Shown here: positions 1 through 54,498 of the stretch, in pieces
Position numbering within the stretch: position 1 is the stretch's first letter
Layout of the letters: the number at the start of each line of letters is the position of its first letter
IMG/VR virus record: IMGVR_UViG_3300021425_000050
Location: 1 to 54,498 of that record
Length of the DNA stretch: 54,498 nt
Reading direction: 5' to 3' (one strand)
Source: a virus
Lineage: Duplodnaviria; Caudoviricetes
Translations under genes and position numbers: made by a program
Notes under the pieces: generated by a model
The model's database searches: none
What the model saw: only the letters and a program-made list of their open reading frames with translations
What the model was told of the DNA's origin: nothing

Positions 1-2
1 CT

Positions 3-2039
3 CCGCCGCCGCCACCGCCGCCGCCGATAGTTTTACCACCACCGCCGCCTCCACCGCCGCCGGTGCCACCCCCTGTGCCTCTGCCACCTTTACCAAGACC
101 GCCGCAAGCACCTCCGATTCCTATCGAGATTGCAAGACCAAGAAGAAGAAGGGCAATAGAAGAGAGAGGTTGGGGAGACCCATTAGCAGAATCATTCTTA
201 GTAGAAGCAGATGGTGGTATGATGTTAACATCAATAGACTTATACTTTAAATCTAAGTCTACTAACCTTCCTGTTTCTATAGAAGTTAGAAATATGGTCA
301 ATGGTTATCCAGGTCAAACTGTATTACCATTCTCTATAGTGACTAAGAATCCTGCTGATGTGAACATATCAGATGACGGTTCTGCTGTGACAACATTTAC
401 TTTTGAATCACCAGTATATGTTGAAGAAGGTGCTGAAATGTGTTTCGTAATCTACTCTAACTCAAATGATTACGAGTGCTTCATTTCTAGAATGGGCGAA
501 CAAGATTTAATTACAGGACAAACAATCTCAGGACAACCATATGCTGGTTCATTGTTCTTATCTCAGAATGCATCTACTTGGACTGCTGAACAAACAGACG
601 ACTTGAAATTTAATATGAAAGTCGCTAAGTTTGATACAACAGCACAAGGTAATGTTGTATTCGAAAACGAACATTTACCAGAAAGTAGATTACAACCAAA
701 CTCAGTAGAAGTTTATAGTAGTCAATCGTTTGTTAGAATCTATAACTACTCACATGGCATGTATGATACACAATCAAATGTCATCATATGGGGTGTCGAG
801 GGAGACAAATCAGGTTCAGCATTAACTGCATCAGGTAATTCTGGTACAGGTGCTGCCGCTGGAACTTACGATAACAGTGGTTCAAATCTCTATAACGATG
901 CTATCTACACTTTGAATGGTGATAGCACAGGTAAAGATTTAATCATTCATAGTTTTGTAGTAGATAACGATGGTAATATAACATCAGTTCAAATCGCAGA
1001 CCCAGGTGTTGGGTATGAAGTTGGCGATTCTATTACAATACCAAACTTTGATGGTAATGGTGCTAATGCTACCATAACAATTCAGTCAGTTGGAGATACA
1101 TTAGGTGGAATACCTGTCGATGCAATTAACGGACAGTATTCATCAATTACTAATTATGGAATAGATTCATTTAGTATAACACCCGATTTATCAGCATACA
1201 ATCTTTCATACACCAATGCAGTTCAATCAACAATAGGTGGTGGTGAAAATGCTTACATAACTAAAAACTTATATTATGATGTATTACATACTATGATACC
1301 TTCACTCTTGTTTAAAGGCACAAGCATGATTACAAGTTGCAGAAGAACAGGTATAAATGCGCCTGATGAAGGTTCACCTGCTTTAGATACTTCATATGTA
1401 ATGAGGTCAACAAACGACTTTATAACATTGAATGATAATGTATTCTTTGAGAGACCAAGTATTATCGCTTCTTCAATTAACGAACAAGAAGAAGTCACAG
1501 GTGGTCCAACTACCAAATCATTTGAAGCGAGATTACAATTACAAACAGTTAATCAAAATATATCACCTGTTATTGATGTTTCAACAATAGGGTGTATCGG
1601 AATCATGAACAGAATCAATGATATTGATTCGTCTGGTGACTTAGCAACAGAACTTGCTTATGTAGCTTCAACTGAACCTGATGGTGACAACAACGCAAAT
1701 GTTTATGTCACTAGAAAAGTTAATCTAAAGAATCCTGCAACTTCATTGAAAGTAATTGCAGATAACTTTAGACCTGCAGGTACAGATATCAAAGTTATGT
1801 ATAAGATATTGAAGAATGACGAAACAACACCTATTGATGACTTAGGGTTTGAATACTTTAATTCAACAGGTGGTCCAGATGTTGCAATCGAACAAGATGC
1901 AAGAAACTTTAAAGAATACGAATATACTGCTGACGGTCTACCAGAGTTCACAGGATTTGTTGTTAAGATTGTAGGTCAATCAGACAACACATCAATTGTG
2001 CCTCTAGTGTCAGCACTTAGATGTATCGCTCTCGCATAA
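3..2039 (+). CDS. Large virion structural protein, VrlC-like (C-terminal part; 5' end lies outside the window)
   Basis: Frame is open from base 3 (PPPPPPPPIVLPPPP...). Contains DPLAESF...LTSIDLYFKSK, GSLFLSQNASTWTAEQTDDLKF and a C-terminal FKEYEY...LRCIALA, motifs I recognise from VrlC-like proteins of marine T4-like phages. Lies upstream of the fibre genes. Confidence 0.75.
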   Translation, partial: PPPPPPPPIVLPPPPPPPPPVPPPVPLPPLPRPPQAPPIPIEIARPRRRRAIEERGWGDPLAESFLVEADGGMMLTSIDLYFKSKSTNLPVSIEVRNMVNGYPGQTVLPFSIVTKNPADVNISDDGSAVTTFTFESPVYVEEGAEMCFVIYSNSNDYECFISRMGEQDLITGQTISGQPYAGSLFLSQNASTWTAEQTDDLKFNMKVAKFDTTAQGNVVFENEHLPESRLQPNSVEVYSSQSFVRIYNYSHGMYDTQSNVIIWGVEGDKSGSALTASGNSGTGAAAGTYDNSGSNLYNDAIYTLNGDSTGKDLIIHSFVVDNDGNITSVQIADPGVGYEVGDSITIPNFDGNGANATITIQSVGDTLGGIPVDAINGQYSSITNYGIDSFSITPDLSAYNLSYTNAVQSTIGGGENAYITKNLYYDVLHTMIPSLLFKGTSMITSCRRTGINAPDEGSPALDTSYVMRSTNDFITLNDNVFFERPSIIASSINEQEEVTGGPTTKSFEARLQLQTVNQNISPVIDVSTIGCIGIMNRINDIDSSGDLATELAYVASTEPDGDNNANVYVTRKVNLKNPATSLKVIADNFRPAGTDIKVMYKILKNDETTPIDDLGFEYFNSTGGPDVAIEQDARNFKEYEYTADGLPEFTGFVVKIVGQSDNTSIVPLVSALRCIALA

Positions 2040-2236
2040 TGAGTAGAGTAGAAGGTCATATTGATTTAATGAGAGATGATGAAAGTCATGCTATTGTTAA
2101 TATCAATACTGAACACTACAAATTAGTAAAGAGAAGAAGAGAAGTGATGCAAATGCAGAAGAATGAAATAAATAGTTTAAGGGAAGAGATAACTGAAATC
2201 AAATCACTCATGAGAGAGTTAATAGAGAAAGTATAA
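2039..2236 (+). CDS. Small coiled-coil hypothetical protein following VrlC
   Basis: ATG at 2039 overlaps the upstream TAA (TAATG), so I prefer it to the ORF-track start at 2021. MSRVEGHIDLMRD...INSLREEITEIKSLM. Confidence 0.7.
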   Translation: MSRVEGHIDLMRDDESHAIVNINTEHYKLVKRRREVMQMQKNEINSLREEITEIKSLMRELIEKV

Positions 2237-3828
2237 TGGCAAAAACAGTAGACAATTTTTCAACGATAGAAGAGTTTAGAAAGACTTATAACGACCTAGC
2301 ATTTGATGTCGGTGATGTCTCTGGTCTTCGAACATCATTAAAATCAGGCAATAATGATACACTTGTAGATGCAGTAAACTACTTAGAAGATAAAGCATTC
2401 TTTTTCCAAGAGTATGTATATTCTGCACCTGAACATAATATGAATGGTAAAGTTAGTTTTACAGGTGTTGATTCATTCGAAAACGATTTACTATTCAGAA
2501 AAGACAAGATTCAAGTATTCTTAAATGATAAACACTTAGTCGAAGATACAGACTTTATTATATCTTCGCCGACAGGAACAGGTGCTCATACAGAAATTAT
2601 CTTACAAGGGCCTTATGCAAGTGGTACAAACACAGGTGATAAACTATTCATCTATTCGTTCACAGGTTCATTTATCGGAACAAGTATCAACACTGAGTTA
2701 TCATCATTCTTTAACCAAACACCAGAGAATGCAATTTATAACTCTAACTCCGCAGGTGTAATTCTAAACGGTTCTAACTTAGGGGCAACAACTCTCTTAG
2801 AATCAGGTTATACTTTACAACTTGCAGGTCGAACATTTGCTGAAGACGATATAACGCTCGCTGCTAACAAAACATTAACAGCACCTATAATCACTGATGG
2901 TACTATGACAATACAGTCAGGTGCTATCTCAGGCGCTACAAACATCACTGCATCAGGCACTGTTCAAGCAGAACACATCTACACAACAGATGATTTACAA
3001 GTAGGCGATGACGCAACATTTGGTGGTGATGGAACATTTGGTGGTAACATAACAGTCACAGGTTCTGCTACTGTCGGTAGTTTAACATCAAATGGAAATG
3101 TATCAGGCACAAACGCAACCTTTACAGGAAATGTAGACTTAGGAAATGCAACTTCTGATACTATCACAATGACAGGTCGTGTAGATTCGCATATTGTTCC
3201 TAACAATACATCAAGAGATTTAGGTTCAAGCACTTTACCATGGCAGAATGTATATGCAAGTGACTTTACAGGAAACTTGACAGGTAATGTTGTCGGAGAT
3301 GTCACAGGTGATTTAACTGGTAATGTTTCTGGAACTGCAACACAGGCCGCTAACTTAAACAATCATGATACTACAGATTTAGCAGAAGGAAACAATCTCT
3401 ACTATACTAACGCAAGAGCAGACGCTAGAATTGCTGCCGCTAGTATCGAAGATTTATCAGATGTTCATACATTAGGAACACCAAGTGCAGGTCAGATACT
3501 TGCTTGGAACGCTTCAAACAATAGATTTGAAGTTCAAGACAATGCTACATCGTCAGGAAGTATTACTGAAACAACTAATAAATACTTGACAGACGATAGA
3601 GTAAACGCAATGATATCTGCTGGTTCAGGTCTTGCGAAGTCTTACAATGCAGGTGCTTCAGGCGACCCATTAGATGGTGTCGTTACCGTGTCAGTCAACA
3701 CATCAAACGGAATCAAATTAGATGGCGATGATGTAGAATTAGATTATGAAGTTGTAAGTTCGTCTTCTCTATCAGGAACACCTTCCGGTACAGGTAAAGA
3801 AATCGGACATATATGGTTTGTGATATGA
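2236..3828 (+). CDS. Tail fibre / fibre-like structural protein
   Basis: G/T/S/N-rich beta repeats (GNLTGNVVGDVTGDLTGNV), a DLAEGNNLYYTNARA module shared with 11204-13207, and a C-terminal PSGTGKEIGHIWF motif. Confidence 0.7.
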   Translation: MAKTVDNFSTIEEFRKTYNDLAFDVGDVSGLRTSLKSGNNDTLVDAVNYLEDKAFFFQEYVYSAPEHNMNGKVSFTGVDSFENDLLFRKDKIQVFLNDKHLVEDTDFIISSPTGTGAHTEIILQGPYASGTNTGDKLFIYSFTGSFIGTSINTELSSFFNQTPENAIYNSNSAGVILNGSNLGATTLLESGYTLQLAGRTFAEDDITLAANKTLTAPIITDGTMTIQSGAISGATNITASGTVQAEHIYTTDDLQVGDDATFGGDGTFGGNITVTGSATVGSLTSNGNVSGTNATFTGNVDLGNATSDTITMTGRVDSHIVPNNTSRDLGSSTLPWQNVYASDFTGNLTGNVVGDVTGDLTGNVSGTATQAANLNNHDTTDLAEGNNLYYTNARADARIAAASIEDLSDVHTLGTPSAGQILAWNASNNRFEVQDNATSSGSITETTNKYLTDDRVNAMISAGSGLAKSYNAGASGDPLDGVVTVSVNTSNGIKLDGDDVELDYEVVSSSSLSGTPSGTGKEIGHIWFVI

Positions 3829-3829
3829 T

Positions 3830-5593
3830 ATGGCAGATAAAATATACATTAAACACAATTTAGGGAACTTTAATCAACCTTACATCGCAAGGTCGACAGT
3901 TAATGCTCAAAACCCTATAATCGCTCAGCAGAATAGAAGACAACCTAGAATTCTACAAGTTCCTAGCACTTATCAAAATAGACAACCGAGCACCTATCGT
4001 GACCCTGTAAATGCTCAACAACCTAATATTAGAAATAAACAACATCCGTTTAATAGAAGTTATAGAACACCAAACGCAGTAAGTAATCAGGTTCCGTTTA
4101 CATACCCTACGATAGCACAACAACCTGCGACTTATCAACATCAGAGTCCAAGTATATACACTGCTCAGACTCAAATACCTAGTCAATATCAACATCAGAG
4201 TCCTTATATTACTAGAAGAAGTTATACTTTTCAAAGTCCAGCGATTTATCAACATCAATCGCCCTATACATTTCGTTCGCCAGGAACAGTGCAACAACCA
4301 GGTACTTATCAACATCAACAACCTGCTTCGTATGACCACAGAAGTCCTTATACTATACCTAAAACTTATAGTCATAGAACGCCTGTAAGTAGACAAAACT
4401 CTATTGCTAATCCTGTTATTAGACATAGAGATTATCAGAATCCTGTAAATTACCAGAATCCTGTAATTAGAGATAGACAGAGTCCAGTCATTGCACAATC
4501 ACCAACTCCAGTAATTATAGCAAACGGTAATGTAGGAACGACATATTATTACGGTGCTGGAAGAAATCGTATTAATAGTCCATTAGCAGCTACTAGAATT
4601 CCAAGTATAGTCACAGGAGCTCAAAGTCCTATGGCCCCCATGTCTTGGAATGCATATGGAATTTATAATCATCAATCAACTACTGTCTCAACTTATAATT
4701 CGCAGGTAGAACTTGCATTTAGATTAGATTGTAACTGGATTAACGGCAGTCCTTATTTCAATCTTTGGACAAAAAGAGGACCTACTGCAACTTCATCCCC
4801 TTATTCAAATGGAAGTTATTTCTGTTATGATGAGATAGATACTTCAACTGTTATGGGTTCAACAGCAGGTTGGTATATTGCTTCAAATTGGGATTTACCA
4901 TCATCGATGGTAAATAGTGGTAGTGGGTTTAAGATAAACATGATATTACAAGATTGGACGGGTTCTAGTGGAACAGTTTCAGGTATTCAACCTGTGACAT
5001 CGTTTGATTATTCACATACAAATATCAGTTATGGAACTGATATAAGTTCGTCAGTGGGAACTTCTGACCCAAGTAGTATTTGGACAGGTACTGGTACAGG
5101 TGCATCTGCCTTTATGACCAAAACTGTTAACGGTTCTCCTGGAACAACTTTTAACAACGCTGTAACTGCTGCTACAATATCATATCCAGCGGATCCAGGT
5201 GGTTCAGGCGCTCAAACAGCATCATCATTATCATGGGGTGTAAAAACAACAGCAATTAGAAATACAGGTGGTAATACAGCAACATTTACTAATAGTTCAA
5301 ACTTTGATATAATTGTGCAAATAGAATTAGAAGACCAACACACTTCTAATTCAAATGATTTACCATATCACTTAGTTAGAACAACTAATTTATTACAAAG
5401 AGTCACAACAGGCGGCGGCGGAGGAGGCGGTGGCGGGTTTACCCCATTCACTCCTACTTTCCAATCTTTCTATCAAGAGCCTCTCCAACAGGAAATTAAT
5501 AGATATAACCAGGACATAGAAAATAGATATACGCCGTTGGCCCCATCGGTTATAAATCCAACTATTAACGAATTCGACAGTGGTATACAATAA
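3830..5593 (+). CDS. Pro-punctuated repeat protein (zipper chain A1) with C-terminal Ser/Thr/Gly-rich domain and poly-Gly
   Basis: A 202-aa tract of 6-12 aa Pro-delimited units (3878-4483), then a long non-repetitive S/T/G/N-rich region and GGGGGGGGGF near the end. Confidence 0.7.
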   Translation: MADKIYIKHNLGNFNQPYIARSTVNAQNPIIAQQNRRQPRILQVPSTYQNRQPSTYRDPVNAQQPNIRNKQHPFNRSYRTPNAVSNQVPFTYPTIAQQPATYQHQSPSIYTAQTQIPSQYQHQSPYITRRSYTFQSPAIYQHQSPYTFRSPGTVQQPGTYQHQQPASYDHRSPYTIPKTYSHRTPVSRQNSIANPVIRHRDYQNPVNYQNPVIRDRQSPVIAQSPTPVIIANGNVGTTYYYGAGRNRINSPLAATRIPSIVTGAQSPMAPMSWNAYGIYNHQSTTVSTYNSQVELAFRLDCNWINGSPYFNLWTKRGPTATSSPYSNGSYFCYDEIDTSTVMGSTAGWYIASNWDLPSSMVNSGSGFKINMILQDWTGSSGTVSGIQPVTSFDYSHTNISYGTDISSSVGTSDPSSIWTGTGTGASAFMTKTVNGSPGTTFNNAVTAATISYPADPGGSGAQTASSLSWGVKTTAIRNTGGNTATFTNSSNFDIIVQIELEDQHTSNSNDLPYHLVRTTNLLQRVTTGGGGGGGGGFTPFTPTFQSFYQEPLQQEINRYNQDIENRYTPLAPSVINPTINEFDSGIQ

Positions 5594-5595
5594 AC

Positions 5596-6405
5596 ATGGC
5601 ACAGCAATATACAGTAAATACTAGGGCATCGTTTCAATCGTCTACGCCTGTGCAATATGGTCACAGAACTCCTGCAACTACAAGACAGCCTGCTATTCAA
5701 CCTTACGGTAATCAGGAACCATATCAGTCACCTTCTACTTACAGACACCCTGTAATTAGAAATTATGATATGAATAGACAACAACCTAATATTAGGAACT
5801 ACAGAATACCTTTAACAGATGTTGATTATCAAACAACTGTAGATTATCAACAACCAACTAGTGGCGGTGTTCCTTTTGATAGAAGTTATAGAACGCCTCT
5901 AACAGGTAGATATCCATTTGCAAATAGACAACCTAATATAAGAGATAGACAAACTCCTTCTCCTTATATTGCTAATAAACAGAATCCGTTTATCAGAAAT
6001 TATCAGAACCCATACGCTTATCAGGCAAGTGATAGACAACCTACAATTTATAATGCTCAAATAGCAGGTTCTTATCAACATCAATCTCCTTCTGAATATC
6101 AACATAGAAGTCCGTTCACTTATCAGAATCCTGTTAATGCTCAGAATCCTTATATTGCAAATGCACAATCGAATCAACCTTATCAGATTGTATATCAAGT
6201 TGCATATTCTTATAGAAGTCCGTCAACTTATCAGATTACATATAATAGTCAAAGACCCATTACGCAGGTTGCAGAAGCAAAAGCAATATACATCAAAGAC
6301 GCTGATGGTGTGGTAAAGAAAGTTAATAAGGCATATGTAAAAAATAATAGCACAGATGTAGAACAAATACATCAATCTATACCTTATCCTAATCTAAACA
6401 CTTAA
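5596..6405 (+). CDS. Pro-punctuated repeat protein (zipper chain B1, mirror partner of 3830-5593)
   Basis: A 203-aa repeat tract (5647-6255) and a C-terminal AIYIKDADGVVKKVNKAYVK motif. Starts 2 nt after the upstream stop. Confidence 0.7.
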   Translation: MAQQYTVNTRASFQSSTPVQYGHRTPATTRQPAIQPYGNQEPYQSPSTYRHPVIRNYDMNRQQPNIRNYRIPLTDVDYQTTVDYQQPTSGGVPFDRSYRTPLTGRYPFANRQPNIRDRQTPSPYIANKQNPFIRNYQNPYAYQASDRQPTIYNAQIAGSYQHQSPSEYQHRSPFTYQNPVNAQNPYIANAQSNQPYQIVYQVAYSYRSPSTYQITYNSQRPITQVAEAKAIYIKDADGVVKKVNKAYVKNNSTDVEQIHQSIPYPNLNT

Positions 6406-6409
6406 ATCG

Positions 6410-6417
6410 TATAAATA
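6410..6417 (+). promoter_or_regulatory. T4-type late (gp55) promoter TATAAATA
   Basis: Exact TATAAATA 5 nt upstream of ATG 6423. gp55 is encoded in the window. Confidence 0.75.
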
Positions 6418-6422
6418 GTTGT

Positions 6423-6755
6423 ATGGCTATTATCGCAAACTTATTCATAGACCAAGGAACAGACTTTAGTGTGACTGTTGATGTCACTGGTGCTGATGGT
6501 GAAATATTAAACCTGAATGGTTATACTGCTTCAGCACAAATAAGAAAAACATATTCATCATCTACAACTGCTGCTACATTCGCTACATCAATTGCAGAAG
6601 CATCAGGTCAAGTCACATTATCACTAACAGATACACAAACATCTGCTCTATCTCATGGAAGATATGTCTATGATATGAACATAACAAGTGGTGGCGGTCA
6701 AACAACAAGAGTTGTAGAAGGACAAGCTATCATAACACCAGGAGTCACACGATGA
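6423..6755 (+). CDS. Small virion structural protein (baseplate/fibre adaptor-like)
   Basis: NLFIDQGTDF...ASAQIRK...GRYVYD...RVVEG...TPGVT pattern common in T4-like marine phage structural regions. Confidence 0.65.
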   Translation: MAIIANLFIDQGTDFSVTVDVTGADGEILNLNGYTASAQIRKTYSSSTTAATFATSIAEASGQVTLSLTDTQTSALSHGRYVYDMNITSGGGQTTRVVEGQAIITPGVTR

Positions 6756-6997
6756 GCAATATCAAGGGAGTTGTTTCTAGGGTTGCTACAATAGGTGGTA
6801 AACTTTCTAACACAACAAATTTAAGGGCGAAACAAGTCGCAATAGGTAATTCATCTACAAATGTAAACTTGTCTGCTAAATCAATAAACGAACTTTCAGA
6901 TGTTGATGCAACAGAAACAGATGATGGACTTCTTTCATATGATGCCGCCACTGATAAGTGGACAACCACAACTATTTTAGACGGCGGAACATTTTAG
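6752..6997 (+). CDS. Small fibre-associated protein ending LDGGTF
   Basis: ATGA overlap with the upstream gene. Has an LSDVD...DGLLSYD...KW fibre motif and a C-terminal DGGTF. Confidence 0.6.
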   Translation: MSNIKGVVSRVATIGGKLSNTTNLRAKQVAIGNSSTNVNLSAKSINELSDVDATETDDGLLSYDAATDKWTTTTILDGGTF

Positions 6998-7000
6998 TTT

Positions 7001-7008
7001 TATAAATA
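7001..7008 (+). promoter_or_regulatory. T4-type late promoter TATAAATA
   Basis: Exact consensus at the start of the 145-nt intergenic region before 7143. Confidence 0.75.
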
Positions 7009-7142
7009 CTCATACAATCAAGGTGTCATTCATTGAGACACGACCCTCATAGTGAGAGGACTGTAATATATTATGAATCTTTCTCGAATAGTGCAGAGAA
7101 TTAAGCTTAATTAAACATAAATTCATTTTTTAGGAGAAAAAA

Positions 7143-8723
7143 ATGGCAACAGTAATTCAAATTAAAAGAAGCACAGGAGCAACAGCGCCGACAGTCTCAG
7201 ACTTGTCAGAAGGCGAATTAGCTTATGTGCAAGACCGTTCGAATTCAGGTGCTTCTGCTAAATTGTTCATAGAATCTGTAGACTCATTAGGGGCGGCAGT
7301 CATTCACGAAGTTGGTGGTAAATACTACACCGATATCGTAGATGGTTCATCTGCTACACCTAACGACTGGTTAGTCGGTAATGGGTCATCATCAGGTGGT
7401 ACATTAAAACTTATGGAAGATTCCGATAACGGAACAAACTTCATAGGTCTTAAAGCTGCTGATACATTGGGTTCTAGTGTAACATTTACAGTGCCTAGTT
7501 CAGACGGTTCGAATGGACAAGTTTTAGGAACAGACGGTTCTGGAAACTTATCTTTCTTATCAACAACATCAACACTTGAAGGTGCAACAGATACAGATAT
7601 TTCTAGCCCAGCAGCAGGACATGTTCTTGTTCATGACGGTTCAGATTCATTTGATAATGTCGCAATTTCAGGTGACGCAACATTAGCCGCTAATGGTGCT
7701 CTAACAATCGCAAACAGTGCCGTTGAACTCGGTATGATTGACTTCTTTGTTGACGAAGATGACATGTCTTCTGATTCAGATGTCAAAGTTCCTTCACAAC
7801 AATCTGTTAAAGCATATGTTGATTCACAAGTAACTGCTCAAGACTTAGACATGGCAGGTGACAGTGGAACAGGTTCTGTCGACTTAGACTCACAATCAAT
7901 CACTTTCACTGGTGGAACAGGTGTAGATACTTCTGTTTCAGGTCAAGCAGTAACATTTGCAATCGGTCAGTCAGTTGGAACATCAGACAATGTGACATTT
8001 AACAATGTCGATGTTGACGGTACACTTACATCAGACGATATTACATCAACTAACATTTCTGCTTCAGGAAACTTAACTGTTTCAGGAAACTTAACTGTTA
8101 ACGGTACAACAACTACAGTAAACTCAACAACTACATCAGTTGCTGACCCTGTTTTTGAAATCGGTGATGACGCTTCAGATGACAACCTAGACAGAGGTAT
8201 TAAATTTAAGTATAACGATGGTTCTGCTAAAGTTGGTTTCTTTGGTTTAGATGATTCATCAGGTAAATTCGTTGCATTAAGTTCAGCAACAGATAATTCA
8301 TCAACATTTACTGGTACAGCTATGAACGCAGTATTCGGTGGAATCGAAGGTACAGGACTTGCATTAAGTGGTTCAATCACTTCAATAGACGGTGCTGCCC
8401 CAACTGCTGGTCAGTTAATGATTGGTAACGGTTCAAACGGAGATATGGAACTTGCAGTTTTAACTGCTGGCGAAGGTATCGATGTAACCAATGCTGACGG
8501 TGCGATAACAATCGCTGCTGAAGTTGGTACAGATGCTAACTTAGGTGCTGTTATCGTTGCTGCTGGTGAAGGTATGGACGCTTCATACTCAGGTGGAACA
8601 GTAACCGTGAGTGGTGAAGATGCATCTACATCTAATAAAGGTATTGCTTCTTTTGTAAGTGATAACTTTACAGTATCATCAGGCGCAGTTTCAATCACTG
8701 CTATTGACGGCGGAACATTTTAA
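7143..8723 (+). CDS. Tail fibre protein
   Basis: N-terminal IQIKRS...P...L.EGELA motif typical of phage fibre N-termini, a GNLTVSGNLTVNGTTTTVNS module, C-terminal IDGGTF and SD AGGAG. Confidence 0.75.
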   Translation: MATVIQIKRSTGATAPTVSDLSEGELAYVQDRSNSGASAKLFIESVDSLGAAVIHEVGGKYYTDIVDGSSATPNDWLVGNGSSSGGTLKLMEDSDNGTNFIGLKAADTLGSSVTFTVPSSDGSNGQVLGTDGSGNLSFLSTTSTLEGATDTDISSPAAGHVLVHDGSDSFDNVAISGDATLAANGALTIANSAVELGMIDFFVDEDDMSSDSDVKVPSQQSVKAYVDSQVTAQDLDMAGDSGTGSVDLDSQSITFTGGTGVDTSVSGQAVTFAIGQSVGTSDNVTFNNVDVDGTLTSDDITSTNISASGNLTVSGNLTVNGTTTTVNSTTTSVADPVFEIGDDASDDNLDRGIKFKYNDGSAKVGFFGLDDSSGKFVALSSATDNSSTFTGTAMNAVFGGIEGTGLALSGSITSIDGAAPTAGQLMIGNGSNGDMELAVLTAGEGIDVTNADGAITIAAEVGTDANLGAVIVAAGEGMDASYSGGTVTVSGEDASTSNKGIASFVSDNFTVSSGAVSITAIDGGTF

Positions 8724-8752
8724 TTAATTTTTTAGTCAATAGGAGATAAGAA

Positions 8753-9580
8753 ATGGCAACAGTAATTCAATTTAAAAGAAGTGCTACTCAAAACAGTATA
8801 CCAGGAACAGGTGACCTTGCTCTTGGTGAATTAGCTGTCAATACATATCACGGTAGATTTTATACCGAGAAGAATGACGGTACAGCTGCTGTAGTTGAGA
8901 TTGGGTCTAACCCAAGTTCTTTACAAATTAACGATGCTATTACTTTTCCTACTAGTGACGGAACATCAGGACAGGTTTTACAAACAGACGGAAGTGGAAC
9001 ACTTTCTTTTGCAGACCAACCAAGTTCTGGTATAGTCATTTATACATACTCAATCACTTCAACAGGTACAACCATATCAGGTGCTGATGACAATAACAAT
9101 ACATTGTCTTACACACCTGGAAGTGAACAAGTATTCTTAAATGGTGTTAAACTTGTTGATGGTGGGGCAGATTATACTGCAACTTCATCAGAAGTCGTCA
9201 CACTAGCTGAAAATGCAATCAGCGGAGACACTGTAGAAGTAGTCGCAATAACCAGTGCTGCTAATTTAGTAGAAGGTTATTACACTGCATCAACATTCTC
9301 TACAACATCATCAAATCAAGTGTTGTCAGCAAATCCAATCGCTAACAAAGCAATTAAATTTGTGATAAATGCAACACACGCCTCAGCTGGTACACACGCC
9401 GCTGAAGTGTTATTGATTAATGATGGTAGTTCTGCTTATTTTGTGCAATATGGTGATGTCTTTTCATCATCATCTTTGTTCTCATTGAGTGCAGATGTAG
9501 ACTCAGGTAATATGAGATTACTAGTCACACCTGCAAATACTAACACAACAGTGGATACATTCCAAATTAGACATTCATAG
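8753..9580 (+). CDS. Tail fibre-associated protein
   Basis: Same MATVIQFKRS...LALGELA N-terminus as 7143, a PTSDGTSGQVLQTDGSG module, and a C-terminal beta domain shared with 9590 and 10077. Confidence 0.7.
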   Translation: MATVIQFKRSATQNSIPGTGDLALGELAVNTYHGRFYTEKNDGTAAVVEIGSNPSSLQINDAITFPTSDGTSGQVLQTDGSGTLSFADQPSSGIVIYTYSITSTGTTISGADDNNNTLSYTPGSEQVFLNGVKLVDGGADYTATSSEVVTLAENAISGDTVEVVAITSAANLVEGYYTASTFSTTSSNQVLSANPIANKAIKFVINATHASAGTHAAEVLLINDGSSAYFVQYGDVFSSSSLFSLSADVDSGNMRLLVTPANTNTTVDTFQIRHS

Positions 9581-9589
9581 GAGTAAGAT

Positions 9590-10000
9590 ATGCCAATAAC
9601 AAACGCATTTAAAATCGCTGAGTTGATTCGTCATATGTCCTATAATAGCACTGATGATGTAATTGAGATAACAAAAGGAACAACCGACTTAAATAGAATA
9701 AAGGGAGATGCAACTTATACCGCAACTACCGAAGTCGCACTTGATACTTTTGCTCACGCATCATTTAGAGCTGCTCGATATATTGTAGCAATGTCTGAGG
9801 GAAGTAATTTCCACTCAACTGAAATCATGATTGTTCATGATGGAAGTGCTGTGACATTAACTCAATATGGTACATTGAAAGATACAACTTTAGCAACTTT
9901 TGACGCTGATATAAGTGGGGATAATGTAAGGCTGTTAGTAACTCCAGCGAGTTCTAACTCTACAGTCGTAAAATTCCAAGGAACACTAATAGACGCTTAA
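9590..10000 (+). CDS. Virion structural protein (single copy of the shared C-terminal beta domain)
   Basis: LDTF...ARY...TEI.IVHDG...TQYG...F.ADI.G.NVRL.VTPAS aligns by eye with the ends of 8753 and 10077. Confidence 0.65.
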   Translation: MPITNAFKIAELIRHMSYNSTDDVIEITKGTTDLNRIKGDATYTATTEVALDTFAHASFRAARYIVAMSEGSNFHSTEIMIVHDGSAVTLTQYGTLKDTTLATFDADISGDNVRLLVTPASSNSTVVKFQGTLIDA

Positions 10001-10020
10001 TTATAAAAAGATATTCTTTT

Positions 10021-10047
10021 AGGGGACTTTCGAGTCCCCTTTTTTTT
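10021..10047 (+). terminator. Rho-independent terminator with UUCG loop
   Basis: AGGGGACT-TTCG-AGTCCCCT followed by a T-run. Confidence 0.9.
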
Positions 10048-10076
10048 AGCACTTTAAAATCGCATAAATAGTTATC

Positions 10077-10910
10077 ATGGCATCAAAAGTAAAATTTTTT
10101 GCAGACTTAGGATTACAATCTGCTCTCAATACCCAAGTCGATGGAGACTTGACTGTTGCTGGTGATTTAACAGTTACAGGTACTACAGTCACAGTTAACT
10201 CGTCAACAACAAGTGTTGAAGACTCAATGCTTGAACTTGCAAATTCGAATACGAGTGCAGATATAATAGACATTGGTATCTACGGAAATTATAATGATGG
10301 TTTATCAGATGGCGGTGCAAGTGAATATACAGGATTATTCAGAGATGCAACTGATTCTACATGGAAATTATTTGAAGGTTTAGAAGTAGAACCTTCTACT
10401 TCTGTTAACACATCAGGTTCAGGATATACTCTTGCAGATTTACAAGTCGGTGACTTGACTGCAACTACAATTACAGCGACTAACTCATTAACTGGCGCTA
10501 GTATGACATATCCAACATCAGACGGAACAAACGGACAAGTATTAACGACAAACGGAAGTGGCGTATTATCATTTCAAGACGCTTCAGGATTAGAAAGTGG
10601 AACAATTACAACAACATCTACCTCAATAACAAATTTAGATACATTTACTGTATCATCTTCAAGGGGTGGAAAATATACAATAACATTGTCAGACTCAACA
10701 TCAGGCGTATATCAGACTACAGAAATACATTTAATACATGATGATTCTTCAAGTTCATTGTCTCAATTCGGTACAGTATTGCAAGGCGGAAGTAACGAAC
10801 TTGCAACATTTTCAACAGATGTGTTAAGCGGAAGTGTCAGACTCAGAGTTACACCAGCATCAACAAATTCAACTAAAATAAGTTTCAAAAAAATACTAAT
10901 AGATGCGTAA
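10077..10910 (+). CDS. Tail fibre-associated protein
   Basis: GDLTVAGDLTVTGTTVTVNS and PTSDGTNGQVL modules plus the shared C-terminal domain. Preceded by CATAAATA at 10063-10070. Confidence 0.7.
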   Translation: MASKVKFFADLGLQSALNTQVDGDLTVAGDLTVTGTTVTVNSSTTSVEDSMLELANSNTSADIIDIGIYGNYNDGLSDGGASEYTGLFRDATDSTWKLFEGLEVEPSTSVNTSGSGYTLADLQVGDLTATTITATNSLTGASMTYPTSDGTNGQVLTTNGSGVLSFQDASGLESGTITTTSTSITNLDTFTVSSSRGGKYTITLSDSTSGVYQTTEIHLIHDDSSSSLSQFGTVLQGGSNELATFSTDVLSGSVRLRVTPASTNSTKISFKKILIDA

Positions 10911-10985
10911 ACACATGTCTTTTAAAGGGACATGATTACTAAATAAAGGTGTTAGTTAACACTAAACTATTAATAGGACACAATA

Positions 10986-11204
10986 ATGGCAACACAAAAC
11001 ACATTTGTAATAGAATATGGGTTAACAGTCGGTTCTACAGAAATCATTACATCAGCAGGAAAACTAGTCGCTAGTGCATTGTCTGAATTAGATACTGATT
11101 CTTTGTCAGAAGGTTCGACTAACCAATATTTCACAACATCAAGATTCAACACATCTTTTGATACGAGACTAGCGAATGCTACAATTGACGGAGGTACTAT
11201 CTAA
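10986..11204 (+). CDS. Miniature fibre-like protein (72 aa)
   Basis: N-terminus paralogous to 11204 (GLTVGSTE.I.S.G), one TDSLSEGSTNQYFT module, ends IDGGTI. SD AGGA. Confidence 0.65.
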   Translation: MATQNTFVIEYGLTVGSTEIITSAGKLVASALSELDTDSLSEGSTNQYFTTSRFNTSFDTRLANATIDGGTI

Positions 11205-13207
11205 TGTCAAGTAAGAATTTCATAATTAAAAATGGTCTTACTGTAGGTTCTACAGAAGTTATCAATTCTTCAGGTATCATTCAACCCGCCGCTGTAAATG
11301 AGGCGATTGATGATAGAGTAGATGCATTACTAACAGCGGGTGCAGGAATATCATTATCATATGATGACTCTGCTGGTACGCTAACAATCACAGGTAATGT
11401 CGGAGATATCACAGGAGTAAACGCTGGTGACGGTCTAACAGGTACTGCAACATCAGGAGATGCAACACTTAATATCGGTGCAGGTAATGGTATTACTGTA
11501 AATGCAGACGATATTGAAGTTAACATGGGTGCATTTAGCACATCAGATTTAACAGAAGGTTCAAACAAATATTATACAGACGAAAGAGTAGACGATAGAG
11601 TTAATGCTTTAATCACAGCGGGTTCAAACATCACAACAACATATGATGATGCCGCTGGTACTTTAACAATCGCTGCTACAGAAGATAACCTTTCAAACAA
11701 CGATACAGACGACCTCTCAGAAGGTTCATCAAACTTATACTATACCGATGCAAGAGCAAGAGCTTCTATATCAGCAAGTGGGGATTTGTCCTATAATTCT
11801 ACAACTGGTGTAATTAGTTTCACAAATGATGCAGGTGATATAGAAAGTGTAGTCGCAGGTTCTGGTTTAACAGGAGGCGGCACATCAGGTGATGTCACAT
11901 TAAATGTTATAGGTGGTGACGGTATCACTGCAAATGCAAATGACATCGCATTATCATCATCAGTTGCTGGTGATGGTCTAGGATACTCATCAGGTGTTTT
12001 ATCAGTCGGTGTAGATGATAGTTCAATCGAAATAGATTCAGATAACTTGCAAGTAAAAGCAGGTGGTATCACAAATGCTATGTTGGCAGGTTCTATCGAC
12101 CAATCTAAACTATCAGGTGGTATTTTAAATTCACAATTAGCAAATAGTTCAGTCACAGTCAATTCAAATACAGTAGCATTAGGTGCTTCTATAACTTTAG
12201 ACACAGGCGACTTTGCAGAAAATGGAAATCTATTTTATACAGACGAAAGAGTTGATGACAGAGTTTCAAACTTACTAACAGCAGGTTCAAATGTTTCATT
12301 GTCATATGATGACGCCGCTGGAACATTGACAATTTCTGCTACAGAAGATAACTTATCAAACAACACAACTTCTGATTTAGCAGAAGGTACAAATCTTTAC
12401 TTCACTAACGCAAGAGCAGATGCTAGAGTTAATGCAGTATTACCTAATACAGATTCATTAAGTGAAGGTTCATCAAATCTATATTTTTCTAATGAAAGAG
12501 TAGATGATAGAGTTAACGCTTTATTGGCAGCAGGTACAGGTATCACATTATCATATGATGACGCCGCTAACACACTAACAATTGGTGGTACTGCTCAATA
12601 TGGAGATTCAGATGCTAGAGATGCAATCTCAGTCACAGATTCAGGTGGCGATGGTTCTCTTGCTTATAACAGTTCAACAGGTGTTATAACTTATACAGGA
12701 CCTAGTTCAAGTGAAGTTAGAGCTCATCTAAGTGCAGGTACTGGTGTATCATATTCAGGTGGTCAATTCAGTATCGGACAGGCAGTTGGCACATCAGACA
12801 ATGTAACCTTTAACAATGCAGTTATATCAGGTGACTTAACAGTTAACGGTTCAACAACAACTGTATCTTCTACAAATACAACAATCGAAGATTCATTATT
12901 AGAATTAGGAACAGGAACTACAGGTTCTCCTTCTAACGATGCTGGTATTGTTATTGAGAGAGGAGATGAGTCTAATGTGTTTATGGGTTGGGACGACAGT
13001 GCAAGTGCATTTATGTTCGCTTCAACAACTGCAACAGGTTCGTCAACAGGTGCTTTATCGTTGACACACGCTGCTGTTAATACAGGTGCTTTAACAATTA
13101 CAAACGCAACAAATAGTGGCGGTACAGCAAGAAATGTGTATCAATCAACTTCTGCTCCAACATCAGGTGATGGTGCAGTTGGTGATTTATGGATTTTATA
13201 CTCTTAA
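11204..13207 (+). CDS. Long tail fibre protein with internal repeats
   Basis: Multiple D..EGS.NLY(Y/F)TD(E/A)R(V/A)DDRV...AG.....YDDAAGTLTI repeats. C-terminal SAPTSGDGAVGDLWI motif. Confidence 0.75.
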   Translation: MSSKNFIIKNGLTVGSTEVINSSGIIQPAAVNEAIDDRVDALLTAGAGISLSYDDSAGTLTITGNVGDITGVNAGDGLTGTATSGDATLNIGAGNGITVNADDIEVNMGAFSTSDLTEGSNKYYTDERVDDRVNALITAGSNITTTYDDAAGTLTIAATEDNLSNNDTDDLSEGSSNLYYTDARARASISASGDLSYNSTTGVISFTNDAGDIESVVAGSGLTGGGTSGDVTLNVIGGDGITANANDIALSSSVAGDGLGYSSGVLSVGVDDSSIEIDSDNLQVKAGGITNAMLAGSIDQSKLSGGILNSQLANSSVTVNSNTVALGASITLDTGDFAENGNLFYTDERVDDRVSNLLTAGSNVSLSYDDAAGTLTISATEDNLSNNTTSDLAEGTNLYFTNARADARVNAVLPNTDSLSEGSSNLYFSNERVDDRVNALLAAGTGITLSYDDAANTLTIGGTAQYGDSDARDAISVTDSGGDGSLAYNSSTGVITYTGPSSSEVRAHLSAGTGVSYSGGQFSIGQAVGTSDNVTFNNAVISGDLTVNGSTTTVSSTNTTIEDSLLELGTGTTGSPSNDAGIVIERGDESNVFMGWDDSASAFMFASTTATGSSTGALSLTHAAVNTGALTITNATNSGGTARNVYQSTSAPTSGDGAVGDLWILYS

Positions 13208-13239
13208 TAAATAGAGTATATACTTTGGGAAAATTATAA

Positions 13240-14859
13240 ATGGCAACAGGCTCACAGAAGGTAAAAACACCCTCAGGTTGGAATTCAACGCAAGGGGCAT
13301 GGGTAAAAACAGGAACATCAACTTGGAAGGCAGTCGACCAAATCTATGTGAAGACACCTTCTGGTTGGAATAATGCTTCTGGTCAAGAATCGGTTCAACA
13401 ACCGTATCCTTACATCGCAAATGCCCAAGAACCTAATATAAGAGATGCTCAACAACCTTATCCTTATATTGCAAATGCCCAAGAACCTAATATCAGAGAT
13501 GCTCAGCAACCTTATCCTTACATTGCGAATGCACAAAGTCCATTTATTAGAAACGGTCAACAACCTGCGATATATCAAAATCCGGTAAATGCACAAAGTC
13601 CATTTATTAGAAATGCTCAAGAACCGAACATAAGGTCAGCACAAGAACCTAATATTAGAAACGCACAAACACCGTTTACATATCAACACAGGTCACCTTT
13701 TACATACAGAGACCCAAGGTCATATAGAAATCCGTTTACATATCAACACAGGTCTCCATTTACATATCGAAACCCTGTAGATTATAGAGTGCCTTCGACT
13801 TATCAACACAGGTCACCTTCTACATATAGAGACCCAAGGTCATACAGAGTACCATTTACATATCAACACAGGTCTCCTTTTACATATAGAGACCCAAGGT
13901 CGTATAGAGTACCATTCACTTATAGTCACAGGTCGCCGTTTACATATCGAAACCCTGTTGGTTATAATATGCCGTTTACATATCAACACAGGTCGCCTTT
14001 CACATATCAGTCTAGACAACCTAACAGTGCAAGACAACCAGTTGCATACAGGTCACCGTTTACATATAGAAACCCTGTATCAGCACAACAACCAGTTGCA
14101 TTTAGGTCACCATTTACATACAGTGCTAGATATCCTGCTAACATTCAACAACCGGTAACATATCAGTCGCCGTTTACATACAGTGCTAGATATCCTGCAA
14201 ACGCTCAACAACCGAATAGTGCTAGACAACCTTTTACATATCAGGCAAGACAACCTGTTTATTTTCCACCCCCTCCAGGTGGCGGTTTCGGTTGTTTCCC
14301 TGCTGGGTCAATGGTCTGGTTGGCAGATGGTTCACATGTTGCTATCGAAACTGTCGAAGTTGGACAAAATGTTTGGACTTGGAACGAAGAACTCAATACA
14401 TTGGAAATCAATGCTGTCGAATACTGTATGAAACCAAGAGTTGTTTCAGTATGGGATATTTACTTATCAGATGGTAGAGTATTACAAACAACAGATGACC
14501 ACCCAATTAAGATTGCAGGTGTCGAAGGTTGGGGTGCTTTAAATCCTGAATTAACTGTAGAAAGACACGAATGGTTGTCAGATGATATGACACATACATT
14601 AGAAGTAGGAACTAGAATATTCACTATGACTGATGCAGTTCTATACGGTAAAGAATCAGAAGAAGTAGTAATAGAAAAAATAGAACAAAATGATGAAATG
14701 GTAGTGTATAACTTATCAGCGATTGCTAATACAGGAACATTCTTTGTTAACGGAGTTTTAGTTCATAACTACTATAACCCAATCACTGGTGAGTATGAAA
14801 ACACACCGAACTTGATGGAAGACAAATTAGACCCTGGTTTCACACCACTACCAAAATAG
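13240..14859 (+). CDS. Pro-punctuated repeat protein (zipper chain A2) with C-terminal Hint/BIL domain
   Basis: N-terminal VKTPSGW / WVK..W / YVKTPSGW motifs, 40 Pro-delimited units (13402-14253), then PPPPGGGFG and a CFPAG...VHN Hint domain. Confidence 0.8.
   Translation: MATGSQKVKTPSGWNSTQGAWVKTGTSTWKAVDQIYVKTPSGWNNASGQESVQQPYPYIANAQEPNIRDAQQPYPYIANAQEPNIRDAQQPYPYIANAQSPFIRNGQQPAIYQNPVNAQSPFIRNAQEPNIRSAQEPNIRNAQTPFTYQHRSPFTYRDPRSYRNPFTYQHRSPFTYRNPVDYRVPSTYQHRSPSTYRDPRSYRVPFTYQHRSPFTYRDPRSYRVPFTYSHRSPFTYRNPVGYNMPFTYQHRSPFTYQSRQPNSARQPVAYRSPFTYRNPVSAQQPVAFRSPFTYSARYPANIQQPVTYQSPFTYSARYPANAQQPNSARQPFTYQARQPVYFPPPPGGGFGCFPAGSMVWLADGSHVAIETVEVGQNVWTWNEELNTLEINAVEYCMKPRVVSVWDIYLSDGRVLQTTDDHPIKIAGVEGWGALNPELTVERHEWLSDDMTHTLEVGTRIFTMTDAVLYGKESEEVVIEKIEQNDEMVVYNLSAIANTGTFFVNGVLVHNYYNPITGEYENTPNLMEDKLDPGFTPLPK
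14293..14769 (+). other. Hint (intein-like/BIL) autoprocessing domain, 159 aa, no homing endonuclease
   Basis: Block A CFPAGSMVWLADG..IETVEVG, block B TTDDHP, block F VYNL and block G FFVNGVLVHN. The +1 residue is Tyr. Confidence 0.9.
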
Positions 14860-14876
14860 GAGTATGAGAGAATAAT

Positions 14877-15809
14877 ATGCCAGATTTTCAATCACCTTAC
14901 ATTGCAAATGGTCAAAACCCATTTACATTTAGGGCCCCATTTACATATAGAGTTCCTTATATTGCGAATGCAAGACAACCAGTTGCATTTAGGTCACCGT
15001 TTACATATAGGGTCCCTTACATCGCTAATGCTCAGCAACCGAATACATACAGGTCACCTTTCACTTACAGAAACCCTGTAAATGCTCAACAACCTGTCAC
15101 ATTCCAATCACCGTTTACATTCCAATCACCTTATATTGCGAATGCTCAAGAACCGAATATCAGGTCAGCACAAACTCCAAGAGGATATCGTGTACCTGTT
15201 TCTGCTCAAGAACCGAATATTAGAAACGCTCAACAACCTGCTGGTTATAGATTACCTGTTAATGCTCAAGAACCGAATATCAGGTCAGCACAACAACCTG
15301 CTGGTTATAGATTGCCTGTTAATGCTCAAGAACCGAATATTAGAAACAGACAAACACCTGCAAAATATCAGAATCCAGTAAACGCTCAGGAACCTAATAT
15401 TAGAAACGCACAACAGCCTGCTGGTTATCAGCATCCTGTTTCTGCTCAACAACCTAATATTAGAGATGCAAGACAACCATCGACTTATCAACATAGGTCT
15501 CCGTTTACTTATAATCATAGGTCTCCATTTACTTATCAACATAGGTCTCCGTCTACATATAGAGACCCTGTAAGTTATAGAGTTCCATTTACATATCAAC
15601 ATAGAAGTCCTTCGACATATGCAACACAAGGTCAGACACCGTTTACATATCAACACAGGTCTCCTTTCACATATGCAAGACAAGGTCAAACACCGTTTAC
15701 CTATCAACATAGAAGTCCGTTTACATATGCAACACAAGGAAGAACACCAGTAATCCGTTGGGATGGTGATTTGAATCAAAATTGGCCAGGTACTCCAGTG
15801 TCGTCATAA
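14877..15809 (+). CDS. Pro-punctuated repeat protein (zipper chain B2, mirror partner of 13240-14859)
   Basis: Almost the whole protein is 40 Pro-delimited units (14895-15746). Confidence 0.8.
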   Translation: MPDFQSPYIANGQNPFTFRAPFTYRVPYIANARQPVAFRSPFTYRVPYIANAQQPNTYRSPFTYRNPVNAQQPVTFQSPFTFQSPYIANAQEPNIRSAQTPRGYRVPVSAQEPNIRNAQQPAGYRLPVNAQEPNIRSAQQPAGYRLPVNAQEPNIRNRQTPAKYQNPVNAQEPNIRNAQQPAGYQHPVSAQQPNIRDARQPSTYQHRSPFTYNHRSPFTYQHRSPSTYRDPVSYRVPFTYQHRSPSTYATQGQTPFTYQHRSPFTYARQGQTPFTYQHRSPFTYATQGRTPVIRWDGDLNQNWPGTPVSS

Positions 15810-15839
15810 ATATAGTTAACTAATAACTATTTTTATATT

Positions 15840-17423
15840 ATGCAACAGATAGACCACGATATTATTTTAAAACTTTTTAGCGAAGACAGAGAAGACTGGA
15901 AAGAAAAACATTTCTATAAACACATCGGTTCGATGAATCTTAGTGAAGATTGGGAACAATCTACAACATGGAAAAATGTTTCATGGTTGTATGAAAATAG
16001 ATTACCTAAACTTAAAAAGGTGACATGGGGTGATGTTTCAAAACTTCAAAAAGAAGGCAAACTCATAGGTTGGAATCAACTACAATCTCAAGCATTCGGT
16101 TATCATTATTTCTTACCTTTAGGTTGGACTGCTAAACCTGAATTTCCAGCACCTGGTAAATCAGGTATGGATTTTATAAACATCAATGGTGAATATGAAA
16201 ATATTTGCAATCATGTAAGATTCGATGATGTAGATTATGAACCTGATGAAGGTAAAAAAGGCAATTTAGATTCAGTTTACTATCATGATGCCAAAGCACA
16301 TTGGTTAGTAGATAGTATTAGAAGAGATGGTCTTTGGAATCCTATTCAAGGTGTTGTAGCACCAGCACATGATGACAAGTATAAACTATCAATACACCCA
16401 GGTTCTGTAAGGTCACCTGTATTCGAATGTTTAGATGATGAATCTTTACAAATGTGGATATGGGATGATTACGATTTATTTGATTGGATACCTGAATATA
16501 CTTTACATACATTACTAACTGATTTATCTAATCACCCAAAAATGGGTCAAAGAGATATGGGTAAAAAGAATGTCTCTTTTGGATATACTCATGGTTATAT
16601 GGAGATATCTACTGAACTACAACAATTAACTTTTAGAAGTGATGTTTATGAATTCAATGAAAGAATTGCAAAAATGGCACAAGGTAAAAGAATAAACATC
16701 TACATTGGATATGATTCTCGTCATAAAGAAATTGCAGAATTAAACGCATGGACAATGTTGAAATCTATTCAACAAGGTTTTGGTGGGGGTGATGTTCATG
16801 GAACAATGAAACATTGGATACCTGAAATCAAATTCTTAGACATATCAAAGATACCAGAATATACTAGAGATTATGCTCAACAATCAACAGAGTTTACATA
16901 CAGTCGTTTCTTAATACCATACTTAGAAAACTACAAAGGGTTTAGTATTTTCTTAGATGATGATATACTTTTTACCAAGAGTATATTACCGATGTTCTAT
17001 TTCTTAAATCCAGATGATGCAGTTGCATGTATCAAATATGACTTTGAAAAACATAACGATACAAAGTTTGACGGTGAAAAGAATGTAAACTATCCTAAAA
17101 AATTATGGTCTTCATTAATGATATTTAATAACGGTCATGAAGATTGTAAGAAACTAACACCAGATGTAGTTAATACACAAACAGGAAAGTATCTACATCA
17201 ATTCGAATGGACAGATAAAATATCAGATATACCTCAACACTATATATTTACAGAAGGCTACGATACAGACGAATCAAGTTGGCGTCCATCTGCTATACAT
17301 TATACAAGAGGTGGTCCATGGATTGACAATATGGATACATCTAATATTGATAAACTTGATGAATACGAAAGATTGTATAATAAGTGGTTGAACTATAAAA
17401 AACAAAATGATATAATGGAGTGA
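15840..17423 (+). CDS. GT-A glycosyltransferase (GT8/CDI-like) fused to an N-terminal ParB/Srx-like region
   Basis: C-terminal half has IYIGYDSR, STEFTYSRFLIPYL, a DxD-type FLDDD, KLWSSLMIFN and HYTRGGPW. N-terminal half has LVDSIRRDGLWNPI...HPGSVR. Confidence 0.7.
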   Translation: MQQIDHDIILKLFSEDREDWKEKHFYKHIGSMNLSEDWEQSTTWKNVSWLYENRLPKLKKVTWGDVSKLQKEGKLIGWNQLQSQAFGYHYFLPLGWTAKPEFPAPGKSGMDFININGEYENICNHVRFDDVDYEPDEGKKGNLDSVYYHDAKAHWLVDSIRRDGLWNPIQGVVAPAHDDKYKLSIHPGSVRSPVFECLDDESLQMWIWDDYDLFDWIPEYTLHTLLTDLSNHPKMGQRDMGKKNVSFGYTHGYMEISTELQQLTFRSDVYEFNERIAKMAQGKRINIYIGYDSRHKEIAELNAWTMLKSIQQGFGGGDVHGTMKHWIPEIKFLDISKIPEYTRDYAQQSTEFTYSRFLIPYLENYKGFSIFLDDDILFTKSILPMFYFLNPDDAVACIKYDFEKHNDTKFDGEKNVNYPKKLWSSLMIFNNGHEDCKKLTPDVVNTQTGKYLHQFEWTDKISDIPQHYIFTEGYDTDESSWRPSAIHYTRGGPWIDNMDTSNIDKLDEYERLYNKWLNYKKQNDIME

Positions 17424-17425
17424 TT

Positions 17426-17977
17426 ATGAATATGTTAATTTATTGTGAGAACGGAAATCTCACTATCAGAAAACCAAACGGACTACAATATACATTTGAG
17501 AATACAGATAAACCTGAATTAGGGTTTCATTATGATGTATTAATCTACGATGATATTGAATGTAAGATTTTAGAATGGGAAGATGACAAACCATTTGAAG
17601 AACAGAAACAAATTGCATTGAATGAAGAAGAGATTGATGCTATCGAATCATATATTGAGAACTCAGTTCCACCTGAAAATGTAAGTCTCAATGGTCAATA
17701 CAGTGAAGACTTGAATAATCAAGCGAAACAGTATATACTAGAAATGTGTAATGCATATGGTTTCGCACACGAAGTTGAAGTTCTAATGGCAGGTCGTGAA
17801 GGTTCAAATCACCCTTACAGGTCAGATGCAAGAAGAGTCATGGAATATGTTGATGCTGTCTGGAATGTATATGTAAATGTGATGAACGAAATAAGACAAA
17901 CAAGGGAAGATACTCTAAAACCTTTTGAAGATTATAGTTCACAAATACCTACGCCTAGAAAAGCACAAACAAACTAA
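17426..17977 (+). CDS. Hypothetical protein, possibly tail-fibre assembly chaperone-like
   Basis: C-terminal YGF...S.HPYRSDARRVMEYVDAVW resembles fibre-assembly-like phage proteins. Start is 17420 (GTG) or 17426 (ATG). Confidence 0.4.
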   Translation: MNMLIYCENGNLTIRKPNGLQYTFENTDKPELGFHYDVLIYDDIECKILEWEDDKPFEEQKQIALNEEEIDAIESYIENSVPPENVSLNGQYSEDLNNQAKQYILEMCNAYGFAHEVEVLMAGREGSNHPYRSDARRVMEYVDAVWNVYVNVMNEIRQTREDTLKPFEDYSSQIPTPRKAQTN

Positions 17978-19222
17978 ATGAGAATTCTTGTAATTGCTAC
18001 CATTAGGTGTGGTGGAACTTATTTCGCCGAGTCAATTGCAAATAATCACAATTTAGATTACATACATGAACCAAAGTTTAAGAACTTAGGTGCAACAAAT
18101 AAAGATAATGTTGTTGTTAAAATTTTAACACATGCACCTTTTACAGACATAAAGAAGATTATCGAATACTCTAAAAACTTTGATAGAGTTTATGTGTTAG
18201 ATAGAAAGGATAAAGAAGAACAATTAAGGTCTGTTTATTCTCTCTATGAATATCCAAAAGAATCTGCTCATAGTAGTTATCATTGGGATGATTCTATGTT
18301 CGAAAAAGAGAACCCTAAAGATACAAAAGAAGAGTATGAATCATGGATAAATAAATTTACTGAACAAGTAAATACAATTGCTTCTATCTTAAATAAAGAT
18401 ATTCTATATTATGAAGACTTGTATTACGGTAAAGTTGAATTAAAAGATATAAAGTTTATGCCAGATACATCTGAAAGATTAAGAAAAGAACCTATAAAGA
18501 TAGAGTATAAAGATAGTCCTTTCAATGTAAAAGACTTACCCTTAGATAGAGTTTATGTATTCGATAATTACTTAGAAAATTCTCTTTGGAAATTTATAGA
18601 TAAACAACTAACTCAATCATCTACATGGGCGAAAACAAATCAAGTAAATTCACAACATAAGACAGGTTTACCTCATCATAGTTTTTGGGGAACATCTATT
18701 CTAAGAGCAGATGAACATGGTAATGGATACTTAGATTATGATGCAGGTTGGACTGAATCATCAGGTGCATTGTTTAGATGGTTCAATAGAAGAATATGCA
18801 CCGACTTTGGGTTTAAATGGAAAAGATTTCAGTATATGGGTACGAATAGTCAAACCCAAGGACTAGAAGGCACAACTCATGCAGATTGCCAAAAAGATGA
18901 TGAATGGAATCTATCATTTCTATATTATTACAATAGTTATTGGAATGAAGAATGGGGTGGTGATTTAAGATTCTATGATGATGTTCCACAACATGGTCGT
19001 ATGGGTCGTGAAGAACATATAAAGAATCATCAAATCGGAAGTGTTGAGTTTGTTCCGAATAGACTTATAATGTTTGACGGTAGAATACCCCATGGTGCAG
19101 ATGCCCCTAATAGTAAAGCAAGATATATGGACAGAAGGTCTATTGTATTGAGAGGAGATGAAGTTCAACTAGTAGACGAGGAGGAAATGTTTAATGCCAA
19201 CGATAGATTTTACAACATTTAA
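17978..19222 (+). CDS. Sulfotransferase-like N-domain fused to 2OG-Fe(II) oxygenase
   Basis: N-terminus has ILVIATIRCGGTY...HEP...YYED (RSG(T/S)T/HEP-like). C-terminus has HxD (THAD), WGGDLRFY, PNRLIMFDGRIPH and a distal R. Confidence 0.65.
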   Translation: MRILVIATIRCGGTYFAESIANNHNLDYIHEPKFKNLGATNKDNVVVKILTHAPFTDIKKIIEYSKNFDRVYVLDRKDKEEQLRSVYSLYEYPKESAHSSYHWDDSMFEKENPKDTKEEYESWINKFTEQVNTIASILNKDILYYEDLYYGKVELKDIKFMPDTSERLRKEPIKIEYKDSPFNVKDLPLDRVYVFDNYLENSLWKFIDKQLTQSSTWAKTNQVNSQHKTGLPHHSFWGTSILRADEHGNGYLDYDAGWTESSGALFRWFNRRICTDFGFKWKRFQYMGTNSQTQGLEGTTHADCQKDDEWNLSFLYYYNSYWNEEWGGDLRFYDDVPQHGRMGREEHIKNHQIGSVEFVPNRLIMFDGRIPHGADAPNSKARYMDRRSIVLRGDEVQLVDEEEMFNANDRFYNI

Positions 19223-20114
19223 TGAAGACTCGTTAAGAGATTTCAAACCTGTTTTAGCAAAGACATATGCACCTGATTGGTGGAAATCAGCGAAGGTTTG
19301 GAACACTGTTAGAGGTCGTCACATACAAACAATTCGTGCCTGCCCAGCTATGGACGATTGGTTGAAGTCTGGTTGGTATATACTTGCAAATAGAGACATG
19401 GAAGTATGTTTTGGTTCAAGTAAAGATGATAAGAATAGTAAGATATCTTTTACACAGGACCCCGAATGGGATTATCAAAAAAGAAGAAGAAAAGGTCTGC
19501 CAGAAGAAGGTGAAGGCCCAAATACATCTGGTTATCCTGTATATCATTCACCATCTCACCCAGCAGAACAATTCTATCATTCATTCAAATACTTACCTGA
19601 TGAAGAATCACCTGTAAGAGATGCATTCAAAATGAGAAGTGCTTGGAATATCAAAACGCCACCAGGTTATTCGTGTTTTTATCTTGACCCATTTTTATTT
19701 CAGAACGAACACTTTGCTGTGTGGCAAGGTATAATTGATACAGACTCATTCAACACTAACTATGACAATTCTCAAATCATTCTCTATCCAAGACATAGTA
19801 AAGATTTCATAATTAAAAAAGGAACACCTTTAGTTCAGATTATACCTTATAAAAGAGAAAATTGGGTTGCAACATATCAATGTATGACCGAAGAAAGTTG
19901 GCAGACTAGTCGTAGTCACATTACAAATGAACATAAAAATTTAACAATGGATGAATGGGGTAGAACAAAATATGATATGTCAATGGAAAGAGTAAACCCA
20001 ACATTAGGTCCATACAGAAACGAAGGTTATTGGCAAGAAAAAGGTAAGATGTTTAAAGAAGATGGACCGCCACCTGAATGTCCATTTCACAAAGGGGGAG
20101 AAGATGACAGTTAA
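19194..20114 (+). CDS. Conserved phage hypothetical protein (DUF6065-like) found in oxygenase clusters
   Basis: TIRACPAM.D....GW, W.IKTPPGYS, GIIDTD and IKKGTPLVQIIP motifs. Confidence 0.55.
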   Translation: MPTIDFTTFNEDSLRDFKPVLAKTYAPDWWKSAKVWNTVRGRHIQTIRACPAMDDWLKSGWYILANRDMEVCFGSSKDDKNSKISFTQDPEWDYQKRRRKGLPEEGEGPNTSGYPVYHSPSHPAEQFYHSFKYLPDEESPVRDAFKMRSAWNIKTPPGYSCFYLDPFLFQNEHFAVWQGIIDTDSFNTNYDNSQIILYPRHSKDFIIKKGTPLVQIIPYKRENWVATYQCMTEESWQTSRSHITNEHKNLTMDEWGRTKYDMSMERVNPTLGPYRNEGYWQEKGKMFKEDGPPPECPFHKGGEDDS

Positions 20115-20784
20115 AAAATTATTTCCAACATATGTCTTCGAATGGGATTTTCTAGGAGAAGATAGCAACGAGTTGATGACACCTGAATATTTTAGATTGC
20201 TTAGAGAAGAAATGGACGCTATGAGAAGAAGAGACCCTGTAGGTCGTAGTGTGTCAAATGCTTATACAGGTTGGCAATCAAACGATAGAGTTGATGATAA
20301 TCCTATCTTTCAAAAATGTATTAGACAAATTAAGAAAAAGGTCAGAGAAGAGATTGGTCCAACATTGGGCATGAAGAACACAACAGTCAATTTTCACAAT
20401 GCTTGGGCAAACATTAATGATAATTTGGCATGGAACAAACCACATTTACACAATGGTTGTATGTATTCAGGCGCTTTTTATATACAAGGCGATGGTGATG
20501 AAGGTCATTTTATAGCAATAGATACTGATTATAAGTTTGTTGGAAATGTTCCTAGAAGTCAATCTGTTGTTAGAGAATCTTATAGTATTGCACCTAAAAC
20601 AGGTTTTTTAATAATGTTTCCGAGTGGTCTAATGCATATGGTCGAACCAAATCCTACTCAGAAAGATAGATATAGTATTTCATTCAATTTAGACTTTGAT
20701 GGTGATAGAAGCGAAGAAAATAATAACTCCAGTTTATCATATAAAATCAAAGACAAATACGGTAATCTTGCAATTAACGAGTAA
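20104..20784 (+). CDS. 2OG-Fe(II) oxygenase (TIGR02466-like)
   Basis: WANIN...NKPHLH...SGAFYI...FPSGLMHMVEPN...RYSISFN. ATG 20104 follows the SD-like GGGGGAG. Confidence 0.8.
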   Translation: MTVKKLFPTYVFEWDFLGEDSNELMTPEYFRLLREEMDAMRRRDPVGRSVSNAYTGWQSNDRVDDNPIFQKCIRQIKKKVREEIGPTLGMKNTTVNFHNAWANINDNLAWNKPHLHNGCMYSGAFYIQGDGDEGHFIAIDTDYKFVGNVPRSQSVVRESYSIAPKTGFLIMFPSGLMHMVEPNPTQKDRYSISFNLDFDGDRSEENNNSSLSYKIKDKYGNLAINE

Positions 20785-20802
20785 TATATTCTAAATAGTA
20801 GT

Positions 20803-21066
20803 ATGGAAAGTTTAACTATAGACCCCCATATTCTATGGGATTTAATAATCACACTCGTAGTTGTTCCGGCAGGTTTTCTGGTTCGTTCTCTCTTGGCAGA
20901 ACAAAGAAGACTTGATATCTTAGTCAATAAGACAAGAGAAGAGATTGCCAGAGATTATGTCACTAGACAATCAATGGACATGACATTTCAACGAATAATG
21001 GATTCTATTGAAAGAATTGACGAGAAACTAGACCGCATTCAAACTAAAACTTATTTCCAAGATTAA
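20803..21066 (+). CDS. Small membrane-anchored coiled-coil protein
   Basis: N-terminal hydrophobic helix followed by heptad-like IERIDEKLDRI. Confidence 0.6.
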   Translation: MESLTIDPHILWDLIITLVVVPAGFLVRSLLAEQRRLDILVNKTREEIARDYVTRQSMDMTFQRIMDSIERIDEKLDRIQTKTYFQD

Positions 21067-21111
21067 AATTTGCATAAATAGTTGTATATCATATTAAAAT
21101 GGATACAAACT

Positions 21112-21927
21112 ATGGCAGCTCCAAACAGTAAAGACACCTTAAAAGAATACATCAAAAGAAAACTTGGTGCGCCTGTCCTTGAAATCAATGTTGACGATGA
21201 CCAATTTGATGATAGAATAGACGAAGCATTGCAGTATTTCCACAATTACCATTACGATGGTACGGTCAAAATGTATCTGAAACATCAGATGACAAACACT
21301 AAAAAGAATGGTATGAGAACTAACGAAGACTTCGTTGAGAATTCAGCAGGTCCACATGCTTATACAGACGAAGCATTCAAACAACAACAGAACTATATCG
21401 TTCTACCTGAGTTTGTTATGTCTGTTCTAAACATATTCCCATTCAATGACAAACATAATCTTAACATGTTTGACCTTAGATATCAACTTAGATTGAATGA
21501 TTTATATGACCTAACTGCAACTAATGTATTGTATTACGAACAAGTGCAACAACATATACAGTTATTAGATAACATTCTAGTAGGAAGAACACCGATAAGA
21601 TATAATCAACACATGAATAGATTATACTTAGATATGGATTTTGCCGCTATAGAAGATAACGAATTCTTAATTATAGAATGTTATAGAAAAGTAGACCCCA
21701 ATGACTTTACAGATATCTACAATGATATGTGGTTGAAGAAATATGCAACTGCATTATGCAAGTATCAATGGGGTGAAAATTTATCTAAGTTCCAAGGTAT
21801 CGCATTACCAGGTGGTGTGACATTAGACGGACAACAGATAAAACAAGAAGCTCAAGAAGAAATACAAAGACTCGAAGAAGAGTCTAGACTAAATCATGAC
21901 ATGTTGCCAATGGACATGATTGGATAA
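21112..21927 (+). CDS. gp13: Neck protein gp13
   Basis: LKEYIKRKLGAPVLEINVDDDQ..DRIDEAL, WLKKYATAL.KYQWG.NL.KF and LPGGVTLDG motifs; synteny. Confidence 0.9.
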   Translation: MAAPNSKDTLKEYIKRKLGAPVLEINVDDDQFDDRIDEALQYFHNYHYDGTVKMYLKHQMTNTKKNGMRTNEDFVENSAGPHAYTDEAFKQQQNYIVLPEFVMSVLNIFPFNDKHNLNMFDLRYQLRLNDLYDLTATNVLYYEQVQQHIQLLDNILVGRTPIRYNQHMNRLYLDMDFAAIEDNEFLIIECYRKVDPNDFTDIYNDMWLKKYATALCKYQWGENLSKFQGIALPGGVTLDGQQIKQEAQEEIQRLEEESRLNHDMLPMDMIG

Positions 21928-21933
21928 AGTGAT

Positions 21934-22788
21934 ATGCCAACAAATGTTTTTTTCAACCATGCAGTTTCTACAGAGCAACAACTATACGAAGATTTAGTTG
22001 TAGAGTCTCTTAGAATCTACGGACACGAAGTATACTATCTCCCTAGAGAGGTTGTAGAAGAAGATAGCATCTTAAATGAAGATGTGCAATCTCGTTTCGG
22101 TGATGCTTATCAGGTTGAAATGTATTTAGAAAATACAGAAGGTTTCGAAGGAGAAGGAGACCTTATGTCTAAGTTTGGTGTTCAAGTAAGAGACCAGGCA
22201 ACATTTATTATATCACTTAGAAGTTGGGAAAGATTCATATCATTAGATTCTAATCTTGCAACTTCATTCAGACCAAACGAAGGCGACTTGATATATTTTC
22301 CATTATCAGGTTCAATGTTTGAAATCAAATTTGTAGAACACGAAGACCCATTCTATCAAGTTGGTAAACTCTTTGTGTTTAAACTTAGAACAGAATTGTT
22401 CGAATACAGTCAAGAAGATTTCGATACAGGTATCGGCGATATAGACCTTATTGAAGACGAACAGGCATATACTATATCAATGACTATGGCAAGTGGAAAC
22501 GGTATAGACTTTATTGCTAATGAGAATATTACACTCAATAGTAATGTAGTTGGTGAAGTTGTATCTTGGAATGATAGCAATGACAAACTAACTATCAAAG
22601 ATAACACTACAACACTTGCAGTCGGCGATGTGTTGACAGGTGTTGAATCGACAGCAGAATTTACAATTAACTCTATCGATAGTGTATTAACATTCGAAAA
22701 TGATGCAATGGCAGATAACTTAGAGTTTGAAAACAAAGATTCTGATTACTTAGACTTATCAGAAATTAACCCATTTGGTGAACCTTAA
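21934..22788 (+). CDS. gp14: Neck protein gp14
   Basis: EQ.LYEDLV.E...IYG..VYYLPR, RPNEGDLIYFP, FYQ.GK and NPFGE motifs; synteny. Confidence 0.9.
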   Translation: MPTNVFFNHAVSTEQQLYEDLVVESLRIYGHEVYYLPREVVEEDSILNEDVQSRFGDAYQVEMYLENTEGFEGEGDLMSKFGVQVRDQATFIISLRSWERFISLDSNLATSFRPNEGDLIYFPLSGSMFEIKFVEHEDPFYQVGKLFVFKLRTELFEYSQEDFDTGIGDIDLIEDEQAYTISMTMASGNGIDFIANENITLNSNVVGEVVSWNDSNDKLTIKDNTTTLAVGDVLTGVESTAEFTINSIDSVLTFENDAMADNLEFENKDSDYLDLSEINPFGEP

Positions 22789-23822
22789 TGTTCGGTACTT
22801 ATTTTTACAACGAAACTATTAAGAGATGTGTATCAGTCTTTGGCACATTATTTAATAATATACAATACAAAAGAGTTAAAGCAGACGGCACTGTATTGAC
22901 AACAGGCATCGTTCCTATTTCTTATGGACCTGCACAAAAGTTTTTAGAAAGATTACAAGAAGAACCTGATTTAAACGATAATAATAGAAGTGCGATATCA
23001 TTACCTCGTATGGCATTTGAGATTACAGGTTTTGAATACGATGCACAAAGACAACAAAACAAATTGATTCGTTCAGTAAAGAATCAATACGAATCAGATG
23101 GCAGTAGAGGGTTTCAATACGCACCTGCACCATATAATTTAAACTTTACACTATCAATAATCACAAAGAATATGAGTGAAGCATTACAGATAGTCGAACA
23201 AATTTTACCTTACTTTCAACCTGAATATACAGTCACAATGAAAATTGTAGATAGTATGCCTGACCATAGAGATGTGCCGATTGTTTTACAATCAGTTGCT
23301 ATGTCAGACGATTACGAAGGTGGGTTTGAAGATAGAAGAATTATAGAATACACACTAGATTTTCAAATGAAGACATACTTCTTTGGACCAATCTATACAG
23401 GTAATCTTATTAAGAATGTTGTTGAGAGAGACTATGTTTCTGCTGGAAACGGTTCGTTCACATCTACACAAATAAATAATGCAGGTCTAGTAAAAGAAGT
23501 TAAACACTATGAACCTGCCTTTGATGCTTTTGCTAATGCAGTTAACAACTCTACAACAGTCACCTTTAAGAGTGCGATAAATAGTAAGATAAGTGAAGGA
23601 GATGAAGTATTTAATACAGGTGTGACACCTAACCCAACAGTTAGTAACATACCTGAGAATAGATTATCATTAACATTAAGTAATGCTATAACTATACCTA
23701 ATAATACTACACTCAAATTTGTGGGTTCAGTTGACCCAGGCGACAGTTTCGTAGTTGCAGAAAATGTGACATTCTACGATGATGAAGCAGTATTCAACTA
23801 TAGTGAAGAAGATAATAGTTAA
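22788..23822 (+). CDS. gp15: Tail sheath stabiliser / terminator gp15
   Basis: MFGTYFYNETI...FGTLFN, VPI.YGP..KFL, LPRM.FE and QIVEQILPYFQP motifs. Confidence 0.9.
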   Translation: MFGTYFYNETIKRCVSVFGTLFNNIQYKRVKADGTVLTTGIVPISYGPAQKFLERLQEEPDLNDNNRSAISLPRMAFEITGFEYDAQRQQNKLIRSVKNQYESDGSRGFQYAPAPYNLNFTLSIITKNMSEALQIVEQILPYFQPEYTVTMKIVDSMPDHRDVPIVLQSVAMSDDYEGGFEDRRIIEYTLDFQMKTYFFGPIYTGNLIKNVVERDYVSAGNGSFTSTQINNAGLVKEVKHYEPAFDAFANAVNNSTTVTFKSAINSKISEGDEVFNTGVTPNPTVSNIPENRLSLTLSNAITIPNNTTLKFVGSVDPGDSFVVAENVTFYDDEAVFNYSEEDNS

Positions 23823-23824
23823 TT

Positions 23825-24217
23825 ATGTCAAATGAAATAGATACAAAACTTGATGACTTATTGGATATAGAGTCGGACATTAAACAGAAAACAGAAGTAG
23901 TCAAGTTGCCTGAAAGAGGCGAAAACATCGAAACAGACTATCGATATGCTCGTGAGAATCTTTATAATCTCGTAGAACGAGGGCAAGATGCAATCGATGG
24001 AATCTTAGAACTATCCAAAGAAACTGAACACCCGAGAGCCTATGAAGTCGCAGGACAACTTATCAAAACGGTTGGAGAAACAGCAGAGAAACTCATAGAC
24101 TTACAAAGTAAATTAAAAAAGTTAGAAGGTGAAGAACAGAAAGTCGGAACTCAACACAATCATTTATATGTTGGGTCGACATCAGAATTACAAAAGTTTC
24201 TGAAAAAGAACAAATAA
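23825..24217 (+). CDS. gp16: Terminase small subunit gp16
   Basis: DY.YAR.NLY, HPRAYEVAGQLIK and VGSTSELQK motifs. Confidence 0.9.
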   Translation: MSNEIDTKLDDLLDIESDIKQKTEVVKLPERGENIETDYRYARENLYNLVERGQDAIDGILELSKETEHPRAYEVAGQLIKTVGETAEKLIDLQSKLKKLEGEEQKVGTQHNHLYVGSTSELQKFLKKNK

Positions 24218-24220
24218 ATT

Positions 24221-25798
24221 ATGGTACAACCTAAAAACGAGGGTTATCTAGGTAACAACCTGGTCAAAAGAGCAGGTATAGAAACCTCTTATACAGAAGA
24301 AGAACTGAAAGAATATCAGAAGTGTTCTGAGAATCCTACACATTTCATTGAAAACTATACTCAGATTATCTCACTTGATGAAGGTCTAGTTCCTTTTGAA
24401 CTTCGTGGGTATCAAGAAAATCTAATCAATCATTATAATAATAATAGATTCAGTGTTGTTCTTGCTGCTCGTCAGTCAGGTAAATCAATAACATCATGTG
24501 CATATCTATTATGGTATCTACTGTTTACACCAGAAGTCACTGTAGCGATTCTCGCTAACAAAGGTGCAATCGCAAGAGAGATGATATCTCGTATTGTGAC
24601 TATGTTAGAAACGGTACCTTTCTTTTTACAACCAGGTGTTAAGATACTTAACAAGGGTAATATCGAATTCGGAAACGATAGTAAGATAGTCGCCGCCGCT
24701 ACATCGTCATCATCGATTCGTGGTATGTCAATTAACATGTTGTATCTTGATGAGTTTGCTTTCGTAGAAGATGCAGAAACATTCTATACTGCAACATATC
24801 CTGTAATCACATCTGGTAAAGATTCTAAAGTAATTATCACATCTACTGCAAATGGTGTGGGTAATATGTTTCATAAGATATATGAATCAGCAGTTCATGG
24901 GCAGTCTGAATACAAAAGTTTTCTAATCAATTGGTTTGATGTTCCAGGTCGTGATGACGAATGGAAACAGATGACTATTGCGAATACATCAGAAGCACAA
25001 TTCGAACAAGAGTATGGTAATAGTTTCTTAGGAACAGGTAATACACTGATTAATGCAGACACATTATTAGGTCTAAAAGCATGGGAACCTGAATGGCATA
25101 GAGATAATCTAAATGTATATGAGAGACCTATCAAAGACCATAATTATGTTTGCACAGTCGATGTATCGCAAGGTAGAGGTATGGACTACTCGACTTTCAG
25201 TATCTTCGATGTGACTTCTAAACCATTTAAGCAAATTTGCACATATAGAGATAACATGATTAGCCCCATGCTATTTCCGGATATTATAAATAAGTATGTA
25301 AGACCTTATAACGATGCATTAGTTATAATAGAAAACAATGCAGAAGGTTCTATGGTCGCTACTCAATTGCATTATGACATAGAATATCCAAATGTCTTTG
25401 TGCAAGGTATGACGAAATCTAGTGATATCGGTATTACCATGAGTAGAAAAATCAAAAGAATAGGTTGTTCAACACTAAAAGAGTTATTAGAAGAGAATAG
25501 GTTAGCAGTAGTAGACCGTGTAACGATAACTGAAATGATGACTTTCGTAAATAAAGGGTCATCGTTTGAAGCAGATAGAGGTTATCATGACGACATGGTA
25601 ATGAATTGTATCTTATTTTCATGGTTTGTGACAACAGATTATTTTGTAAACTTAACCGATACGCAAGTTAAAAACTTATTGTATGCAGAACAACAGAAGT
25701 TAATCGAAGACGATATGTTGCCACCAGGTGTATTCGGAGAACAAGAAGAACATGAATCATTTGTATCAGGTGGAGACAGATGGTTCGTAGAAAAATGA
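24221..25798 (+). CDS. gp17: Terminase large subunit gp17
   Basis: Walker A RQSGKS, Walker B LYLDEFAF, STANG, and nuclease motifs DVSQGRGMDYS and HDDMVM. Confidence 0.95.
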   Translation: MVQPKNEGYLGNNLVKRAGIETSYTEEELKEYQKCSENPTHFIENYTQIISLDEGLVPFELRGYQENLINHYNNNRFSVVLAARQSGKSITSCAYLLWYLLFTPEVTVAILANKGAIAREMISRIVTMLETVPFFLQPGVKILNKGNIEFGNDSKIVAAATSSSSIRGMSINMLYLDEFAFVEDAETFYTATYPVITSGKDSKVIITSTANGVGNMFHKIYESAVHGQSEYKSFLINWFDVPGRDDEWKQMTIANTSEAQFEQEYGNSFLGTGNTLINADTLLGLKAWEPEWHRDNLNVYERPIKDHNYVCTVDVSQGRGMDYSTFSIFDVTSKPFKQICTYRDNMISPMLFPDIINKYVRPYNDALVIIENNAEGSMVATQLHYDIEYPNVFVQGMTKSSDIGITMSRKIKRIGCSTLKELLEENRLAVVDRVTITEMMTFVNKGSSFEADRGYHDDMVMNCILFSWFVTTDYFVNLTDTQVKNLLYAEQQKLIEDDMLPPGVFGEQEEHESFVSGGDRWFVEK

Positions 25799-25863
25799 GT
25801 TGTTAGAAATAATAAACTTATAAATAAGTTAGTAAACAACTTTTACATTAACAGGAGAAAAGT

Positions 25864-27873
25864 ATGGCATTTCAAGTTTCACCAGGCGTTCAGGTCAGCG
25901 AAATTGACCTATCGAATGTTGTTCCAGCAGTATCCTCAACAAGGGGTGCTTTCGCTGGTATGTTTCAATGGGGACCTGTTGATGAAGTAAAAACAGTTTC
26001 AGACGGACAACAATTAGTTGATGAGTTCTACAAACCAGCAGACTCAGACGCTGGGGCTGAAGACTTTTATTCAGCAGAATCTTTTTTAAGATATGGGTCT
26101 TCATTAGACATAGTTAGACTTCACACTACAGGTTGCTACAGTGCAAATGCTAGTGGGAATACATCAACAATACTTAAAAATTCTGATAGTTATGTAAATG
26201 ATTTTAAAGATGGTTCAGAGGCAGGAACTGTAGGGTCTTGGATTTCAAGATTCCCAGGCGCTTTAGGTAATTCACTTAAAGTTTCAGTTTGTGCATCTTC
26301 AAACGCATATTTCAACGATAATGCATCTGCTGTTAATTTAGAAGCAGGTTATTCAGCAGGAGATACTGCTGTTATCGTAGATGATTCAACTGCTTTTGGA
26401 GTTGGGGATTTAATTAAGTTCTCAGGACATGATGCATTCTATAAAATCAGTGCAATTAACTCAGGAACCAACACATTAACTTTCGCAGTTGTAAATGAAG
26501 TATCAGCAGGTCTTCAAGTTGCTGTTGCAGACAACACTCAAATCGATAGATATTGGGAACATTATGCATTATTTGATAAAGCACCAGGTTCATCAGCAGG
26601 CGCTGTTGCCGCTGGGGCATCAAATGATGAAATTCATGTTGTAGTAATAGACGAAGACGGCGAGTTCACAGGCACAGAGGGTAAAGTTCTCGAAACATAC
26701 GGTTTCGTATCACTCGCTTCAGATGCTAAAGACTCATCAGGTAACAACAACTATTACAAAAATGTAATCGAAAGAAATTCAAGTTATATTTACTGGTCAG
26801 GACACGAAACAACTATGTTGTCAAGTGTATCAGAGAACAGAACATTAGCTGCCGCTTCAGGCACACCGTTCTCTAGACCTGCATTACCAGTTCACACATC
26901 ACTTTCAGGTGGTGCTTCAGGTCGTTCACCAGTAGCATCAGACAAAGTAAGCACACTAGAAGAGTTCTTCCAAGACGGAGAGACATCAGACATCTCATTC
27001 ATACTTATCGGTTCAACTAGAGTTGACGATGGTTCAGGTGCTGATGAGACTAACACTTCAAATCTAAGAACTGCTCATAACACTATCGTAAATGGTGCTA
27101 TAGCAATTGCAGAAGCAAGAAAAGATTGTATAGTAGTCGCATCTCCAATGAGAGAATCAGTAGTAGGACAAACCTCAGAATCAACTCAGAAGACAAATGT
27201 TATTGATGATTTTGCATCAGTCACATCATCTTCTTATGCAGTATTAGATTCAGGTTGGATTTATCAGTATGATAGATACAACGACAAATATTGCTGGATT
27301 CCAGGTAACGGACACACTGCCGGTATTATGGCAAGAAGTGACCTATTAAGAGACCCTTGGTTCTCACCTGCAGGTTTCTCTAGAGGACAATACCTAGGTA
27401 TTACTAAACTTGCTTTCAATCCAAAACAAGCAAGTAGAGATGATTTATACCGTGCAAGAATTAACCCAATAGTGACATTCCCAGGACAGGGAACTGTTCT
27501 ATTTGGCGACAAGACTGCACTAAGTAGTCCTTCAGCATTCGATAGAATCAATGTTAGAAGACTATTCATCGTATTAGAAAAGGCAATTGCAACTGCTGCT
27601 AAGGCGCAACTCTTTGAATTCAATGATGCATTCACAAGAGCTCAGTTCCGTGCAAGTGTAGAACCTTTCCTAAGAGATGTCAAAAACAGAAGAGGTCTTG
27701 TAGATTTCTCAGTTGTTTGTGACGAAACAAACAATACTGATACAGTCATAGATAGAAATGAATTTGTATGTTCTATCTTTGTGAAACCTGCAAAATCTAT
27801 TAACTTTATAACACTAAACTTCGTTGCTGCTAGAAGCGGTGTCGAGTTTGAAGAAATCTACGGAGCAGTTTAA
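25864..27873 (+). CDS. gp18: Tail sheath protein gp18
   Basis: FQVSPGV...EID, WGP, PWFSPAG..RG, FDRINVRRLF and FEFND.FTR motifs. Late promoter TATAAATA at 25819-25826. Confidence 0.95.
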   Translation: MAFQVSPGVQVSEIDLSNVVPAVSSTRGAFAGMFQWGPVDEVKTVSDGQQLVDEFYKPADSDAGAEDFYSAESFLRYGSSLDIVRLHTTGCYSANASGNTSTILKNSDSYVNDFKDGSEAGTVGSWISRFPGALGNSLKVSVCASSNAYFNDNASAVNLEAGYSAGDTAVIVDDSTAFGVGDLIKFSGHDAFYKISAINSGTNTLTFAVVNEVSAGLQVAVADNTQIDRYWEHYALFDKAPGSSAGAVAAGASNDEIHVVVIDEDGEFTGTEGKVLETYGFVSLASDAKDSSGNNNYYKNVIERNSSYIYWSGHETTMLSSVSENRTLAAASGTPFSRPALPVHTSLSGGASGRSPVASDKVSTLEEFFQDGETSDISFILIGSTRVDDGSGADETNTSNLRTAHNTIVNGAIAIAEARKDCIVVASPMRESVVGQTSESTQKTNVIDDFASVTSSSYAVLDSGWIYQYDRYNDKYCWIPGNGHTAGIMARSDLLRDPWFSPAGFSRGQYLGITKLAFNPKQASRDDLYRARINPIVTFPGQGTVLFGDKTALSSPSAFDRINVRRLFIVLEKAIATAAKAQLFEFNDAFTRAQFRASVEPFLRDVKNRRGLVDFSVVCDETNNTDTVIDRNEFVCSIFVKPAKSINFITLNFVAARSGVEFEEIYGAV

Positions 27874-27883
27874 GGAGTAATAA

Positions 27884-28381
27884 ATGGCAACTATAGACCA
27901 ATTTAAAGCACAACTTATAGGCGGCGGGCCAAGAGCTAACCGTTTTAGAGTTTTTATACCAAGGTCTGGTAATAAGATTGAATTCTTATGTCAGTCAGCA
28001 CAGATACCTGCTGCTCAGATAGGTGTTGTAGAACAACAATTCAGAGGTCATGTTCTGAAACTCGCAGGAGACAGAACATTTGAACCTTGGAATGTAACTA
28101 TAATTAACGATGTTGAATTTTCAGCAAGAACTGCTCTTGAATCATGGCAAACTGATATACAAGAACTAGACAGTGGCGAAGGTATGACATCACTAGACTA
28201 TCTAGTAGACAGAGCGTTTGTCGAACAATTAAATAAAGATGATTCTGTTCTAGCGAGATACGAGTTCTTTAACATGTTTCCAACCAATATTGGTGCAATT
28301 GACTTATCTTACGAAACAGTTGATGCATTGGAGACATTTGATGTTGAATTCCAGTATTCGCATTGGGAAAGAGTCCTTTAA
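27884..28381 (+). CDS. gp19: Tail tube protein gp19
   Basis: GG.R.NRF.V, AGDRTFEPW.VT..ND and FPT.I..IDL motifs. Confidence 0.95.
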   Translation: MATIDQFKAQLIGGGPRANRFRVFIPRSGNKIEFLCQSAQIPAAQIGVVEQQFRGHVLKLAGDRTFEPWNVTIINDVEFSARTALESWQTDIQELDSGEGMTSLDYLVDRAFVEQLNKDDSVLARYEFFNMFPTNIGAIDLSYETVDALETFDVEFQYSHWERVL

Positions 28382-28426
28382 AAAATTAGTGAAAATAACA
28401 CCCTTTAAGGTGTTATAAATATTATT

Positions 28427-29962
28427 ATGGAAATTTTTGGGTTTGAAATAACTCGTAAGAAAGAAGAATTACGAGGAAAAGATGTGCAGAAGACCTCAGC
28501 GAGGTCTTTTGTAGCACCTGTCGAAGATGACGGAACACCTGTCATTCAACAGACGCCAGGTGGTTTCATATCAGGTGGGGCATATGGTTCCTATGTTGAT
28601 ATGGAAGGCGGTATCAAAAATGAGGTCGCTCTCATTAGAAGATACCGTGAAACATCTCTAGTACCTGAGTGTGATATTGCTATCGATGATATAGTAAATG
28701 AATGTATAGTTTCAGATACCCAAGATAGAATTGTCTCACTTGATTTAAGAGATGTAGAACTCTCAGACAGCATCAAAGAAAAGATGCATGACGAGTTCAG
28801 AACAATCCTATCTTTAATGAAGTTCAATCTGAACTCTCATGAACTATTCAGAAAATGGTATGTCGATGGTAGAATTTACTTTCATAAAGTAGTAGATTCT
28901 AAAAGACCACAAGCGGGTATGGTCGATATCAGAAACATTGACCCTTTAAAAATTAAAAAGGTTAGAAATGTTGAGAAAGATAAAGACCCAAAAACAAAAA
29001 TTGATGTAATAAAGAAAGTTGAAGAGTTTTATGTCTTCAACGATAAAGGTTTTGATAAAGGCAGTGCTTCAGAAGGAAACACTGCTAGAATCGCACCAGA
29101 GGCAGTAAGTTATACAACTTCTGGTATGTTAGACTACACTAAGAATGTAGTCATTGGTTATCTACATAAAGCATTGAAGACTGCAAATCAGTTGTCAATG
29201 ATGGAAGATGCTCTTGTAATCTATCGTATATCAAGAGCACCAGAAAGAAGAATCTTCTATATTGATGTTGGTAACCTTCCGAAAGTCAAGGCGGAACAAT
29301 ACCTTGCTGATACTATGAACAAGTATAGAAATAAACTTGTTTATAATGCAGACACAGGCGAAATAAAAGACGATAGACGCCATATGTCAATGCTAGAAGA
29401 CTTCTGGTTACCAAGAAGAGAAGGTGGTCGAGGAACAGAGATTACGACTTTACCAGGTGGTCAGAATCTTTCTGAGATAGAAGATATAGAATATTTCAGA
29501 AAGAAACTTTACAGGTCATTGAATGTACCTATTTCTAGACTTGAAGCAGATAACGGTTTCAACATGGGTAGGGCATCAGAAATCAGTAGAGATGAACTTA
29601 AATTTAATAAGTTCACTAAAAGACTTCAAATGAAGTTTGCAAGAGTCTTTACTGATTTATTAAGAACACAATTAGTTCTTAAAAATATTGTATCAGGCGA
29701 AGAGTTTGATATGATGAAAGATTTTATACATTATGATTTTGCTACAGACAACCACTTTACAGAGTTGAAAGAGCAAGAGATTATCAGAGAAAGACTTGAT
29801 ATTCTCTCACAGGCAGAATCATATGTTGGACAATACTTCTCTAAGGAGTATGTTAAAAAGTATATTCTTCATCAAACCGAGGACGATATAGAAAGAATCC
29901 AAGGTGAGATTGACGCCGAAGGCGGGGGTGAAGAAGACATGGATAATGAAGGAGAGTTCTAA
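28427..29962 (+). CDS. gp20: Portal protein gp20
   Basis: WYVDGR, EDALVIYR..RAPERRIFYIDVGNLP and EDFWLPRREGGRGTEITTLPGG motifs. TATAAATA at 28414-28421. Confidence 0.97.
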   Translation: MEIFGFEITRKKEELRGKDVQKTSARSFVAPVEDDGTPVIQQTPGGFISGGAYGSYVDMEGGIKNEVALIRRYRETSLVPECDIAIDDIVNECIVSDTQDRIVSLDLRDVELSDSIKEKMHDEFRTILSLMKFNLNSHELFRKWYVDGRIYFHKVVDSKRPQAGMVDIRNIDPLKIKKVRNVEKDKDPKTKIDVIKKVEEFYVFNDKGFDKGSASEGNTARIAPEAVSYTTSGMLDYTKNVVIGYLHKALKTANQLSMMEDALVIYRISRAPERRIFYIDVGNLPKVKAEQYLADTMNKYRNKLVYNADTGEIKDDRRHMSMLEDFWLPRREGGRGTEITTLPGGQNLSEIEDIEYFRKKLYRSLNVPISRLEADNGFNMGRASEISRDELKFNKFTKRLQMKFARVFTDLLRTQLVLKNIVSGEEFDMMKDFIHYDFATDNHFTELKEQEIIRERLDILSQAESYVGQYFSKEYVKKYILHQTEDDIERIQGEIDAEGGGEEDMDNEGEF

Positions 29963-30147
29963 TGAACGACATAAGTAAAAAGATAGTAGACCAAATCGAA
30001 GCAGGTCAATTGAACGATGCAAAAGATTCAATCTTTGATGGCATTAAACAAAAGGCAGGCGAACAGGTAGACATGAAACGAGTTGAAATGTCTGTAGATT
30101 GGGCACAGGGAAACAATGAAGAAGTCTTGGACACAGATAACGACTGA
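29962..30147 (+). CDS. Small prohead core protein (gp67-like by position)
   Basis: Short acidic/helical ORF directly after the portal gene. Confidence 0.5.
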   Translation: MNDISKKIVDQIEAGQLNDAKDSIFDGIKQKAGEQVDMKRVEMSVDWAQGNNEEVLDTDND

Positions 30148-30424
30148 GTTAAACGAGGCGAAATTCAAACTTCCTAAAGACCAAACTGAGGTTAAGAAAG
30201 AGGTCCAGAAAGTCGGCAATAGAACTTTAGATATACGATTTGGGGAAGATAAACGAGGTAAGATTCATGTGTATATCGATGGAATGCTTATGGGCGACCC
30301 ATACAAGAACATGAAACTTGCACAAAAAGATATGAAGAATATTAAAAAAGTAATTATGCAAATGGGTGAAGAAAACATATCAGCAGAAGAAATACTAGGA
30401 GTTATAAATGAAACTAATATCTGA
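30116..30424 (+). CDS. Hypothetical protein (prohead core region)
   Basis: ORF between portal and protease genes, overlapping both neighbours. Confidence 0.5.
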   Translation: MKKSWTQITTELNEAKFKLPKDQTEVKKEVQKVGNRTLDIRFGEDKRGKIHVYIDGMLMGDPYKNMKLAQKDMKNIKKVIMQMGEENISAEEILGVINETNI

Positions 30425-31061
30425 ATTTGTAGATTACGCAATACAACCTGTTATCGTTGAATCAAACGACAAAGGTGGTAAAGATTACTTCATCGAAGGT
30501 ATCTTCTTGCAAGCAGAATTGAAAAATAGAAATGGTCGTGTATATCCCAAGAAAGTGATGAAAAAAGAAGTTGACCGATATGTCAGAGAGTTTGTAGAGA
30601 AAGATAGAGCATTCGGTGAACTAGGACATCCAGAAGGTCCAACAATTAATTTAGACAAAGTATCTCACATGATTACCAAACTAGAAGAAGATGGTGATAA
30701 CTTTGTGGGAAGAGCAAAAATTTTAACAACACCAAACGGTCAAATTGTAAGAAACTTACTTGATGATGGTGCAAAACTTGGTGTGTCATCTAGAGGTCTA
30801 GGTTCACTAGAACAAAAAGGTGGTGCTCAAGTTGTTAAAGACGATTTTCAGTTGGCAACTGCCGCTGATATCGTTGCAGACCCATCCGCTCCTGAAGCAT
30901 TCGTAGAAGGCATCATGGAAGGAGTTGAGTGGGTGATGGAGAATGGTATTCTAAAAGCGAAAGAAATGGAAGCAATGCAGAACGAATTACGCAGTGCAAA
31001 GTTGAATAAACTAGAGGAAACCAAACTAAATCTATGGAAGAAGTTCGTTGAGAACATCTAA
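30408..31061 (+). CDS. gp21: Prohead protease gp21
   Basis: NRNGRVYP, GELGHP, GVSSRGLGS and DIVADPSAP.AFV.GIME motifs. Confidence 0.95.
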   Translation: MKLISEFVDYAIQPVIVESNDKGGKDYFIEGIFLQAELKNRNGRVYPKKVMKKEVDRYVREFVEKDRAFGELGHPEGPTINLDKVSHMITKLEEDGDNFVGRAKILTTPNGQIVRNLLDDGAKLGVSSRGLGSLEQKGGAQVVKDDFQLATAADIVADPSAPEAFVEGIMEGVEWVMENGILKAKEMEAMQNELRSAKLNKLEETKLNLWKKFVENI

Positions 31062-31101
31062 CATATAAATAAAAGAGTTATTACTCAAACAGGAGAAAAC
31101 A

Positions 31102-32469
31102 ATGGCAGATTTAGAAAAAAACCTAGAACAAGCGATAGAGGAGGCTCTTCAGCCAGATTCTAAAGCTCAAAAGGGTGACTCGAAACCTGTTAAGCAAGGT
31201 TCATCAGACGCCGCTAAAATTGAAAGTGGTAAGGGTGAAGTCGTCAAACCAGAAGAAAATCCTGTTGACAAAGCTGTTGCATCTGTTAAGGGTGCTGAGA
31301 AAGGAACTAAAGAAGTTTCTGGCGATGCACAACAGAAAGGTGAATCATCACCTGAAAAGCAACCTAAGTTGAAAAAAGTTTCAGAGGCAGAAGACTCAGA
31401 AGAAGAGAAACCTGGAAAGATGAAGCGAATCAAGGCAATGGTCAACGCTATGAAAGACATGGATAAAGAAAAGCTACAAGCTATGTATTCAGAAATGTCC
31501 GACAAGAAAAAGGATGACGAAGAAGACGAGTTGGACGAATCCTTGACTAAAGCAGAAATCGCAAGAAACATCGTTGAATTAATGAAAAAGAAAGATGAAG
31601 AAGATGTTGAAGAAGGTTACTCAAAATTCTTTGTAGAAGAAGAAGAGAACGAAGACGAAGATGAAGACGAAGATGAAAAAGATGACGAGAAAGAAGTCAA
31701 AGAAGAATCAGAAGTCGAATCTGAGTTAGTTGAGATGGAAATAGAAGACGACCTATCTAAAATCTCAGAAGCTCTTGAACTTTCAGAAGAGAATACAGAG
31801 AAAGCAAGAACAATCTTCAAAGCAGCTGTATCATCAAAAGTTTCAGAAATCAAAGAAGAACTCGAAAATGAGTTCTCAGAAAATTTAAAAACCTCAGTAG
31901 AACAAGTCAAAAGCGACCTTGCGGAAGCAGTTGATAAGTATCTATCGTATTGTGCAGAAGAGTGGACGAAAGAAAACGAACTTGCAATTGAGAGAGGTTT
32001 GAGGTCAGAAATGACAGATAACTTCATCGAAGGATTGAAAACATTGTTCGTAGAACATTATGTTGAAGTTCCAGAAGATAAGTATGATGTTATTGATGAA
32101 CTCGCAAATCGTCTTGACGAGATGGAAGAGAAACTAGACGCTGAAGTATCTAAAAATATGGAAGTAGTCGAAGAGAACGAAAATCTTAAAAGACAAAATG
32201 TGATAAGAGAGGCCTGTAAAGACCTATCAGACTCACAAAAAGAGAAAATGATTTCATTATCTGAGGGTGTAGACTTTTCAGATTCAGAAGATTTCGCTGA
32301 GAAAGTTTCTGAGTTGAAGGAAGCATACTTCCCAAATGACGAAGTCATATCTGAGGAAACAGTAATTGAAGAAGGTATCGGTGAATTATCAGAAGATAGA
32401 GAACCTGTGCTTGACCCTTCAATTGCAAAGTATTCTCAGGCATTAAGTAAACTAAAACCATTAGGTTAA
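31102..32469 (+). CDS. gp22: Prohead core scaffold gp22
   Basis: Highly acidic. Contains TIFKAAV, VDKYL.Y..EEW..EN.LAIE.G and F.EHY..VP. Lies before gp23. TATAAATA at 31064-31071. Confidence 0.9.
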   Translation: MADLEKNLEQAIEEALQPDSKAQKGDSKPVKQGSSDAAKIESGKGEVVKPEENPVDKAVASVKGAEKGTKEVSGDAQQKGESSPEKQPKLKKVSEAEDSEEEKPGKMKRIKAMVNAMKDMDKEKLQAMYSEMSDKKKDDEEDELDESLTKAEIARNIVELMKKKDEEDVEEGYSKFFVEEEENEDEDEDEDEKDDEKEVKEESEVESELVEMEIEDDLSKISEALELSEENTEKARTIFKAAVSSKVSEIKEELENEFSENLKTSVEQVKSDLAEAVDKYLSYCAEEWTKENELAIERGLRSEMTDNFIEGLKTLFVEHYVEVPEDKYDVIDELANRLDEMEEKLDAEVSKNMEVVEENENLKRQNVIREACKDLSDSQKEKMISLSEGVDFSDSEDFAEKVSELKEAYFPNDEVISEETVIEEGIGELSEDREPVLDPSIAKYSQALSKLKPLG

Positions 32470-32487
32470 ATTTAAAGGAAGAAAGAA

Positions 32488-33798
32488 ATGTTCTTATCAG
32501 AAAATTTACAAGAAAAGTGGTCGCCTATTCTAGAACACTCCGATTTACCACAAATCGAAGATGGCTACAAGAAAGCGGTTACTGCTGTAATTCTTGAAAA
32601 CCAAGAGAAAGCTCTACAAGAAGAGAGAGTATCACTTGAAGAAGCAGCACCTTTAAATGCTACTGGTAGCTCAGCTATCTCAAATTGGGATCCAATCCTA
32701 ATTTCATTAGTTAGAAGAGCTATGCCAAATCTCGTTGCTTACGACATTTGCGGTGTTCAACCAATGACTGGTCCTACAGGACTTATCTTCGCTATGAAAG
32801 CAAGATATCAAGACGACAACGATGCTGGAAGAGAAGCAAACTCTGAAGCATTAGGTATTAACGAACCAAGAACTGCATTCTCAGCTGGGAATTCAGGCGA
32901 CATCGATAATACTGCTGATTCAGACCCAGAGGGTGACCCATTCGCTGGTTCATCTGCTTATCAGAATCAAACATCGTCAGGCATGAGCACAGCATCAGCA
33001 GAATCTTTAGGAGATGGTGCATCTAACCATTTCAATGAGATGTCATTCACTATTGAGAAATCAACTGTGACTGCTGTATCCAGAGCATTAAAAGCAGAGT
33101 ATACACTCGAACTTGCACAAGACTTAAAAGCAATCCACGGTCTTGACGCTGAATCAGAATTAGCAAACATTCTATCATCAGAAATTCTTGCAGAAATCAA
33201 CAGAGAAGTTGTAAGAGAAGTAAACAACCAGGCAAAAACTGGTGCTTCTACAACTGCTTCTGCTGGTACATTCAACTTAGATGTTGATGCAAATGGTAGA
33301 TGGTCTGTTGAAAAATTCAAAGGATTGTTATTCCAAATCGAAAGAGAATCAAATGTAATCGCAAAAGAAACAAGAAGAGGAAAAGGTAACTTTATCCTTT
33401 GTTCTTCTGATGTTGCATCTGCTCTTTCAATGGCAGGCGTATTAGACTACGCTCCAGCACTATCAACTAACTTGAATGTTGATGACACAGGCAATACTTT
33501 TGCTGGTGTTCTTAACGGAAGAGTTAAAGTATACATTGACCCATATGCTGGTTCAAACTACTTAACAGTTGGTTACAGAGGGTCTAACCCTTATGATGCT
33601 GGTATGTTCTATTGCCCATATGTTCCACTTCAAATGGTGAGAGCAGTTGGCGAGAACACTTTCCAACCAAAAATCGGGTTTAAAACAAGATACGGAATGG
33701 TATCTAACCCATTTGTTGGAAGCACACCTGCTAACGGTTTAGCATCTGATGGTTCAAACCAATACTACAGAAAAATGGCAGTGTCCAACATTCTGTAA
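32488..33798 (+). CDS. gp23: Major capsid protein gp23
   Basis: LISLVRR.MPNL.A.D..GVQPM.GPTGLIFAM, RALKAEYT.ELAQDLKAIHGLDAE and FQPKIGFKTRYG motifs. Confidence 0.98.
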   Translation: MFLSENLQEKWSPILEHSDLPQIEDGYKKAVTAVILENQEKALQEERVSLEEAAPLNATGSSAISNWDPILISLVRRAMPNLVAYDICGVQPMTGPTGLIFAMKARYQDDNDAGREANSEALGINEPRTAFSAGNSGDIDNTADSDPEGDPFAGSSAYQNQTSSGMSTASAESLGDGASNHFNEMSFTIEKSTVTAVSRALKAEYTLELAQDLKAIHGLDAESELANILSSEILAEINREVVREVNNQAKTGASTTASAGTFNLDVDANGRWSVEKFKGLLFQIERESNVIAKETRRGKGNFILCSSDVASALSMAGVLDYAPALSTNLNVDDTGNTFAGVLNGRVKVYIDPYAGSNYLTVGYRGSNPYDAGMFYCPYVPLQMVRAVGENTFQPKIGFKTRYGMVSNPFVGSTPANGLASDGSNQYYRKMAVSNIL

Positions 33799-33816
33799 AA
33801 AAGTTCAGAACTTTTT

Positions 33817-33845
33817 AAAAGGGGTCTTTTTAGACCCCTTTTTTT
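33817..33845 (+). terminator. Rho-independent terminator after gp23
   Basis: AAAAGGGGTCT-TTTT-AGACCCCTTTT plus a T-run. Confidence 0.9.
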
Positions 33846-33909
33846 ATGCACTAAATATAATTGTATCATTAAGATACAGACATAACACACATACACACAG
33901 GAGGAAATT

Positions 33910-34128
33910 ATGTCAAATCAAGGAAAATCAGGTTACGAAATTCGTGCCGACTTACTATCTCTCGCCGAGAGTATAATTATCAACAACATCGAGAATGAAA
34001 GACAAACCATTTATTCATGGAATGACAATCATTCTGAGACTAAAAAGGAAATACCTTTGAGAACTTATACTGCTCAAGATGTCATTCAAACTGCAAAAGA
34101 GTTTAATGACTTTGTAAACGAGAAGTAA
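33910..34128 (+). CDS. Hypothetical protein
   Basis: Strong SD AGGAGG. GYEIRADLL..A...DVI..A..FN.FV pattern. Confidence 0.7.
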   Translation: MSNQGKSGYEIRADLLSLAESIIINNIENERQTIYSWNDNHSETKKEIPLRTYTAQDVIQTAKEFNDFVNEK

Positions 34129-34143
34129 TGCATAAATAGTAGT

Positions 34144-34689
34144 ATGGCATATAAATCAGACATCAATAAATCTATTCTAAACAGAAATAACTTTCGTCTG
34201 TTGATTGATAAAGTTCCAACTGTAGAATACTATGTAAGAACAGTAAATGTTCCAGGTGTTCAATTCAGTGAAACTCAACAAGCGGCAGGTGTTGGTCTAG
34301 ATGCATTCTTCCCAGGTGACAAAGCAACCTTTGATACCCTAGAAGTTTCATTCTTAGTTGATGAAGATTTAGAGAATTTCATAGAGATATACAATTGGAT
34401 GGATTCGATTGTACCTCTAAGTAATCCTGAATTATATGGTTCATATACTGAAACTGCAACAACTCAGACTAATGTGGTGGCAAGTATAGATAACGATTTG
34501 AATCAATACAGTGACATCACATTAGTCACTAATACAAACAAAAACATACCTAACAGATACTTTAGATTTCATGATGCATTCCCTATATCATTAAGTGGAA
34601 TAGATTTAGAATCAGGCGCAGATGCTGAACCAGCAATTTGCACAGTGTCGTTTAGGTTCACATATTACGAGATTAAAACCACTTCATAA
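34144..34689 (+). CDS. gp3: Tail completion protein gp3-like
   Basis: F...I.K.P.V.Y....N.PG, FLVDEDL.N..EIY.W and F.DAFPISLS motifs; synteny after gp23. Confidence 0.8.
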   Translation: MAYKSDINKSILNRNNFRLLIDKVPTVEYYVRTVNVPGVQFSETQQAAGVGLDAFFPGDKATFDTLEVSFLVDEDLENFIEIYNWMDSIVPLSNPELYGSYTETATTQTNVVASIDNDLNQYSDITLVTNTNKNIPNRYFRFHDAFPISLSGIDLESGADAEPAICTVSFRFTYYEIKTTS

Positions 34690-34717
34690 ATACTACAAAA
34701 TATAGTATAATTATAGT

Positions 34718-35161
34718 ATGACATTGGATGAAATAAAGGCGATGTGGTCTAACGATTGCGAAATCGATGACATAGAATTAGATAAATCTAGTTTAGATGT
34801 TCCTCGATTACATGCAAAGTATTCAGACTTACTAACAGATAACATTCTTAGATTAAAGAATGCTCAAATGCAATACAATCTACTTAGAAAAGATAAGTGG
34901 TTGTGGTTCAATGGCAAGATGGACGAATCACGAATCAAAGAGTTAGGTTGGTCAGACGACCCATTTGATGGTTTGAAGATAATGAAAAACGACATGGATG
35001 TCTTTTTCAATTCAGATGAAGACCTAACAAAACTAAAAGCAAAGATTGATTATCTACAAGAAGTTGTAGAGTATATCAAAAGATGTATGGATAACATTAC
35101 ATGGCGACATCAGACAATTAAGAACACAATTGAATGGCGTAAATTTATGGCAGGTCAATAA
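34718..35161 (+). CDS. uvsY: Recombination mediator UvsY
   Basis: W..D..ID...LD..SL..P.LH.KY and IKN.IEW.KF..G motifs. Confidence 0.9.
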   Translation: MTLDEIKAMWSNDCEIDDIELDKSSLDVPRLHAKYSDLLTDNILRLKNAQMQYNLLRKDKWLWFNGKMDESRIKELGWSDDPFDGLKIMKNDMDVFFNSDEDLTKLKAKIDYLQEVVEYIKRCMDNITWRHQTIKNTIEWRKFMAGQ

Positions 35162-35835
35162 TGATATTAGATAACTATTGTATTATATATGAAAATTACT
35201 TTACAGAAGCAGAAGTAATGAAGATACATGCTTGTGCTAATCAAGTAGAAGAGATTGAAGGTCGAACAGGTTTCGGTATTGACGAAGACGAAGACCCAAA
35301 CAATATCGAAATGACATATGATGTCAGACAATCTTCACAAAAATGGTTGCAACATCATATATTTCCCAAAGATATACAAGATAAAATAACAATGGGTATC
35401 AATACAGCATCTGCTGAAGGTGGTTGGAACTTTGCTTGGAATCATATCGAAGACCATCAATACACTATTTACAAACACAAACCAGATAGACCTACAGGTG
35501 ATTTTTATACCTGGCATACAGATGCAGCTAGTCCTAGTAAAATGCAAAGTCGATATGGAATAAGAAAACTAAGTTCAACAATTCAATTATCACACCCCGA
35601 AGATTATGAGGGTGGTCATTTTCGTTGGTTAGAACCAGCACATATGTTTGACAATATCAGAAAAGGTAGTTATGGGGTAGATGTAGACCCATATATTCAA
35701 ACAGCACCATTTAGTGCCAAGACAATTGGAACTCTCATAGTATTTCCTTCTTTTGTTTGGCATGAAGTGACTCCAGTATCTAGAGGTGTAAGAACATCTT
35801 TAGTTAGTTGGTATCACGGTCCAACTTATGTCTAA
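35161..35835 (+). CDS. 2OG-Fe(II) oxygenase (prolyl-hydroxylase-like)
   Basis: FY.WHTD, RKLS...QLS...DYEGG and VFPSF..H.VTPV.RG.R.SLV.W motifs. Confidence 0.88.
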   Translation: MILDNYCIIYENYFTEAEVMKIHACANQVEEIEGRTGFGIDEDEDPNNIEMTYDVRQSSQKWLQHHIFPKDIQDKITMGINTASAEGGWNFAWNHIEDHQYTIYKHKPDRPTGDFYTWHTDAASPSKMQSRYGIRKLSSTIQLSHPEDYEGGHFRWLEPAHMFDNIRKGSYGVDVDPYIQTAPFSAKTIGTLIVFPSFVWHEVTPVSRGVRTSLVSWYHGPTYV

Positions 35836-37252
35836 AGTAATAGTATCTAAAGTAAACGAAGTCTTTATGCAAGTCGATTGTGATGATGGACTAGCAAGAG
35901 ACCTTTACGACTTCTTTTCATTTACAGTTCCAGGTGCAAAGTTCATGCCTTCTGTTAAGAACAGATATTGGGACGGCAAAGTAAGACTCTTCTCTCTTAA
36001 AACTAAAAGAATCTATATTGGTTTATTGCCATATGTCGATGAATTCTGTAGAGAAAGAGGTTATGAGTTTGATGGCATAACAGATGTAATCGGTGAGAAG
36101 ACTGATATTAAATTCGATTTGAAAAAATACTTTATGAAAGAGTATAATCTTCCATTCGAACCTAGAGATTATCAAATGGAGGCAGTAGAGACTACGATAA
36201 AGTATGGCAGACAATTACTTTTATCTCCTACTGCATCAGGTAAATCTCTAATCATATATCTACTCGCAAGATGGTATAATAAGAAAACAGTTATCATTGT
36301 GCCAACAACATCACTTGTTGAACAGATGACAAAAGATTTTATAGATTATGGGTATACTGAACCTGTATGTAAGATATACAGTGGTCAAGAAGTATTCGAT
36401 GCACCCATAACAGTGACTACATGGCAAAGTTTTGCAAAAGCACCTAAAGATGTGCTAGATAGTTTTGATGTAGTTATAGGAGATGAAGCACATTTATTTA
36501 AGGCGACAACACTAAAAGGTATCTTAGAGAAGATGAAGACTACTGCAATCAGAGTTGGTACCACAGGTACATTAGATGGAAGTGAAGTTCATAGACTACA
36601 ACTAGAAGGTTTGTTTGGTCCTGTGAAGAAAGTTATCACATCATCACAATTGATTGAAGAAGGAACTATCGCAAAGATTGACATTGATTGTATTATACTT
36701 AAGCATCAGAAGTGTCATAAAATGTCATACCAAGAAGAAATGGATTATCTAGTTTCTAGTCAAGAAAGAAATCATTTCATTACAAACTTAGTTGCAAACC
36801 TTAGAGGGAATACCCTTGTGCTGTTTCAATATATTGAGAAACATGGTCAACCATTGTGGGAAATGTTTAACCCTAGAATACAAGGCACATTACATTATGT
36901 TCATGGTGAAACAGATGTAGAAGATAGAGAATCAGTAAGAGAGATTGTAGAAAGGTCAGACGATAATGTCATACTAGCGTCATACGGAACATTCTCTACA
37001 GGTATTAATATTAAAAGAATTGACAATATTGTTTTTGCAAGTCCGTCTAAATCTAGAATACGAAATCTACAGTCTATTGGTAGAGGTCTTCGTAAAGCAG
37101 ATGGTAAAGATAGTATGAGATTGTTCGATATCGCAGATGACTTACAATGTGATAATTATACTCTTGCTCACTTAAAAGAACGCATAAATATCTATAGTGA
37201 GGAGAATTTTCCATACGAAATAAAACAATTCAATTTACATGGCAACCCCTAA
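35828..37252 (+). CDS. uvsW: DNA helicase UvsW
   Basis: PRDYQ, SPTASGKS, DEAH and QSIGRGLR SF2 motifs; synteny. Confidence 0.95.
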   Translation: MSKVIVSKVNEVFMQVDCDDGLARDLYDFFSFTVPGAKFMPSVKNRYWDGKVRLFSLKTKRIYIGLLPYVDEFCRERGYEFDGITDVIGEKTDIKFDLKKYFMKEYNLPFEPRDYQMEAVETTIKYGRQLLLSPTASGKSLIIYLLARWYNKKTVIIVPTTSLVEQMTKDFIDYGYTEPVCKIYSGQEVFDAPITVTTWQSFAKAPKDVLDSFDVVIGDEAHLFKATTLKGILEKMKTTAIRVGTTGTLDGSEVHRLQLEGLFGPVKKVITSSQLIEEGTIAKIDIDCIILKHQKCHKMSYQEEMDYLVSSQERNHFITNLVANLRGNTLVLFQYIEKHGQPLWEMFNPRIQGTLHYVHGETDVEDRESVREIVERSDDNVILASYGTFSTGINIKRIDNIVFASPSKSRIRNLQSIGRGLRKADGKDSMRLFDIADDLQCDNYTLAHLKERINIYSEENFPYEIKQFNLHGNP

Positions 37253-37739
37253 AGACTTAACACCTTCAAGATACGAAGTAATCAAATTGAAAACAGGCAC
37301 TGAGATAGTCGGTATGACTAGAGATGTAGGTGCTTCATTAGAGGTTACTTTGCCTATGATATGTCAACTATCTTTGATACCTGGCACACCTAGAACACAA
37401 GCAATCTTTTATCCTTATTCTCCTTTAAGTTGTGATGAAAGGGTTAACATACCTAAGACTGAGGTCATGCATAGACAATTGATGAATGACCAATTCATAC
37501 CTTTCTATGATAATGCATCATCTAAATGGTTTGGTATGATAGAGAATCAATCTATACCTCTTGCTAATGATGAAGACAGAAGAATCGGTGACATGATGAG
37601 AAAGTCTTTAAGTAAAATCATGGAAAGAGGTGAACCGTTTGATGAAGATGATTTGATAGATGAGATTTTCAACGAGACTGAAAGTATCTCAGAATTCGAA
37701 TCAGCACTCCCGCCGAAAGATAAAAAAAAGATTCACTAA
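37239..37739 (+). CDS. Conserved hypothetical protein between uvsW and gp55
   Basis: IKL.TG.EIV N-terminal pattern typical of this position. Ends KKKIH. Confidence 0.6.
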   Translation: MATPKDLTPSRYEVIKLKTGTEIVGMTRDVGASLEVTLPMICQLSLIPGTPRTQAIFYPYSPLSCDERVNIPKTEVMHRQLMNDQFIPFYDNASSKWFGMIENQSIPLANDEDRRIGDMMRKSLSKIMERGEPFDEDDLIDEIFNETESISEFESALPPKDKKKIH

Positions 37740-37839
37740 TTTAATTCTTAAGCAAATAATTTATATATATACTTGCGTATAATTTATAATTATACCATAT
37801 TATTAACATTGTTTATATTAACATTTACACTGGAGAACC

Positions 37840-38013
37840 ATGACCACAGCAATTTTAGGTGAAATTGCGAAGAGCGTGGCGAGTGAATTCGAAAACCTGA
37901 GAGCAGCAGAGATTACATCAAAGATAATCGATGGACTAGAGTTTGTCTTTCTAATGACTCTTCCATTCTTTTTACCATTTACAATAATGTTTTTGGCTAG
38001 TATGGGTTACTAG
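37840..38013 (+). CDS. Small membrane protein (57 aa; not in ORF track)
   Basis: SD GGAG. MTTAILGE...LEFVFLMTLPFFLPFTIMFLASMGY. Confidence 0.65.
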   Translation: MTTAILGEIAKSVASEFENLRAAEITSKIIDGLEFVFLMTLPFFLPFTIMFLASMGY

Positions 38014-38015
38014 AC

Positions 38016-38105
38016 ATGAACGATATGCAAAAACTAAGAGATAGACTAGAGGTGATTTGCCTCACGGCTATTTTTTGTGTGACGACTTTGAGTTTAGTTC
38101 AATAG
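38016..38105 (+). CDS. Very small membrane peptide (29 aa; not in ORF track)
   Basis: MNDMQKLRDRLEVICLTAIFCVTTLSLVQ fills the gap 2 nt after the upstream stop. Confidence 0.45.
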   Translation: MNDMQKLRDRLEVICLTAIFCVTTLSLVQ

Positions 38106-38124
38106 TTAACTAAGGGGAAATAAA

Positions 38125-38373
38125 ATGAAAGCAACATTTTTAGCATTTACATTGATGTTTTTTGCAACTGACTCATTCGCTGATGACTGGAGAATGAGAA
38201 AGTTTGACATGAACATGGACGGTTTTGTTGAAAAAGAAGAACTGCTTATGAACGGTTGTGTCGTAAAAGCAGGTCTTTGGAAACATGCAGATAAGAACAA
38301 AGATGGTAAACTTTCTAAGAACGAACTTAGAAAAGCATCTGAGTATATTATCAGAAACAGATGTCCAAGATGA
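38125..38373 (+). CDS. Secreted EF-hand pair protein
   Basis: Signal peptide ending SFA. Loops DMNMDGFVEKEE and DKNKDGKLSKNE fit the DxNxDGxxxxxE pattern. Two Cys. Confidence 0.75.
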   Translation: MKATFLAFTLMFFATDSFADDWRMRKFDMNMDGFVEKEELLMNGCVVKAGLWKHADKNKDGKLSKNELRKASEYIIRNRCPR

Positions 38374-38434
38374 GAAGATACTTAAAACTAATTTACAAAT
38401 ATTGGATTGCTCCTTGGGCACCAATACCTTACAA

Positions 38435-38557
38435 ATGATAGAAGCATTTTTTATAACAGTCTTTGGTATAATCACAGCATACCTTTATCTCAAACATGCG
38501 CCTATGCATGAGATTAGAGGTGCAATCTATCATGAAAAACACATTGCAAAAAAGTGA
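38435..38557 (+). CDS. Small membrane protein (40 aa)
   Basis: MIEAFFITVFGIITAYLYLKHAPMH...; I prefer this internal ATG to the ORF-track start at 38285. Confidence 0.5.
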   Translation: MIEAFFITVFGIITAYLYLKHAPMHEIRGAIYHEKHIAKK

Positions 38558-38760
38558 AATACGAACAACAATTAGAATTACTACTAAATAAACCGAGAGA
38601 AGCAACACCAGAAGAGTGTGCTGAATGGGAAAGAACAGATTACTTTCGTAGCGGAAATTTCGATGCCATGAAACTATTTGTAGTAGTGCCAACAGTTATA
38701 CAATTGTTTATGTTCTTTTTGATGCTTGGCATATTTGCAATGAATGAAAAATTATTTTAA
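38554..38760 (+). CDS. Small membrane protein (68 aa)
   Basis: GTGA overlap with the upstream stop. C-terminal hydrophobic helix. Confidence 0.6.
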   Translation: MKYEQQLELLLNKPREATPEECAEWERTDYFRSGNFDAMKLFVVVPTVIQLFMFFLMLGIFAMNEKLF

Positions 38761-38908
38761 GATTATTTTCAAATTGATTTTGGGGTTGGGTAAAGACGAA
38801 GAGTTTTTGCCCACTCCATTTAACATACTGATTATAAGTATGGGATTAACATTACTCTTTTTTGGTACAGTTGCGGTGTTATTAGGTACCTTCTCGCTGG
38901 CAACATAG
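38744..38908 (+). CDS. Small membrane protein (54 aa; weak DUF2970-like resemblance; not in ORF track)
   Basis: MKNYFKIIFKLILGLGKDEEFLPTPFNILIISMGLTLLFFGTVAVLLGTFSLAT. Confidence 0.5.
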   Translation: MKNYFKIIFKLILGLGKDEEFLPTPFNILIISMGLTLLFFGTVAVLLGTFSLAT

Positions 38909-39029
38909 TTATCATATCATATGAAATTGACCTCGCAAAGGGGTTTTCAAAAATAAATTTCAAAAACACAAATAGAATAAATATTAAAAACCACTTACAA
39001 AAACAACGGTTTTACTGTATTATATACAC

Positions 39030-39584
39030 ATGACTAAGAAAAAAGACCCTAAAAAGGCAGAACACTATGTTAACAACAAAGAGTTCACTCAAGCAGTCGC
39101 CGAGTATAACGAAGCAGTAAAACTCGCCGAATCAAAAGGCAAAACGCCACCTAGGATGACTAACTATATTGGTGAGTGTATCTATAAGATTGCAACTCGT
39201 TTATCTACTCGTCCTAATTTCATCAATTACACATACAGAGATGAAATGATATGCGATGCAATTGAGAATTGTATTCAGTATATCGGCAACTTCAATAGAG
39301 AAAAGTCAGATAACGCTTTCGCTTACATTACACAAATATGCTATTATGCATTTCTGAGAAGAATTCAAAAGGAGAAAAAACAAGTCTTCATAAAACAACA
39401 GATTATATCTGAATCAGGAATAACAGAAGATAGCTTCACAACGATTGACGGTGACACTAGAGGTATGACTAATACCAATGTTGAATGGATGCAAGACAAC
39501 ATGAATCGTGTCGAATATGAACCTAGAAAAACTAAGAGAAAATCTACAGCTAAGAAGAAAAACTTAGAAAAATTTACTGAATGA
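39030..39584 (+). CDS. gp55: Late sigma factor gp55
   Basis: HYVNNKEF, YIGEC..KIA..LS..PNF.NYTYRDEMI.D and AFAY.TQI.YYAFLRRI..EKKQ motifs. Confidence 0.95.
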   Translation: MTKKKDPKKAEHYVNNKEFTQAVAEYNEAVKLAESKGKTPPRMTNYIGECIYKIATRLSTRPNFINYTYRDEMICDAIENCIQYIGNFNREKSDNAFAYITQICYYAFLRRIQKEKKQVFIKQQIISESGITEDSFTTIDGDTRGMTNTNVEWMQDNMNRVEYEPRKTKRKSTAKKKNLEKFTE

Positions 39585-40648
39585 AAATAGCAATCTTGAA
39601 TGACACTCACGCCGGTGTTAGGGGTGATATGGTTGAGATGGCAAAGTATCAAGGTCGTTTTTACGAAGAGATATTTTTCCCATACTTAGAAGAAAACAAT
39701 ATAACCCACATCATACATTTGGGTGATTACTTTGATAGAAGAAAGTATGTAAACTTTTCTTCACTGAAATATAATAGAGAACACTTTATCGAACCAATGA
39801 TAGAGAAAGGCATTACTATGGATTTGATTCTTGGTAATCATGATGTCTATTATAAGAATACAAACGAAGTGAATGCACCTGAGTTATTACTATTCAATGA
39901 GGCGAACATCAATGTTATTGATGAACCGATTGTCAAAGAATACGATGGCGTAAATCTAGCACTAGTGCCTTGGATTAATAATGAGAACTATGCTGATAGT
40001 ATAGACTTCTTGTTAAGTGCTAATGCAGATACTTGTATGGGTCACTTTGAAATCGAGGGCGCTCTGATGATGCCAGGCATGACATGTCAACATGGTCTAG
40101 ACCACACTTATTTAAAACGATTTGACAAAGTATACAGTGGTCACTTTCATCAGAAATCAGAAGTAAAGAACATCAGATATCTTGGTTCTCAAATGCAATT
40201 CACATGGTCAGATTATGGCGATGAGAAATACTTTCATGTGTTTGATACAGATACAAGAGAGATGGCACCGATACACAATCCACTAACTATGTTTGAAAAG
40301 TTATTCTATGATGATAGTAAAGAATCTTTTGAAACATTATCAAATAAAGATTACACAAAATACACAGGCAAATTTACAAAGGTAATTGTTGTTAACAAAG
40401 ATAACCCATATTGGTTTGATACTGTTATTGATAAATTACATGAGTCGAATCCTTTACATGTATCAGTCGTTGATGACCATAAACATATGGACTTGATGGA
40501 CGATGATGATATAGAAGGAGTCGAAGACACATTGACCATACTAGAAAAATATATCGATGGTTTAGAAATACAAGGTCAGAAAAAACCACTATTCGAATTA
40601 ATGACTTCATTGTATAATGAAGCGCTAGAAGAACACAATTATCTATGA
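39581..40648 (+). CDS. gp47: Recombination endonuclease subunit gp47 (Mre11-like)
   Basis: DTH.G, LGD.FD, GNHD and SGHFH phosphoesterase motifs. Confidence 0.95.
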   Translation: MKIAILNDTHAGVRGDMVEMAKYQGRFYEEIFFPYLEENNITHIIHLGDYFDRRKYVNFSSLKYNREHFIEPMIEKGITMDLILGNHDVYYKNTNEVNAPELLLFNEANINVIDEPIVKEYDGVNLALVPWINNENYADSIDFLLSANADTCMGHFEIEGALMMPGMTCQHGLDHTYLKRFDKVYSGHFHQKSEVKNIRYLGSQMQFTWSDYGDEKYFHVFDTDTREMAPIHNPLTMFEKLFYDDSKESFETLSNKDYTKYTGKFTKVIVVNKDNPYWFDTVIDKLHESNPLHVSVVDDHKHMDLMDDDDIEGVEDTLTILEKYIDGLEIQGQKKPLFELMTSLYNEALEEHNYL

Positions 40649-42360
40649 TAAATTTTAGAAAGGTACGATACAAGAACTTGTTATCGTCCGGAAATAAATT
40701 CACTACTATCGAACTCGATAGGTCCCAAACTACCCTTATCGTGGGTGACAATGGTGCAGGTAAATCTACATTGTTAGATGCTTTGTGCTTTGGTCTTTAT
40801 GGTAAAGGGTTTCGTAATCTAAAGAAAGATTTACTTATCAACTCAATCAATCAGAAAGACCTCATAGTAGAGGTTGAGTTTGACATTGGTCGTAAGAAGT
40901 ATAAAGTAATTCGTGGGGCAAAACCAAACAAGTTTGAGTTGTATGTAAATGACACACTTGTCAATCAAGATGCAACGATGAGAGATTATCAAGACCATTT
41001 AGAATCGAACATACTCAAAATGAGTTATCGTTCTTTTACACAGGTTGCGATATTAGGGTCTGCTAACTTTACACCTTTCATGCAATTAAAAAGCACTGAA
41101 AGAAGAAAGTTAGTTGAAGACTTATTAGACATTACTATTTTCTCTACTATGCAAGACATACTAAAGAAAAAGGTAACCAATCATAATGTTGAAGTGAGGG
41201 AAACAAATCACGAAGTCGAACTGCTTGAAGAAAGAATTTCAGGTTTGAATGACCAGATGCAAGCACTTCAAAAGAATCGTGATAAGCGTATCAAAAAGTA
41301 TGAATCTACAGTGACCGAAACGCAAGATAATATAAACAAAATCTTAGGGGAAGTAGATGAAAAGAAAAAAGATGTGGTGGAGAAAACACGACTTATCTCG
41401 GATAAAGATGCTGAAGCGAATAGACTTAATGAAGCAGTTGAATTGGAGAAACAACTCGAAACTGCTCGAAAGAAAGCAATTGCAGATGTCAAGTTCTATG
41501 AGGAAAATGACGACTGCCCAACATGTAAGCAGGGTCTAGATGAGGAACATAAGAAGAAACACATTGCGGAGAGACAATCAAAGGCGAAGGAAATCCGTTC
41601 AGCGCTTAATCAAATTGAAGGAACAATCGAAGGAGTTAGAACAAGACTCACCGAAATCGCCGACATACAATCACAAATAGATACAGTTCAAAGAGAGATT
41701 GGGTTATTACAAACTGAAATTATATCAAATCAAAAGTATGTCGATAAGATACAAAATGAAATCAAAGTATTACAAGGTGAAATACATGATGAAAATGTAA
41801 ACGATAGATTGACTACTGCTGAAGATGATTTAGATAAATTACATTCCAAGAAACAAAGTCTAACTGATAGACAACATTACTATGACCTTGCGACAACTCT
41901 ATTAAGAGACCAAGGTGTTAGACAAAGAATCATTAAACAATATGTTCCTGTAATGAACAAGATGATAAACAAGTATCTTGCTAGTTTAGAATTCTATGTT
42001 GGATTTGAATTGAATGAATCATTTGAAGAAACAATCAAGTCTAGATTCAGAGATGTATTTAAGTATGATAACTTCTCACAAGGAGAGAAGATGAGAATTG
42101 ACCTTGCATTACTCTTTACATGGAGAAGTGTTGCAAGATTAAAGAACTCAGTTAACACAAACTTATTAATTCTAGATGAAGTGTTTGATAGTTCATTAGA
42201 CTCACAGGGTACCGATGACTTTTTAAAACTATTAAACACATTGACAGAAAAGACAAATGCATTTATCATATCACATAAGGGCGACCAATTATATGATAAG
42301 TTTGAAGAAGTAATCAGATTCGAAAAGTATAAGAACTTTAGTCGTATCGCAATTTCATAA
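40645..42360 (+). CDS. gp46: Recombination ATPase subunit gp46 (Rad50-like)
   Basis: G.NGAGKST, CPTC zinc hook, FSQGEK signature, LILDE and ISH motifs. Confidence 0.95.
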   Translation: MINFRKVRYKNLLSSGNKFTTIELDRSQTTLIVGDNGAGKSTLLDALCFGLYGKGFRNLKKDLLINSINQKDLIVEVEFDIGRKKYKVIRGAKPNKFELYVNDTLVNQDATMRDYQDHLESNILKMSYRSFTQVAILGSANFTPFMQLKSTERRKLVEDLLDITIFSTMQDILKKKVTNHNVEVRETNHEVELLEERISGLNDQMQALQKNRDKRIKKYESTVTETQDNINKILGEVDEKKKDVVEKTRLISDKDAEANRLNEAVELEKQLETARKKAIADVKFYEENDDCPTCKQGLDEEHKKKHIAERQSKAKEIRSALNQIEGTIEGVRTRLTEIADIQSQIDTVQREIGLLQTEIISNQKYVDKIQNEIKVLQGEIHDENVNDRLTTAEDDLDKLHSKKQSLTDRQHYYDLATTLLRDQGVRQRIIKQYVPVMNKMINKYLASLEFYVGFELNESFEETIKSRFRDVFKYDNFSQGEKMRIDLALLFTWRSVARLKNSVNTNLLILDEVFDSSLDSQGTDDFLKLLNTLTEKTNAFIISHKGDQLYDKFEEVIRFEKYKNFSRIAIS

Positions 42361-42368
42361 ATAAGAAT

Positions 42369-43010
42369 ATGTATCAATTAGTAGAAGAAGCAGCAAATGT
42401 ATTAAGAACACCTCCTGAGGTGTTTGACTTTGAAAACCCGCCTGAGTCACCAGAACTCATAGCACAAAAAATGTCTGAAGCAATGGATAAATTTGGGGGT
42501 ATGGGTCTATCTGCTAATCAAGTTGGTCTACCATATAGAATGTTTGTAATGAAAACTATGATAGACGGAGAAGCAGTAAACAAACCTTATTTCAATCCTG
42601 AGTTAGTAAGAGTATCACAGGAAACAGATTTGATGAAAGAAGGTTGTTTGTCGTTTCCAGATTTATATTTGATGATTAAAAGGTCATCAACAATTGAATT
42701 AAAATACCAAGATGTAGAAGGTAAAGAACACACTGTTATGTTAGAAGGCATCGGTGCAAGATGTGTTCAACATGAAGTTGACCATCTCAATGGTATTATA
42801 TTTCTTCAAAGGGCATCACGCTTAAAAATAGAAAGAGCGATGAAAGCACGCCCTAAAGAGAAGAGGAAAAGAGAAGAGTATGAAGCAAGAATGGCCTACG
42901 CCAGAGCTCTCCAAGAACATATGCGAGCCAAAGATGATAAGAAATCTGCTGACTCCACAGAAGTGTCAGGAGATGATAACCTGGTTCAAGAATCATCGAC
43001 ATCTGATTAA
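42369..43010 (+). CDS. def: Peptide deformylase
   Basis: GMGLSANQVG, EGCLS and QHEVDHLNG motifs. Confidence 0.93.
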   Translation: MYQLVEEAANVLRTPPEVFDFENPPESPELIAQKMSEAMDKFGGMGLSANQVGLPYRMFVMKTMIDGEAVNKPYFNPELVRVSQETDLMKEGCLSFPDLYLMIKRSSTIELKYQDVEGKEHTVMLEGIGARCVQHEVDHLNGIIFLQRASRLKIERAMKARPKEKRKREEYEARMAYARALQEHMRAKDDKKSADSTEVSGDDNLVQESSTSD

Positions 43011-43545
43011 TGTTGGAGACGGTTCTGATTACACAGGTATCAGAATCATGCATATCCGAAATGATGAACTCAGAGGTGAGATTAAGAAACTTTACATAAA
43101 TCTTACTGGTGAAATTCGTAAGTTAGGAGACCAAGTTGTCTATCCTGAAATGATGTCTATTAATGAATGGCCTATTGGGGGTGTTCAATCACCACACTTA
43201 GATACATATTCGAATCAACAATTTCAAGAGAATACACACGAAGAAACTCCTTCCAGAGAGTGGACTTGTATTTTATATCTGAATGATAATTATAAAGGTG
43301 GTAGAACTTATATACCAAAAGGTGAAGTATTCGAACCAGAAACAGGTTCAGGTTTACTATTTCAAGGTATCTACATTCCACACGGTGTCGAAAAGGTAAG
43401 AAGACACCCAAGATATACTATATCATTTTGGTTCACTACAGATTACAAGAGACACTTTCCAGACAAACCAACCTCAGTAAATCCTGAGGAGTTCGAAAAC
43501 GAAGACGCCTTCTTAAAAAGATACCCCAATCCACAATGGGGTTGA
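42934..43545 (+). CDS. 2OG-Fe(II) oxygenase
   Basis: PHLD, ILYLNDNYKGG and HGVEKV....RYTI..W motifs. Start is uncertain (42880 or 42934). Confidence 0.8.
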   Translation: MIRNLLTPQKCQEMITWFKNHRHLINVGDGSDYTGIRIMHIRNDELRGEIKKLYINLTGEIRKLGDQVVYPEMMSINEWPIGGVQSPHLDTYSNQQFQENTHEETPSREWTCILYLNDNYKGGRTYIPKGEVFEPETGSGLLFQGIYIPHGVEKVRRHPRYTISFWFTTDYKRHFPDKPTSVNPEEFENEDAFLKRYPNPQWG

Positions 43546-43571
43546 CAATGACCTCCGTTTTTTTATACCAT
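43542..43571 (+). promoter_or_regulatory. Sigma70-type early promoter, copy 1
   Basis: TTGACA-ATGACC...TTTTTTT-A-TACCAT with an 18-nt spacer. Confidence 0.75.
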
Positions 43572-43599
43572 AGTAGTATAAATCGAAACGGAGGACATT

Positions 43600-43854
43600 A
43601 TGGGACACCCAACAAATACACATATCTTTAAACAGATATCAGAAACCTTTGAACAGGTTGCTAAAGTAAACGACTCACAATCGAAGATGATTGATACAGT
43701 AATCGACATCTTTGAAAAGTTGGTCGAAGTCAATGATAATTTAGAGAGTAAAATCAGCGAGTTACAATCAACCGTTGATACTTTAGATTCTACAATCAAT
43801 TCTCTAGAGTCAGATATAAGTTCATTACAGTCAGATGTTAACTCCTTATCCTAG
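43600..43854 (+). CDS. Small coiled-coil protein
   Basis: SD GGAGG. Heptads LESKISE LQSTVDT LDSTINS LESDISS LQSDVNS. Confidence 0.7.
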   Translation: MGHPTNTHIFKQISETFEQVAKVNDSQSKMIDTVIDIFEKLVEVNDNLESKISELQSTVDTLDSTINSLESDISSLQSDVNSLS

Positions 43855-43857
43855 GGG

Positions 43858-43887
43858 TTGACAGTGACCATCATTTTTTGATACCAT
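43858..43887 (+). promoter_or_regulatory. Sigma70-type early promoter, copy 2
   Basis: TTGACA-GTGACC...TTTTTT-GA-TACCAT with an 18-nt spacer. Confidence 0.75.
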
Positions 43888-43893
43888 TATATT

Positions 43894-46299
43894 ATGACTG
43901 AGAAATTAAAAACACAAAAATCATCACTTGCTAAATTGATGGCAACAGAAAATCTTACTGTTGTTCATAAGAAGATACCAACTGCATACTTCGACATTCA
44001 GAATAGGATACTTGCTTGTCCTACTTTCAAAGAAGACATGTCGCCAGAACTTTATGACTTGTTTATGGGTCACGAAGTTGGTCATGCATTGAATACACCT
44101 TTCGAGGGTTTGCATTCTACTCTTAAAGAAAATAGAACTCTAAAGGGTTATCTTAATGTTGTAGAAGATGTCAGAATCGAGAAAGCAATCAAAAACAAAT
44201 ATGCAGGTCTTAGAAAGTCTTTCTACAAGGCATACAATGAACTTATGGAAAAAGACTTCTTCGGTATCAAAGATAGAGACCTTCAAACACTTTCATTGAT
44301 TGACAAAATCAACTTGATTACTAAGTGTGGTTCAAGAGTTTCAATTGAACTTACTGATGTTGAACAATCTTACTTAGATATGGCAGAAGCATGTAAGACA
44401 TGGGAAGATGTTGTTGCTTGTGCTGAGGCAATCTACGAGTATTCTAAAGAGAATGAAACTAGAGATGAGAACGATGAGAATCTAGTAAAGACTCTTATGG
44501 ATGACCTTGACATTGACAACGATGAAGACGAAGACGAAGAAGATGATTTAGAATCTTCATTCAACGGTGGCGAACAAGAAGAAGGCGATGAGTATGAACA
44601 AGAAGAAACTTACGGCAGTAATGCTACTGGTGATTCTCTTCCTGATATAGACGAAGAAGAACAAGAAGAGTCTGATGAAGAAGACGAAGGCAATATCAAG
44701 TCAACAGGTTCAATCGCTGGCAAAATGGGTGGGTCATACGATGGTCAAGACGGTGCTAGAGAATCAATCACTGAACAAAATGCTCACAACAACGAAGATA
44801 TGTTTGTTGATGAGAATGCTTGTGTCAACACTAACATCAATCTAAAAGAAATTGACTTCACTAAAATTGCTAAAGATAGTTTGTATTCTTATAAAGAAGT
44901 TCTTAACGATTGGAGAAAGTATGCTTCAGAAGAATCAATCTCAGAATACTACAAAGATGGCATAGAAGTTAGAGAGAATCTTAGACCACATAACATGTTG
45001 TTAGGTGATGTTTACAGAAGACATCTTCAAAACAAAAACAAAAAGATTGTTGCTCATATGGCAAAAGAGTTCGAGATGAGACAAACTGCTCAGAGAAGTG
45101 CTAAAGCATTTACTGGTAAGTCAGGTGAACTTGATATGAACAGACTTGCTAAGTATCAAATTATTGATGATGTTTTCAAAAGAGTAACTTACTTACCAGA
45201 TGGCAAGAACCATGGTGTCAATGTTTTACTTGACTGGTCAGGTTCTATTGCTAACGAGTTGTCAGACTTGATTGAACAATCAATGATACTTGCAGAGTTC
45301 TGTAAAAAAGTTCAGATACCTTTCAGAGTTTATGCTTTCTCAGATGTAATCAATAGAAAAGAAGATGCTGATTCATGGGAAAGAGATTCAGGTATGCTTG
45401 TTGAGTTCTTGTCTAACGAGATGTCAAATAGAGAATATACTGAGATGCTTTCTTACATTTCTTGTATTCTTGTTTCTAAGATACATGACGACATGTTCGG
45501 TTGGAGAGAAGTTAAAGAGAAACAAGCAAACGCTTACAATGCAATCTTCGGCGAAGTCAACTACTTCGATAGAGAGACTACTAGTTATTACGACCCAAGA
45601 TTTGAGAAATGGAATATGTTCCCAAGAGAGTATGGTCTAGGGGGCACACCTCTTAATCATGCAATTGCTTGTTTAAGATACTGGTTGCCAGAGTTCAACA
45701 AGAAGTATGGCATCGAGAAGTCAATACTAACAGTTATCACTGATGGTTTCAGTCATGAATCTCACCTCTTCAATAAGACTGAGGCAGAGAGAAAAGATTT
45801 CGATTCACAAACCCAAGATGAAGAATATTCTTGGAGAATCAAAAACAGAAGAAACATTATTGACCCATACTTGAACAAAGTATATGAGTATGAAGTTTCA
45901 GAAGGTTATGGCAGAGACTACTTTGGTAAAACAGGTAATCTCTTAGAGTGGGTGTCTGCTACTTGTAATGTGACAGTCACAGGTTACTTTGTCTTCTCTA
46001 AGAAGAGAGACTTCGACCAACTACTTCACAATGTTAAAGAGTTCTCAAACAAGGCATACGATGTTTCAAAAGAATGGTGGACAGAAGTCAGAAAGGTCGG
46101 CAAAGTTGTCAACATAAAAGGGTATAACAAAATGTTCTTGACAGCTGCTAGTAATCTTAGTACCATGGGTGACGATGAGTTAGATGATGAACTTATTGGC
46201 GCTAACAAAAACAGAGTGATGGCTGCCTTCAAGAGAAATCAAAAAGGTAAAACAACATCAAGATTTTTAACTAACGAGTTCATTAAGGAGATAGCATAA
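43894..46299 (+). CDS. CobT-like protein: N-terminal HExxH metallopeptidase-like domain, acidic linker and vWA domain
   Basis: GHEVGHAL, NVVED.RIE, a D/E-rich linker, MIDAS DWSGS, GGTPL and ITDG motifs. Paired with the downstream CobS-like ATPase. Confidence 0.8.
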   Translation: MTEKLKTQKSSLAKLMATENLTVVHKKIPTAYFDIQNRILACPTFKEDMSPELYDLFMGHEVGHALNTPFEGLHSTLKENRTLKGYLNVVEDVRIEKAIKNKYAGLRKSFYKAYNELMEKDFFGIKDRDLQTLSLIDKINLITKCGSRVSIELTDVEQSYLDMAEACKTWEDVVACAEAIYEYSKENETRDENDENLVKTLMDDLDIDNDEDEDEEDDLESSFNGGEQEEGDEYEQEETYGSNATGDSLPDIDEEEQEESDEEDEGNIKSTGSIAGKMGGSYDGQDGARESITEQNAHNNEDMFVDENACVNTNINLKEIDFTKIAKDSLYSYKEVLNDWRKYASEESISEYYKDGIEVRENLRPHNMLLGDVYRRHLQNKNKKIVAHMAKEFEMRQTAQRSAKAFTGKSGELDMNRLAKYQIIDDVFKRVTYLPDGKNHGVNVLLDWSGSIANELSDLIEQSMILAEFCKKVQIPFRVYAFSDVINRKEDADSWERDSGMLVEFLSNEMSNREYTEMLSYISCILVSKIHDDMFGWREVKEKQANAYNAIFGEVNYFDRETTSYYDPRFEKWNMFPREYGLGGTPLNHAIACLRYWLPEFNKKYGIEKSILTVITDGFSHESHLFNKTEAERKDFDSQTQDEEYSWRIKNRRNIIDPYLNKVYEYEVSEGYGRDYFGKTGNLLEWVSATCNVTVTGYFVFSKKRDFDQLLHNVKEFSNKAYDVSKEWWTEVRKVGKVVNIKGYNKMFLTAASNLSTMGDDELDDELIGANKNRVMAAFKRNQKGKTTSRFLTNEFIKEIA

Positions 46300-46544
46300 T
46301 GGCGATAAGAATGGAAATGATAGAAACATTAAACATAGACAAGTTTCAAGAGGCGATTCAACAAATTGGTGAAGGTCCTTGCACGAAGTTTGATTGTGAT
46401 AGACAGGCACTTTGTGCTGAAGAACAAGTTGAATGTAAAGCATTCAGATATTGGGTTAACAATGATTCTTACACAACGATGAGAAAAGGTAAGAAGACCA
46501 GTATCAAGATTGACATTCAAAGATTATTAAAGGAGATTGAATAA
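46299..46544 (+). CDS. Small Cys-containing hypothetical protein
   Basis: PC....C.....C......C..F..WV pattern. Translationally coupled on both sides. Confidence 0.6.
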   Translation: MAIRMEMIETLNIDKFQEAIQQIGEGPCTKFDCDRQALCAEEQVECKAFRYWVNNDSYTTMRKGKKTSIKIDIQRLLKEIE

Positions 46545-48445
46545 TGACTTTAAAAGAAATGACAGAAAAAAGCATGATAGATAATGTTTACTTAGAACCA
46601 AAGAAATTAAAGAAAACTAAAAAAAGAAAGTTGATAGAAGATATTGAAAAAATTGTTTTGAGTGAAATACCTAGAGATTGGGCAACTGCCACAATGCAAG
46701 AATTGAGAGAGATTCTTTTACCTAAAGATGTAAAACCTGAAAAATCACAAATGTATTTTATTCAAAACTCAGAAGCAAATAGAACACCTAATCTTACTAT
46801 ATCAAAAGTTTTAAATGATAAATTACAATATATGTTTAGAATAGGTTGTGGTCTTGGTTCGTTTATGCTTTTACCTGTTAGTTGGATTACTGATGAGAAT
46901 TCTACATTCACTGTTTGTCTAATGAAAGATAGGGGTCATATTACAGTAATTATATGTGAATACTATTCAGTTCAATTCTCAATGAGTGTTATGAAAAACA
47001 ATCTTAATAAAGTATTGACAAACTACAAGTCAATAAGAAATTATAAGAAAGACACATCATTTGGGCCTGCTGTTAAAATTATGGAAGATGTAATGAGTTA
47101 TTTAGAAATAGAATCTAAAAGACAAAAAGACAACGGTGTAAAGAAAGCAGACCAAACAGTTTCAATTGAAATGATATGCAACAATGTTCCTGATTTTGAT
47201 AAGGCATTAAACAATTATAAGGTGGGTATAGAAGTTGCAAAAGAATCTATGGCTCAACATATAAAAGAAGTTAAAGCTATTAACAATGGGCAAAATCCAT
47301 GGATTGATTATCAATTAGCAAACTCAGACTTTACTGTAGCTGTCATGGCAGCTGATGGTTCATCTGATTATCTAAAAACAATATTAAGAAGTGACGACCT
47401 TTCACATTATGCTAGTGAACTGCCTGCTTTTAATGGAGAATCAAAATGTGTTTTTTCAAGTTCAACTGATTCTTATAAGAGAAGAATCAATGAGTTTTAC
47501 GAACCAACTGCATTTAAACTATTAGCACTGAGAGAACATACTGAGTTTGCAAACAGAGGTTCGTATTATCATAATTCTAATGACAAAGAAATATCTACTA
47601 TCTTATGGGCATTACATGATAAGGGTGTAGATTTCGAAACAGCAAAAAAAGAATTAGATATTCTCAATAAGATTGCAATGAATCCTCAATGGGAAAAATT
47701 TGAAGAAGCTAGATTGAAATTAATCAGTGAACAAGATGATACAATCGATACTACTAATCTACAAGATGCTTCTGTCGGAAAAGAAGATATGGGTTCTGCT
47801 TGTGTTGATATGTGTAGAGAATTAATATCAAAAGTTCCAGGTATGAAAGATAGAATTCAAGACGATATTATTGATAGAGCAACTGTTATCGGCATAAAGT
47901 GTTTAATTGAAGCAATGACAGAAGTAGCAGAAGATGAATTAATAGTAGCACCGAAAAGTATGGATTCAAGATTCGACTTAATAGTTTTAAATGCTTTTGA
48001 TATAGCTGTAAAAGAAGTAAAAAGTGGAAAAGAGTTATCAAAATCTGAATTAAAAGATATACATCTTCAATCTATATCAGATTGCATACCAAATCAAAAA
48101 CAATTCGAAGTTATCAAATTTACAAACAAATCTTTAAATGATAAGTTAGAATTTTCTACTATAAATTTAGCAACAGGTGAAAAAATTGAGTTAGGAAGAA
48201 AAATGAAAGATGATGGTTACACCTTAGAAAACACCTTTGCTCAACAAAAGCATCATAATCATTCAGAAGTAATGTATTCAAACAATGGCAATTATGACTT
48301 TGAAGATACAAAAGCTTACTGGTCATGGTATGCTGCTGAGAACCTAAGGTTAGTAAATGAAAATTATGATTATCTTATTAAGAATAAACTTTTAAAAGTC
48401 ATTACTGATGCTGAAGAATTAAATAAATGTTTTAACGGTGGTTGA
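46544..48445 (+). CDS. Hypothetical 633-aa protein
   Basis: Long ORF with no confidently recognised family. Possible degenerate HNH-like C-terminus. Confidence 0.6.
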   Translation: MTLKEMTEKSMIDNVYLEPKKLKKTKKRKLIEDIEKIVLSEIPRDWATATMQELREILLPKDVKPEKSQMYFIQNSEANRTPNLTISKVLNDKLQYMFRIGCGLGSFMLLPVSWITDENSTFTVCLMKDRGHITVIICEYYSVQFSMSVMKNNLNKVLTNYKSIRNYKKDTSFGPAVKIMEDVMSYLEIESKRQKDNGVKKADQTVSIEMICNNVPDFDKALNNYKVGIEVAKESMAQHIKEVKAINNGQNPWIDYQLANSDFTVAVMAADGSSDYLKTILRSDDLSHYASELPAFNGESKCVFSSSTDSYKRRINEFYEPTAFKLLALREHTEFANRGSYYHNSNDKEISTILWALHDKGVDFETAKKELDILNKIAMNPQWEKFEEARLKLISEQDDTIDTTNLQDASVGKEDMGSACVDMCRELISKVPGMKDRIQDDIIDRATVIGIKCLIEAMTEVAEDELIVAPKSMDSRFDLIVLNAFDIAVKEVKSGKELSKSELKDIHLQSISDCIPNQKQFEVIKFTNKSLNDKLEFSTINLATGEKIELGRKMKDDGYTLENTFAQQKHHNHSEVMYSNNGNYDFEDTKAYWSWYAAENLRLVNENYDYLIKNKLLKVITDAEELNKCFNGG

Positions 48446-48471
48446 CAATGACCACAACTTTTTAGTACCAT
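48442..48471 (+). promoter_or_regulatory. Sigma70-type early promoter, copy 3
   Basis: TTGACA-ATGACC...TTTTT-AG-TACCAT with an 18-nt spacer. Confidence 0.75.
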
Positions 48472-48511
48472 AATAACTGATGAGAAAAACTACTATTAAA
48501 AAGGAGACGAT

Positions 48512-49747
48512 ATGAGTAAGTGGACTTATGACCCTTCCGAGTCAATCGACATCGGAGGTAAAAACTTTCATTTAACACCTGATAGAAAAGAATTTATCGA
48601 GGCGTTAAAATCAAAATACCCAAACAAGTTAGAGTTTTCAAAAGAAGACTTTGATGCTGTTGGTTATTTTCCATACTGGTTGAAATCAAACAGATATAAT
48701 TTTAAATCTGGTTCTGTTTTCAATCTTCAACCGATACTCGCTGTTTCAGATGCGCCAAAACCTGCACCTGCACCAGTGAATGTTGCACCTGCACCTGTTT
48801 ATCAAACTACTCAGATGCCAGTTGCCGCTCAGACTCAAGCAGTTAATCTGATTGAAGACAATGTGAAAATCATTCCTGAGAAGATGTCAAACTATGTTCC
48901 GTTTGGTCACTTCAAAGATGTCAAGAACATCATCAAGTCTAAGATTTTCTTTCCTGTTTTCGTGACAGGTCTTTCTGGTAACGGTAAGACTTTGATGATT
49001 GAACAAGTTTGTGCTCAGTTGAAGAGAGAACTTTACAGAGTCAATATCACCATCGAGACTGATGAAGATGATTTAATGGGTGGTCACACTCTACAAAATG
49101 GCAACATTACTTTCAGAGAAGGTCCTGTTGTTAAGGCGATGAGAAAAGGTGCTGTTCTTCTCTTAGATGAAGTCGACCTTGGTTCTAACAAGTTAATGTG
49201 TTTACAGTCAGTTCTTGAAGGTAAAGGTTATCTAATCAAGAAGACTGGCGAGTGGGTGACACCTGCACCAGGTTTTACAGTTCTTGCGACTGCTAATACA
49301 AAAGGTCAAGGGTCAGAAGATGGCAAGTTCATCGGTACCCAAATCATGAACGAGGCGATGCTTGAGAGATTCGCTATCACAATGCAACAAGAATACCCAC
49401 CAGTGACTACTGAGAGAAGTATTCTGAAAAAAGAAATGGCGTTGAGTGGCGATGTCGATGAAGATTTCACAAAGAAACTTGTCGATTGGGCAGACATTAT
49501 CAGAAAAACCTACTATGAAGGTGCGATTGATGATGTCATTACAACAAGAAGACTTGTTCACATTGTCAATGCATTCAGAATGTTCGGCGACAAGTTAAAG
49601 TCAATCGAGATGTGCATATCAAGGTTCGATGAAGAAACTAGAAATGCAGTTCTAGACCTTTACAGTAAAGTCGATGAGGGAGTTGATTTAACAGAAAACT
49701 CCCTAGACGAATCTTCTGATTCAGAGTATAATGATAACGATGAGTAA
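48512..49747 (+). CDS. cobS: CobS-like (MoxR-type) AAA+ ATPase
   Basis: GLSGNGKT, LLLDE, ATANTKG.G and NEA.LERF motifs; typical of marine T4-like phages. Confidence 0.88.
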   Translation: MSKWTYDPSESIDIGGKNFHLTPDRKEFIEALKSKYPNKLEFSKEDFDAVGYFPYWLKSNRYNFKSGSVFNLQPILAVSDAPKPAPAPVNVAPAPVYQTTQMPVAAQTQAVNLIEDNVKIIPEKMSNYVPFGHFKDVKNIIKSKIFFPVFVTGLSGNGKTLMIEQVCAQLKRELYRVNITIETDEDDLMGGHTLQNGNITFREGPVVKAMRKGAVLLLDEVDLGSNKLMCLQSVLEGKGYLIKKTGEWVTPAPGFTVLATANTKGQGSEDGKFIGTQIMNEAMLERFAITMQQEYPPVTTERSILKKEMALSGDVDEDFTKKLVDWADIIRKTYYEGAIDDVITTRRLVHIVNAFRMFGDKLKSIEMCISRFDEETRNAVLDLYSKVDEGVDLTENSLDESSDSEYNDNDE

Positions 49748-50042
49748 GGAAATAGATTACAAATACAACGAGAGGGCTCTTATAGAAGAGTTCTCTCAGT
49801 ATATTGATAATACTTATGACCAACATTACTCACTAAACAAATACCAGTCCACTGAGTTCATTATAGACAGTGGTCATGGCGAGGGTTTTTGTATCGGCAA
49901 TATTATGAAATATGCCCAAAGATACGGAAAAAAAGGTGGCAGAAACAGAGCAGACTTGATGAAGGTCTTACATTATGCTTTGTTCATGCTACATGTTCAC
50001 GATAAAAGCATAATGGAGGCAAACAGTGATGAAAATAAGTAA
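49740..50042 (+). CDS. DUF3310-like conserved phage protein
   Basis: YI..TY..HY, GF..GNI.KY..RYGKK.G and DL.K..HY motifs. ATG 49740 preferred. Confidence 0.75.
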   Translation: MSKEIDYKYNERALIEEFSQYIDNTYDQHYSLNKYQSTEFIIDSGHGEGFCIGNIMKYAQRYGKKGGRNRADLMKVLHYALFMLHVHDKSIMEANSDENK

Positions 50043-50694
50043 CGAAACCAGAAGTATATTAAAAAACTTCTCAACTATTAACAGCGGTATTAAAGTAGAG
50101 TCTGGTCAACAACTCAAAACAATATCGAATATGAAAAACATTCTTGCAGTTGCAAATGTATCAGAATCATTTGGGCAAGAATTTAGTATCTACAACCTAT
50201 CAGAATTTCTAGGTGCAACTTCTCTATTAGAGAATCCAGAGTTCAACTTCAATGAGAGTTCAGTATCTATTTCAGATACAGATTCATCAATGACTTATTT
50301 CTATGCATCAGAAGGTATGGTCGCTTCGCCAGAGAAGATGATTACAATGCCAGATGCAGAGATTAAGATTGATGTATCATCTTCTTTGTTAGATGAATTA
50401 CAAAAGGCAGCTAGTGTTCTAGGCGTAAACGATTTACAACTCATTTCAGATGGCACTAAAGTAAGTTTAGTAGTCACTGATAAAAAGAATGCAACTTCCA
50501 ATACATTCTCTAGGACTGTTGGCGAAGGCAATGGCGTGTCATTTACAATGAACTTTAAGATTGAGAACCTTAAAATTCTAGATGGCAACTACGAGGTGTT
50601 TGTATCATCAAAAGGAATCTCTAACTTTAAGAATAAAGATATCGATTTAGAATACTTTATTGCATTAGAACCTGATTCTGTATACAATGCCTAA
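50029..50694 (+). CDS. gp45: Sliding clamp gp45
   Basis: MKIS.ET..ILKNF..IN, F.IY.L.EFL, K.ENLK...G.Y and Y.IALE motifs. Confidence 0.93.
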   Translation: MKISNETRSILKNFSTINSGIKVESGQQLKTISNMKNILAVANVSESFGQEFSIYNLSEFLGATSLLENPEFNFNESSVSISDTDSSMTYFYASEGMVASPEKMITMPDAEIKIDVSSSLLDELQKAASVLGVNDLQLISDGTKVSLVVTDKKNATSNTFSRTVGEGNGVSFTMNFKIENLKILDGNYEVFVSSKGISNFKNKDIDLEYFIALEPDSVYNA

Positions 50695-50808
50695 ACTAAA
50701 TATTTTTAGTGTGTCAGTTGTGCCAGTCTCCGCAACTTTCATGGGAGTATCGGAATCTCATCATCTTTGGTCCGATACACAAACAACAGGTGGGGGTTGT
50801 TCCTTATT

Positions 50809-51750
50809 ATGAAACAAGAATTTTTATATGTTGAAAAGTATCGTCCTCAAAACATTGGGGACACGATACTACCCAAAGGGGTAAAAAAATCATTCGAAGA
50901 GTTCGTTCAGAACAAAGAAATACCTAATCTATTACTATGTGGCACAGCAGGCACAGGTAAGACTACAATCGCTAAGGCGATGTGTAATGAACTAGGTGCT
51001 GACTTCATTGTAATCAATGGGTCAGATGAGGGTCGTCTTATCGATACTCTAAGAACTAAAATCAAAAACTTTGCATCTACAGTATCACTTTCAGGTGGTC
51101 CTAAAGTTGTTATCTTAGATGAGGCAGATTACATATCTGCTGAGTCAGTTCAACCTGCATTGAGAAACTTCATAGAAGAGTTCTCATCTAACTGTAGATT
51201 CATATTCACTTGTAATTATAAGAATCGTATCATTGCACCTCTACATAGTAGATGCACAGTAATCGATTTCAGTATACCCAAATCTGAGAAGTCTAAACTT
51301 GCAGGTGAATTCTTACAAAGACTTATACAAATCTGTAATGAAGAAGGAATTAAGTATGAAGAAAAGGTATTAGTAGAACTGATATTGAAATTCTTTCCAG
51401 ATTTCAGACGATGTATCAACGAAGTTCAGCGATATGGTGCCTCTGGTGTAATCGATAGTGGTCTACTAGCGACACTTTCAGAAGAAAAACTTACACCATT
51501 GATTGATATGTTGGCGAATAAAGATTGGTCTAACATGAGAAAGTGGGTCGGTCAGAATTCAGATAATGATTTGAATACACTTTACAGAAAAGTATTCAAT
51601 GCATTAGAACAAAGACTCGAACCAAGTTCTATACCTGCCGCTGTATTATTCATTGCAGACTATCAATACAAGTCTGCCTTTGCAATGGATTCAGAAATCA
51701 ATTTCGTTGCATGTTTAACAGAAATTATGTCGGAGTGTAAATTCAAATGA
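50809..51750 (+). CDS. gp44: Clamp loader large subunit gp44
   Basis: EKYRP, GTAGTGKTT, ILDEAD, LHSRC and FPDFRR motifs. Confidence 0.95.
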   Translation: MKQEFLYVEKYRPQNIGDTILPKGVKKSFEEFVQNKEIPNLLLCGTAGTGKTTIAKAMCNELGADFIVINGSDEGRLIDTLRTKIKNFASTVSLSGGPKVVILDEADYISAESVQPALRNFIEEFSSNCRFIFTCNYKNRIIAPLHSRCTVIDFSIPKSEKSKLAGEFLQRLIQICNEEGIKYEEKVLVELILKFFPDFRRCINEVQRYGASGVIDSGLLATLSEEKLTPLIDMLANKDWSNMRKWVGQNSDNDLNTLYRKVFNALEQRLEPSSIPAAVLFIADYQYKSAFAMDSEINFVACLTEIMSECKFK

Positions 51751-51923
51751 GTATATCAGAAGAAATGAAATATCAATTACAAATCATTGTTGATGCAGGT
51801 GAAATAGTCAAAGCATTGATAGATGAGGGTCATGAAGATATCGCAATCTTTGACGAACCTCTTACCGATATCCTAGGTGCAACTAACGAAGTCTTACAAG
51901 AGATTGATGGAGGTTGGTCATAA
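51747..51923 (+). CDS. Small acidic hypothetical protein (58 aa; not in ORF track)
   Basis: ATGA/TAATG coupling on both sides. MSISEEMKYQ...IDGGWS. Confidence 0.6.
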   Translation: MSISEEMKYQLQIIVDAGEIVKALIDEGHEDIAIFDEPLTDILGATNEVLQEIDGGWS

Positions 51924-52048
51924 TGGGTAAAATTAGACAATGGTTCCAAAGATGGTTAGATAAACAAGTTGAAAGGTCTTTTCAGAGACAAGCGAATAAA
52001 TTATTTGACAAAGCAAAGATACATTATAGAGATGGAGATAATACATAA
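51923..52048 (+). CDS. Small basic hypothetical protein (41 aa; not in ORF track)
   Basis: TAATG coupling on both sides. MGKIRQWFQRWLDKQ...YRDGDNT. Confidence 0.6.
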   Translation: MGKIRQWFQRWLDKQVERSFQRQANKLFDKAKIHYRDGDNT

Positions 52049-52323
52049 TGGGTCAGTATGATGATAGAGTAGAGCGACAAAGACTTCTTATCAAAGCAGA
52101 AGAGTGGGCTCAAGGTGTAAAATCAATGCATGCTCATAGTCTAAGTTCGATGTGGTATGATGATAGACCCGAAGACACTGCTGACGGCAAAGGTGTATTA
52201 GATATAGAATACAACAGTGGTCGAATTGAAAGAACATTACATGATAATTCAAAAGTATCTTTTGGTGAAGAACTAAAGGGCGATGCTCTTATTGATGCAT
52301 ACTCAAAAGTATACAATGGCTAA
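52048..52323 (+). CDS. Hypothetical protein
   Basis: Coupled ORF between gp44 and gp62. Confidence 0.6.
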   Translation: MGQYDDRVERQRLLIKAEEWAQGVKSMHAHSLSSMWYDDRPEDTADGKGVLDIEYNSGRIERTLHDNSKVSFGEELKGDALIDAYSKVYNG

Positions 52324-52714
52324 ACGAAATCCATTTGATTTTGTAGCGTCGGTCTCTTACGACAAAAAAGATATCATGGTTGATGATATCGAAGAGAAAG
52401 CATATCAACCATTCTTGATAAACAAGGCATTATCTTACCACCAAGATGCTGTCTTTCTAGTAAACGAGATGAATGTTCGACATGGTTCGGACAACCGTCT
52501 TCAATACTTGTTTTTCATAAATACTCTTAGAAAACGAAAACGATTTTCGAAATGGCAAAAACCTTACGAAAGTAAGAAACTAGATGCTATCAAAGAATAC
52601 TTCGGCGTTTCTACACAGAAGGCGAAGGAGTACCTAGAGTTATTGACTGATAAGCAATATGTTGACTTGAAGGATAGTATGAAAACCGGTGGAAAGAATA
52701 ATGGAAGAAGATAA
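52316..52714 (+). CDS. gp62: Clamp loader small subunit gp62
   Basis: PF....S...K, Y.PF.IN..LS...D....NEMN, QY.F......KRKRFSKW and A..YL.LL motifs. Confidence 0.9.
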   Translation: MAKRNPFDFVASVSYDKKDIMVDDIEEKAYQPFLINKALSYHQDAVFLVNEMNVRHGSDNRLQYLFFINTLRKRKRFSKWQKPYESKKLDAIKEYFGVSTQKAKEYLELLTDKQYVDLKDSMKTGGKNNGRR

Positions 52715-53105
52715 ACTTGTAAAAGAATTAGTAGAAATAACATTTCCAGAAAAAGACGACTTCTTAAAGATAAGAGAAACCTTATCTCGTATTGGTGTGG
52801 CATCAAGAAAAGATAAAGAGTTATTTCAATCTTGTCATATTCTACACAAAAAAGGTAAATACTACATCGTTCACTTCAAAGAACTATTCAAGTTAGATGG
52901 TAAACAAACTAATTTTGATGAATCAGATGTGGGTAGAAGAAACACTATTATCGATTTATTAAGACAATGGAATCTGATATCAGTAGTTGAAGACACTCAA
53001 ATAGTTGAACCTAGAGCACCTCTGAGTCAAATAAAGGTCATTCCTTTCAAAGAAAAGACTGAATGGAAACTTACACAAAAATACTCAATAGGGTCAAATA
53101 ACTAA
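52701..53105 (+). CDS. regA: Translational repressor RegA
   Basis: DDFLKIRETLSRIG.AS, LFQSCHILHK.G.YYIVHFKELF.LDG and RRN.I..LL..W motifs. Confidence 0.95.
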   Translation: MEEDKLVKELVEITFPEKDDFLKIRETLSRIGVASRKDKELFQSCHILHKKGKYYIVHFKELFKLDGKQTNFDESDVGRRNTIIDLLRQWNLISVVEDTQIVEPRAPLSQIKVIPFKEKTEWKLTQKYSIGSNN

Positions 53106-53154
53106 CATTACCTTATAAATACCTTAGTTAATATAACCAAGAAAGGAGGAACAT

Positions 53155-53361
53155 ATGTTCTCAGGAATTATTGACTTTATCATGGGTATATGGAACCTAT
53201 TAATGATTATCCCTATAGTCATTTCAATCTGTAGTGTAATTGTCGCTTTGACACCTACACCTAAAGATGACAAACTATGGGCTAAGGTCTATACATACCT
53301 AGAAGTGCTTGCACTTGCTATTGGTAAAGCTAAAGATAAAAACCCCTTGTTAAAAAAGTAA
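53155..53361 (+). CDS. Small membrane protein (possibly holin-like)
   Basis: Hydrophobic helix followed by ALTPTPKDD. TATAAATA at 53114-53121 and SD AGGAGG. Confidence 0.55.
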   Translation: MFSGIIDFIMGIWNLLMIIPIVISICSVIVALTPTPKDDKLWAKVYTYLEVLALAIGKAKDKNPLLKK

Positions 53362-53404
53362 GCTTCTGATATACTAGACTTACATAATTAGTGAGGTAAA
53401 TATT

Positions 53405-53692
53405 ATGGAATACTTTATTGCAATAGTAGTGTTAGTTGTTGTTGTTTACGCTTTTGTAAACAGAGGCAAAGGGAACGAAAGTTCATCCTCAACAGTATCA
53501 ACACCTGCACCAGCACCAGCACCTGCACCAGCAGTTGCCGATGCAAACGGTAATGGTATAACTTCTAAAGCAGAGTTAAAGAAACTAACAAAGAATCAAT
53601 TATTTGATTTGGCGGAAAGACAATCTCTGAAAATTAAGAAGAGTGGTACTAAAGCACAAGTTATCAACGAGATACACTCACAGTTGAAATAA
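53405..53692 (+). CDS. Membrane-anchored protein with PA linker, Dx[DN]xDG-like loop and Rho_N/HeH-like C-terminus
   Basis: N-terminal TM, PAPAPAPAP, DANGNGITS..E and LKKLTK.QL..LA........SGTKAQVI. Confidence 0.55.
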   Translation: MEYFIAIVVLVVVVYAFVNRGKGNESSSSTVSTPAPAPAPAPAVADANGNGITSKAELKKLTKNQLFDLAERQSLKIKKSGTKAQVINEIHSQLK

Positions 53693-53711
53693 ATCTGATT
53701 TTTAATCAGTT

Positions 53712-53739
53712 AAAAAGGGACTTTAGGGTCCCTTTTTTT
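53712..53739 (+). terminator. Rho-independent terminator
   Basis: AAAAAGGGAC-TTTAGG-GTCCC followed by a T-run. Confidence 0.85.
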
Positions 53740-53775
53740 ATGGGCAAAGGAAACGAAAAGCATAAATAATCGTGT

Positions 53776-54072
53776 ATGGAAGATTTGTTATTGTTAGTTG
53801 AAGAAGTCGGTATCCCAATTGCAGGTGCAATTGTGATGGCTTTCTTTATCTTCCTTACCTTGAAATACATCTTAGAGGGTGTTGCAGATGATGTAGACAC
53901 TCTTACAGGTATGTCTTCTATGTTAGAAGATAGATGTAGAGCGATGAATAATGAAATCATAAAAATTGACTTGTTGATATCTCAGGCACTAGAACTCTCA
54001 CCAGATTTAGAACGAGTCGCAAGAGCAGAAAATTTTATCGAAGATGGTGGAATTGATGCAAGGCGAGATTAA
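53776..54072 (+). CDS. Membrane protein preceding curli-like gene
   Basis: VG.PI..A..M..FIF...KYI, similar to the next ORF. CATAAATA at 53761-53768. Confidence 0.6.
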   Translation: MEDLLLLVEEVGIPIAGAIVMAFFIFLTLKYILEGVADDVDTLTGMSSMLEDRCRAMNNEIIKIDLLISQALELSPDLERVARAENFIEDGGIDARRD

Positions 54073-54074
54073 TC

Positions 54075-54371
54075 ATGGAAGAAGTATCAGTAGTTCAAGA
54101 GATAGTCAATGTTGTCAACGATTTTGGATTCCCTTTTGTTATGAGTTTAGGAATGGGGTACTTCATATATTTCATATGGAAGTATGTCACGGAAGAGCTT
54201 GAACCTAAAATAGACAAACAAAGATTGGCATTGATAAAACTCATTGACCAAATGAGAATGTTAGACCAAGACCAAATACGATTACAACAAAAACTGAATA
54301 CAGTTTTAGAATATCGTAAAGCAGAACGATTGAGGAGTCAGAATGTTAAAAAAAGAATTACTAAGTCTTAG
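54075..54371 (+). CDS. Membrane protein preceding curli-like gene (paralog of previous)
   Basis: FGFP.....GMGYFIYFIWKYV followed by LI.LID..RMLD.D.IRL..K. Confidence 0.6.
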   Translation: MEEVSVVQEIVNVVNDFGFPFVMSLGMGYFIYFIWKYVTEELEPKIDKQRLALIKLIDQMRMLDQDQIRLQQKLNTVLEYRKAERLRSQNVKKRITKS

Positions 54372-54498
54372 TCTATTGATTGCACTACCAAGTAGTGCTG
54401 ATATAGTCCACAAATTTAAAAACCCAAGTTTCAGTGGTATAGGAACTGGTGCTCATTATCTTACCATTGAGAACCAAGAGTCCAGCCGTAAGAAAGCA
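54343..54498 (+). CDS. csgF: Curli assembly protein CsgF-like (5' part; runs off the window; not in ORF track)
   Basis: SD GAGGAG. Signal peptide MLKKELLSLSLLIALPSSA followed by DIVHKFKNPSFSG.G...HYLTIENQE, matching the F.NP.F.G N-terminus of mature CsgF. Confidence 0.7.
   Translation, partial: MLKKELLSLSLLIALPSSADIVHKFKNPSFSGIGTGAHYLTIENQESSRKKA

What the first reader, a model, noticed from the sequence alone, without database searches (positions are those of the whole stretch)
3878..6255. A second, more diverged mirror pair obeys the same rule
Seen in sequence: A1 (3878-4483, 202 aa) and reversed B1 (5647-6255, 203 aa) keep register when units with gained or lost prolines are summed: 12/12, 24/24, 6,6,8, 16/16, 10,8,10,8,12,8,6, 14 versus 15 (one-residue bulge), 8,12,10,10,6,8. 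The code recurs: PSTYRD/PVNAQN, PVNAQQ/PFTYQN, PNIRNKQH/PSEYQHRS, PATYQHQS/PFIRNYQN, PSQYQHQS/PNIRDRQT, PASYDHRS/PNIRNYRI and PVIRDRQS/PVQYGHRT. Its unit series differs from pair 2. Inference: each pair has its own barcode, which would limit cross-pairing of A1/B2 or A2/B1. Recurrence in a second locus makes coincidence very unlikely.
Basis: partly seen in the sequence, partly recalled or inferred. Interest (0 to 1): 0.88.

Follow-up and report, generated by a model that had tools for sequence, protein, structure and literature searches.

The report
Two-gene mirror-coded phage fibre duplex
Two neighbouring genes of an uncultured marine T4-like phage encode proline-punctuated repeat proteins whose repeat order in one is the exact reverse, and the chemical complement, of the other, which most likely means that the two chains zip together head-to-tail into a long thin fibre of a kind not described before.

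Summary
A proline-only local alignment of A1 (3830-5593) against reversed B1 (5596-6405) matches 21 prolines over 225 columns with one gap. It scores 105 against 51.9 +/- 6.7 for unit-shuffled B1 (0 of 300 reach it).

The unit code also holds. A pairing matrix learnt only from pair-2-type loci scores pair 1 above every one of 2000 shuffles, for each of two nulls.

The rule is general:
- 45 of 46 distinct adjacent pairs from IMG/VR, and 4 of 4 further type-1 pairs, are mirrored.
- Arrays span about 130-560 residues.
- 8-residue Tyr-type units face Ile-type units in 646 of 707 cases.
- Between diverged phages, indels in A recur with equal size at the mirror site of B. One locus shows a reciprocal unit-type swap.

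Best reading: A and B pair antiparallel, residue by residue, into an extended beta-type two-chain rod of the tail-fibre module. The conserved caps lie at one end and a variable tip at the other. The pair-specific unit order fixes register and partner. No structure or binding data exist, and complex prediction gave no answer. I found no annotation or literature.

The parts
3830..5593 (+). Gene A1 (587 aa): N-terminal cap, repeat array, then a C-terminal beta-rich domain.
   Evidence: ORF list. No Pfam or PHROG family. Six homologues in 5.8 billion clusters for aa 225-587.
3830..3877 (+). A1 N-terminal cap (aa 1-16, MADKIYIKHNLG...). It faces the B1 C-terminal cap in the mirror alignment.
   Evidence: ADKIYI lies opposite the reversed B1 stretch DADKIYI. 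The same motif class (M-A/S-D/E-x-I-Y/F-I/V) occurs in 8 type-1 A proteins.
3878..4483 (+). A1 repeat array (aa 17-218, 202 aa; the mirror alignment runs over 3830-4501).
4502..5590 (+). A1 C-terminal domain (aa 225-587), proposed distal tip. It holds a conserved poly-Gly run at 5411-5437.
   Evidence: P0004-P0006 are 38-40% identical to this domain, while their first ~30 residues equal A1's and the proximal array looks far better conserved than that, by eye. AlphaFold2 gave mean pLDDT 31, so there is no usable model.
5596..6405 (+). Gene B1 (269 aa). It starts 2 nt after the A1 stop codon.
5647..6255 (+). B1 repeat array (aa 18-220, 203 aa). It is the mirror partner of the A1 array, with one extra residue (bulge) in unit PLTDVDYQTTVDYQQ.
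6256..6402 (+). B1 C-terminal cap (aa 221-269), with two strand-like motifs, AIYIKD (6283-6300) and KAYVKNN (6328-6348), and QIHQSIP.
   Evidence: Conserved in type-1 B proteins of other genomes.
13240..14859 (+). Gene A2 (539 aa). N-cap aa 1-54 (13240-13401), array aa 55-342 (13402-14265), PPPPGGGFG linker, and a Hint/BIL-like domain at aa 352-510 (14293-14769).
14877..15809 (+). Gene B2 (310 aa). Array aa 2-290 (14880-15746) and conserved C-cap PVIRWDGDLNQNWPGTPVSS (15747-15806).

Best explanation
A1/B1 (and A2/B2) are the two chains of an obligate heteromeric fibre. I propose the following model.

1. The adjacent genes are probably translationally coupled, and their products associate antiparallel and in register along the whole repeat array. 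Residue i of A lies opposite residue c-i of B.
2. Prolines mark the unit borders and face each other. Between them, 6- and 8-residue units obey a binary code. A Tyr-type unit (P-F-T-Y-x-x-R-x or P-F-T-Y-R-x) always faces an Ile/Ala-type unit (P-N/Y-I-R/A-N-A-Q-x or P-V-N-A-Q-x). This puts Tyr opposite Ala, Arg opposite Ile or Asn, and Thr opposite Gln.
3. Nearly all proline spacings are even, and covariation links only same-parity positions. The chains are therefore most likely extended beta strands, forming a two-chain ribbon that may bundle further (for example into a trimer).
4. If fully extended, the rods would be roughly 70 nm (pair 1) to 180 nm (the longest relatives).
5. The aperiodic order of units acts as an address. 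It fixes a single register and favours the cognate partner over the second pair made in the same cell.
6. A's conserved N-cap and B's conserved C-cap end up at the same (proximal, virion-attached) end. A's variable C-terminal domain and B's N-terminus form the distal tip, which presumably binds the host.

What is shown: mirror register, the code, compensatory evolution, and genomic context. What is inferred: physical pairing, beta conformation, stoichiometry, and a role as a host-recognition fibre.
For: 1. Mirror register in the window.
- Pair 1 scores 105 against a null of 51.9 +/- 6.7 (0 of 300).
- Pair 2 matches 40 of 41 prolines ungapped.

2. Generality.
- Among 46 distinct complete adjacent pairs from 80 IMG/VR loci, the reversed alignment beats the forward one in 45, and 41 have at most 1 gap.
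- The alignment covers a median 98% of B and matches a median 95% of B's prolines.
- Four more type-1 pairs give z = 4.2-12.6.

3. Code. The alignments used prolines only, yet of 707 clean 8-mer unit pairs 646 are Tyr-type/Ile-type (3 Tyr/Tyr, 13 Ile/Ile). Of 546 6-mers, 334 are Tyr/Ala-type, 62 Tyr/Tyr and 0 Ala/Ala.

4. Compensatory evolution.
- Between diverged loci, indels in A recur with the same size at the mirror site of B. Examples: +18/+18; +16/+16; +44 and -8; 36, 10, 2 and 24; 26, -14 and 16.
- Ordered indel lists are exact reversals, for example A [-18, -28, -38, -60] against B [-60, -38, -28, -18].
- Of 34 lists with several events, 6 are exactly reversed and 0 exactly forward.
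- Point changes co-locate in mirror columns (L026/L036: 7 of 27; odds ratio 11; p = 5e-5).
- In type-1 loci L068/L071 one A unit switches from Ile-type to Tyr-type while the facing B unit switches from Tyr-type to Ile-type.

5. Geometry.
- Proline spacings are even in 1877 of 1905 (A) and 1673 of 1724 (B) cases.
- Within Tyr/Ile 8-mer pairs, covariation is confined to even positions that face each other or lie diagonally in the antiparallel register. A partner shuffle reaches the observed value in 0 of 300 trials.

6. Ends. A's N-terminus and B's C-terminus are the conserved parts. The substitution profiles correlate at r = 0.95 in mirror order and -0.33 in forward order.

7. No DNA-level cause. 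Only one weak inverted repeat was found, of 31 nt at 71% complementarity.

8. Context.
- The pairs lie among fibre-like genes and an LtfC-like gene, upstream of baseplate and tail genes.
- Array lengths of A and B correlate at r = 0.91, n = 38.
- The gap between A and B is -1 to 51 nt in 24 of 38 non-redundant loci.
Against: - There is no direct evidence that the proteins bind, and none on their conformation, stoichiometry or presence in virions.
- The two structure attempts on this pair gave nothing usable: AlphaFold2 of the A1 tip domain reached mean pLDDT 31.
- Strict automated matching of indels (equal size within 30 residues of the mirror site) succeeds for only 73 of 186 events. Ordered lists share 93 events with reversed B against 66 with forward B. 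Gap placement inside uniform repeats is ambiguous, and the 61 comparisons are not phylogenetically independent.
- Five near-identical loci (L015, L022, L051, L052, L070) carry uncompensated indels of 18-88 residues. These are either assembly collapse or tolerated mismatch.
- One locus, L079, is not mirrored.
- Pair 1 matches only 21 of 26-27 prolines.
- Neither face of a simple two-stranded ribbon would be clearly hydrophobic, so the real assembly may be more complex.
Confidence: 0.72

Rival explanations
1. A and B do pair antiparallel, but not as a plain two-stranded ribbon. Each P-delimited unit could be one rung or side of a larger beta-solenoid, a triple beta-helix or a six-chain (A3B3) bundle, as in other trimeric phage fibres.
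For: Phage fibres are as a rule trimeric beta structures (own knowledge). Some blocks have 20-residue super-repeats of 8+6+6, which would suit a three-sided solenoid. Neither ribbon face is hydrophobic.
Against: Unit-by-unit equality of length and strict proline-proline facing over up to 548 residues without a gap. Covariation of directly facing even positions. Both are most simply explained by continuous strand-to-strand pairing. Unit order is aperiodic in pair 1.
Confidence: 0.18
2. A and B do not touch each other. Both lie, in opposite directions, along a third polar template (another fibre protein, the tail, or a host polymer), and the template imposes the mirrored order.
For: It would also give a mirror order and equal lengths. 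Several other fibre-like proteins are encoded nearby.
Against: The template would have to change length by the same 2-132 residues each time the arrays do. Two different templates per virion would be needed. The code is complementary (Tyr-type opposite Ile/Ala-type, 646 of 707) rather than identical, whereas binding one common template predicts like opposite like. Reciprocal unit swaps fit direct contact.
Confidence: 0.04
3. The mirror pattern comes from composition, chance or a mutational mechanism (slippage, or recombination between the two paralogous arrays), without selection for pairing.
For: Both genes are built from the same few unit types and share many short direct DNA repeats. Arrays are clearly prone to slippage, as shown by uncompensated indels among near-identical contigs. 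Forward alignments are also slightly above null (8 of 300).
Against: Unit-shuffled nulls that keep composition and unit lengths never reach the observed scores. No mechanism copies DNA into a same-strand gene in reversed codon order with complementary unit types, and no inverted DNA repeat exists. A against reversed A, and B against reversed B, are not significant.
Confidence: 0.02
4. The arrays are flexible, possibly hydroxylated or glycosylated low-complexity 'hairs' or adhesive polymers. The mirror order only reflects weak multivalent sticker contacts, not a defined rod.
For: The composition is rich in Pro, Gln, Asn, Tyr and Arg with almost no Leu, Lys or Met and no Cys. Four 2OG-Fe(II) oxygenase genes lie in the window and a GT8-like gene lies directly downstream of pair 2. 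Structure predictors give no confident fold.
Against: Multivalent sticker systems tolerate register shifts. Here register is kept to the residue over hundreds of positions and restored after every indel.
Confidence: 0.04

Closest known systems
Antiparallel coiled-coil arms of SMC, Rad50 and MukB (own knowledge; PMC4345284 seen only in a search listing)
   Same: Two long segments run antiparallel and in register. Their lengths co-vary, and a globular element sits at the far end. If A and B were one chain, array-domain-array would copy this plan.
   Different: Those arms are alpha-helical heptad repeats within one chain. Here a proline every 6-8 residues excludes helices, the chains are separate gene products, and pairing follows a two-letter unit code.
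Spectrin alpha/beta heterodimer (own knowledge)
   Same: Two different repeat proteins associate side by side and antiparallel, with specific repeats pairing.
   Different: Spectrin repeats are 106-residue three-helix domains. Here the units are 6-8 residues, and the whole length is residue-registered.
T4-type long tail fibres and the adenovirus/reovirus triple beta-spiral shafts (own knowledge; PMC3004832 and PMC5537660 seen in a search listing only)
   Same: Genomic place in the fibre module of a T4-like phage. Thin repetitive beta-type shaft with Pro or Gly at repeat borders. Conserved proximal and variable distal parts. In relatives with a globular tip, a small ORF sits next to the tip-bearing gene, as a fibre chaperone gene would.
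   Different: Those shafts are parallel homotrimers of one gene product. There is no sequence or profile similarity. No known fibre uses two chains of reversed, complementary repeat order.
Tandem beta-zipper of bacterial fibronectin-binding proteins, and tryptophan-zipper hairpins (own knowledge)
   Same: An extended chain pairs as an antiparallel strand along a partner over many consecutive short motifs. At the caps, like residues face each other: Trp opposite Trp in pair 2 and Tyr opposite Tyr in pair 1.
   Different: In the beta-zipper one partner is a string of folded domains and the length is tens of residues, not 200-550.
Nucleic-acid duplex (analogy only)
   Same: Antiparallel and complementary. 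Compensatory 'pair flips' occur, indels are compensated on the other strand, and specificity is set by sequence order.
   Different: It is a protein. The alphabet consists of 6- and 8-residue units. Nothing suggests templated copying.
Hint / bacterial intein-like (BIL) domains (for the A2 tip only)
   Same: Cys at the start, T-x-x-H and a terminal His-Asn are present. There are weak matches to Pfam Hint/Intein_splicing and to PDB 2lwy and 8w20.
   Different: Scores lie below Pfam's cut-offs. The +1 residue is Tyr, so canonical splicing is not expected. Many relatives lack the domain.

Membership tests
Mirror-pair fibre family defined here (type 1, with type 2 = pair 2) | Adjacent same-strand genes A then B, each with a Pro-punctuated array of even-length units | tested here: met
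   A1/B1 are 2 nt apart. All 26 spacings between successive prolines of the A1 array, including the one to the next proline, are even. In the B1 array all but one are even, the exception being the 15-residue unit. Family-wide, 97-98.5% are even.
Mirror-pair fibre family defined here | Proline register of A equals that of reversed B, above a unit-shuffle null | tested here: met
   105 against 51.9 +/- 6.7; 0 of 300 shuffles reach it.
Mirror-pair fibre family defined here | Tyr-type units face Ile/Ala-type units | tested here: met
   5 of 6 single 8-mer slots and 2 of 4 single 6-mer slots in pair 1 are complementary. The matrix test gives 0 of 2000 for each of two nulls.
Mirror-pair fibre family defined here | Type-1 caps: A N-terminus M-A/S-D/E-x-I-Y/F-I/V; B C-terminus with two I/V-Y/F-I/V-K/N strands and K-I-H-Q | tested here: met
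   MADKIYIK in A1; AIYIKD, KAYVKNN and QIHQSIP in B1. The same caps occur in L068, L071, L078 and L091-L094.
T4-like long tail fibre proteins (gp34-gp37) | Sequence or profile similarity to known fibre families | tested here: not met
   No Pfam or PHROG family for A1 or B1. No tblastn match in 50,697 GenBank phage records.
T4-like long tail fibre proteins (gp34-gp37) | Parallel homotrimer | not testable with these tools
   Stoichiometry is unknown. The complex prediction gave no answer.
Collagen-like phage fibre proteins | Gly at every third residue | tested here: not met
   Gly makes up 2.7% of the arrays, and the periods are 6 and 8.
Antiparallel coiled coil | Heptad repeats compatible with an alpha helix | tested here: not met
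   A proline every 6-8 residues; Leu 0.5%.
Curli subunits CsgA/CsgB (considered because pelagimyophages carry csgF/csgG; PMC7029224, passages read) | Curlin repeat profile; location in the csgF/G cluster | tested here: not met
   No Pfam curlin hit. The paper places its curli cluster between the replication and structural modules, not in the fibre region. No signal peptide is evident by eye, but this was not tested with a predictor.
Trappin cementoin repeat (PF10511) | Pfam score above the gathering cut-off | tested here: inconclusive
   B2 scores 28.7 bits against a cut-off of 27. A2 scores 17.5. A1 and B1 have no hit. I judge it a compositional match to a short Pro/Gln-rich repeat. Lys, the transglutaminase partner, makes up 0.4% of the arrays.
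Hint / BIL domain (A2 only) | N-terminal Cys, T-x-x-H, and C-terminal His-Asn | tested here: met
   C352, T418-D-D-H421, and H509-N510.
Hint / BIL domain (A2 only) | Profile score above Pfam cut-offs; a +1 Cys/Ser/Thr for splicing | tested here: not met
   Hint scores 24.1 bits (cut-off 29.7) and Intein_splicing 21.8 (cut-off 35.8). The +1 residue is Tyr.

The most novel reading that the evidence does not exclude
These phages encode a sequence-addressable 'protein duplex'. Two chains are built from a small alphabet of 6- and 8-residue units that pair antiparallel by a complementarity rule (Tyr-type with Ile/Ala-type, proline with proline). One chain is therefore the 'reverse complement' of the other. 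The unit order sets register, partner choice and rod length (about 70-180 nm). Evolution proceeds by compensated indels and pair flips, as in RNA helices. It would be a new principle of fibrous-protein assembly and a natural template for programmable protein nanorods.
Probability: 0.55. Interest if true: 0.95.

Novelty: categorically new. Interest (0 to 1): 0.9.

Why it matters
If the two chains really zip antiparallel by a unit code, this is a fibrous-protein architecture with no described counterpart. Specificity and length would be written in the order of short modules, much as in nucleic-acid duplexes.

- It would explain a widespread family of unnamed marine phage proteins. There are 324 clusters at E <= 1e-10 for B2 alone, none carrying a name beyond 'hypothetical protein' among the 120 listed.
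- The family sits in the host-recognition region of abundant ocean myophages.
- It would show how two similar fibres can be built in one cell without mispairing.
- It would give protein designers a natural, evolvable rule set for heterodimeric beta rods of chosen length.
- The comparative signal (compensatory indels, pair flips) is strong enough that the hypothesis can be tested directly with two recombinant proteins.

Tried and rejected
- Semi-global alignment with a log-odds mirror matrix and free end gaps gave trivial scores (2.8 against a null of 3.6). I dropped it for the proline-only alignment plus a separate code test.
- Complex prediction on A1 aa 1-232 with B1: score 0.00, verdict 'no answer', controls not run. 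This is no evidence either way.
- AlphaFold2 of the A1 C-terminal domain with a 7-sequence alignment: mean pLDDT 31, unusable.
- A DNA-level cause: the repeat finder found only one weak inverted repeat. Proline codons cannot be each other's reverse complement. Rejected.
- Self-pairing: A against reversed A and B against reversed B are not above null, except B2 weakly (11 of 500).
- Fused A+B proteins ('Rosetta stone'): the search for longer proteins found 57, the longest 695 aa. Of the 178 proteins stored, 0 carry both caps. The tool itself calls this weak evidence.
- Cultured relatives: no tblastn match for B2 or A1 in GenBank phages. BLAST's low-complexity filter may hide the arrays, but not the A1 tip domain.
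- PDB by sequence and the ESM Atlas (best score 0.85, below the lead threshold) gave nothing.
- A1 tip domain in IMG/VR: only two near-identical loci.
- Small ORF between A and B in relatives: no Pfam or PHROG family and no Foldseek match in PDB or BFVD at E <= 0.001.
- Literature: six full-text searches found no description of such pairs. PMC7029224 (passages read) describes the fibre-bearing hypervariable region and a curli-like cluster of pelagimyophages, but not these proteins. PMC13730344 (passages read) describes a different kind of two-protein fibre (dimers on a rope protein).
- Supplements are closed, so tables of protein clusters in those papers were not seen.
Full report
**What the window is.** The window is a whole IMG/VR record of 54,498 bases, estimated about 30% complete. 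All long ORFs lie on the + strand. Its major capsid protein (32488-33798) is 64-65% identical to those of Methylophilales phage Melnitz and Pelagibacter phage HTVC008M. It is therefore an uncultured marine T4-like myophage.

The first 16 kb hold fibre-like ORFs rich in Gly, Ser and Thr, and an LtfC-like beta-sandwich ORF (6423-6755). That ORF is the only part of 3500-6800 with DNA similarity to a cultured phage, HTVC008M, where it is annotated 'L-shaped tail fiber protein assembly'. Further downstream lie a tail-sheath-stabiliser gene (gp15-like) and other virion and replication genes. The region matches the 'host recognition cluster' described for pelagimyophages (PMC7029224, passages read).

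**The objects.** Four ORFs carry arrays of short units that each begin with proline:
- A1, 3830-5593 (587 aa)
- B1, 5596-6405 (269 aa)
- A2, 13240-14859 (539 aa)
- B2, 14877-15809 (310 aa)

None of the arrays matches a Pfam or PHROG family, apart from a borderline, probably compositional, cementoin hit in B2 and A2.

**Checking the observation.**
- As an unbiased test I used a Smith-Waterman alignment that scores only proline against non-proline, on whole proteins. A1 aa 1-224 aligns with reversed B1 aa 13-237, with 21 facing prolines and a single one-residue gap, and scores 105.
- Shuffling the order of B1's own units gives 51.9 +/- 6.7 (maximum 79; 0 of 300 reach 105). The forward orientation gives 64.25.
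- Pair 2 is cleaner: 40 of 41 B2 prolines coincide with A2 prolines without any gap (null 16.3 +/- 2.5; 0 of 500).
- A against its own reverse, and the non-cognate combinations, are at or near null.
- Contigs from other sequencing runs cover the pair-1 arrays, so they are not an artefact of one assembly.

**The code.** In the pair-2 alignment PFTYQHRS lies opposite PNIRNAQQ (read backwards), PFTYRD opposite PVNAQE, and PRSYRV opposite PAGYRL. A pairing matrix learnt only from pair-2-type loci, with proline columns left out, scores the pair-1 alignment at -31.6. Residue shuffles give -235.8 +/- 27.6, and swapping B1 units among slots of the same length gives -92.6 +/- 17.5. None of 2000 trials reaches the observed score under either null, and sliding by 2 or 4 columns destroys it. 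So the second, more diverged pair does obey the same rule.

**Survey of relatives.**
- Searching IMG/VR with B2 and B1 gave 80 loci. These hold 46 distinct complete adjacent pairs.
- The reversed alignment beats the forward one in 45 of 46; the exception is L079, whose two ORFs are 906 nt apart. It has at most one gap in 41 of 46.
- It covers a median 98% of B and matches a median 95% of B's prolines. In L023, for example, 71 of 73 B prolines match over 548 residues with no gap.
- Arrays range from about 130 to 560 residues. Their lengths in A and B, measured independently as proline runs, correlate with r = 0.91 (n = 38).
- Five of five large contigs (58-83% complete) carry two clusters of such genes about 10 kb apart, as the window does.
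- The second cluster in four of those contigs is a type-1 pair, and each is mirrored (z = 4.2, 12.6, 6.0, 6.7).
- There are two types. Type 2 has a conserved A N-terminus (MATGSQKVKTPSGWN...QIYVKTPTGWNN) and a conserved B C-terminus (TPVIRWDG..Q.WPGTPVSS). Type 1, the subject of this finding, has MADKIYIK-like A N-termini, and B C-termini with two IYVK/IYVN-like strands and KIHQS.

**Family-wide code.** The alignments used prolines only, yet the classes pair as follows:
- Of 707 clean 8-residue unit pairs, 646 are Tyr-type opposite Ile-type, 3 are Tyr/Tyr and 13 are Ile/Ile.
- Of 546 6-residue pairs, 334 are Tyr-type opposite Ala-type, 62 are Tyr/Tyr (the Gly-Tyr kind) and 0 are Ala/Ala.

Consensus units are P-F-T-Y-Q/N-H/N-R-S/Q and P-N/Y-I-R/A-N/S-A-Q/R-Q/E. 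This places Thr3 opposite Gln7, Tyr4 opposite Ala6, and Arg7 opposite Ile3.

**Compensatory evolution.**
- Between diverged loci, every array indel that I inspected by hand in eight comparisons has a counterpart of equal size near the mirror-predicted site. Examples are L041/L035 (+18/+18), L045/L023 (+16/+16), L021/L055 (+44 and -8), L055/L017 (36, 10, 2, 24), L025/L017 (26, -14, 16), L017/L027 (76, -16) and L029/L035 (-12, -2, +2, -2).
- An automated count is less tidy. Of 186 merged A events in 61 (non-independent) comparisons, 73 have an equal-size B event within 30 residues of the mirror site. Ordered event lists share 93 events with the reversed B list against 66 with the forward list. 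Of 34 multi-event lists, 6 are exact reversals and 0 are exact forward copies. Gap placement in uniform repeat blocks is ambiguous, which accounts for much of the shortfall: events of the same size often appear in reversed order but displaced, as in L009/L053.
- Uncompensated indels occur only between otherwise ~100% identical loci (L015, L022, L051, L052, L070). They are either recent or assembly collapse.
- Point substitutions co-locate in facing columns. For L026/L036, 7 of 27 do (odds ratio 11; p = 5e-5). For L035/L043, 3 of 20 do (p = 0.08). For L068/L071, 15 of 57 do (p = 0.2).
- In the type-1 pair L068/L071, one whole A unit changes from Ile-type to Tyr-type while the facing B unit changes from Tyr-type to Ile-type. 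This is the protein analogue of a base-pair flip.

**Geometry.**
- Proline-to-proline spacings are even in 98.5% (A) and 97.0% (B) of cases, so all prolines share one parity, as on one edge or face of an extended strand.
- Within Tyr/Ile 8-mer pairs (285 distinct), mutual information is confined to even positions that face each other or lie diagonally in the antiparallel register: 2-8, 2-6, 6-4, 6-2, 8-2 and 8-4, at 0.5-1.1 bits. A partner shuffle reaches the observed value in 0 of 300 trials.
- Odd positions are nearly invariant, so they cannot show covariation.
- At the caps, like faces like: ADKIYI against the reverse of B1's ...AIYIKDAD, and TPSGWN against the reverse of B2's NWPGTP.
- I read this as antiparallel beta pairing. 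It remains an inference.

**Polarity.**
- A's N-terminus and B's C-terminus are the conserved ends. Between the window-like locus L001 and L035, change profiles correlate at 0.95 in mirror order and -0.33 in forward order.
- The other end varies. A may stop right after the array, or carry a Hint/BIL-like domain (as A2 does), or carry an unrelated domain of about 150 residues. In that last case, one or two ORFs of 85-100 codons lie between A and B in all 13 such non-redundant loci.
- Type-1 A proteins carry larger domains of 161-358 residues beyond the array; A1's is the largest, at 363 aa from residue 225. Homologues P0004-P0006 are 38-40% identical over that domain, yet share A1's first ~30 residues exactly, and the proximal array is by eye far better conserved than the tip.
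- A conserved proximal end with a variable distal end is the usual pattern of receptor-binding fibres (own knowledge).

**Mechanism proposed.** The two chains are made from adjacent, probably translationally coupled genes. The gap is 2 nt in pair 1 and 17 nt in pair 2, and -1 to 51 nt in 24 of 38 non-redundant loci. The chains zip antiparallel into a registered rod. The aperiodic unit order allows only one register and favours the cognate partner: in three genomes, cognate z = 6-18 against non-cognate z = 0.6-6.9. Because B's N-terminus pairs with the last-made part of A's array, zipping could start there as B emerges from the ribosome; this is speculation.

**Comparison with what is known.** It works like an antiparallel coiled-coil arm or the spectrin heterodimer, in that two antiparallel partners match in length. 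In its evolutionary signature it works like a nucleic-acid helix. But it fails the defining features of coiled coils, collagen, curli and the known fibre families (see the membership table). No match or name was found in:
- Pfam or PHROGs for the arrays, apart from the cementoin hit
- 50,697 GenBank phage records
- the PDB by sequence
- the names attached to the 120 listed of 324 related protein clusters
- six literature searches

I therefore rate it categorically new. The caveat is that its structure is inferred from sequence covariation alone. Neither attempt to model the window's pair 1 produced a usable model.

Noticed in passing
window 14293-14769 (A2 aa 352-510): A Hint/BIL-like self-processing domain follows the A2 array after PPPPGGGFG. 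Cys352, T-D-D-H (418-421) and His509-Asn510 are present, and the +1 residue is Tyr. In the antiparallel model it sits beside the N-terminus of B2, so self-cleavage or even ligation at the fibre tip is conceivable. Many relatives lack the domain.
   Followed up: partly
L035:3692-3976 and the like in L009, L023, L029, L041, L043-L045, L052, L053, L057: Where a type-2 A protein carries a globular tip of 143-179 residues that is not Hint-like, one or two ORFs of 85-100 codons lie between A and B. AlphaFold2 gives a confident model (pLDDT 93.3). There is no Pfam or PHROG family and no Foldseek match in PDB or BFVD. It may be a tip chaperone.
   Followed up: partly
window 15840-17423; 17978-19222; 20062-20784; 35161-35835; 42880-43545: A GT8-like glycosyltransferase gene lies directly downstream of pair 2, scoring below Pfam's cut-off. 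Four 2OG-Fe(II) oxygenase genes are present, three of the prolyl-hydroxylase-like PF13640 type. Hydroxylation or glycosylation of the Pro-, Asn- and Tyr-rich arrays is an open possibility.
   Followed up: no
L015, L022, L051, L052, L070 (compared with L021, L027, L049, L045): Loci that are otherwise ~100% identical differ by uncompensated array indels of 18-88 residues in only one chain, or of unequal size in the two (L049/L051). These are either repeat collapse in assembly or standing variation that selection later removes.
   Followed up: partly
L068 and L071, mirror-alignment columns 251-258: A reciprocal unit-type swap. The A unit changes from Ile-type to Tyr-type while the facing B unit changes from Tyr-type to Ile-type.
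   Followed up: yes
window 3953-4498 (-), 5899-6198 (-), 13318-13620 (-), 15285-15779 (-): Long antisense ORFs (99-181 aa) lie over all four arrays. I take them as a by-product of codon composition (almost no Leu, few TCA codons), not as genes.
   Followed up: no
window 5411-5437 (A1 aa 528-536): A run of nine glycines near the end of A1. Five of them are invariant in the seven-sequence alignment. It is followed by a conserved FTPFTPxFQSFYQEP motif.
   Followed up: no
window 3-160: The ORF cut by the window start (3-2039) begins with a long poly-proline stretch (PPPPPPPPIVLPPPPPPPPPVPPPVPLPP...).
   Followed up: no
window 14877-15809 (B2) and 13240-14859 (A2): Pfam cementoin (PF10511, the trappin transglutaminase-substrate repeat) passes its cut-off in B2 (28.7 against 27 bits). 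This is probably compositional, because the arrays hold almost no lysine.
   Followed up: partly
window 6423-6755: An LtfC-like beta-sandwich ORF lies just downstream of B1. It is the only part of 3500-6800 with DNA similarity (67.7%) to a cultured phage, HTVC008M, where it is annotated as an L-shaped tail fiber assembly protein.
   Followed up: partly

What the first reader, a model, noticed from the sequence alone, without database searches (positions are those of the whole stretch)
13402..15746. Two adjacent genes encode mirror-image repeat tracts: a candidate two-chain antiparallel protein zipper (40/40 register match)
Seen in sequence: cutting chain A2 (13402-14253) at prolines, with PYPYIANAQx counted as one 10-mer, gives unit lengths 10,8,10,8,10,8,6,6,8,8,8,8,6,6,8,6,6,8,6,6,8,6,6,8,6,6,8,8,6,6,6,6,6,8,6,6,8,6,6,8. 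Chain B2 (14895-15746) read from C- to N-terminus gives exactly the same irregular 40-unit series. Both tracts are 284 residues and every unit has even length. Inference: the two chains pair antiparallel along their full length as a hetero beta-ribbon, about 95 nm if extended at ~0.33 nm per residue. It would be a giant hairpin split at its turn, with the A2 C-terminal cargo at the tip. I know of no described phage fibre built this way.
Basis: partly seen in the sequence, partly recalled or inferred. Interest (0 to 1): 0.96.

Follow-up and report, generated by a model that had tools for sequence, protein, structure and literature searches.

The report
Two-gene antiparallel phage fibre duplex
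Two neighbouring genes of an uncultured marine T4-like phage encode proline-punctuated repeat chains whose repeat lengths and repeat types match in opposite order, as if they zip together head-to-tail into one long split hairpin fibre tipped by a self-cleaving domain, a design not found in any described phage fibre.

Summary
Cut at prolines, gene A (13402-14253) read forwards and gene B (14895-15746) read backwards give the same 40-unit length series. Without any unit definition, 42 of 42 B prolines lie opposite A prolines in one gapless mirror register (shuffle maximum 27).

I collected 24 distinct homologous pairs. Tracts run from 205 to 523 residues, and A and B lengths correlate at r=0.998. 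In total 970 of 1038 B prolines coincide, and 22 of 24 pairs reach at least 85%.

The units are also complementary in type: PFTYQHRS-type always faces PNIRNAQE/PYIANAQQ-type (477 pairs against 1). Residues on the non-proline face covary, for example Phe with Ala/Gly and His with Arg/Lys.

Natural single-chain relatives are self-complementary hairpins, and a second split pair lies at 3830-6405.

Gene A ends in a BIL-type Hint autoprocessing domain, placed where the hairpin turn would be.

The structure predictions said nothing about the tracts, so geometry, oligomer state and the fate of the Hint thioester are inferred. No Pfam or PHROG family, GenBank phage or paper that I found describes this design.

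The parts
13240..14859 (+). Gene A, 539 aa: base domain, arm 1 of the duplex, Gly linker, Hint domain, short tail
   Evidence: ORF. 24 distinct full-length homologues aligned. No PHROG family.
13240..13401 (+). A N-terminal domain (residues 1-54, MATGSQKVKTPSGWN..KTPSGWNNASG), at the proposed base end
   Evidence: Most columns are invariant in 24 sequences. The proline register puts W43/N44 opposite B W303/N302 (register, sequences). AF2 gives only low-confidence strands.
13402..14253 (+). A tract: 40 Pro-initiated units of 6, 8 or 10 residues (arm 1)
   Evidence: AF2 of A alone gives pLDDT 25-32 here.
14254..14292 (+). Linker PVYFPPPPGGGFG ending at the predicted scissile Gly351|Cys352 bond; the would-be hairpin loop
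   Evidence: Poly-Gly precedes the Cys in 24 of 24 homologues. B Met1 lies opposite the A residue 7 positions before the Cys, and 3-13 positions before it in 22 of 24 pairs.
14293..14769 (+). Hint (bacterial intein-like) autoprocessing domain, Cys352 to Asn510
   Evidence: Pfam Hint, Intein_splicing and Vint hits, all below gathering score. C352, H421 (TDDHP), H509 and N510 are invariant in 24 sequences. AF2 pLDDT is about 82-91. Foldseek best matches are the BIL2 domain 6tmm (TMt 0.81) and BIL 2lwy (TMt 0.85), then mini-inteins and hedgehog 1at0.
14770..14856 (+). C-terminal tail after His-Asn (29 aa here, about 4-12 aa in most homologues), with no Cys/Ser/Thr at +1
   Evidence: with the true ends read from the sequences. 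The +1 residue is Y, F, M or G in the 24 complete pairs and S in P0001/L041.
14860..14876 (+). 17-nt spacer with a purine-rich GAGAG before the ATG of B
   Evidence: The spacer is -1 to 48 nt in the 24 pairs.
14877..15809 (+). Gene B, 310 aa: arm 2 of the duplex plus a conserved C-terminal tail
   Evidence: ORF. 24 homologues aligned. AF2 of B alone gives pLDDT 30 throughout. No PHROG family.
14895..15746 (+). B tract: 40 units that mirror A in length and complement it in type
15747..15806 (+). B C-terminal tail PVIRWDGDLNQNWPGTPVSS, at the proposed base end
   Evidence: R294, W295, D296, W303, P304 and P307 are invariant. It faces the A N-terminal KTPSGWN motif in the proline register.
3830..5593 (+). 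Gene C, 587 aa: second duplex, arm 1 (MADKIYIKHNLG.., degenerate tract to about residue 230) plus an unannotated globular domain, a G9 run and a tail
   Evidence: No Pfam or PHROG family.
5596..6405 (+). Gene D, 269 aa: second duplex, arm 2, ending ..AKAIYIKDADG..EQIHQSIPYPNLNT
   Evidence: 14 of 28 prolines in mirror; ADKIYI faces IYIKDA read backwards; mirror score 67, parallel 16, shuffled maximum 32.

Best explanation
Genes A and B encode the two arms of one long beta hairpin that has been split at its turn.

Proposed pairing. The two Pro-periodic tracts pair antiparallel and in register over their whole length, with proline opposite proline. The even spacing keeps every proline in the same backbone phase. 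One face is nearly invariant and polar or basic (P, T, Q, R / P, I, N, Q). The other is aromatic or small (F, Y, H, S / N, R, A, E) and is packed by size-complementary residues.

Pairing code. Partner and register are specified by a unit code. F-type units (PFTYQHRS, PFTYRN, PxTYAxQGQT) face N/Q-type units (PNIRNAQE or PYIANAQQ, PVNAQE, PYPYIANAQE). PxxYRx units face their own kind.

Ends of the hairpin. The conserved A N-terminus and B C-terminus lie together at one end, probably the end that attaches to the virion. The other end is the hairpin tip. There A runs through a poly-Gly loop into a BIL-type Hint domain next to B's N-terminus.

Role of the Hint domain. It most likely makes a Gly351-Cys352 thioester and removes itself, either after or while the arms zip up.

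Shown versus inferred. Shown by sequence: the register, the code, the covariation, the fused and Hint-less relatives, and the intact Hint catalytic residues and fold. Inferred: physical binding, beta geometry, bundling of several duplexes (the amphipathy suggests it), a role as a host-recognition fibre, and Hint cleavage.
For: 1. Window. 40 of 40 unit lengths match and 42 of 42 prolines lie in one gapless mirror register, against a shuffle maximum of 27.

2. Compensated length changes.
- 24 distinct pairs have A tracts of 210-523 residues and B tracts of 205-519 residues.
- Lengths correlate at r=0.998, or 0.997 over 15 length classes, with a median difference of 4 residues.
- 970 of 1038 B prolines coincide in mirror, against 559 at the best parallel offsets. 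22 of 24 pairs reach at least 85%.

3. Type code.
- Window alone: 16 of 16 8-mers are F8:N8, 3 of 3 10-mers are complementary, 12 6-mers are F6:Q6-like and 9 are Y6:Y6, with no other combination.
- All pairs: 477 F8:N8 against 1 same-type, 189 F6:Q6, 56 Y6:Y6 and 69 N10:F10, out of 946 unit pairs.

4. Residue covariation in 212 distinct F8:N8 unit pairs.
- F2-N6 carries 1.28 bits: Phe faces Ala/Gly in 104 of 109 cases, Leu faces Gln in 17 of 22, and Tyr faces Ile in 5 of 5.
- F6-N4: His faces Arg/Lys in 160 of 166 cases, and Ala/Asn/Ser faces Ala in 36 of 37.
- F8-N2 carries 0.77 bits.
- All strong couplings join non-proline-phase positions along the antiparallel band. The parallel diagonal carries 0.05-0.30 bits.

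5. The same register aligns A W43/N44 with B W303/N302.

6. Fused relatives. The single chains P0015, P0016 and P0018 score 109, 86 and 89 against their own reversed second half, versus 13-15 in parallel and shuffled maxima of 50, 42 and 34. P0016 is symmetric about residue 224.5 of 446.

7. A second split pair, C/D, in the same window scores 67 in mirror, against 16 in parallel and a shuffled maximum of 32. The cross pairs A/D and C/B do not exceed their shuffles, so pairing is partner-specific.

8. Genes are co-oriented and -1 to 48 nt apart.

9. Hint domain. C352, H421, H509 and N510 are invariant, the AF2 model is confident, and BIL domains are the best fold matches.

10. Context. The phage is a T4-like myovirus (sheath, portal, MCP, terminase). 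The pair lies among fibre-like genes in the variable region that a pelagimyophage paper calls the host recognition cluster (passages of PMC7029224).

11. Phase composition is amphipathic.
Against: - No physical or structural evidence exists for the tracts. AF2 leaves both tracts unfolded as single chains (pLDDT 25-35).
- Two of 24 pairs carry an unmatched 20-residue block (L055: A shorter; L040: B longer). L011 has units of 7 and 10 in B that break the phase. These could be real tolerance or assembly errors in repeats.
- The 24 pairs are related, so counts of unit pairs are not independent events, and the shuffle controls ignore phylogeny.
- Both arms are strongly basic (R+K 33 and 30 against D+E 10 and 7), which does not obviously favour association.
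- The covariation does not fix the exact residue register. F2-N6, a diagonal neighbour, is stronger than F2-N8, the direct opposite.
- Virion location is inferred from gene neighbourhood only. No cultured phage carries the genes.
- Hint activity is inferred from residues and fold. The Pfam scores lie below gathering thresholds.
Confidence: 0.7

Rival explanations
1. Same pairing, different geometry. Each Pro-delimited unit is one side of a prism-like beta-helix, as in the octapeptide triple beta-helix of T4 gp5. Arms A and B wind in opposite directions as an antiparallel multi-start helix, so the fibre is several times shorter than 95 nm.
For: - Units of 6-8 residues delimited by a kink-prone residue recall the gp5 octapeptide prism (passages of PMC3004832).
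- Three-unit periodicities dominate the series: (8,6,6), (8,8,6), (8,8,4) and (8,8,8,8,6,6).
Against: - The period-2 stretch (10,8)x3 and the phase slips such as (6,6,8) to (8,6,6) fit a fixed three-sided prism poorly.
- Known triple beta-helices are parallel homotrimers.
- The three-unit periodicity can equally come from tandem duplication of a 60-nt block.
- No structural test was possible.
Confidence: 0.2
2. The Hint domain does not merely fall off. Its Gly351 thioester is attacked by the free N-terminal amine of B, so the two arms become one covalently closed hairpin after translation.
For: - In the proline register B Met1 sits 3-13 residues from the scissile bond in 22 of 24 pairs, bridged by a poly-Gly loop.
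- Single-chain relatives have this continuous topology.
- The best fold match, Tetrahymena BIL2, is reported to ligate a C-terminal Gly to an amine of another protein without ATP (passage of PMC8616854; fold match).
- The +1 residue is not a nucleophile, so classical splicing is unlikely.
Against: - No experiment bears on it.
- B's N-terminus has no conserved nucleophile beyond the amine (MP.., MA.., MS.., MV.., MN..).
- A Hint-less pair (L075) and the C/D pair show that the duplex design does not need ligation.
- The invariant His-Asn end is not needed for this route.
Confidence: 0.18
3. A and B do not touch each other. Both lie in opposite directions on a common third periodic scaffold, such as another fibre or the tail, and that scaffold imposes matched lengths and mirrored order.
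For: Matched lengths and mirrored unit order alone would also follow from a shared ruler.
Against: - The hetero-type unit code and the residue-level size compensation between the two chains are what direct contact predicts.
- Tract lengths vary 2.5-fold among close relatives of one phage group, which is unlike a conserved scaffold.
- Single-chain self-complementary relatives exist.
Confidence: 0.06
4. The tracts are intrinsically disordered, basic low-complexity regions, for example nucleic-acid- or surface-binding. The symmetry is then a by-product of how the repeats were duplicated.
For: - AF2 gives no fold for either chain alone.
- Both tracts are rich in R, Q, Y and P.
- B has a weak Cementoin hit.
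Against: - Duplication history cannot keep two genes mirror-matched through at least 15 different length classes.
- Nor can it produce cross-gene residue covariation.
- Strict even spacing and the near-invariant T3/R7/I3/Q7 positions indicate a structural constraint.
Confidence: 0.04

Closest known systems
T4 gp37 long-tail-fibre needle domain (six-stranded antiparallel beta needle, trimer of chain hairpins)
   Same: It is a phage fibre segment in which each chain runs out to the tip and back, so out-going and returning strands pair antiparallel and the tip sits at the turn. A passage of PMC9659904 citing Bartual 2010 was seen; the hairpin topology itself is recalled.
   Different: - In gp37 the two strands belong to one chain of a homotrimer. 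The needle is about 15 nm long and is held by His-x-His iron sites (passage of PMC6957217).
- Here the arms are two gene products, 205-523 residues long, with no HxH (0 in either tract), a Pro-phased repeat code and no sequence similarity.
- The oligomer state is unknown.
Bacterial intein-like (BIL) domains, especially Tetrahymena BUBL BIL2 (6tmm) and Clostridium thermocellum BIL (2lwy)
   Same: - The fold matches (TMt 0.81-0.85).
- It has an N-terminal Cys after Gly, a block-B His, a C-terminal His-Asn, no homing endonuclease, and no Cys/Ser/Thr at +1 in the 24 complete pairs.
- BIL2 transfers a C-terminal Gly to an amine (passage of PMC8616854).
   Different: - Sequence identity is 18-25% and the Pfam scores are under gathering.
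- It sits at the end of a phage repeat protein, followed by only 4-29 residues.
- Its acceptor, if any, is unknown.
Self-cleaving C-terminal intramolecular chaperone domains of phage fibres and spikes (Peptidase S74 type)
   Same: These are C-terminal domains of fibre proteins that aid assembly and then cut themselves off (passage of PMC12143355). This is the role I think most likely for the Hint domain.
   Different: The fold and chemistry are unrelated: a triple-beta-helix serine-lysine protease against a Hint thioester. No Pfam S74 hit was found. S74 domains trimerise parallel chains.
T4 gp5 C-terminal triple-stranded beta-helix (octapeptide repeats)
   Same: It is made of short (8-residue) repeat units with a fixed kink position, which build a long phage beta needle from several chains (passages of PMC3004832).
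   Different: It is a parallel homotrimer of identical repeats. It has no second gene, no mirror order, no two-type complementarity, and a Gly rather than a Pro at the kink.
Heterodimeric coiled coils and heterotrimeric collagens (register set by complementary repeats)
   Same: Conceptually, chain choice and register are encoded by complementary residues in short periodic repeats (recalled general knowledge, no call).
   Different: Those are helical and mostly parallel. Here the periodicity is 2 (beta-like), the units are 6, 8 or 10 residues, and the chains run antiparallel.

Membership tests
Hint superfamily (Pfam clan of Hint, Intein_splicing, Vint) | Hint fold | tested here: met
   AF2 model pLDDT is about 82-91 over residues 351-510. 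Foldseek gives E 7e-10 to 1e-6 and TMt 0.70-0.85 against BIL domains, mini-inteins and hedgehog 1at0.
Hint superfamily (Pfam clan of Hint, Intein_splicing, Vint) | Score above Pfam gathering threshold | tested here: not met
   Hint scores 24.1 bits against 29.7, Intein_splicing 21.8 against 35.8, and Vint 20.4 against 27. It is a divergent member by sequence.
Hint superfamily (Pfam clan of Hint, Intein_splicing, Vint) | N-terminal Cys/Ser nucleophile and block-B Thr-x-x-His | tested here: met
   Gly-Cys352-Phe and T/S-x-x-H421-P are invariant in 24 sequences.
Canonical (class 1) intein | Cys/Ser/Thr at +1 of the C-extein and ligation of two host-protein exteins | tested here: not met
   The +1 residue is Y, F, M or G in the 24 complete pairs. 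Only 4-29 residues follow His-Asn before the stop. S occurs at +1 only in the P0001/L041 lineage.
Canonical (class 1) intein | C-terminal His-Asn | tested here: met
   H509 and N510 are invariant.
Bacterial intein-like (BIL) domain | Mini Hint domain without endonuclease, in a non-conserved or variable host protein, lacking a +1 nucleophile; autocleavage or non-canonical splicing | tested here: inconclusive
   Size (about 160 aa), flanks and the best fold matches (6tmm, 2lwy) fit. BIL-specific sequence motifs and activity were not tested; the definition is recalled from Pietrokovski-group papers that I did not read here.
Hedgehog/Hog autoprocessing domain | Sterol-recognition region after the Hint module | tested here: not met
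   Only a short variable tail follows His-Asn. Hedgehog 1at0 ranks below BILs and inteins. The Gly-Cys-Phe motif is shared (sequence; the hedgehog motif is recalled).
T4 gp37-type needle | His-x-His iron-binding repeats along the needle | tested here: not met
   There are 0 HxH motifs in A2 and in B2.
T4 gp37-type needle | Out-and-back antiparallel strands with the tip at the turn | tested here: inconclusive
   Antiparallel complementarity is shown by sequence. No structure is available.
Cementoin / trappin transglutaminase-substrate repeats (PF10511) | Score above gathering and Gln+Lys-bearing hexapeptide repeats | tested here: not met
   B scores 28.7 bits against a cut-off of 27, but B2 has 1 Lys and A2 has none. 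I read the hit as compositional (Pro/Val/Gln periodicity). The repeat motif of cementoin is recalled.
Any PHROG / GenBank phage protein family | Detectable homologue in annotated phages | tested here: not met
   A, B, C, D, P0010 and P0006 match no PHROG family; P0016 has only a weak C-terminal hit to the unknown-function family phrog_13729 (E 4.9e-05). tblastn or blastn of the locus, the Hint part, B and P0016 against 50,697 phage records found no match, with the low-complexity filter on.

The most novel reading that the evidence does not exclude
Marine T4-like phages build fibres from a protein 'duplex'. Two chains recognise each other antiparallel through a small alphabet of complementary beta units: F-type with N/Q-type, and Y-type with itself. 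Unit order acts as an address that sets partner and register, much as base pairing does for nucleic acids. In the A/B class, a BIL/Hint domain at the open end uses its thioester to join arm A's C-terminal glycine to arm B's N-terminus. That would close the hairpin covalently, an enzyme-free trans-ligation of two gene products.
Probability: 0.15. Interest if true: 0.95.

Novelty: categorically new. Interest (0 to 1): 0.9.

Why it matters
Phage fibres are, as far as described, parallel homotrimers, and their register comes from identical chains. This family appears to use two different chains, or one chain folded back, that pair antiparallel over hundreds of residues. A readable unit code holds through a 2.5-fold range of length.

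If confirmed, it would matter in several ways.
- It would be a new fibre architecture.
- It would be a natural, programmable beta-strand pairing code of interest to protein designers: heterospecific, register-defining and length-tunable.
- It would give a new biological role for bacterial intein-like domains.
- It annotates a widespread, wholly unannotated group of proteins (247 representative clusters). They sit in the host-recognition region of abundant uncultured marine myoviruses related to SAR11 and OM43 phages.

Tried and rejected
- Complex prediction on full A + B with my alignments gave no verdict: ipSAE 0.00 in two ESMFold2 runs, partner pLDDT under 50, controls not run. It says nothing either way.
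- AF2 of A alone and of B alone gave no fold for the tracts. Only the Hint domain was usable. Both structure quotas were then spent, so the natural single-chain relatives (P0015, P0016, P0018) could not be folded.
- The protein-atlas search on P0016 found only unnamed viral clusters. The Atlas holds no model of it.
- Gapless self-mirror proline counts on the 150 representative proteins found no clean single-chain hairpin. The gapped cross-strand scoring found them later. P0006, P0014, P0025 and P0154 are not self-complementary, and P0010 is borderline (56 against a shuffled maximum of 51).
- DNA-level explanations were checked and dropped. There is no inverted repeat, and blastn found nothing.
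- The distant Hint hits L024-L034 are other protein families and were left out of all pair counts.
- Rows dropped before the 24-pair counts. The 53 Hint ORFs scoring above 200 bits came from 52 loci and the window. Those cut by a contig end or lacking MATGSQ, GCF or RWD anchors, and exact duplicates, were removed. L043 and L045 (a different N-terminus) and L052 (a D-type partner end) are among those excluded.
- RNA evidence. Short contigs identical to the window occur in one metatranscriptome (X16: 14226-14400 and 15506-15680), and near-identical pieces occur in X17 and X18. The tool warns that DNA can be present in such libraries, so I do not count this as shown transcription. The 'joints' have sides under 30 nt in repeats and were ignored.
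- Literature. Nine searches found no description of these proteins. I saw only passages of PMC7029224, PMC12379486, PMC8616854, PMC6957217, PMC3004832, PMC9659904 and PMC12143355. Supplementary gene tables of PMC7029224 and PMC12379486 were not seen and might list these ORFs as hypothetical or structural proteins.

Full report
**What is at the coordinates.** The window is itself a 54,498-base virus record, estimated 30% complete. Two co-oriented ORFs cover the finding.
- Gene A is 13240-14859 (539 aa) and gene B is 14877-15809 (310 aa).
- They are separated by 17 nt containing a GAGAG purine run.
- PHROG scans identify a T4-like myovirus: large terminase, sheath, portal, scaffold, major capsid protein and sheath stabiliser.
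- The capsid protein is 62-65% identical to those of Methylophilales phage Melnitz and Pelagibacter phages HTVC008M and Mosig.
- A and B sit among fibre-like structural genes and a glycosyltransferase-like gene. They lie upstream of the gp15-like gene at 22788.
- The DNA occurs in seawater and marine metagenomes of about ten studies.

Both tracts are 284 residues, all 40 units have even length, and A forwards equals B backwards at 40 of 40 units.
- A test that needs no unit definition gives the same answer. In one gapless register (A index + B index = 344, 0-based), 42 of 42 B prolines face an A proline. The best parallel offset gives 23. In 2000 shuffles of B's unit order the mean was 16.4 and the maximum 27.
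- No inverted DNA repeat underlies the symmetry.

- Using the Hint part of A as bait, I fetched 63 loci from viral and metagenome contigs.
- After removing truncated and duplicate pairs, 24 distinct complete pairs remained.
- A tracts span 210-523 residues and B tracts 205-519. They correlate at r=0.998, or 0.997 over 15 length classes, with a median difference of 4 residues.
- In every architecture the A series equals the reversed B series, once units merged by loss of a proline (14=6+8, 12=4+8) are allowed.
- Gapless, 970 of 1038 B prolines coincide, against 559 at the best parallel offsets. 22 of 24 pairs reach at least 85%.
- The exceptions are reported as they stand. L055's A lacks one (6,6,8) block that its B keeps. 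L040's B has one block more than its A. L011's B has a 7 and a 10 that break the phase. All three lie away from the base end, and I cannot tell real tolerance from repeat mis-assembly.

**More than lengths: a pairing code.**
- In the window, all 16 8-mer pairs join a PFTYQHRS-type unit to a PNIRNAQE/PYIANAQQ-type unit.
- All 3 10-mer pairs join PYPYIANAQx to PxTYAxQGxT.
- The 21 6-mer pairs are either PFTYRx with PxxAQx (12) or PxxYRx with PxxYRx (9).
- Over all pairs, 8-mers are hetero-typed 477 times and same-typed once.
- Among 212 distinct F8:N8 unit pairs, residues covary strongly.
  - The strong couplings are between non-proline-phase positions, along the antiparallel band.
  - F2-N6 carries 1.28 bits: Phe faces Ala/Gly in 104 of 109 cases, Leu faces Gln in 17 of 22, and Tyr faces Ile in 5 of 5.
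  - The other strong couplings are F8-N2 at 0.77, F6-N2 at 0.68, F8-N4 at 0.64, F2-N8 at 0.54 and F6-N4 at 0.52 bits.
  - At F6-N4, His faces Arg/Lys in 160 of 166 cases, and small residues face Ala in 36 of 37.
  - The parallel diagonal carries 0.05-0.30 bits.
- The proline-phase positions are almost invariant: T3 and R7, I3 and Q7.
- That phase is polar or basic, while the other phase is aromatic or small. The result is an amphipathic pattern of period two.
- The same register extends beyond the repeats, putting A W43/N44 (KTPSGWN) opposite B W303/N302 (NWPGTP).
- These counts come from related sequences and are not independent events. The pattern is nonetheless what direct antiparallel contact predicts, and it is hard to obtain otherwise.

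**Fused, Hint-less and second-pair relatives.**
- A profile of B finds 247 representative proteins at E<=1e-3 among 1.84 billion.
- Many are 400-600 aa, begin MSDDIFIKHGLG or MADEIYINTG, and use the same units with diverse C-terminal domains.
- I derived a cross-strand log-odds matrix from the A/B pairs and used it to score other natural sequences.
- The single chains P0015, P0016 and P0018 are complementary to their own reversed second halves. They score 109, 86 and 89, against 13-15 in parallel and shuffled maxima of 50, 42 and 34. P0016 is symmetric about residue 224.5 of 446. They look like unsplit hairpins.
- The window holds a second split pair, C (3830-5593) and D (5596-6405).
  - 14 of 28 prolines coincide in mirror.
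  - The same register puts C's ADKIYI opposite D's IYIKDA read backwards.
  - The mirror score is 67, against 16 in parallel and a shuffled maximum of 32.
- A/D and C/B do not beat their shuffles, so each arm fits only its own neighbour.
- L075 is an A/B pair without a Hint domain. Its A has one in-frame stop, read as X. There 47 of 58 prolines coincide over about 520 residues, with 18-residue super-units that still obey the code.

**The domain at the tip.**
- After the tract, A continues PVYFPPPPGGGFG | C352 FPAGS... to ...VLVHN510, followed by 29 residues.
- Pfam reports Hint, Intein_splicing and Vint hits, all below gathering score.
- Cys352, the block-B His421, His509 and Asn510 are invariant in 24 sequences.
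- AF2 models residues 351-510 at pLDDT about 82-91.
- Foldseek's best matches are the BIL2 domain of the Tetrahymena BUBL locus (6tmm, TMt 0.81) and the C. thermocellum BIL (2lwy, TMt 0.85). Mini-inteins follow, and hedgehog ranks lower.
- The residue after Asn is Y, F, M or G in the 24 complete pairs. The tail is short and variable, so classical splicing is unlikely.
- In the proline register B's Met1 lies opposite the A residue 7 positions before the Cys, and 3-13 positions before it in 22 of 24 pairs. The poly-Gly stretch therefore occupies the place of the hairpin loop.

**How it most likely works.** I take A and B to be the two arms of a hairpin fibre split at its turn.
- The arms zip antiparallel, Pro opposite Pro.
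- From general knowledge of beta ribbons, not from a call: prolines spaced evenly would all fall on non-hydrogen-bonded positions of a two-stranded ribbon.
- The amphipathy suggests that several duplexes bundle with the aromatic face inward.
- The conserved A N-terminus and B C-terminus form the base, and the Hint end forms the tip.
- The Hint domain probably makes the Gly351-Cys352 thioester and leaves. This is functionally like the self-cleaving C-terminal chaperone domains of other fibres (passage of PMC12143355).
- My rough odds:

| Claim | Odds |
|---|---|
| Direct antiparallel in-register pairing | 0.8 |
| Virion fibre role | 0.6 |
| Hint N-terminal autoprocessing | 0.7 |
| Acyl group goes to water | about 0.45 |
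| Acyl group goes to B's N-terminus | about 0.18 |
| Acyl group goes to the chain's own tail | about 0.1 |
| Acyl group goes elsewhere | about 0.1 |

- Ligation to an amine has a precedent in BIL2 (passage of PMC8616854).
- The Hint-less and globular-tip relatives show that ligation is not needed for the design.

**What is not shown.**
- There is no structure for the tracts. AF2 leaves each chain alone unfolded.
- Both arms are strongly basic.
- Geometry (ribbon or prism), stoichiometry, virion location, transcription and Hint activity are all inferred.

**Comparison with known things.**
- The nearest architectural analogue is the T4 gp37 needle, a six-stranded antiparallel needle of a homotrimer (passage of PMC9659904). 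It has iron-binding His motifs (passage of PMC6957217) that are absent here.
- The gp5 octapeptide beta-helix shares short repeats but is a parallel homotrimer (passages of PMC3004832).
- No Pfam or PHROG family covers the tract proteins. The exceptions are a compositional Cementoin hit and a weak C-terminal PHROG hit for P0016.
- None of 50,697 GenBank phage records matches.
- Nine literature searches found no description (listed under Tried and rejected).

**Verdict.** The thing is best described as a new fibre architecture with a complementary beta-unit code, pending structural proof.

Noticed in passing
window 3830-6405: A second adjacent gene pair (C, 587 aa; D, 269 aa) uses the same unit vocabulary and is mirror-complementary. 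C carries an unannotated globular domain and a G9 run where A carries the Hint domain. C's N-terminal ADKIYIK faces D's AIYIKDAD read backwards.
   Followed up: partly
proteins P0006-P0155; e.g. P0006, P0010, P0025: A large unannotated superfamily (247 representative clusters) of 400-600-aa viral proteins. They start MSDDIFIKHGLG or MADEIYINTG, carry the same F/N units and have diverse C-terminal domains. Some are almost purely F-type (P0006: 16 F8, 0 N8) and others purely N-type (P0025: 25 N8, 0 F8), as if they were each other's partners. Their genomic context could not be fetched.
   Followed up: partly
L075:1584-4955: An A/B pair without a Hint domain. Its A gene has one in-frame stop exactly where a Tyr of a PYPYIANxQ unit is expected (a point change or a sequencing error). 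It uses 18-residue super-units, PAPYPYIANAQEPNIRRT, facing ..TYATQGITQTTYQHRS.
   Followed up: partly
L024-L034 (e.g. L025:3620-4957, L024:1847-4960, L031:3404-4486 and 5645-6703): Other phage contigs carry unrelated proteins with mini Hint domains bracketed by poly-Gly on both sides (GGGGGGC...VHNGGGG). L024 has two in tandem and L031 has two neighbouring genes that each end in one. This suggests BIL-type domains are a recurrent accessory of phage structural genes.
   Followed up: no
proteins P0003-P0005: Proteins of 760-914 aa with an unrelated N-terminal region followed by two or three tandem Hint domains joined ...VHNRACF... / ...THNKACF... One source names one of them 'intein/homing endonuclease'.
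   Followed up: no
window 9590-13207: Four consecutive ORFs (136, 277, 72 and 667 aa) share an N-terminal motif (..F.IK.GL.VG.TE.I..) and Ser/Thr/Gly-rich fibre-like repeats. The 136-aa and 277-aa products end in a similar C-terminal domain (..RLLVTPASSNSTVVKFQGTLIDA / ..RLRVTPASTNSTKISFKKILIDA).
   Followed up: no
window 13402-14253 and 14895-15746: Both tracts are strongly basic (A2: R+K 33, D+E 10; B2: 30 and 7) and contain no Cys or Trp and almost no Lys, Leu or Met. A duplex of two polycations is unexpected and unexplained.
   Followed up: partly
L052:1797-2918: Here a Hint-bearing A-type gene is followed by a partner that ends in the D-type C-terminus (..AKVKGVFIKD..KIHQKP..) rather than the RWDG..WPGTP end. 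The base-end modules and tip modules therefore appear to be shuffled among lineages.
   Followed up: no

What the first reader, a model, noticed from the sequence alone, without database searches (positions are those of the whole stretch)
13402..15746. A base-pair-like complementarity code between facing peptide units
Seen in sequence when A2 is aligned with reversed B2. P(N/F)IRxxxx faces P(F/S)TYxHRS in 12/12 cases, and which chain carries which type flips after unit 11. PYIANxxx faces PFTYx(A/S)Rx in 4/4. PYPYIANAQx faces P(F/S)TYAxQGxT in 3/3. Among the 21 hexamers, 12 pair an aromatic P(F/S)T(Y/F)xx unit with a non-aromatic Pxx(A/I)(Q/R)x unit. The other 9 have one aromatic at position 4 on each side (PRSYRV/PAGYRL, and PVDYRV/PAKYQN with D opposite K). 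Facing units are never identical. Inference: knob-into-hole complementarity gives sequence-programmed, register-specific heterodimerisation, potentially a designable peptide pairing alphabet.
Basis: partly seen in the sequence, partly recalled or inferred. Interest (0 to 1): 0.88.

Follow-up and report, generated by a model that had tools for sequence, protein, structure and literature searches.

The report
Two phage proteins with mirrored pairing code
Two neighbouring genes of an uncultured marine phage encode repeat proteins whose proline-bounded units match one another in length and in complementary type when one chain is read backwards, which points to a long two-chain fibre held in register by a pairing code that has not been described before.

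Summary
Protein A (13240-14859) and protein B (14877-15809) each carry 40 proline-initiated units of 6, 8 or 10 residues. The length series of A equals that of B read backwards in 40 of 40 units.

It holds in relatives. In 55 distinct A/B pairs from related viral contigs the number of units ranges from about 22 to 70, yet the mirror is kept. The cognate B is the best match for 49 of 55 A chains, and repeat lengths correlate at r = 0.969.

Facing units are complementary. Of 1881, 1742 pair a P-x-T-Y/F/H unit with a different type, against 1068 +/- 19 after shuffling, and none are identical.

Aromatic residues sit at even positions only (34.1% against 0.1%), and proline only at odd positions. 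That is the pattern of a beta strand.

Single-chain relatives carry both arms in one chain with the same rules.

Best reading: an antiparallel two-chain beta-ribbon stalk in the phage's host-recognition gene cluster, with a facultative self-cleaving Hint domain at its far end. No structure prediction gave a confident model. No family or paper was found. Physical pairing is inferred, not shown.

The parts
13240..14859 (+). Gene A, 539 aa: conserved N-terminal piece, 40 repeat units, Gly-rich linker, Hint domain, short tail
   Evidence: ORF. 423 relatives with E <= 0.001 in the metagenome protein collection. 79 related viral loci. No PHROG family.
13240..13401 (+). A residues 1-54, the conserved 'head' piece (MATGSQKVKTPSGWN...WKAVDQIYVKTPSGWN...), the best-conserved part of A
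   Evidence: Most invariant columns of alignment A1 lie in residues 1-60. tblastn finds it in 79 of 79 loci at 75-91% identity in the 12 loci printed. In the mirrored register it lies beside the C-terminal tail of B (inference).
13402..14253 (+). A repeat region, residues 55-338: 40 Pro-initiated units of 10/8/6 aa. Units 1-11 are non-aromatic types, then mostly P-x-T-Y types.
14254..14292 (+). Linker PVYFPPPPGGGFG (residues 339-351), ending in Gly just before the Hint Cys
   Evidence: A poly-Gly run precedes the Cys in the Hint-bearing relatives printed.
14293..14769 (+). Hint (Hedgehog/intein-like) autoprocessing domain, residues 352-510: Cys1 (CFPAGS), TDDH (T-x-x-H), terminal His-Asn followed by Tyr
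   Evidence: Pfam Hint 24.1 bits, Intein_splicing 21.8, Vint 20.4, all below their cut-offs. PDB sequence hits: intein C-terminal splicing domain protein 8w20 at E 0.005 and bacterial intein-like domain 2lwy at E 0.011. Relatives carry precomputed PF14890, PF14623 and PF01079. Motifs.
14770..14856 (+). 29-aa tail after His-Asn (YYNPITGEY...), with no Cys/Ser/Thr at position +1
   Evidence: In 54 Hint-bearing relatives the +1 residue is G 26, F 11, M 6, L 3, R 3, I 3, S 1, K 1.
14877..15809 (+). Gene B, 310 aa: MPDFQS, 40 repeat units, conserved C-terminal tail
   Evidence: ORF. A partner ORF lies next to A in 76 of 79 loci; in the other 3 only one repeat ORF was found on the locus. No PHROG family. 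Pfam Cementoin 28.7 bits, judged a repeat-composition match.
14895..15746 (+). B repeat region, residues 7-290: 40 units whose lengths, read backwards, equal those of A
15747..15806 (+). B C-terminal tail PVIRWDGDLNQNWPGTPVSS, conserved (R-W-D ... W-P), the proposed second half of the 'head'
   Evidence: Invariant columns R294, W295, D296, W303, P304 in alignment A2.
11204..13207 (+). Upstream tail-fibre-like gene (667 aa), the neighbour of A
   Evidence: DNA hits to annotated tail-fibre or structural genes of marine phages. PHROG structural and tail families. Found in 78 of 79 loci.
3830..6405 (+). A second, more degenerate pair with the same unit vocabulary: C (3830-5593, 587 aa) and D (5596-6405, 269 aa)
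   Evidence: 14 coincident prolines in antiparallel register against 10 in parallel. 14 of 1000 shuffles reach 14. Facing units include PSTYRD/PVNAQN and PNIRNKQH/PSEYQHRS.

Best explanation
A and B are the two chains of one elongated structural protein of an uncultured marine T4-like myovirus. Their repeat regions (284 residues each here, 162-540 in relatives) lie side by side in opposite directions, most likely as a long two-stranded antiparallel beta ribbon.

Each Pro-to-Pro unit of one chain faces a unit of equal length in the other, so prolines face prolines. All inter-proline spacings are even. That would keep every proline at the ribbon positions whose backbone NH points outward and is not needed for pairing. 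It also puts aromatic and small residues on one face and Pro/Thr/Gln/Arg/Asn/Ile on the other.

Within a rung, a 'P-F-T-Y...' unit faces an '...N-A-Q-x' unit. Tyr4 lies opposite Ala, Thr3 opposite Gln/Arg, and Arg7 opposite Ile3. One bulky unit therefore always meets one small unit, and two like units never meet.

The order of 6/8/10-residue units is aperiodic, and the chain that carries the aromatic unit switches along the length. Together these would select one register and disfavour self-pairing.

The conserved N-terminal 54 residues of A and the conserved C-terminal 20 residues of B end up together and probably form the attachment piece. The other end (A's C terminus, B's N terminus) is variable. 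Here it carries a Hint domain that most likely cuts itself off at the Gly|Cys junction.

Shown: the mirror, its co-variation in homologues, the type complementarity, the two-residue periodicity and the single-chain hairpin forms. Inferred: physical pairing, beta-ribbon geometry, 1:1 stoichiometry, a role as a fibre or stalk of the host-recognition apparatus, and Hint self-cleavage.
For: 1. Mirror in the window: 40 of 40 units, against 8 of 40 in parallel and a maximum of 30 in 100,000 shuffles.

2. Co-variation. In 55 distinct pairs, a median of 0.90 of B's prolines face a proline of the cognate A, against 0.49 for non-cognate combinations. The cognate B ranks first for 49 of 55 A chains. Repeat-region lengths of A and B correlate at r = 0.969 over 162-540 residues, and differ by 8 residues or fewer in 32 of 55 pairs. 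The second-best register reaches a median of 0.69 of the best.

3. Complementarity. 1742 of 1881 rungs are heterotypic, 13 are aromatic-type on both sides, and 0 are identical. Shuffled values are 1068 +/- 19 heterotypic and 72.6 identical. In 48 of 54 pairs none of 500 shuffles reached the observed value. The 8-mer subtype rule holds in 833 of 879 cases against 649 +/- 8. Of 669 hexamer rungs only 1 is small-small at position 4.

4. Strand signature. F/Y/W/H make up 34.1% of even positions and 0.1% of odd positions. Of 1936 facing units, 1934 have an even length.

5. Gene order is B-then-A in 3 of 55 pairs and the mirror persists.

6. Fused forms. Single-chain relatives P0094, P0108 and P0084 carry an N-arm and a C-arm with 17, 17 and 16 mirrored proline pairs. 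The maximum in 300 shuffles is 13. Their rungs follow the same rule, for example PFTYQNRT/PYIANARQ and PFTYRN/PVNAQQ.

7. No DNA inverted repeat explains the mirror.

8. Context. The pair lies between a tail-fibre-like gene and the T4 neck and gp15 genes, in conserved synteny in 69-78 of 79 loci. In passages read from PMC7029224, this region of pelagimyophages is called the host recognition cluster.

9. Hint. Cys1, T-x-x-H and His-Asn are present, with weak matches to intein and bacterial intein-like chains.
Against: No physical or confident structural evidence exists. AlphaFold2 left the repeats of two single-chain relatives at pLDDT of about 30-40. In the second model the only long strands are 17-36 and 418-437, which are the mirrored segments, but at pLDDT of about 40 this is not evidence.

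Nine of 55 pairs differ by more than 18 residues between the two repeat regions. Some of these gaps come from how the end of the repeat run was detected. In L005, L020, L022, L034 and L042 one chain has roughly one extra super-repeat, and their cognate B ranks only 1st to 4th. These may be repeat collapses in metagenome assembly, or real mismatches that a strict ladder would not tolerate.

Five of 8 single-chain forms do not exceed their shuffles in the ungapped test.

All homologues belong to one phage lineage, so the counts are not independent events.

A ribbon 1 nm wide and 55-180 nm long would probably need further association, such as pairs or trimers of ribbons. The data say nothing about that.

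No virion proteomics and no cultured phage carry the genes. The only match of A in the phage genome collection is one 27%-coverage match in a Ruminococcus phage, and B has none.
Confidence: 0.6

Rival explanations
1. The chains do pair antiparallel and in register, but not as a simple two-stranded ribbon. The ladder could be part of a higher-order assembly, such as two or three ribbons packed by their aromatic faces or an A3B3 fibre, or another extended fold in which each Pro-bounded unit is one segment.
For: One face is rich in Phe/Tyr/His/Ala and would be exposed in an isolated ribbon. Phage fibres are usually trimers (established knowledge). The inferred lengths of 162-540 residues are long for a lone ribbon.
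Against: Nothing in the sequence requires a third chain. Neighbouring units along a chain show no length constraint; only facing units do. That fits a ladder better than a solenoid with stacked rungs.
Confidence: 0.25
2. A and B do not touch each other. Both lie along a common third template, such as another fibre or the tail, in opposite directions. The mirrored unit lengths reflect that template.
For: Mirror symmetry alone would also arise this way. The genes sit among other fibre genes.
Against: The number of units ranges from about 22 to 70 among close relatives, while the flanking genes stay syntenic. A shared template would have to change in step. The strict type complementarity, with 0 of 1881 identical rungs and subtype matching, is most simply explained by direct contact. 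Single-chain hairpin forms also fit direct contact.
Confidence: 0.07
3. The repeats are disordered Pro-rich spacers or low-complexity sequence. The mirror would then be a by-product of how the tandem repeats evolve, with no structural meaning.
For: Structure predictors give no confident fold. Tandem DNA repeats of 24-180 nt are present.
Against: Both genes are on the same strand and share no inverted DNA repeats, so no known DNA mechanism reverses the unit order at protein level. The mirror, the complementarity and the even-only spacing are maintained through many indels in 55 pairs. Aromatic residues are confined to even positions.
Confidence: 0.05

Closest known systems
Heterodimeric coiled coils (knobs-into-holes heptad code, e.g. 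Fos/Jun and designed pairs)
   Same: Two chains pair along their length through a repeating positional code. Complementary residues give hetero-specificity and register. Fibres of variable length are built from repeats. (The comparison rests on established knowledge; nothing here was tested against it.)
   Different: Here the units are bounded by proline, which breaks helices. Periodicity is 2 residues within units of 6/8/10, not 3.5. The orientation is strictly antiparallel, and the lengths of the units themselves form part of the code.
Collagen heterotrimers and other phage fibre shafts (triple beta-helix of T4 gp5/gp12, triple beta-spiral of adenovirus and reovirus fibres)
   Same: Pro-containing short repeats build long thin virion or matrix fibres. 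Register is specified by sequence. The genes lie in a tail-fibre cluster.
   Different: Those are parallel trimers, mostly of one gene product, with a constant repeat length. Here two different gene products have mirrored variable unit lengths and type complementarity. No sequence or profile match to any fibre family was found for the repeats.
Bacterial intein-like (BIL) and Hedgehog-type Hint domains
   Same: Residues 352-510 of A have Cys1, T-x-x-H and a terminal His-Asn, and match intein and BIL chains weakly. Passages of the review PMC7765530 describe A-type BIL domains as having conserved C-terminal His-Asn, sitting in variable regions of non-conserved proteins, and self-cleaving at the N or C terminus.
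   Different: The Pfam scores are below the curated cut-offs. The domain is nearly C-terminal, with a tail of only 4-15 residues in the 54 relatives scored (29 in the window), and is preceded by poly-Gly. Cleavage or ligation has not been tested. It is present in only 16 of 79 loci.
Cementoin / trappin transglutaminase-substrate repeats (PF10511)
   Same: B scores 28.7 bits against a cut-off of 27. Both are hexapeptide repeats with Pro, Val and Gln.
   Different: The match covers about 27 residues of a Pro-Val-x-x-Gln pattern. A scores only 17.5 bits. B's repeats hold a single Lys (sequence), whereas cementoin repeats are, as recalled, Gln/Lys cross-linking substrates of mammals. I read this as a compositional match, not kinship.

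Membership tests
Hint superfamily (intein / BIL / Hedgehog autoprocessing domains) | N-terminal Cys/Ser nucleophile at the cleavage junction | tested here: met
   Cys352 in GGGFG|CFPAGS. A Gly-Cys junction is present in 54 of 112 A-type relatives.
Hint superfamily (intein / BIL / Hedgehog autoprocessing domains) | Block B T-x-x-H motif | tested here: met
   TDDH at position 67 of the domain. Present in 54 of 54 Hint-bearing relatives.
Hint superfamily (intein / BIL / Hedgehog autoprocessing domains) | Significant profile or sequence match to Hint-fold families | tested here: inconclusive
   Pfam Hint 24.1 bits (cut-off 29.7), Intein_splicing 21.8 (35.8), Vint 20.4 (27). PDB hits at E 0.005 and 0.011. 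Relatives carry precomputed PF14890/PF14623/PF01079 hits. The fold was not modelled.
Canonical splicing intein | Cys/Ser/Thr at position +1 after the terminal His-Asn, and a C-extein that continues the host protein | tested here: not met
   The +1 residue is Tyr in the window. Among 54 relatives it is a nucleophile in 1 (Ser). The tail after His-Asn is 4-15 residues in those 54 relatives and 29 in the window.
Phage tail-fibre or structural protein families (Pfam, PHROGs) | Profile match of A or B to a described fibre family | tested here: not met
   0 PHROG families for A and for B at E <= 0.001. No fibre family in Pfam at E <= 0.1. NCBIfam was not searched.
Cementoin (PF10511) | Score above the gathering threshold, and Gln/Lys transglutaminase-substrate repeats (the second feature is recalled) | tested here: inconclusive
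   B 28.7 bits against 27; A 17.5 bits. Only one Lys in B's repeats. The match covers about 27 residues.
Two-stranded antiparallel beta ribbon (structural class, not a family) | Two-residue side-chain alternation, and proline confined to one parity | tested here: met
   Aromatics 34.1% at even and 0.1% at odd positions. Pro at position 1 (and 3 of the 10-mers) only. 1934 of 1936 units have an even length.
Two-stranded antiparallel beta ribbon (structural class, not a family) | Observed or confidently predicted inter-strand hydrogen-bond ladder | tested here: inconclusive
   AlphaFold2 models have pLDDT of about 30-40 in the repeats.

The most novel reading that the evidence does not exclude
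Nature has evolved a 'beta zipper' with a digital code. Two chains, or two arms of one chain, form an antiparallel ribbon hundreds of residues long. Register and partner choice are written in two layers: the lengths of proline-bounded modules (6/8/10) and a complementary module alphabet (P-F-T-Y... against ...N-A-Q-x, with matched subtypes). The ribbon grows or shrinks by compensating module insertions in both genes. That would be a third natural solution to sequence-programmed fibrous pairing, beside coiled coils and collagen, and a ready-made alphabet for designing orthogonal beta-strand heterodimers. The Hint domain at the hairpin end, preceded by poly-Gly, may use its thioester to seal or attach the ribbon end rather than merely cut itself off.
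Probability: 0.4. Interest if true: 0.95.

Novelty: categorically new. Interest (0 to 1): 0.86.

Why it matters
Long repetitive fibres face a register problem: identical repeats can slip. Coiled coils and collagen solve it with charge and packing codes, and those rules became the basis of protein design. These phage proteins appear to solve it for extended strands. They use module lengths and a two-class complementary alphabet, documented here by natural co-variation across dozens of homologue pairs and by single-chain versions.

If the pairing is confirmed physically, it gives a new fibrous architecture and a natural rule set for orthogonal, length-programmable beta-strand pairing. It also identifies an abundant, so far unannotated component of the host-recognition region of uncultured marine myoviruses. 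Finally, it raises a testable evolutionary question: how are two genes kept mirrored through repeat expansions?

Tried and rejected
1. Complex prediction of A(1-350) with B, using alignments A1 and A2. Verdict 'no answer': ipSAE 0.00 in two runs, and controls were not run. This is neither support nor evidence against.

2. AlphaFold2 of the single-chain relative P0173 with 39 sequences. The repeats have pLDDT of about 30 and no structure. Only a C-terminal beta-sandwich reaches pLDDT 55-75. A VIA-align search of 48,161 chains gave a best Z of 5.3, to Ig-like domains, which is not informative.

3. AlphaFold2 of the hairpin form P0094 with 24 sequences. Mean pLDDT is 38.9. The model's only long strands, 17-36 and 418-437, are the mirrored arms, but confidence is too low to count.

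4. Fused A-B proteins. None of 172 retrieved proteins carried both the A-head and B-tail motifs in a simple regular-expression test. That test was narrow: its A-head pattern matched only 22 of the 172. Fusions were later found for the related C/D type.

5. ESM Atlas search with B. There was no hit at 0.9 or above and no model.

6. Antisense or inverted-DNA origin of the mirror is rejected: no inverted repeats, and antisense ORFs have no Pro periodicity.

7. A polyproline-II or collagen-like reading is rejected. The periodicity is 2, not 3, and units of 8 and 10 are not multiples of 3.

8. A self-palindrome scan of all retrieved proteins was uninformative as a first pass, because regular repeats score by themselves.

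9. Literature. Four searches found no description of these proteins: terms on phage, proline, antiparallel, heterodimer and fibre; Hint domain and tail fibre; six motif strings matched anywhere, 0 papers; pelagimyophage and tail fibre. Subscription journals and supplementary files are outside what could be searched.

Full report
**What is there**

The span 13402-15746 runs from the first repeat unit of ORF A (13240-14859, + strand, 539 aa) to the last repeat unit of the next ORF B (14877-15809, + strand, 310 aa). A has five parts:
- a 54-residue N-terminal piece;
- 40 proline-initiated units (residues 55-338);
- a linker, PVYFPPPPGGGFG;
- a Hint-type domain, residues 352-510 (Cys1, TDDH, terminal His-Asn);
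- a 29-residue tail.

B consists of MPDFQS, 40 units (residues 7-290) and a 20-residue tail, PVIRWDGDLNQNWPGTPVSS.

The window is a 54.5-kb fragment of an IMG/VR virus record. Its tail sheath is 47-50% identical to those of Pelagibacter myophages Mosig and HTVC008M and of Methylophilales phage Melnitz. A and B lie between a tail-fibre-like gene (11204-13207) and the T4-type neck and gp15 genes. Passages read from PMC7029224 call this region of pelagimyophages the host recognition cluster.

The unit-length series of A equals that of B read backwards in 40 of 40 units. In parallel orientation 8 of 40 match. The best other offset gives 24 of 37. The best of 100,000 shuffles gives 30. The chain carrying the aromatic unit flips after unit 11. 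Only two short inverted DNA repeats exist in the two genes, so the mirror is a property of the proteins and not of the DNA.

**Relatives**

A has 423 relatives with E <= 0.001 in the metagenome protein collection. It has 79 related loci in IMG/VR. In the collection of sequenced phage genomes there is only one 27%-coverage match for A and none for B. Neither A nor B matches any PHROG family.

In 76 of 79 loci two adjacent same-strand repeat ORFs are present. In the other three only one repeat ORF was found on the locus. After removing duplicates, 55 distinct pairs remain, counting the window. Gene order is A-B in 52 and B-A in 3.

**Co-variation of architecture**

The number of units per chain ranges from about 22 to about 70, and the order of 6/8/10-residue units differs widely among pairs. 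Within each pair the prolines of B still coincide with prolines of A in antiparallel register:
- The median fraction of B's prolines that coincide is 0.90 (range 0.63-0.96). Non-cognate A x B combinations give 0.49.
- The cognate B is the best partner for 49 of 55 A chains. The rest rank 2nd to 4th.
- The repeat regions of A and B correlate in length at r = 0.969 over 162-540 residues. They differ by 8 residues or fewer in 32 of 55 pairs, by 18 or fewer in 46, and by more in 9.
- The second-best register reaches a median of 0.69 of the best, at shifts of one super-repeat.

There are exceptions. In L005, L020, L022, L034 and L042 one chain has roughly one extra super-repeat. These could be repeat collapses in short-read assembly or real mismatches. 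I could not tell which.

**Complementarity beyond length**

I set proline opposite proline and cut both chains at coincident prolines. This gives 1936 facing units in 54 distinct pairs, and 1934 of them have an even length.

Among the 1881 units of 6, 8 or 10 residues:
- 1742 pair a P-x-T-[Y/F/H] unit with a unit of another type, 126 pair two other-type units, and 13 pair two P-x-T-Y units.
- None are identical.
- Permuting same-length B units within each protein gives 1068 +/- 19 heterotypic rungs (maximum 1132 in 1000 shuffles) and 72.6 identical rungs (minimum 49).
- In 48 of 54 pairs none of 500 shuffles reached the observed value. In the other six, 1 to 41 did.

A finer rule holds among the 8-mers. 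His/Tyr/Phe at position 6 of the aromatic unit goes with Arg/Lys at position 4 of the partner (PNIR type). A small residue at position 6 goes with Ala at position 4 (PYIA type). This is true in 833 of 879 cases, against 649 +/- 8 after shuffling.

Of 669 hexamer rungs, 562 are aromatic-small at position 4, 58 aromatic-aromatic, 46 aromatic-other, 2 other-small and 1 small-small.

**Strand signature and register**

Across all units, F/Y/W/H make up 34.1% of even positions and 0.1% of odd positions. Proline occupies odd positions only. This strict two-residue alternation through units of 6, 8 and 10 residues is what an extended beta strand gives. A three-residue polyproline or collagen-type helix would not give it.

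With proline opposite proline, residue i of a unit faces residue L+2-i of its partner. The commonest facing pairs are then:
- Tyr4 opposite Ala(L-2), 55-68%;
- Thr3 opposite Gln/Arg, 95-100%;
- Arg7 opposite Ile3 in 8-mers, 94%;
- Gly8 opposite Tyr4 (95%) and Arg6 opposite Ala6 (92%) in 10-mers.

From established knowledge of antiparallel sheets, residues alternate between hydrogen-bonded and non-hydrogen-bonded pairs. In a two-stranded ribbon, proline is tolerated at the latter. Even spacings would keep every proline there. This step is inference.

**Single-chain forms**

The window holds a second, more degenerate pair with the same vocabulary: C (3830-5593) and D (5596-6405). It has 14 coincident prolines in antiparallel register, a value reached by 14 of 1000 shuffles.

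Metagenome proteins P0094, P0108 and P0084 combine a C-type N terminus and a D-type C terminus in one chain. Their N-arm and C-arm are mirrored, with 17, 17 and 16 proline pairs against a maximum of 13 in 300 shuffles. They obey the same type rule, and 11 to about 150 residues lie between the innermost mirrored prolines at the turn. Five further such proteins do not exceed their shuffles in this ungapped test. A chain that goes out and comes back with the same pairing rules is the natural fused counterpart of the two-gene form. It argues for direct antiparallel contact.

**Ends**

The best-conserved parts are the N-terminal 54 residues of A and the C-terminal R-W-D...W-P tail of B. The mirrored register brings these two pieces together.

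The opposite end varies:
- a Hint domain in 16 of 79 loci;
- a short Gly-rich end, such as ...GGGNFCEP;
- a variable domain of about 130-150 residues, with an extra 100-aa ORF between the two genes.

Among 112 A-type proteins, 54 carry the Hint domain. It is always preceded by a Gly run and always has T-x-x-H and His-Asn. The +1 residue is a nucleophile in only 1 of 54. This fits a self-cleaving Hedgehog- or BIL-like module rather than a splicing intein (passages of PMC7765530). Cleavage itself is inferred.

**Structure prediction gave nothing usable**

The complex job returned no answer. AlphaFold2 left the repeats of P0173 and P0094 at pLDDT of about 30-40. In the P0094 model the only long strands are 17-36 and 418-437, which are the mirrored arms. 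At that confidence this is only a remark.

**Comparison with what is known**

The system works like a heterodimeric zipper, in the way of coiled coils or collagen heterotrimers, but in extended strands, antiparallel, and with module length as part of the code. It belongs to no described fibre family that I could test. The Cementoin hit of B (28.7 bits against 27) covers about 27 residues of a Pro-Val-x-x-Gln pattern, and I read it as compositional. Four literature searches found no description. Subscription journals and supplements were not searchable.

**Verdict**

Confidence by claim:
- direct, in-register antiparallel pairing of A and B: about 0.8;
- the pairing is a beta ribbon, alone or within a higher-order fibre: about 0.55;
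- it is a stalk or fibre of the host-recognition apparatus: about 0.6.

The combined statement is given 0.6.

Noticed in passing
window 3830-6405: A second adjacent gene pair, C (587 aa) and D (269 aa), uses the same unit vocabulary in a more degenerate form. C has a large globular C-terminal part and a poly-Gly run. C's N terminus (MADKIYIKH...) and D's C terminus (...AIYIKDADGVVKKV...VEQIHQSIP) are found fused in single-chain relatives.
   Followed up: partly
window 15840-20784; also L036 6541-9428: Directly downstream of B lie a GT8-like glycosyltransferase (527 aa; Pfam 21.6 bits, below its cut-off of 24.3) and two 2OG-Fe(II) oxygenases (PF13640 at 33.2 bits; PF13759 at 63 bits). PF13640 is, as recalled, the family that includes prolyl 4-hydroxylases. 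The order is conserved in 73-77 of 79 loci. Hydroxylation or glycosylation of the Pro/Thr/Tyr-rich repeats is conceivable but untested, and the synteny may only reflect common descent.
   Followed up: partly
L036 5217-5519 and the A C-termini of L036, L043, L048, L064: In loci where A ends in a variable domain of about 130-150 aa instead of a Hint domain, a 100-aa ORF with no Pfam match sits between A and B. It could be an assembly factor.
   Followed up: no
proteins P0173, P0096, P0124, P0080 (metagenome relatives): A wider set of marine proteins (N termini MSDDIFIKH... or MSEE...) uses the same units. Runs of aromatic-type 8-mers are followed by equally long runs of PNIR-type 8-mers, for example 5+5 in P0096 and P0173, and a mirrored 8,8,12,8,12,8,8,8 in P0124. 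They end in a beta-sandwich or Hint domain.
   Followed up: partly
loci L005, L020, L022, L034, L042: In these pairs one chain is roughly one super-repeat longer than its partner, while close relatives are matched. They are either assembly collapses of tandem repeats or natural intermediates of compensating expansions.
   Followed up: no
protein P0075: A 502-aa protein combines a C-type N terminus (MADDIYINTG...) with a B-type C-terminal tail (...RWDGVLQQQWPATPITS). This suggests that the end pieces are exchangeable modules.
   Followed up: no
window 13195-13210; L036 3600-3612: The upstream tail-fibre-like protein ends in a conserved ...GDLW(I/V)LYS just before gene A in both the window and L036.
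   Followed up: no

Follow-up and report, generated by a model that had tools for sequence, protein, structure and literature searches.

Hint domains of the BIL type have been described in secreted bacterial proteins and in the ubiquitin-like loci of ciliates. Two reports describe the chemistry. Type A BIL domains carry a C-terminal His-Asn and lack a nucleophile at the +1 position; cleavage is their main activity, and ligation can occur when the N-terminal thioester is attacked by a free amine (PMC4031507). The Magnetospirillum representative has Tyr at +1 (PMC4031507). BIL2 of Tetrahymena moves the C-terminus of its N-extein to Lys amines of other proteins through a Lys isopeptide, and a Lys of the C-extein is the nucleophile described (PMC8616854). 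In Streptomyces a model puts the HINT domain of UmbC1 at a stalk tip (bioRxiv 10.1101/2023.12.09.570830).

The locus considered here puts a domain of this familiar kind into a setting new for it, a phage fibre. In the available text of the literature on intein-like or Hint domains and tail fibers we found no paper on a BIL-type Hint on a phage fibre. None of the phage papers in that material which touch on both Hint domains and tail fibers describes a fibre Hint, and two of them deal with terminase inteins.

The A2/B2 locus

The window, i.e. the whole stretch of 54,498 nucleotides that was analysed, carries the adjacent genes A2 and B2 (Table 1). The repeat tract of A2, in which an EPNI-type block is followed by an HRSP-type and then a third block, ends ...PVYFPPPPGGGFG at Gly351. 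The first-pass annotation had placed a Hint domain of 159 aa (Cys352–Asn510), with TxxH and a terminal His-Asn, after this tract, and the translation contains each of these residues. It had also described the tail as Tyr plus 29 residues; Tyr511 does follow Asn510, but the 29 residues (511–539) include it. The span 14254–14894, to which that annotation referred, comprises A2 residues 339–539, the stop codon, a spacer of 17 nt and six B2 codons (MPDFQS).

Table 1. Features of the A2/B2 locus (positions in the window).
Feature	Position	Strand	Remarks
A2 gene	13240–14859	+	539 aa; ORF list and checked translation; N-terminal domain, repeat tract, Gly-rich end, Hint domain and tail
A2 N-terminal domain	13240–13383	+	Residues 1–48, MATGSQKVKTPSGWN...
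A2 repeat tract	13384–14271	+	Residues 49–344; Pro/Tyr/Arg/Gln-rich
Gly-rich overhang ('turn')	14272–14292	+	PPGGGFG, residues 345–351; Gly351 is the -1 residue of the Hint
Hint domain of BIL type	14293–14769	+	Cys352–Asn510, 159 aa; AF2, Foldseek, profile against PDB
Cys352 codon	14293–14295	+	Cys1, predicted thioester nucleophile
Block B	14491–14502	+	T418-D-D-H421
His509-Asn510, block G	14764–14769	+	Asn predicted to cyclise; VHN = 508–510
Tail (micro C-extein)	14770–14856	+	Tyr511–Lys539, 29 aa; ends ...DPGFTPLPK
Lys539 codon	14854–14856	+	Last residue of A2
AGGAG	14858–14862	+	Likely ribosome-binding site for B2; overlaps A2 stop codon (14857–14859)
B2 gene (partner chain)	14877–15809	+	310 aa; starts MPDFQSP, ends ...TPVIRWDGDLNQNWPGTPVSS

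The architecture of A2 recurs in 17 distinct related loci, and the N-terminal domain is 83–97% identical across the 80 loci kept. A B-type gene starts -1 to +48 nt after A in each of the 17 distinct complete Hint-bearing loci. Read-through or frameshifting from A2 into B2 was rejected on this variable spacing and on reading frames that differ between loci.

Megablast of positions 10000–18000 against 50,697 phage records gave no match, and tblastn of A2 returned only a low-complexity match in a Ruminococcus phage. When the Hint was used as the query, tblastn found 14 records, 11 of them full-length matches under helicase-type or unnamed genes and three partial matches under others. Since the Hint matches fall under other genes, no cultured phage in the tblastn collection has the A2 architecture. 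A word-indexed search with the Hint region retrieved one protein.

Fold, family and catalytic residues of the Hint domain

The AF2 model of the Hint, calculated from an alignment of 32 rows, has a mean pLDDT of 87.3 and a pTM of 0.84; A2 residues 521–539 fall below a pLDDT of 50. Foldseek gave 59 matches in the PDB at E ≤ 1e-3, and all 45 of the matches listed are Hint-fold proteins. The top five are BIL2 (6tmm, 6y75; E 1.3e-9 to 9e-9) and the Clostridium BIL 2lwy (5e-9). A family profile run against the PDB ranked BIL2 (8.7e-23) and 2lwy (1e-17) ahead of 8w20 (1.7e-16; possibly Streptomyces UmbC1), the best intein (8.7e-11) and Hedgehog (6e-4). Three Hint-clan Pfam models fell on one stretch of A2, all slightly under their curated cut-offs: Hint (27.7 bits against 29.7), Intein_splicing (26.0 against 35.8) and Vint (23.0 against 27). 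With a model of this confidence, and with BIL domains as the best structural and profile matches, the C-terminal region of A2 is a genuine Hint domain rather than a chance resemblance, and its nearest relatives are BIL domains, ahead of inteins and Hedgehog. A phmmer search with the Hint, in which 1.84 billion representatives were scanned, returned 1825 matches at E ≤ 1e-3.

Twenty distinct fibre Hints with pairwise identities of 29–97% were compared. All 20 have Gly-1, Cys1, Phe2, the block-B His and the terminal His-Asn; the block-B Thr is present in 19 and replaced by Ser in one. At +1, where A2 has Tyr511, the residue is Phe in 13, Gly in four, Tyr in two and Met in one, and Cys, Ser or Thr in none of the 20. 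In an independent database set all 51 A proteins with a Hint keep Gly-1, Cys1 and His-Asn; a Ser at +1 occurs in one database relative, P0151. Across 267 full domains of the wider family Cys1 is found in 265 and His-Asn in 236.

The A2 domain shows features of a type A BIL, namely Cys1, TxxH in block B, a C-terminal His-Asn and no Cys, Ser or Thr at +1, in a mini domain without a homing endonuclease. The Clostridium thermocellum domain 2lwy has the same fold (TM 0.85 by target), and the +1 Tyr is shared with the Magnetospirillum BIL. Unlike the type A BILs, A2 is a phage virion fibre chain and not a bacterial secreted protein, and the fibre C-extein is only 5–29 aa long and always holds a Lys. 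Gauged by catalytic features and closeness to 2lwy, the A2 Hint is best read as a type-A-BIL-like insert in a Gly-rich tip.

By both fold and profile the best match is BIL2 of Tetrahymena thermophila BUBL1, at 18% identity in the structural alignment. The two share Gly residues directly before residue 1, and the C-terminal NHNFFANGxLxH(N) motif aligns. BIL2, however, lies in a eukaryote polyubiquitin-like locus and is flanked by ubiquitin-like domains, whereas the A2 N-extein is a 351-aa repeat fibre and its C-extein a short peptide; a Pfam scan of the whole protein found no Ubl match in the N-extein.

Other assignments were considered. Class 1 mini-inteins (Ssp DnaB, gp41-1) share the fold and the residues of blocks A, B, F and G, but the fibre Hints lack a +1 nucleophile and occupy no conserved position in an essential enzyme, and inteins score more weakly with the family profile (8.7e-11 or worse); with Tyr511 at +1 we rejected this class. 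Hedgehog (Hog) likewise has a C-terminal Hint whose thioester frees the N-terminal part and is resolved by an external nucleophile. It ranks 24th by fold and was ruled out, since His-Asn is invariant in the fibre Hints and only a 29-aa disordered tail, with no sterol-recognition region, follows the domain. Pretoxin-HINT proteins resemble A2 in being long and extended with the Hint close to the C-terminal end, as in UmbC1. With the PT-HINT model of Pfam, 22 of 32 family members gave a match and A2 gave none, the tails are only 4–29 aa long and no toxin domain lies downstream of A2, and this class was rejected as well.

Phage fibres and spikes also bear Peptidase S74 domains, self-cleaving C-terminal intramolecular chaperones. 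These offer a possible functional analogy in that a C-terminal fibre domain removes itself, but fold and chemistry are unrelated and A2 has no Pfam match to them.

Register, relatives and the Lys-bearing tail

At all 17 Hint-bearing loci one antiparallel register sets the EPNI-type motifs in one chain against the HRSP-type motifs in its partner, and the lengths of A and B co-vary (r = 0.9995). We infer that this register reflects physical pairing of A and B. The register puts residue 1 of B2 opposite residue 344 of A2, which leaves an overhang of 7 aa. At each of the 17 loci the Gly run and the Hint begin 3–14 residues beyond the start of B, in agreement with the earlier suggestion that Gly351 lies next to the N-terminus of B2. 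At the opposite end B finishes across from residue 35 of A in 15 loci and from residue 37 in the other two, which would put the N-terminal domain of A2 beside the C-terminus of B2. A complex prediction for A2 257–539 with B2 1–90 (17-row alignments) gave no answer (score 0.00) and speaks neither for nor against binding.

The Hint is absent from 59 of the 80 loci that share the A N-terminal domain. Those that could be scored have a separate B in the same register (S minus lenB = 35). 'Short' Hint-less relatives end in a Gly run and a short tail; in eight of nine scored, A ends 7–12 aa past B residue 1 (55 in L116), and for one of the short relatives, L072, the best register was off. Their A-minus-B length is 41–46 in eight of nine and 89 in the other, and the pre-Hint value in Hint-bearing loci is 37–48. 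Other relatives carry different globular domains, roughly 145 aa long, at the Hint position, together with a small extra ORF. The position may thus serve as a functional slot at the tip, which sits uneasily with self-excision as the only role.

The fibre Hints form one clade (support 0.904), and the domain has been kept through deep divergence in one clade of the neighbouring-gene tree (10 rows, 100/97). L035–L037, which are giant-virus RNA polymerase inteins, were left out. A recent mobile insertion was discarded on this monophyly and on inheritance mostly within one neighbouring-gene-tree clade. Neither the single clade nor the long retention is obviously explained by a plain tolerated insert, and the two could equally mean that the Hint has a positive function.

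All 19 distinct fibre-locus tails (5–29 aa) have a Lys at the final or penultimate position, as do 46 of the 51 database proteins (tails of 4–15 aa), where all 33 distinct tails contain one. In the wider family Lys occupies +1 in 145 of 228 domains with His-Asn, and the residue is found in 39 of 42 short terminal tails, 14 of them consisting of 'K' only. The end of the A2 tail, PGFTPLPK, resembles that of the Hint-less L076 (...TGFNPLTK), a likeness based on short motifs. We considered the tail Lys as a by-product of the ribosome-binding site of B and dropped this reading because loci with spacers of 40–48 nt still have it. The residue could act as a nucleophile in cis.

Possible fates of the predicted Gly351 thioester

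The conservation of the catalytic residues suggests that A2 is processed, and we consider it most likely, with a probability of roughly 0.55, that the Hint excises itself from the A2 tip and that the thioester is resolved in cis. The fibre, from an uncultured marine T4-like myovirus, would consist of two antiparallel repeat chains, of which A2 is one, with the Hint inserted between the Gly-rich C-terminal end of A2 and the short Lys-bearing tail. After translation Cys352 would attack the carbonyl of Gly351, and an N-S acyl shift would give the thioester; cyclisation of Asn510 would sever the Hint from the tail. Water or the tail itself probably resolves the thioester. Hydrolysis would leave A2 ending at Gly351; alternatively the attacking amine might be the α-amino group of Tyr511, which would match the splicing of type A BILs, or the ε-amino group of Lys539, as in BIL2. 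The Hint would then depart, and the mature tip would resemble that of the Hint-less relatives. Against self-excision alone stands the behaviour of BIL2, which is the nearest relative with a known activity and which conjugates to other proteins (PMC8616854).

The first-pass annotation had offered three outcomes: release of the Hint as a chaperone, ligation of A2 to B2 into a hairpin, and attachment of the tip to another target. The comparative data weigh against an essential chaperone role. The Hint might still be a removable assembly clamp that keeps the end of A2 at the start of B2, sets the register or nucleates folding and then hydrolyses itself off, in the manner of self-cleaving C-terminal chaperones on other phage fibres. 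Its constant place just past B residue 1, the closeness of the two genes and its retention with catalytic residues intact over long divergence would all fit, but most related loci dispense with the Hint and, where scorable, hold the same register. Simple N-terminal hydrolysis, moreover, needs neither the conserved terminal Asn nor a Lys in the tail. We regard a clamp as unlikely. An unprocessed knob, in which a non-cleaving Hint stays on the tip as a structural or binding domain, is suggested by its compact predicted fold and by the globular domains that relatives carry at the same place. Conservation of Gly-1, Cys1, the block-B His and His-Asn (20/20 and 51/51) is hard to explain without catalysis, and a knob seems very improbable.

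It is doubtful that the Hint acts instead as a BIL2-like ATP-independent ligase at the fibre tip, passing Gly351 to an amine outside the tail, be it the B2 N-terminus, a virion or tip protein or the host surface. That BIL2, the nearest solved relative by profile and fold, conjugates to several substrates (PMC8616854) would suit conjugation to a third party (a virion protein, a separate tip protein or the host surface), as would the Gly run before Cys1 and the relatives with other tip domains and a small extra ORF at the Hint site. No candidate acceptor was identified, however, every tail offers a Lys in cis, Hint-less relatives do not need such a bond and type A BILs mostly only cleave (PMC4031507); the chances of this outcome appear small. 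Ligation to B2, in which the N-terminal amine of B2 would attack the thioester and the Gly run would form the loop of a covalent hairpin, draws on known chemistry. The type A report supports the annotation in that BIL-like Hints without a +1 nucleophile cleave and that a free amine can take the thioester (PMC4031507). The 7-aa Gly-rich overhang beyond the B2 start is suitably placed, and few competing amines would lie close by because the repeats hold almost no Lys (14 Lys to 704 Arg in A, 29 to 595 in B). Hint-less forms are depleted of Lys too, for which reason we also discarded avoidance of the thioester as the cause of the depletion. Simply fusing the two genes would lead to an identical product, yet none of 80 A ORFs and none of 58 database proteins is an A–B fusion, and the chains stay separate in Hint-less relatives. 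The B N-termini carry no Hint-specific signature: residue 2 is small with the Hint (MP 18, MA 2, MV 1, MS 1; n = 22) and without it (MA 16, MP 12, MV 2; n = 30), and after removal of Met most B chains would begin with Pro, a secondary amine. The amine of the tail itself would be better placed. Because of the Hint-less A/B pairs, the absence of fusions and the Lys in every tail, the comparative data do not favour ligation, to which we would give only a slight chance.

Self-excision, if that is all the Hint does, would make this fibre a clean natural case of a BIL domain tolerated at a flexible protein end. The domain is kept, with all catalytic residues intact, in at least 20 distinct fibre variants of an abundant, pelagiphage-related group of marine myoviruses. 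The Lys in a tiny C-extein, a feature that extends to a wider family of about 1800 representatives, hints at how this subfamily resolves its thioester. Should the C-terminal Gly of the fibre go to another amine, it would represent a new route to a covalent bond in, or from, the virion.

Layout of the A2-B2 gene pair

The fibre-like protein A2 comprises four parts: a 48-residue N-terminal domain, a Pro/Tyr/Arg/Gln repeat tract whose end, ...PVYFPPPPGGGFG, falls at Gly351, 159 residues spanning Cys352-Asn510 that include T418-D-D-H421 and V-H509-N510, and a tail, Tyr511-Lys539. The first-pass annotation had described a Hint domain (a self-processing domain of the intein/Hedgehog type) after the repeats, with TxxH and a terminal His-Asn, and the A2 translation bears this out. 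It had also described a Tyr followed by a 29-residue tail; the Tyr does occupy position +1, but the 29 residues include it. The A2 stop codon is overlapped by AGGAG.

A2 and its partner B2 sit inside a run of fibre-like genes, and the 667-residue upstream protein is a further member of this module. The window, a 54.5 kb IMG/VR virus record with an estimated completeness of about 30%, carries a T4-like myovirus structural module (sheath, portal, major head protein, terminase and neck proteins by PHROGs), and its major capsid protein is ~64% identical to the counterparts in Methylophilales phage Melnitz and Pelagibacter phage HTVC008M. The GT8-like match downstream of B2 is sub-threshold and falls in a PHROG family without known function; one oxygenase belongs to PF13640, a family that includes prolyl hydroxylases, and the other to PF13759. 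These proteins could be modifiers of the Pro-rich fibre.

Coordinates of features in the A2-B2 region of the window
Feature	Position	Strand	Description
Upstream fibre-like gene	11204-13207		667 aa; repeated ...YTDERVDDRVNAL... units; phrog_697 (structural protein), E 1.2e-52
A2	13240-14859	+	539 aa, four parts
A2 mirror blocks	13384-14271
A2 Lys-poor repeats	13384-14292
B2	14877-15809	+	310 aa; start 17 nt past A2 stop
B2 mirror blocks and Lys-poor repeats	14877-15746
Cementoin match on B2	14877-15806		28.7 bits, Pfam cut-off 27
Three genes just downstream of B2	15840-17423, 17978-19222, 20062-20784		Weak GT8-like protein and two 2OG-Fe(II) oxygenases

The Cementoin model, a transglutaminase-substrate hexapeptide repeat, passes its cut-off on B2, a match that is probably compositional. 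Lysine is nearly absent from the repeats in this AT-rich genome. Summed over 17 loci, Lys and Arg number 14 versus 704 in A (the A2-type chains) and 29 versus 595 in B (the B2-type chains); the scarcity is found in Hint-less relatives too.

An antiparallel register and its proposed turn

Mirror blocks in A and B (loci L002-L034) have periods of 18 residues (A, AQEPNIRD+AQQPYPYIAN; B, PFTYQHRS+PFTYATQGQT) and 20 residues. Using EPNI-type ([EQS]PN[IV]) and HRSP-type (H[RQ][STN]P) motifs picked from the window sequence, we compared 17 distinct complete loci, after setting aside exact duplicates and five A genes truncated at the 5' end. In all 17 a single antiparallel register, in which residue numbers i in A and j in B sum to a constant S, sets A motifs of one class facing the other class in B. 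For the window 40/40 labelled A residues are matched (24 in the runner-up register, 24 at the best parallel offset), and for locus L013 104/104 labelled B residues (52 and 48 for the alternatives). Subtracting the length of B from S gives 35 in 15 loci and 37 in the remaining two, so the C-terminal end of B always faces A residue 35-37. The pre-Hint part of A extends 3-14 residues beyond B residue 1, a stretch formed by the Gly run, and the length of this part follows that of B (r = 0.9995, slope 1.00, difference 37-48, B lengths 222-562).

A2 and B2 look like a two-chain antiparallel fibre. From the mirrored motifs and matched lengths we infer physical pairing and, if this is right, the Hint would lie at the turn, where the Gly-rich end of A meets the N-terminus of B. 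The earlier placement of the domain beside the B2 N-terminus agrees with the register in 17/17 loci.

A BIL-type Hint domain with a conserved tail lysine

Residues Cys352-Asn510 score below threshold with Pfam Hint (27.7 bits, cut-off 29.7), Intein_splicing (26.0, 35.8) and Vint (23.0, 27); among 1.84 billion representatives scanned, 1825 proteins are relatives at E ≤ 1e-3. The AF2 model, built from a 32-row alignment, has pLDDT 87.3 and pTM 0.84, with tail residues 521-539 disordered. Its top Foldseek matches in the PDB are bacterial intein-like (BIL) domains, namely BIL2 of Tetrahymena BUBL1 and the Clostridium thermocellum BIL (E 1.3e-9 to 9e-9, TM 0.82-0.85 by target), followed by mini-inteins, with Hedgehog at rank 24. 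The family profile gives the same order (BIL2 8.7e-23, 2lwy 1e-17, 8w20 1.7e-16, best intein 8.7e-11, Hedgehog 6e-4).

In the best 150 proteins of the wider family we counted 267 full-length domains, from 145 proteins, leaving out partial domains among the 336 matches. They start with Cys in 265 cases and end with His-Asn in 236; position +1 holds Lys in 146 and Cys, Ser or Thr in just 25. Judged by its sequence, the A2 Hint fits the type A BIL pattern as defined in PMC4031507. Tandem Hints, two to seven per protein, occur in 85 of the 145 (e.g. P0002, P0003, P0004, P0008, P0010-P0013), some from Nanoarchaeota and Moranbacteria MAGs, with linkers of 1-3 residues such as HN-K-G-G-C.

The Hint-bearing fibre architecture was recovered from 31 loci in two scans of viral contigs in IMG/VR; three more matches, L035-L037, are giant-virus RNA polymerase inteins and were dropped. 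Among 20 distinct fibre Hints (pairwise identity 29-97%, median 58%) Gly-1, Cys1, Phe2, the block-B His and His-Asn are unchanged, and the block-B Thr is kept in 19. Position +1 is Phe in 13, Gly in four, Tyr in two and Met in one, and the tails are 5-29 residues long. An independent look-up of the A N-terminal domain in a 5.8-billion-protein collection returned 58 proteins of 296-944 residues, 51 with a Hint, all 51 retaining Gly-1, Cys1 and His-Asn. The P0061 database ORF runs past the Hint into B-like repeats and then out of frame, likely a frameshift or assembly error.

Lysine is the last or second-last residue in 19/19 distinct tails from the loci and in 46/51 database proteins, and occurs somewhere in 33/33 distinct tails of the database set. 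Elsewhere in the wider family it occupies +1 in 145 of 228 His-Asn domains and lies at +1 to +3 in 155, against 48 at -3 to -1; short terminal tails contain it in 39/42 cases, 14 being 'K' alone. In BIL2, the nearest solved relative, the N-extein C-terminus joins a Lys by an isopeptide bond (PMC8616854, section 2.4). The conserved tail Lys and the BIL2 precedent make a cis Lys or the tail alpha-amine a plausible nucleophile.

Texts searched on intein-like or Hint domains and phage tail fibers yielded terminase inteins and no BIL-type Hint on a phage fibre. In BFVD, some proteins of uncultured phages bear the automatic name 'Hint domain containing protein', and another, named 'Collagen triple helix repeat', matches the AF2 model; Hint domains on fibrous phage proteins are therefore present in databases, uncharacterised.

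The fibre tip and the probable fate of the Hint

We found the A N-terminal domain in 176 viral loci and kept 80 of them, 21 with a Hint and 59 without. Loci that lack the Hint fall into two kinds. 'Short' forms end A with the Gly run and a few residues (e.g. ...GGGGNFCEP, or ...GSPGFGTGFNPLTK in L076); in 8/9 scored, A minus B is 41-46, S minus B length is 35 and the overhang is 7-12 residues. Two loci stand apart: L116, where the difference is 89 and the overhang 55, and L072, where the top-scoring register is off. In 'domain' forms A runs 144-151 residues past B residue 1 in the seven scorable by motifs; in the other nine distinct forms, without motifs, the A-minus-B difference of 176-196 alone points the same way. 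A globular C-terminal domain of ~145 residues replaces the Hint at the turn (L039, L042, L052, L059, L060, L063, L074, L105 and others), and A and B are separated by a small ORF of 86-100 residues; domain and ORF may represent a tip domain and its chaperone. The turn is thus a variable tip. The Hint is placed exactly between Gly run and tail, and the window tail end, PGFTPLPK, resembles the L076 C-end, TGFNPLTK.

The best-supported account, with a probability of roughly 0.55, is a type-A-BIL-like insert that would excise itself. In this chemistry, all of it read from sequence, a thioester would form at Gly351-Cys352, Asn510 would cyclise, and resolution would be by water or the protein's own tail, leaving a tip similar to that of Hint-less relatives. 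That the Hint serves instead as a removable assembly clamp seems improbable, and its conjugation of the fibre to a third party rather more so. Ligation of A2 to B2, proposed in the first-pass annotation, is chemically possible and the geometry is apt, but a cis Lys is always on hand, A and B stay separate in Hint-less relatives, and natural A-B fusions are absent, no A ORF having a B-type C-end (0/80 loci, 0/58 database proteins). Nor does the B N-terminus carry a Hint-specific signature: B starts MP in 18, MA in two, MV in one and MS in one of 22 loci with a Hint, and MA in 16, MP in 12 and MV in two of 30 without. We consider such ligation unlikely, slightly more so than conjugation, and an unprocessed knob very unlikely.

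A FastTree phylogeny of 110 Hint domains (20 fibre Hints and the 90 best-scoring others) unites all fibre Hints in one clade (support 0.904). We also built an IQ-TREE phylogeny of a conserved gene downstream, using 42 distinct rows out of 68 matches from loci that have the gene; on it the Hint label requires three changes, at least two of them forced, and the main Hint clade comprises 10 rows (support 100/97). Both trees thus make the association of Hint and fibre an old, mostly vertical one and not the outcome of a recent invasion.
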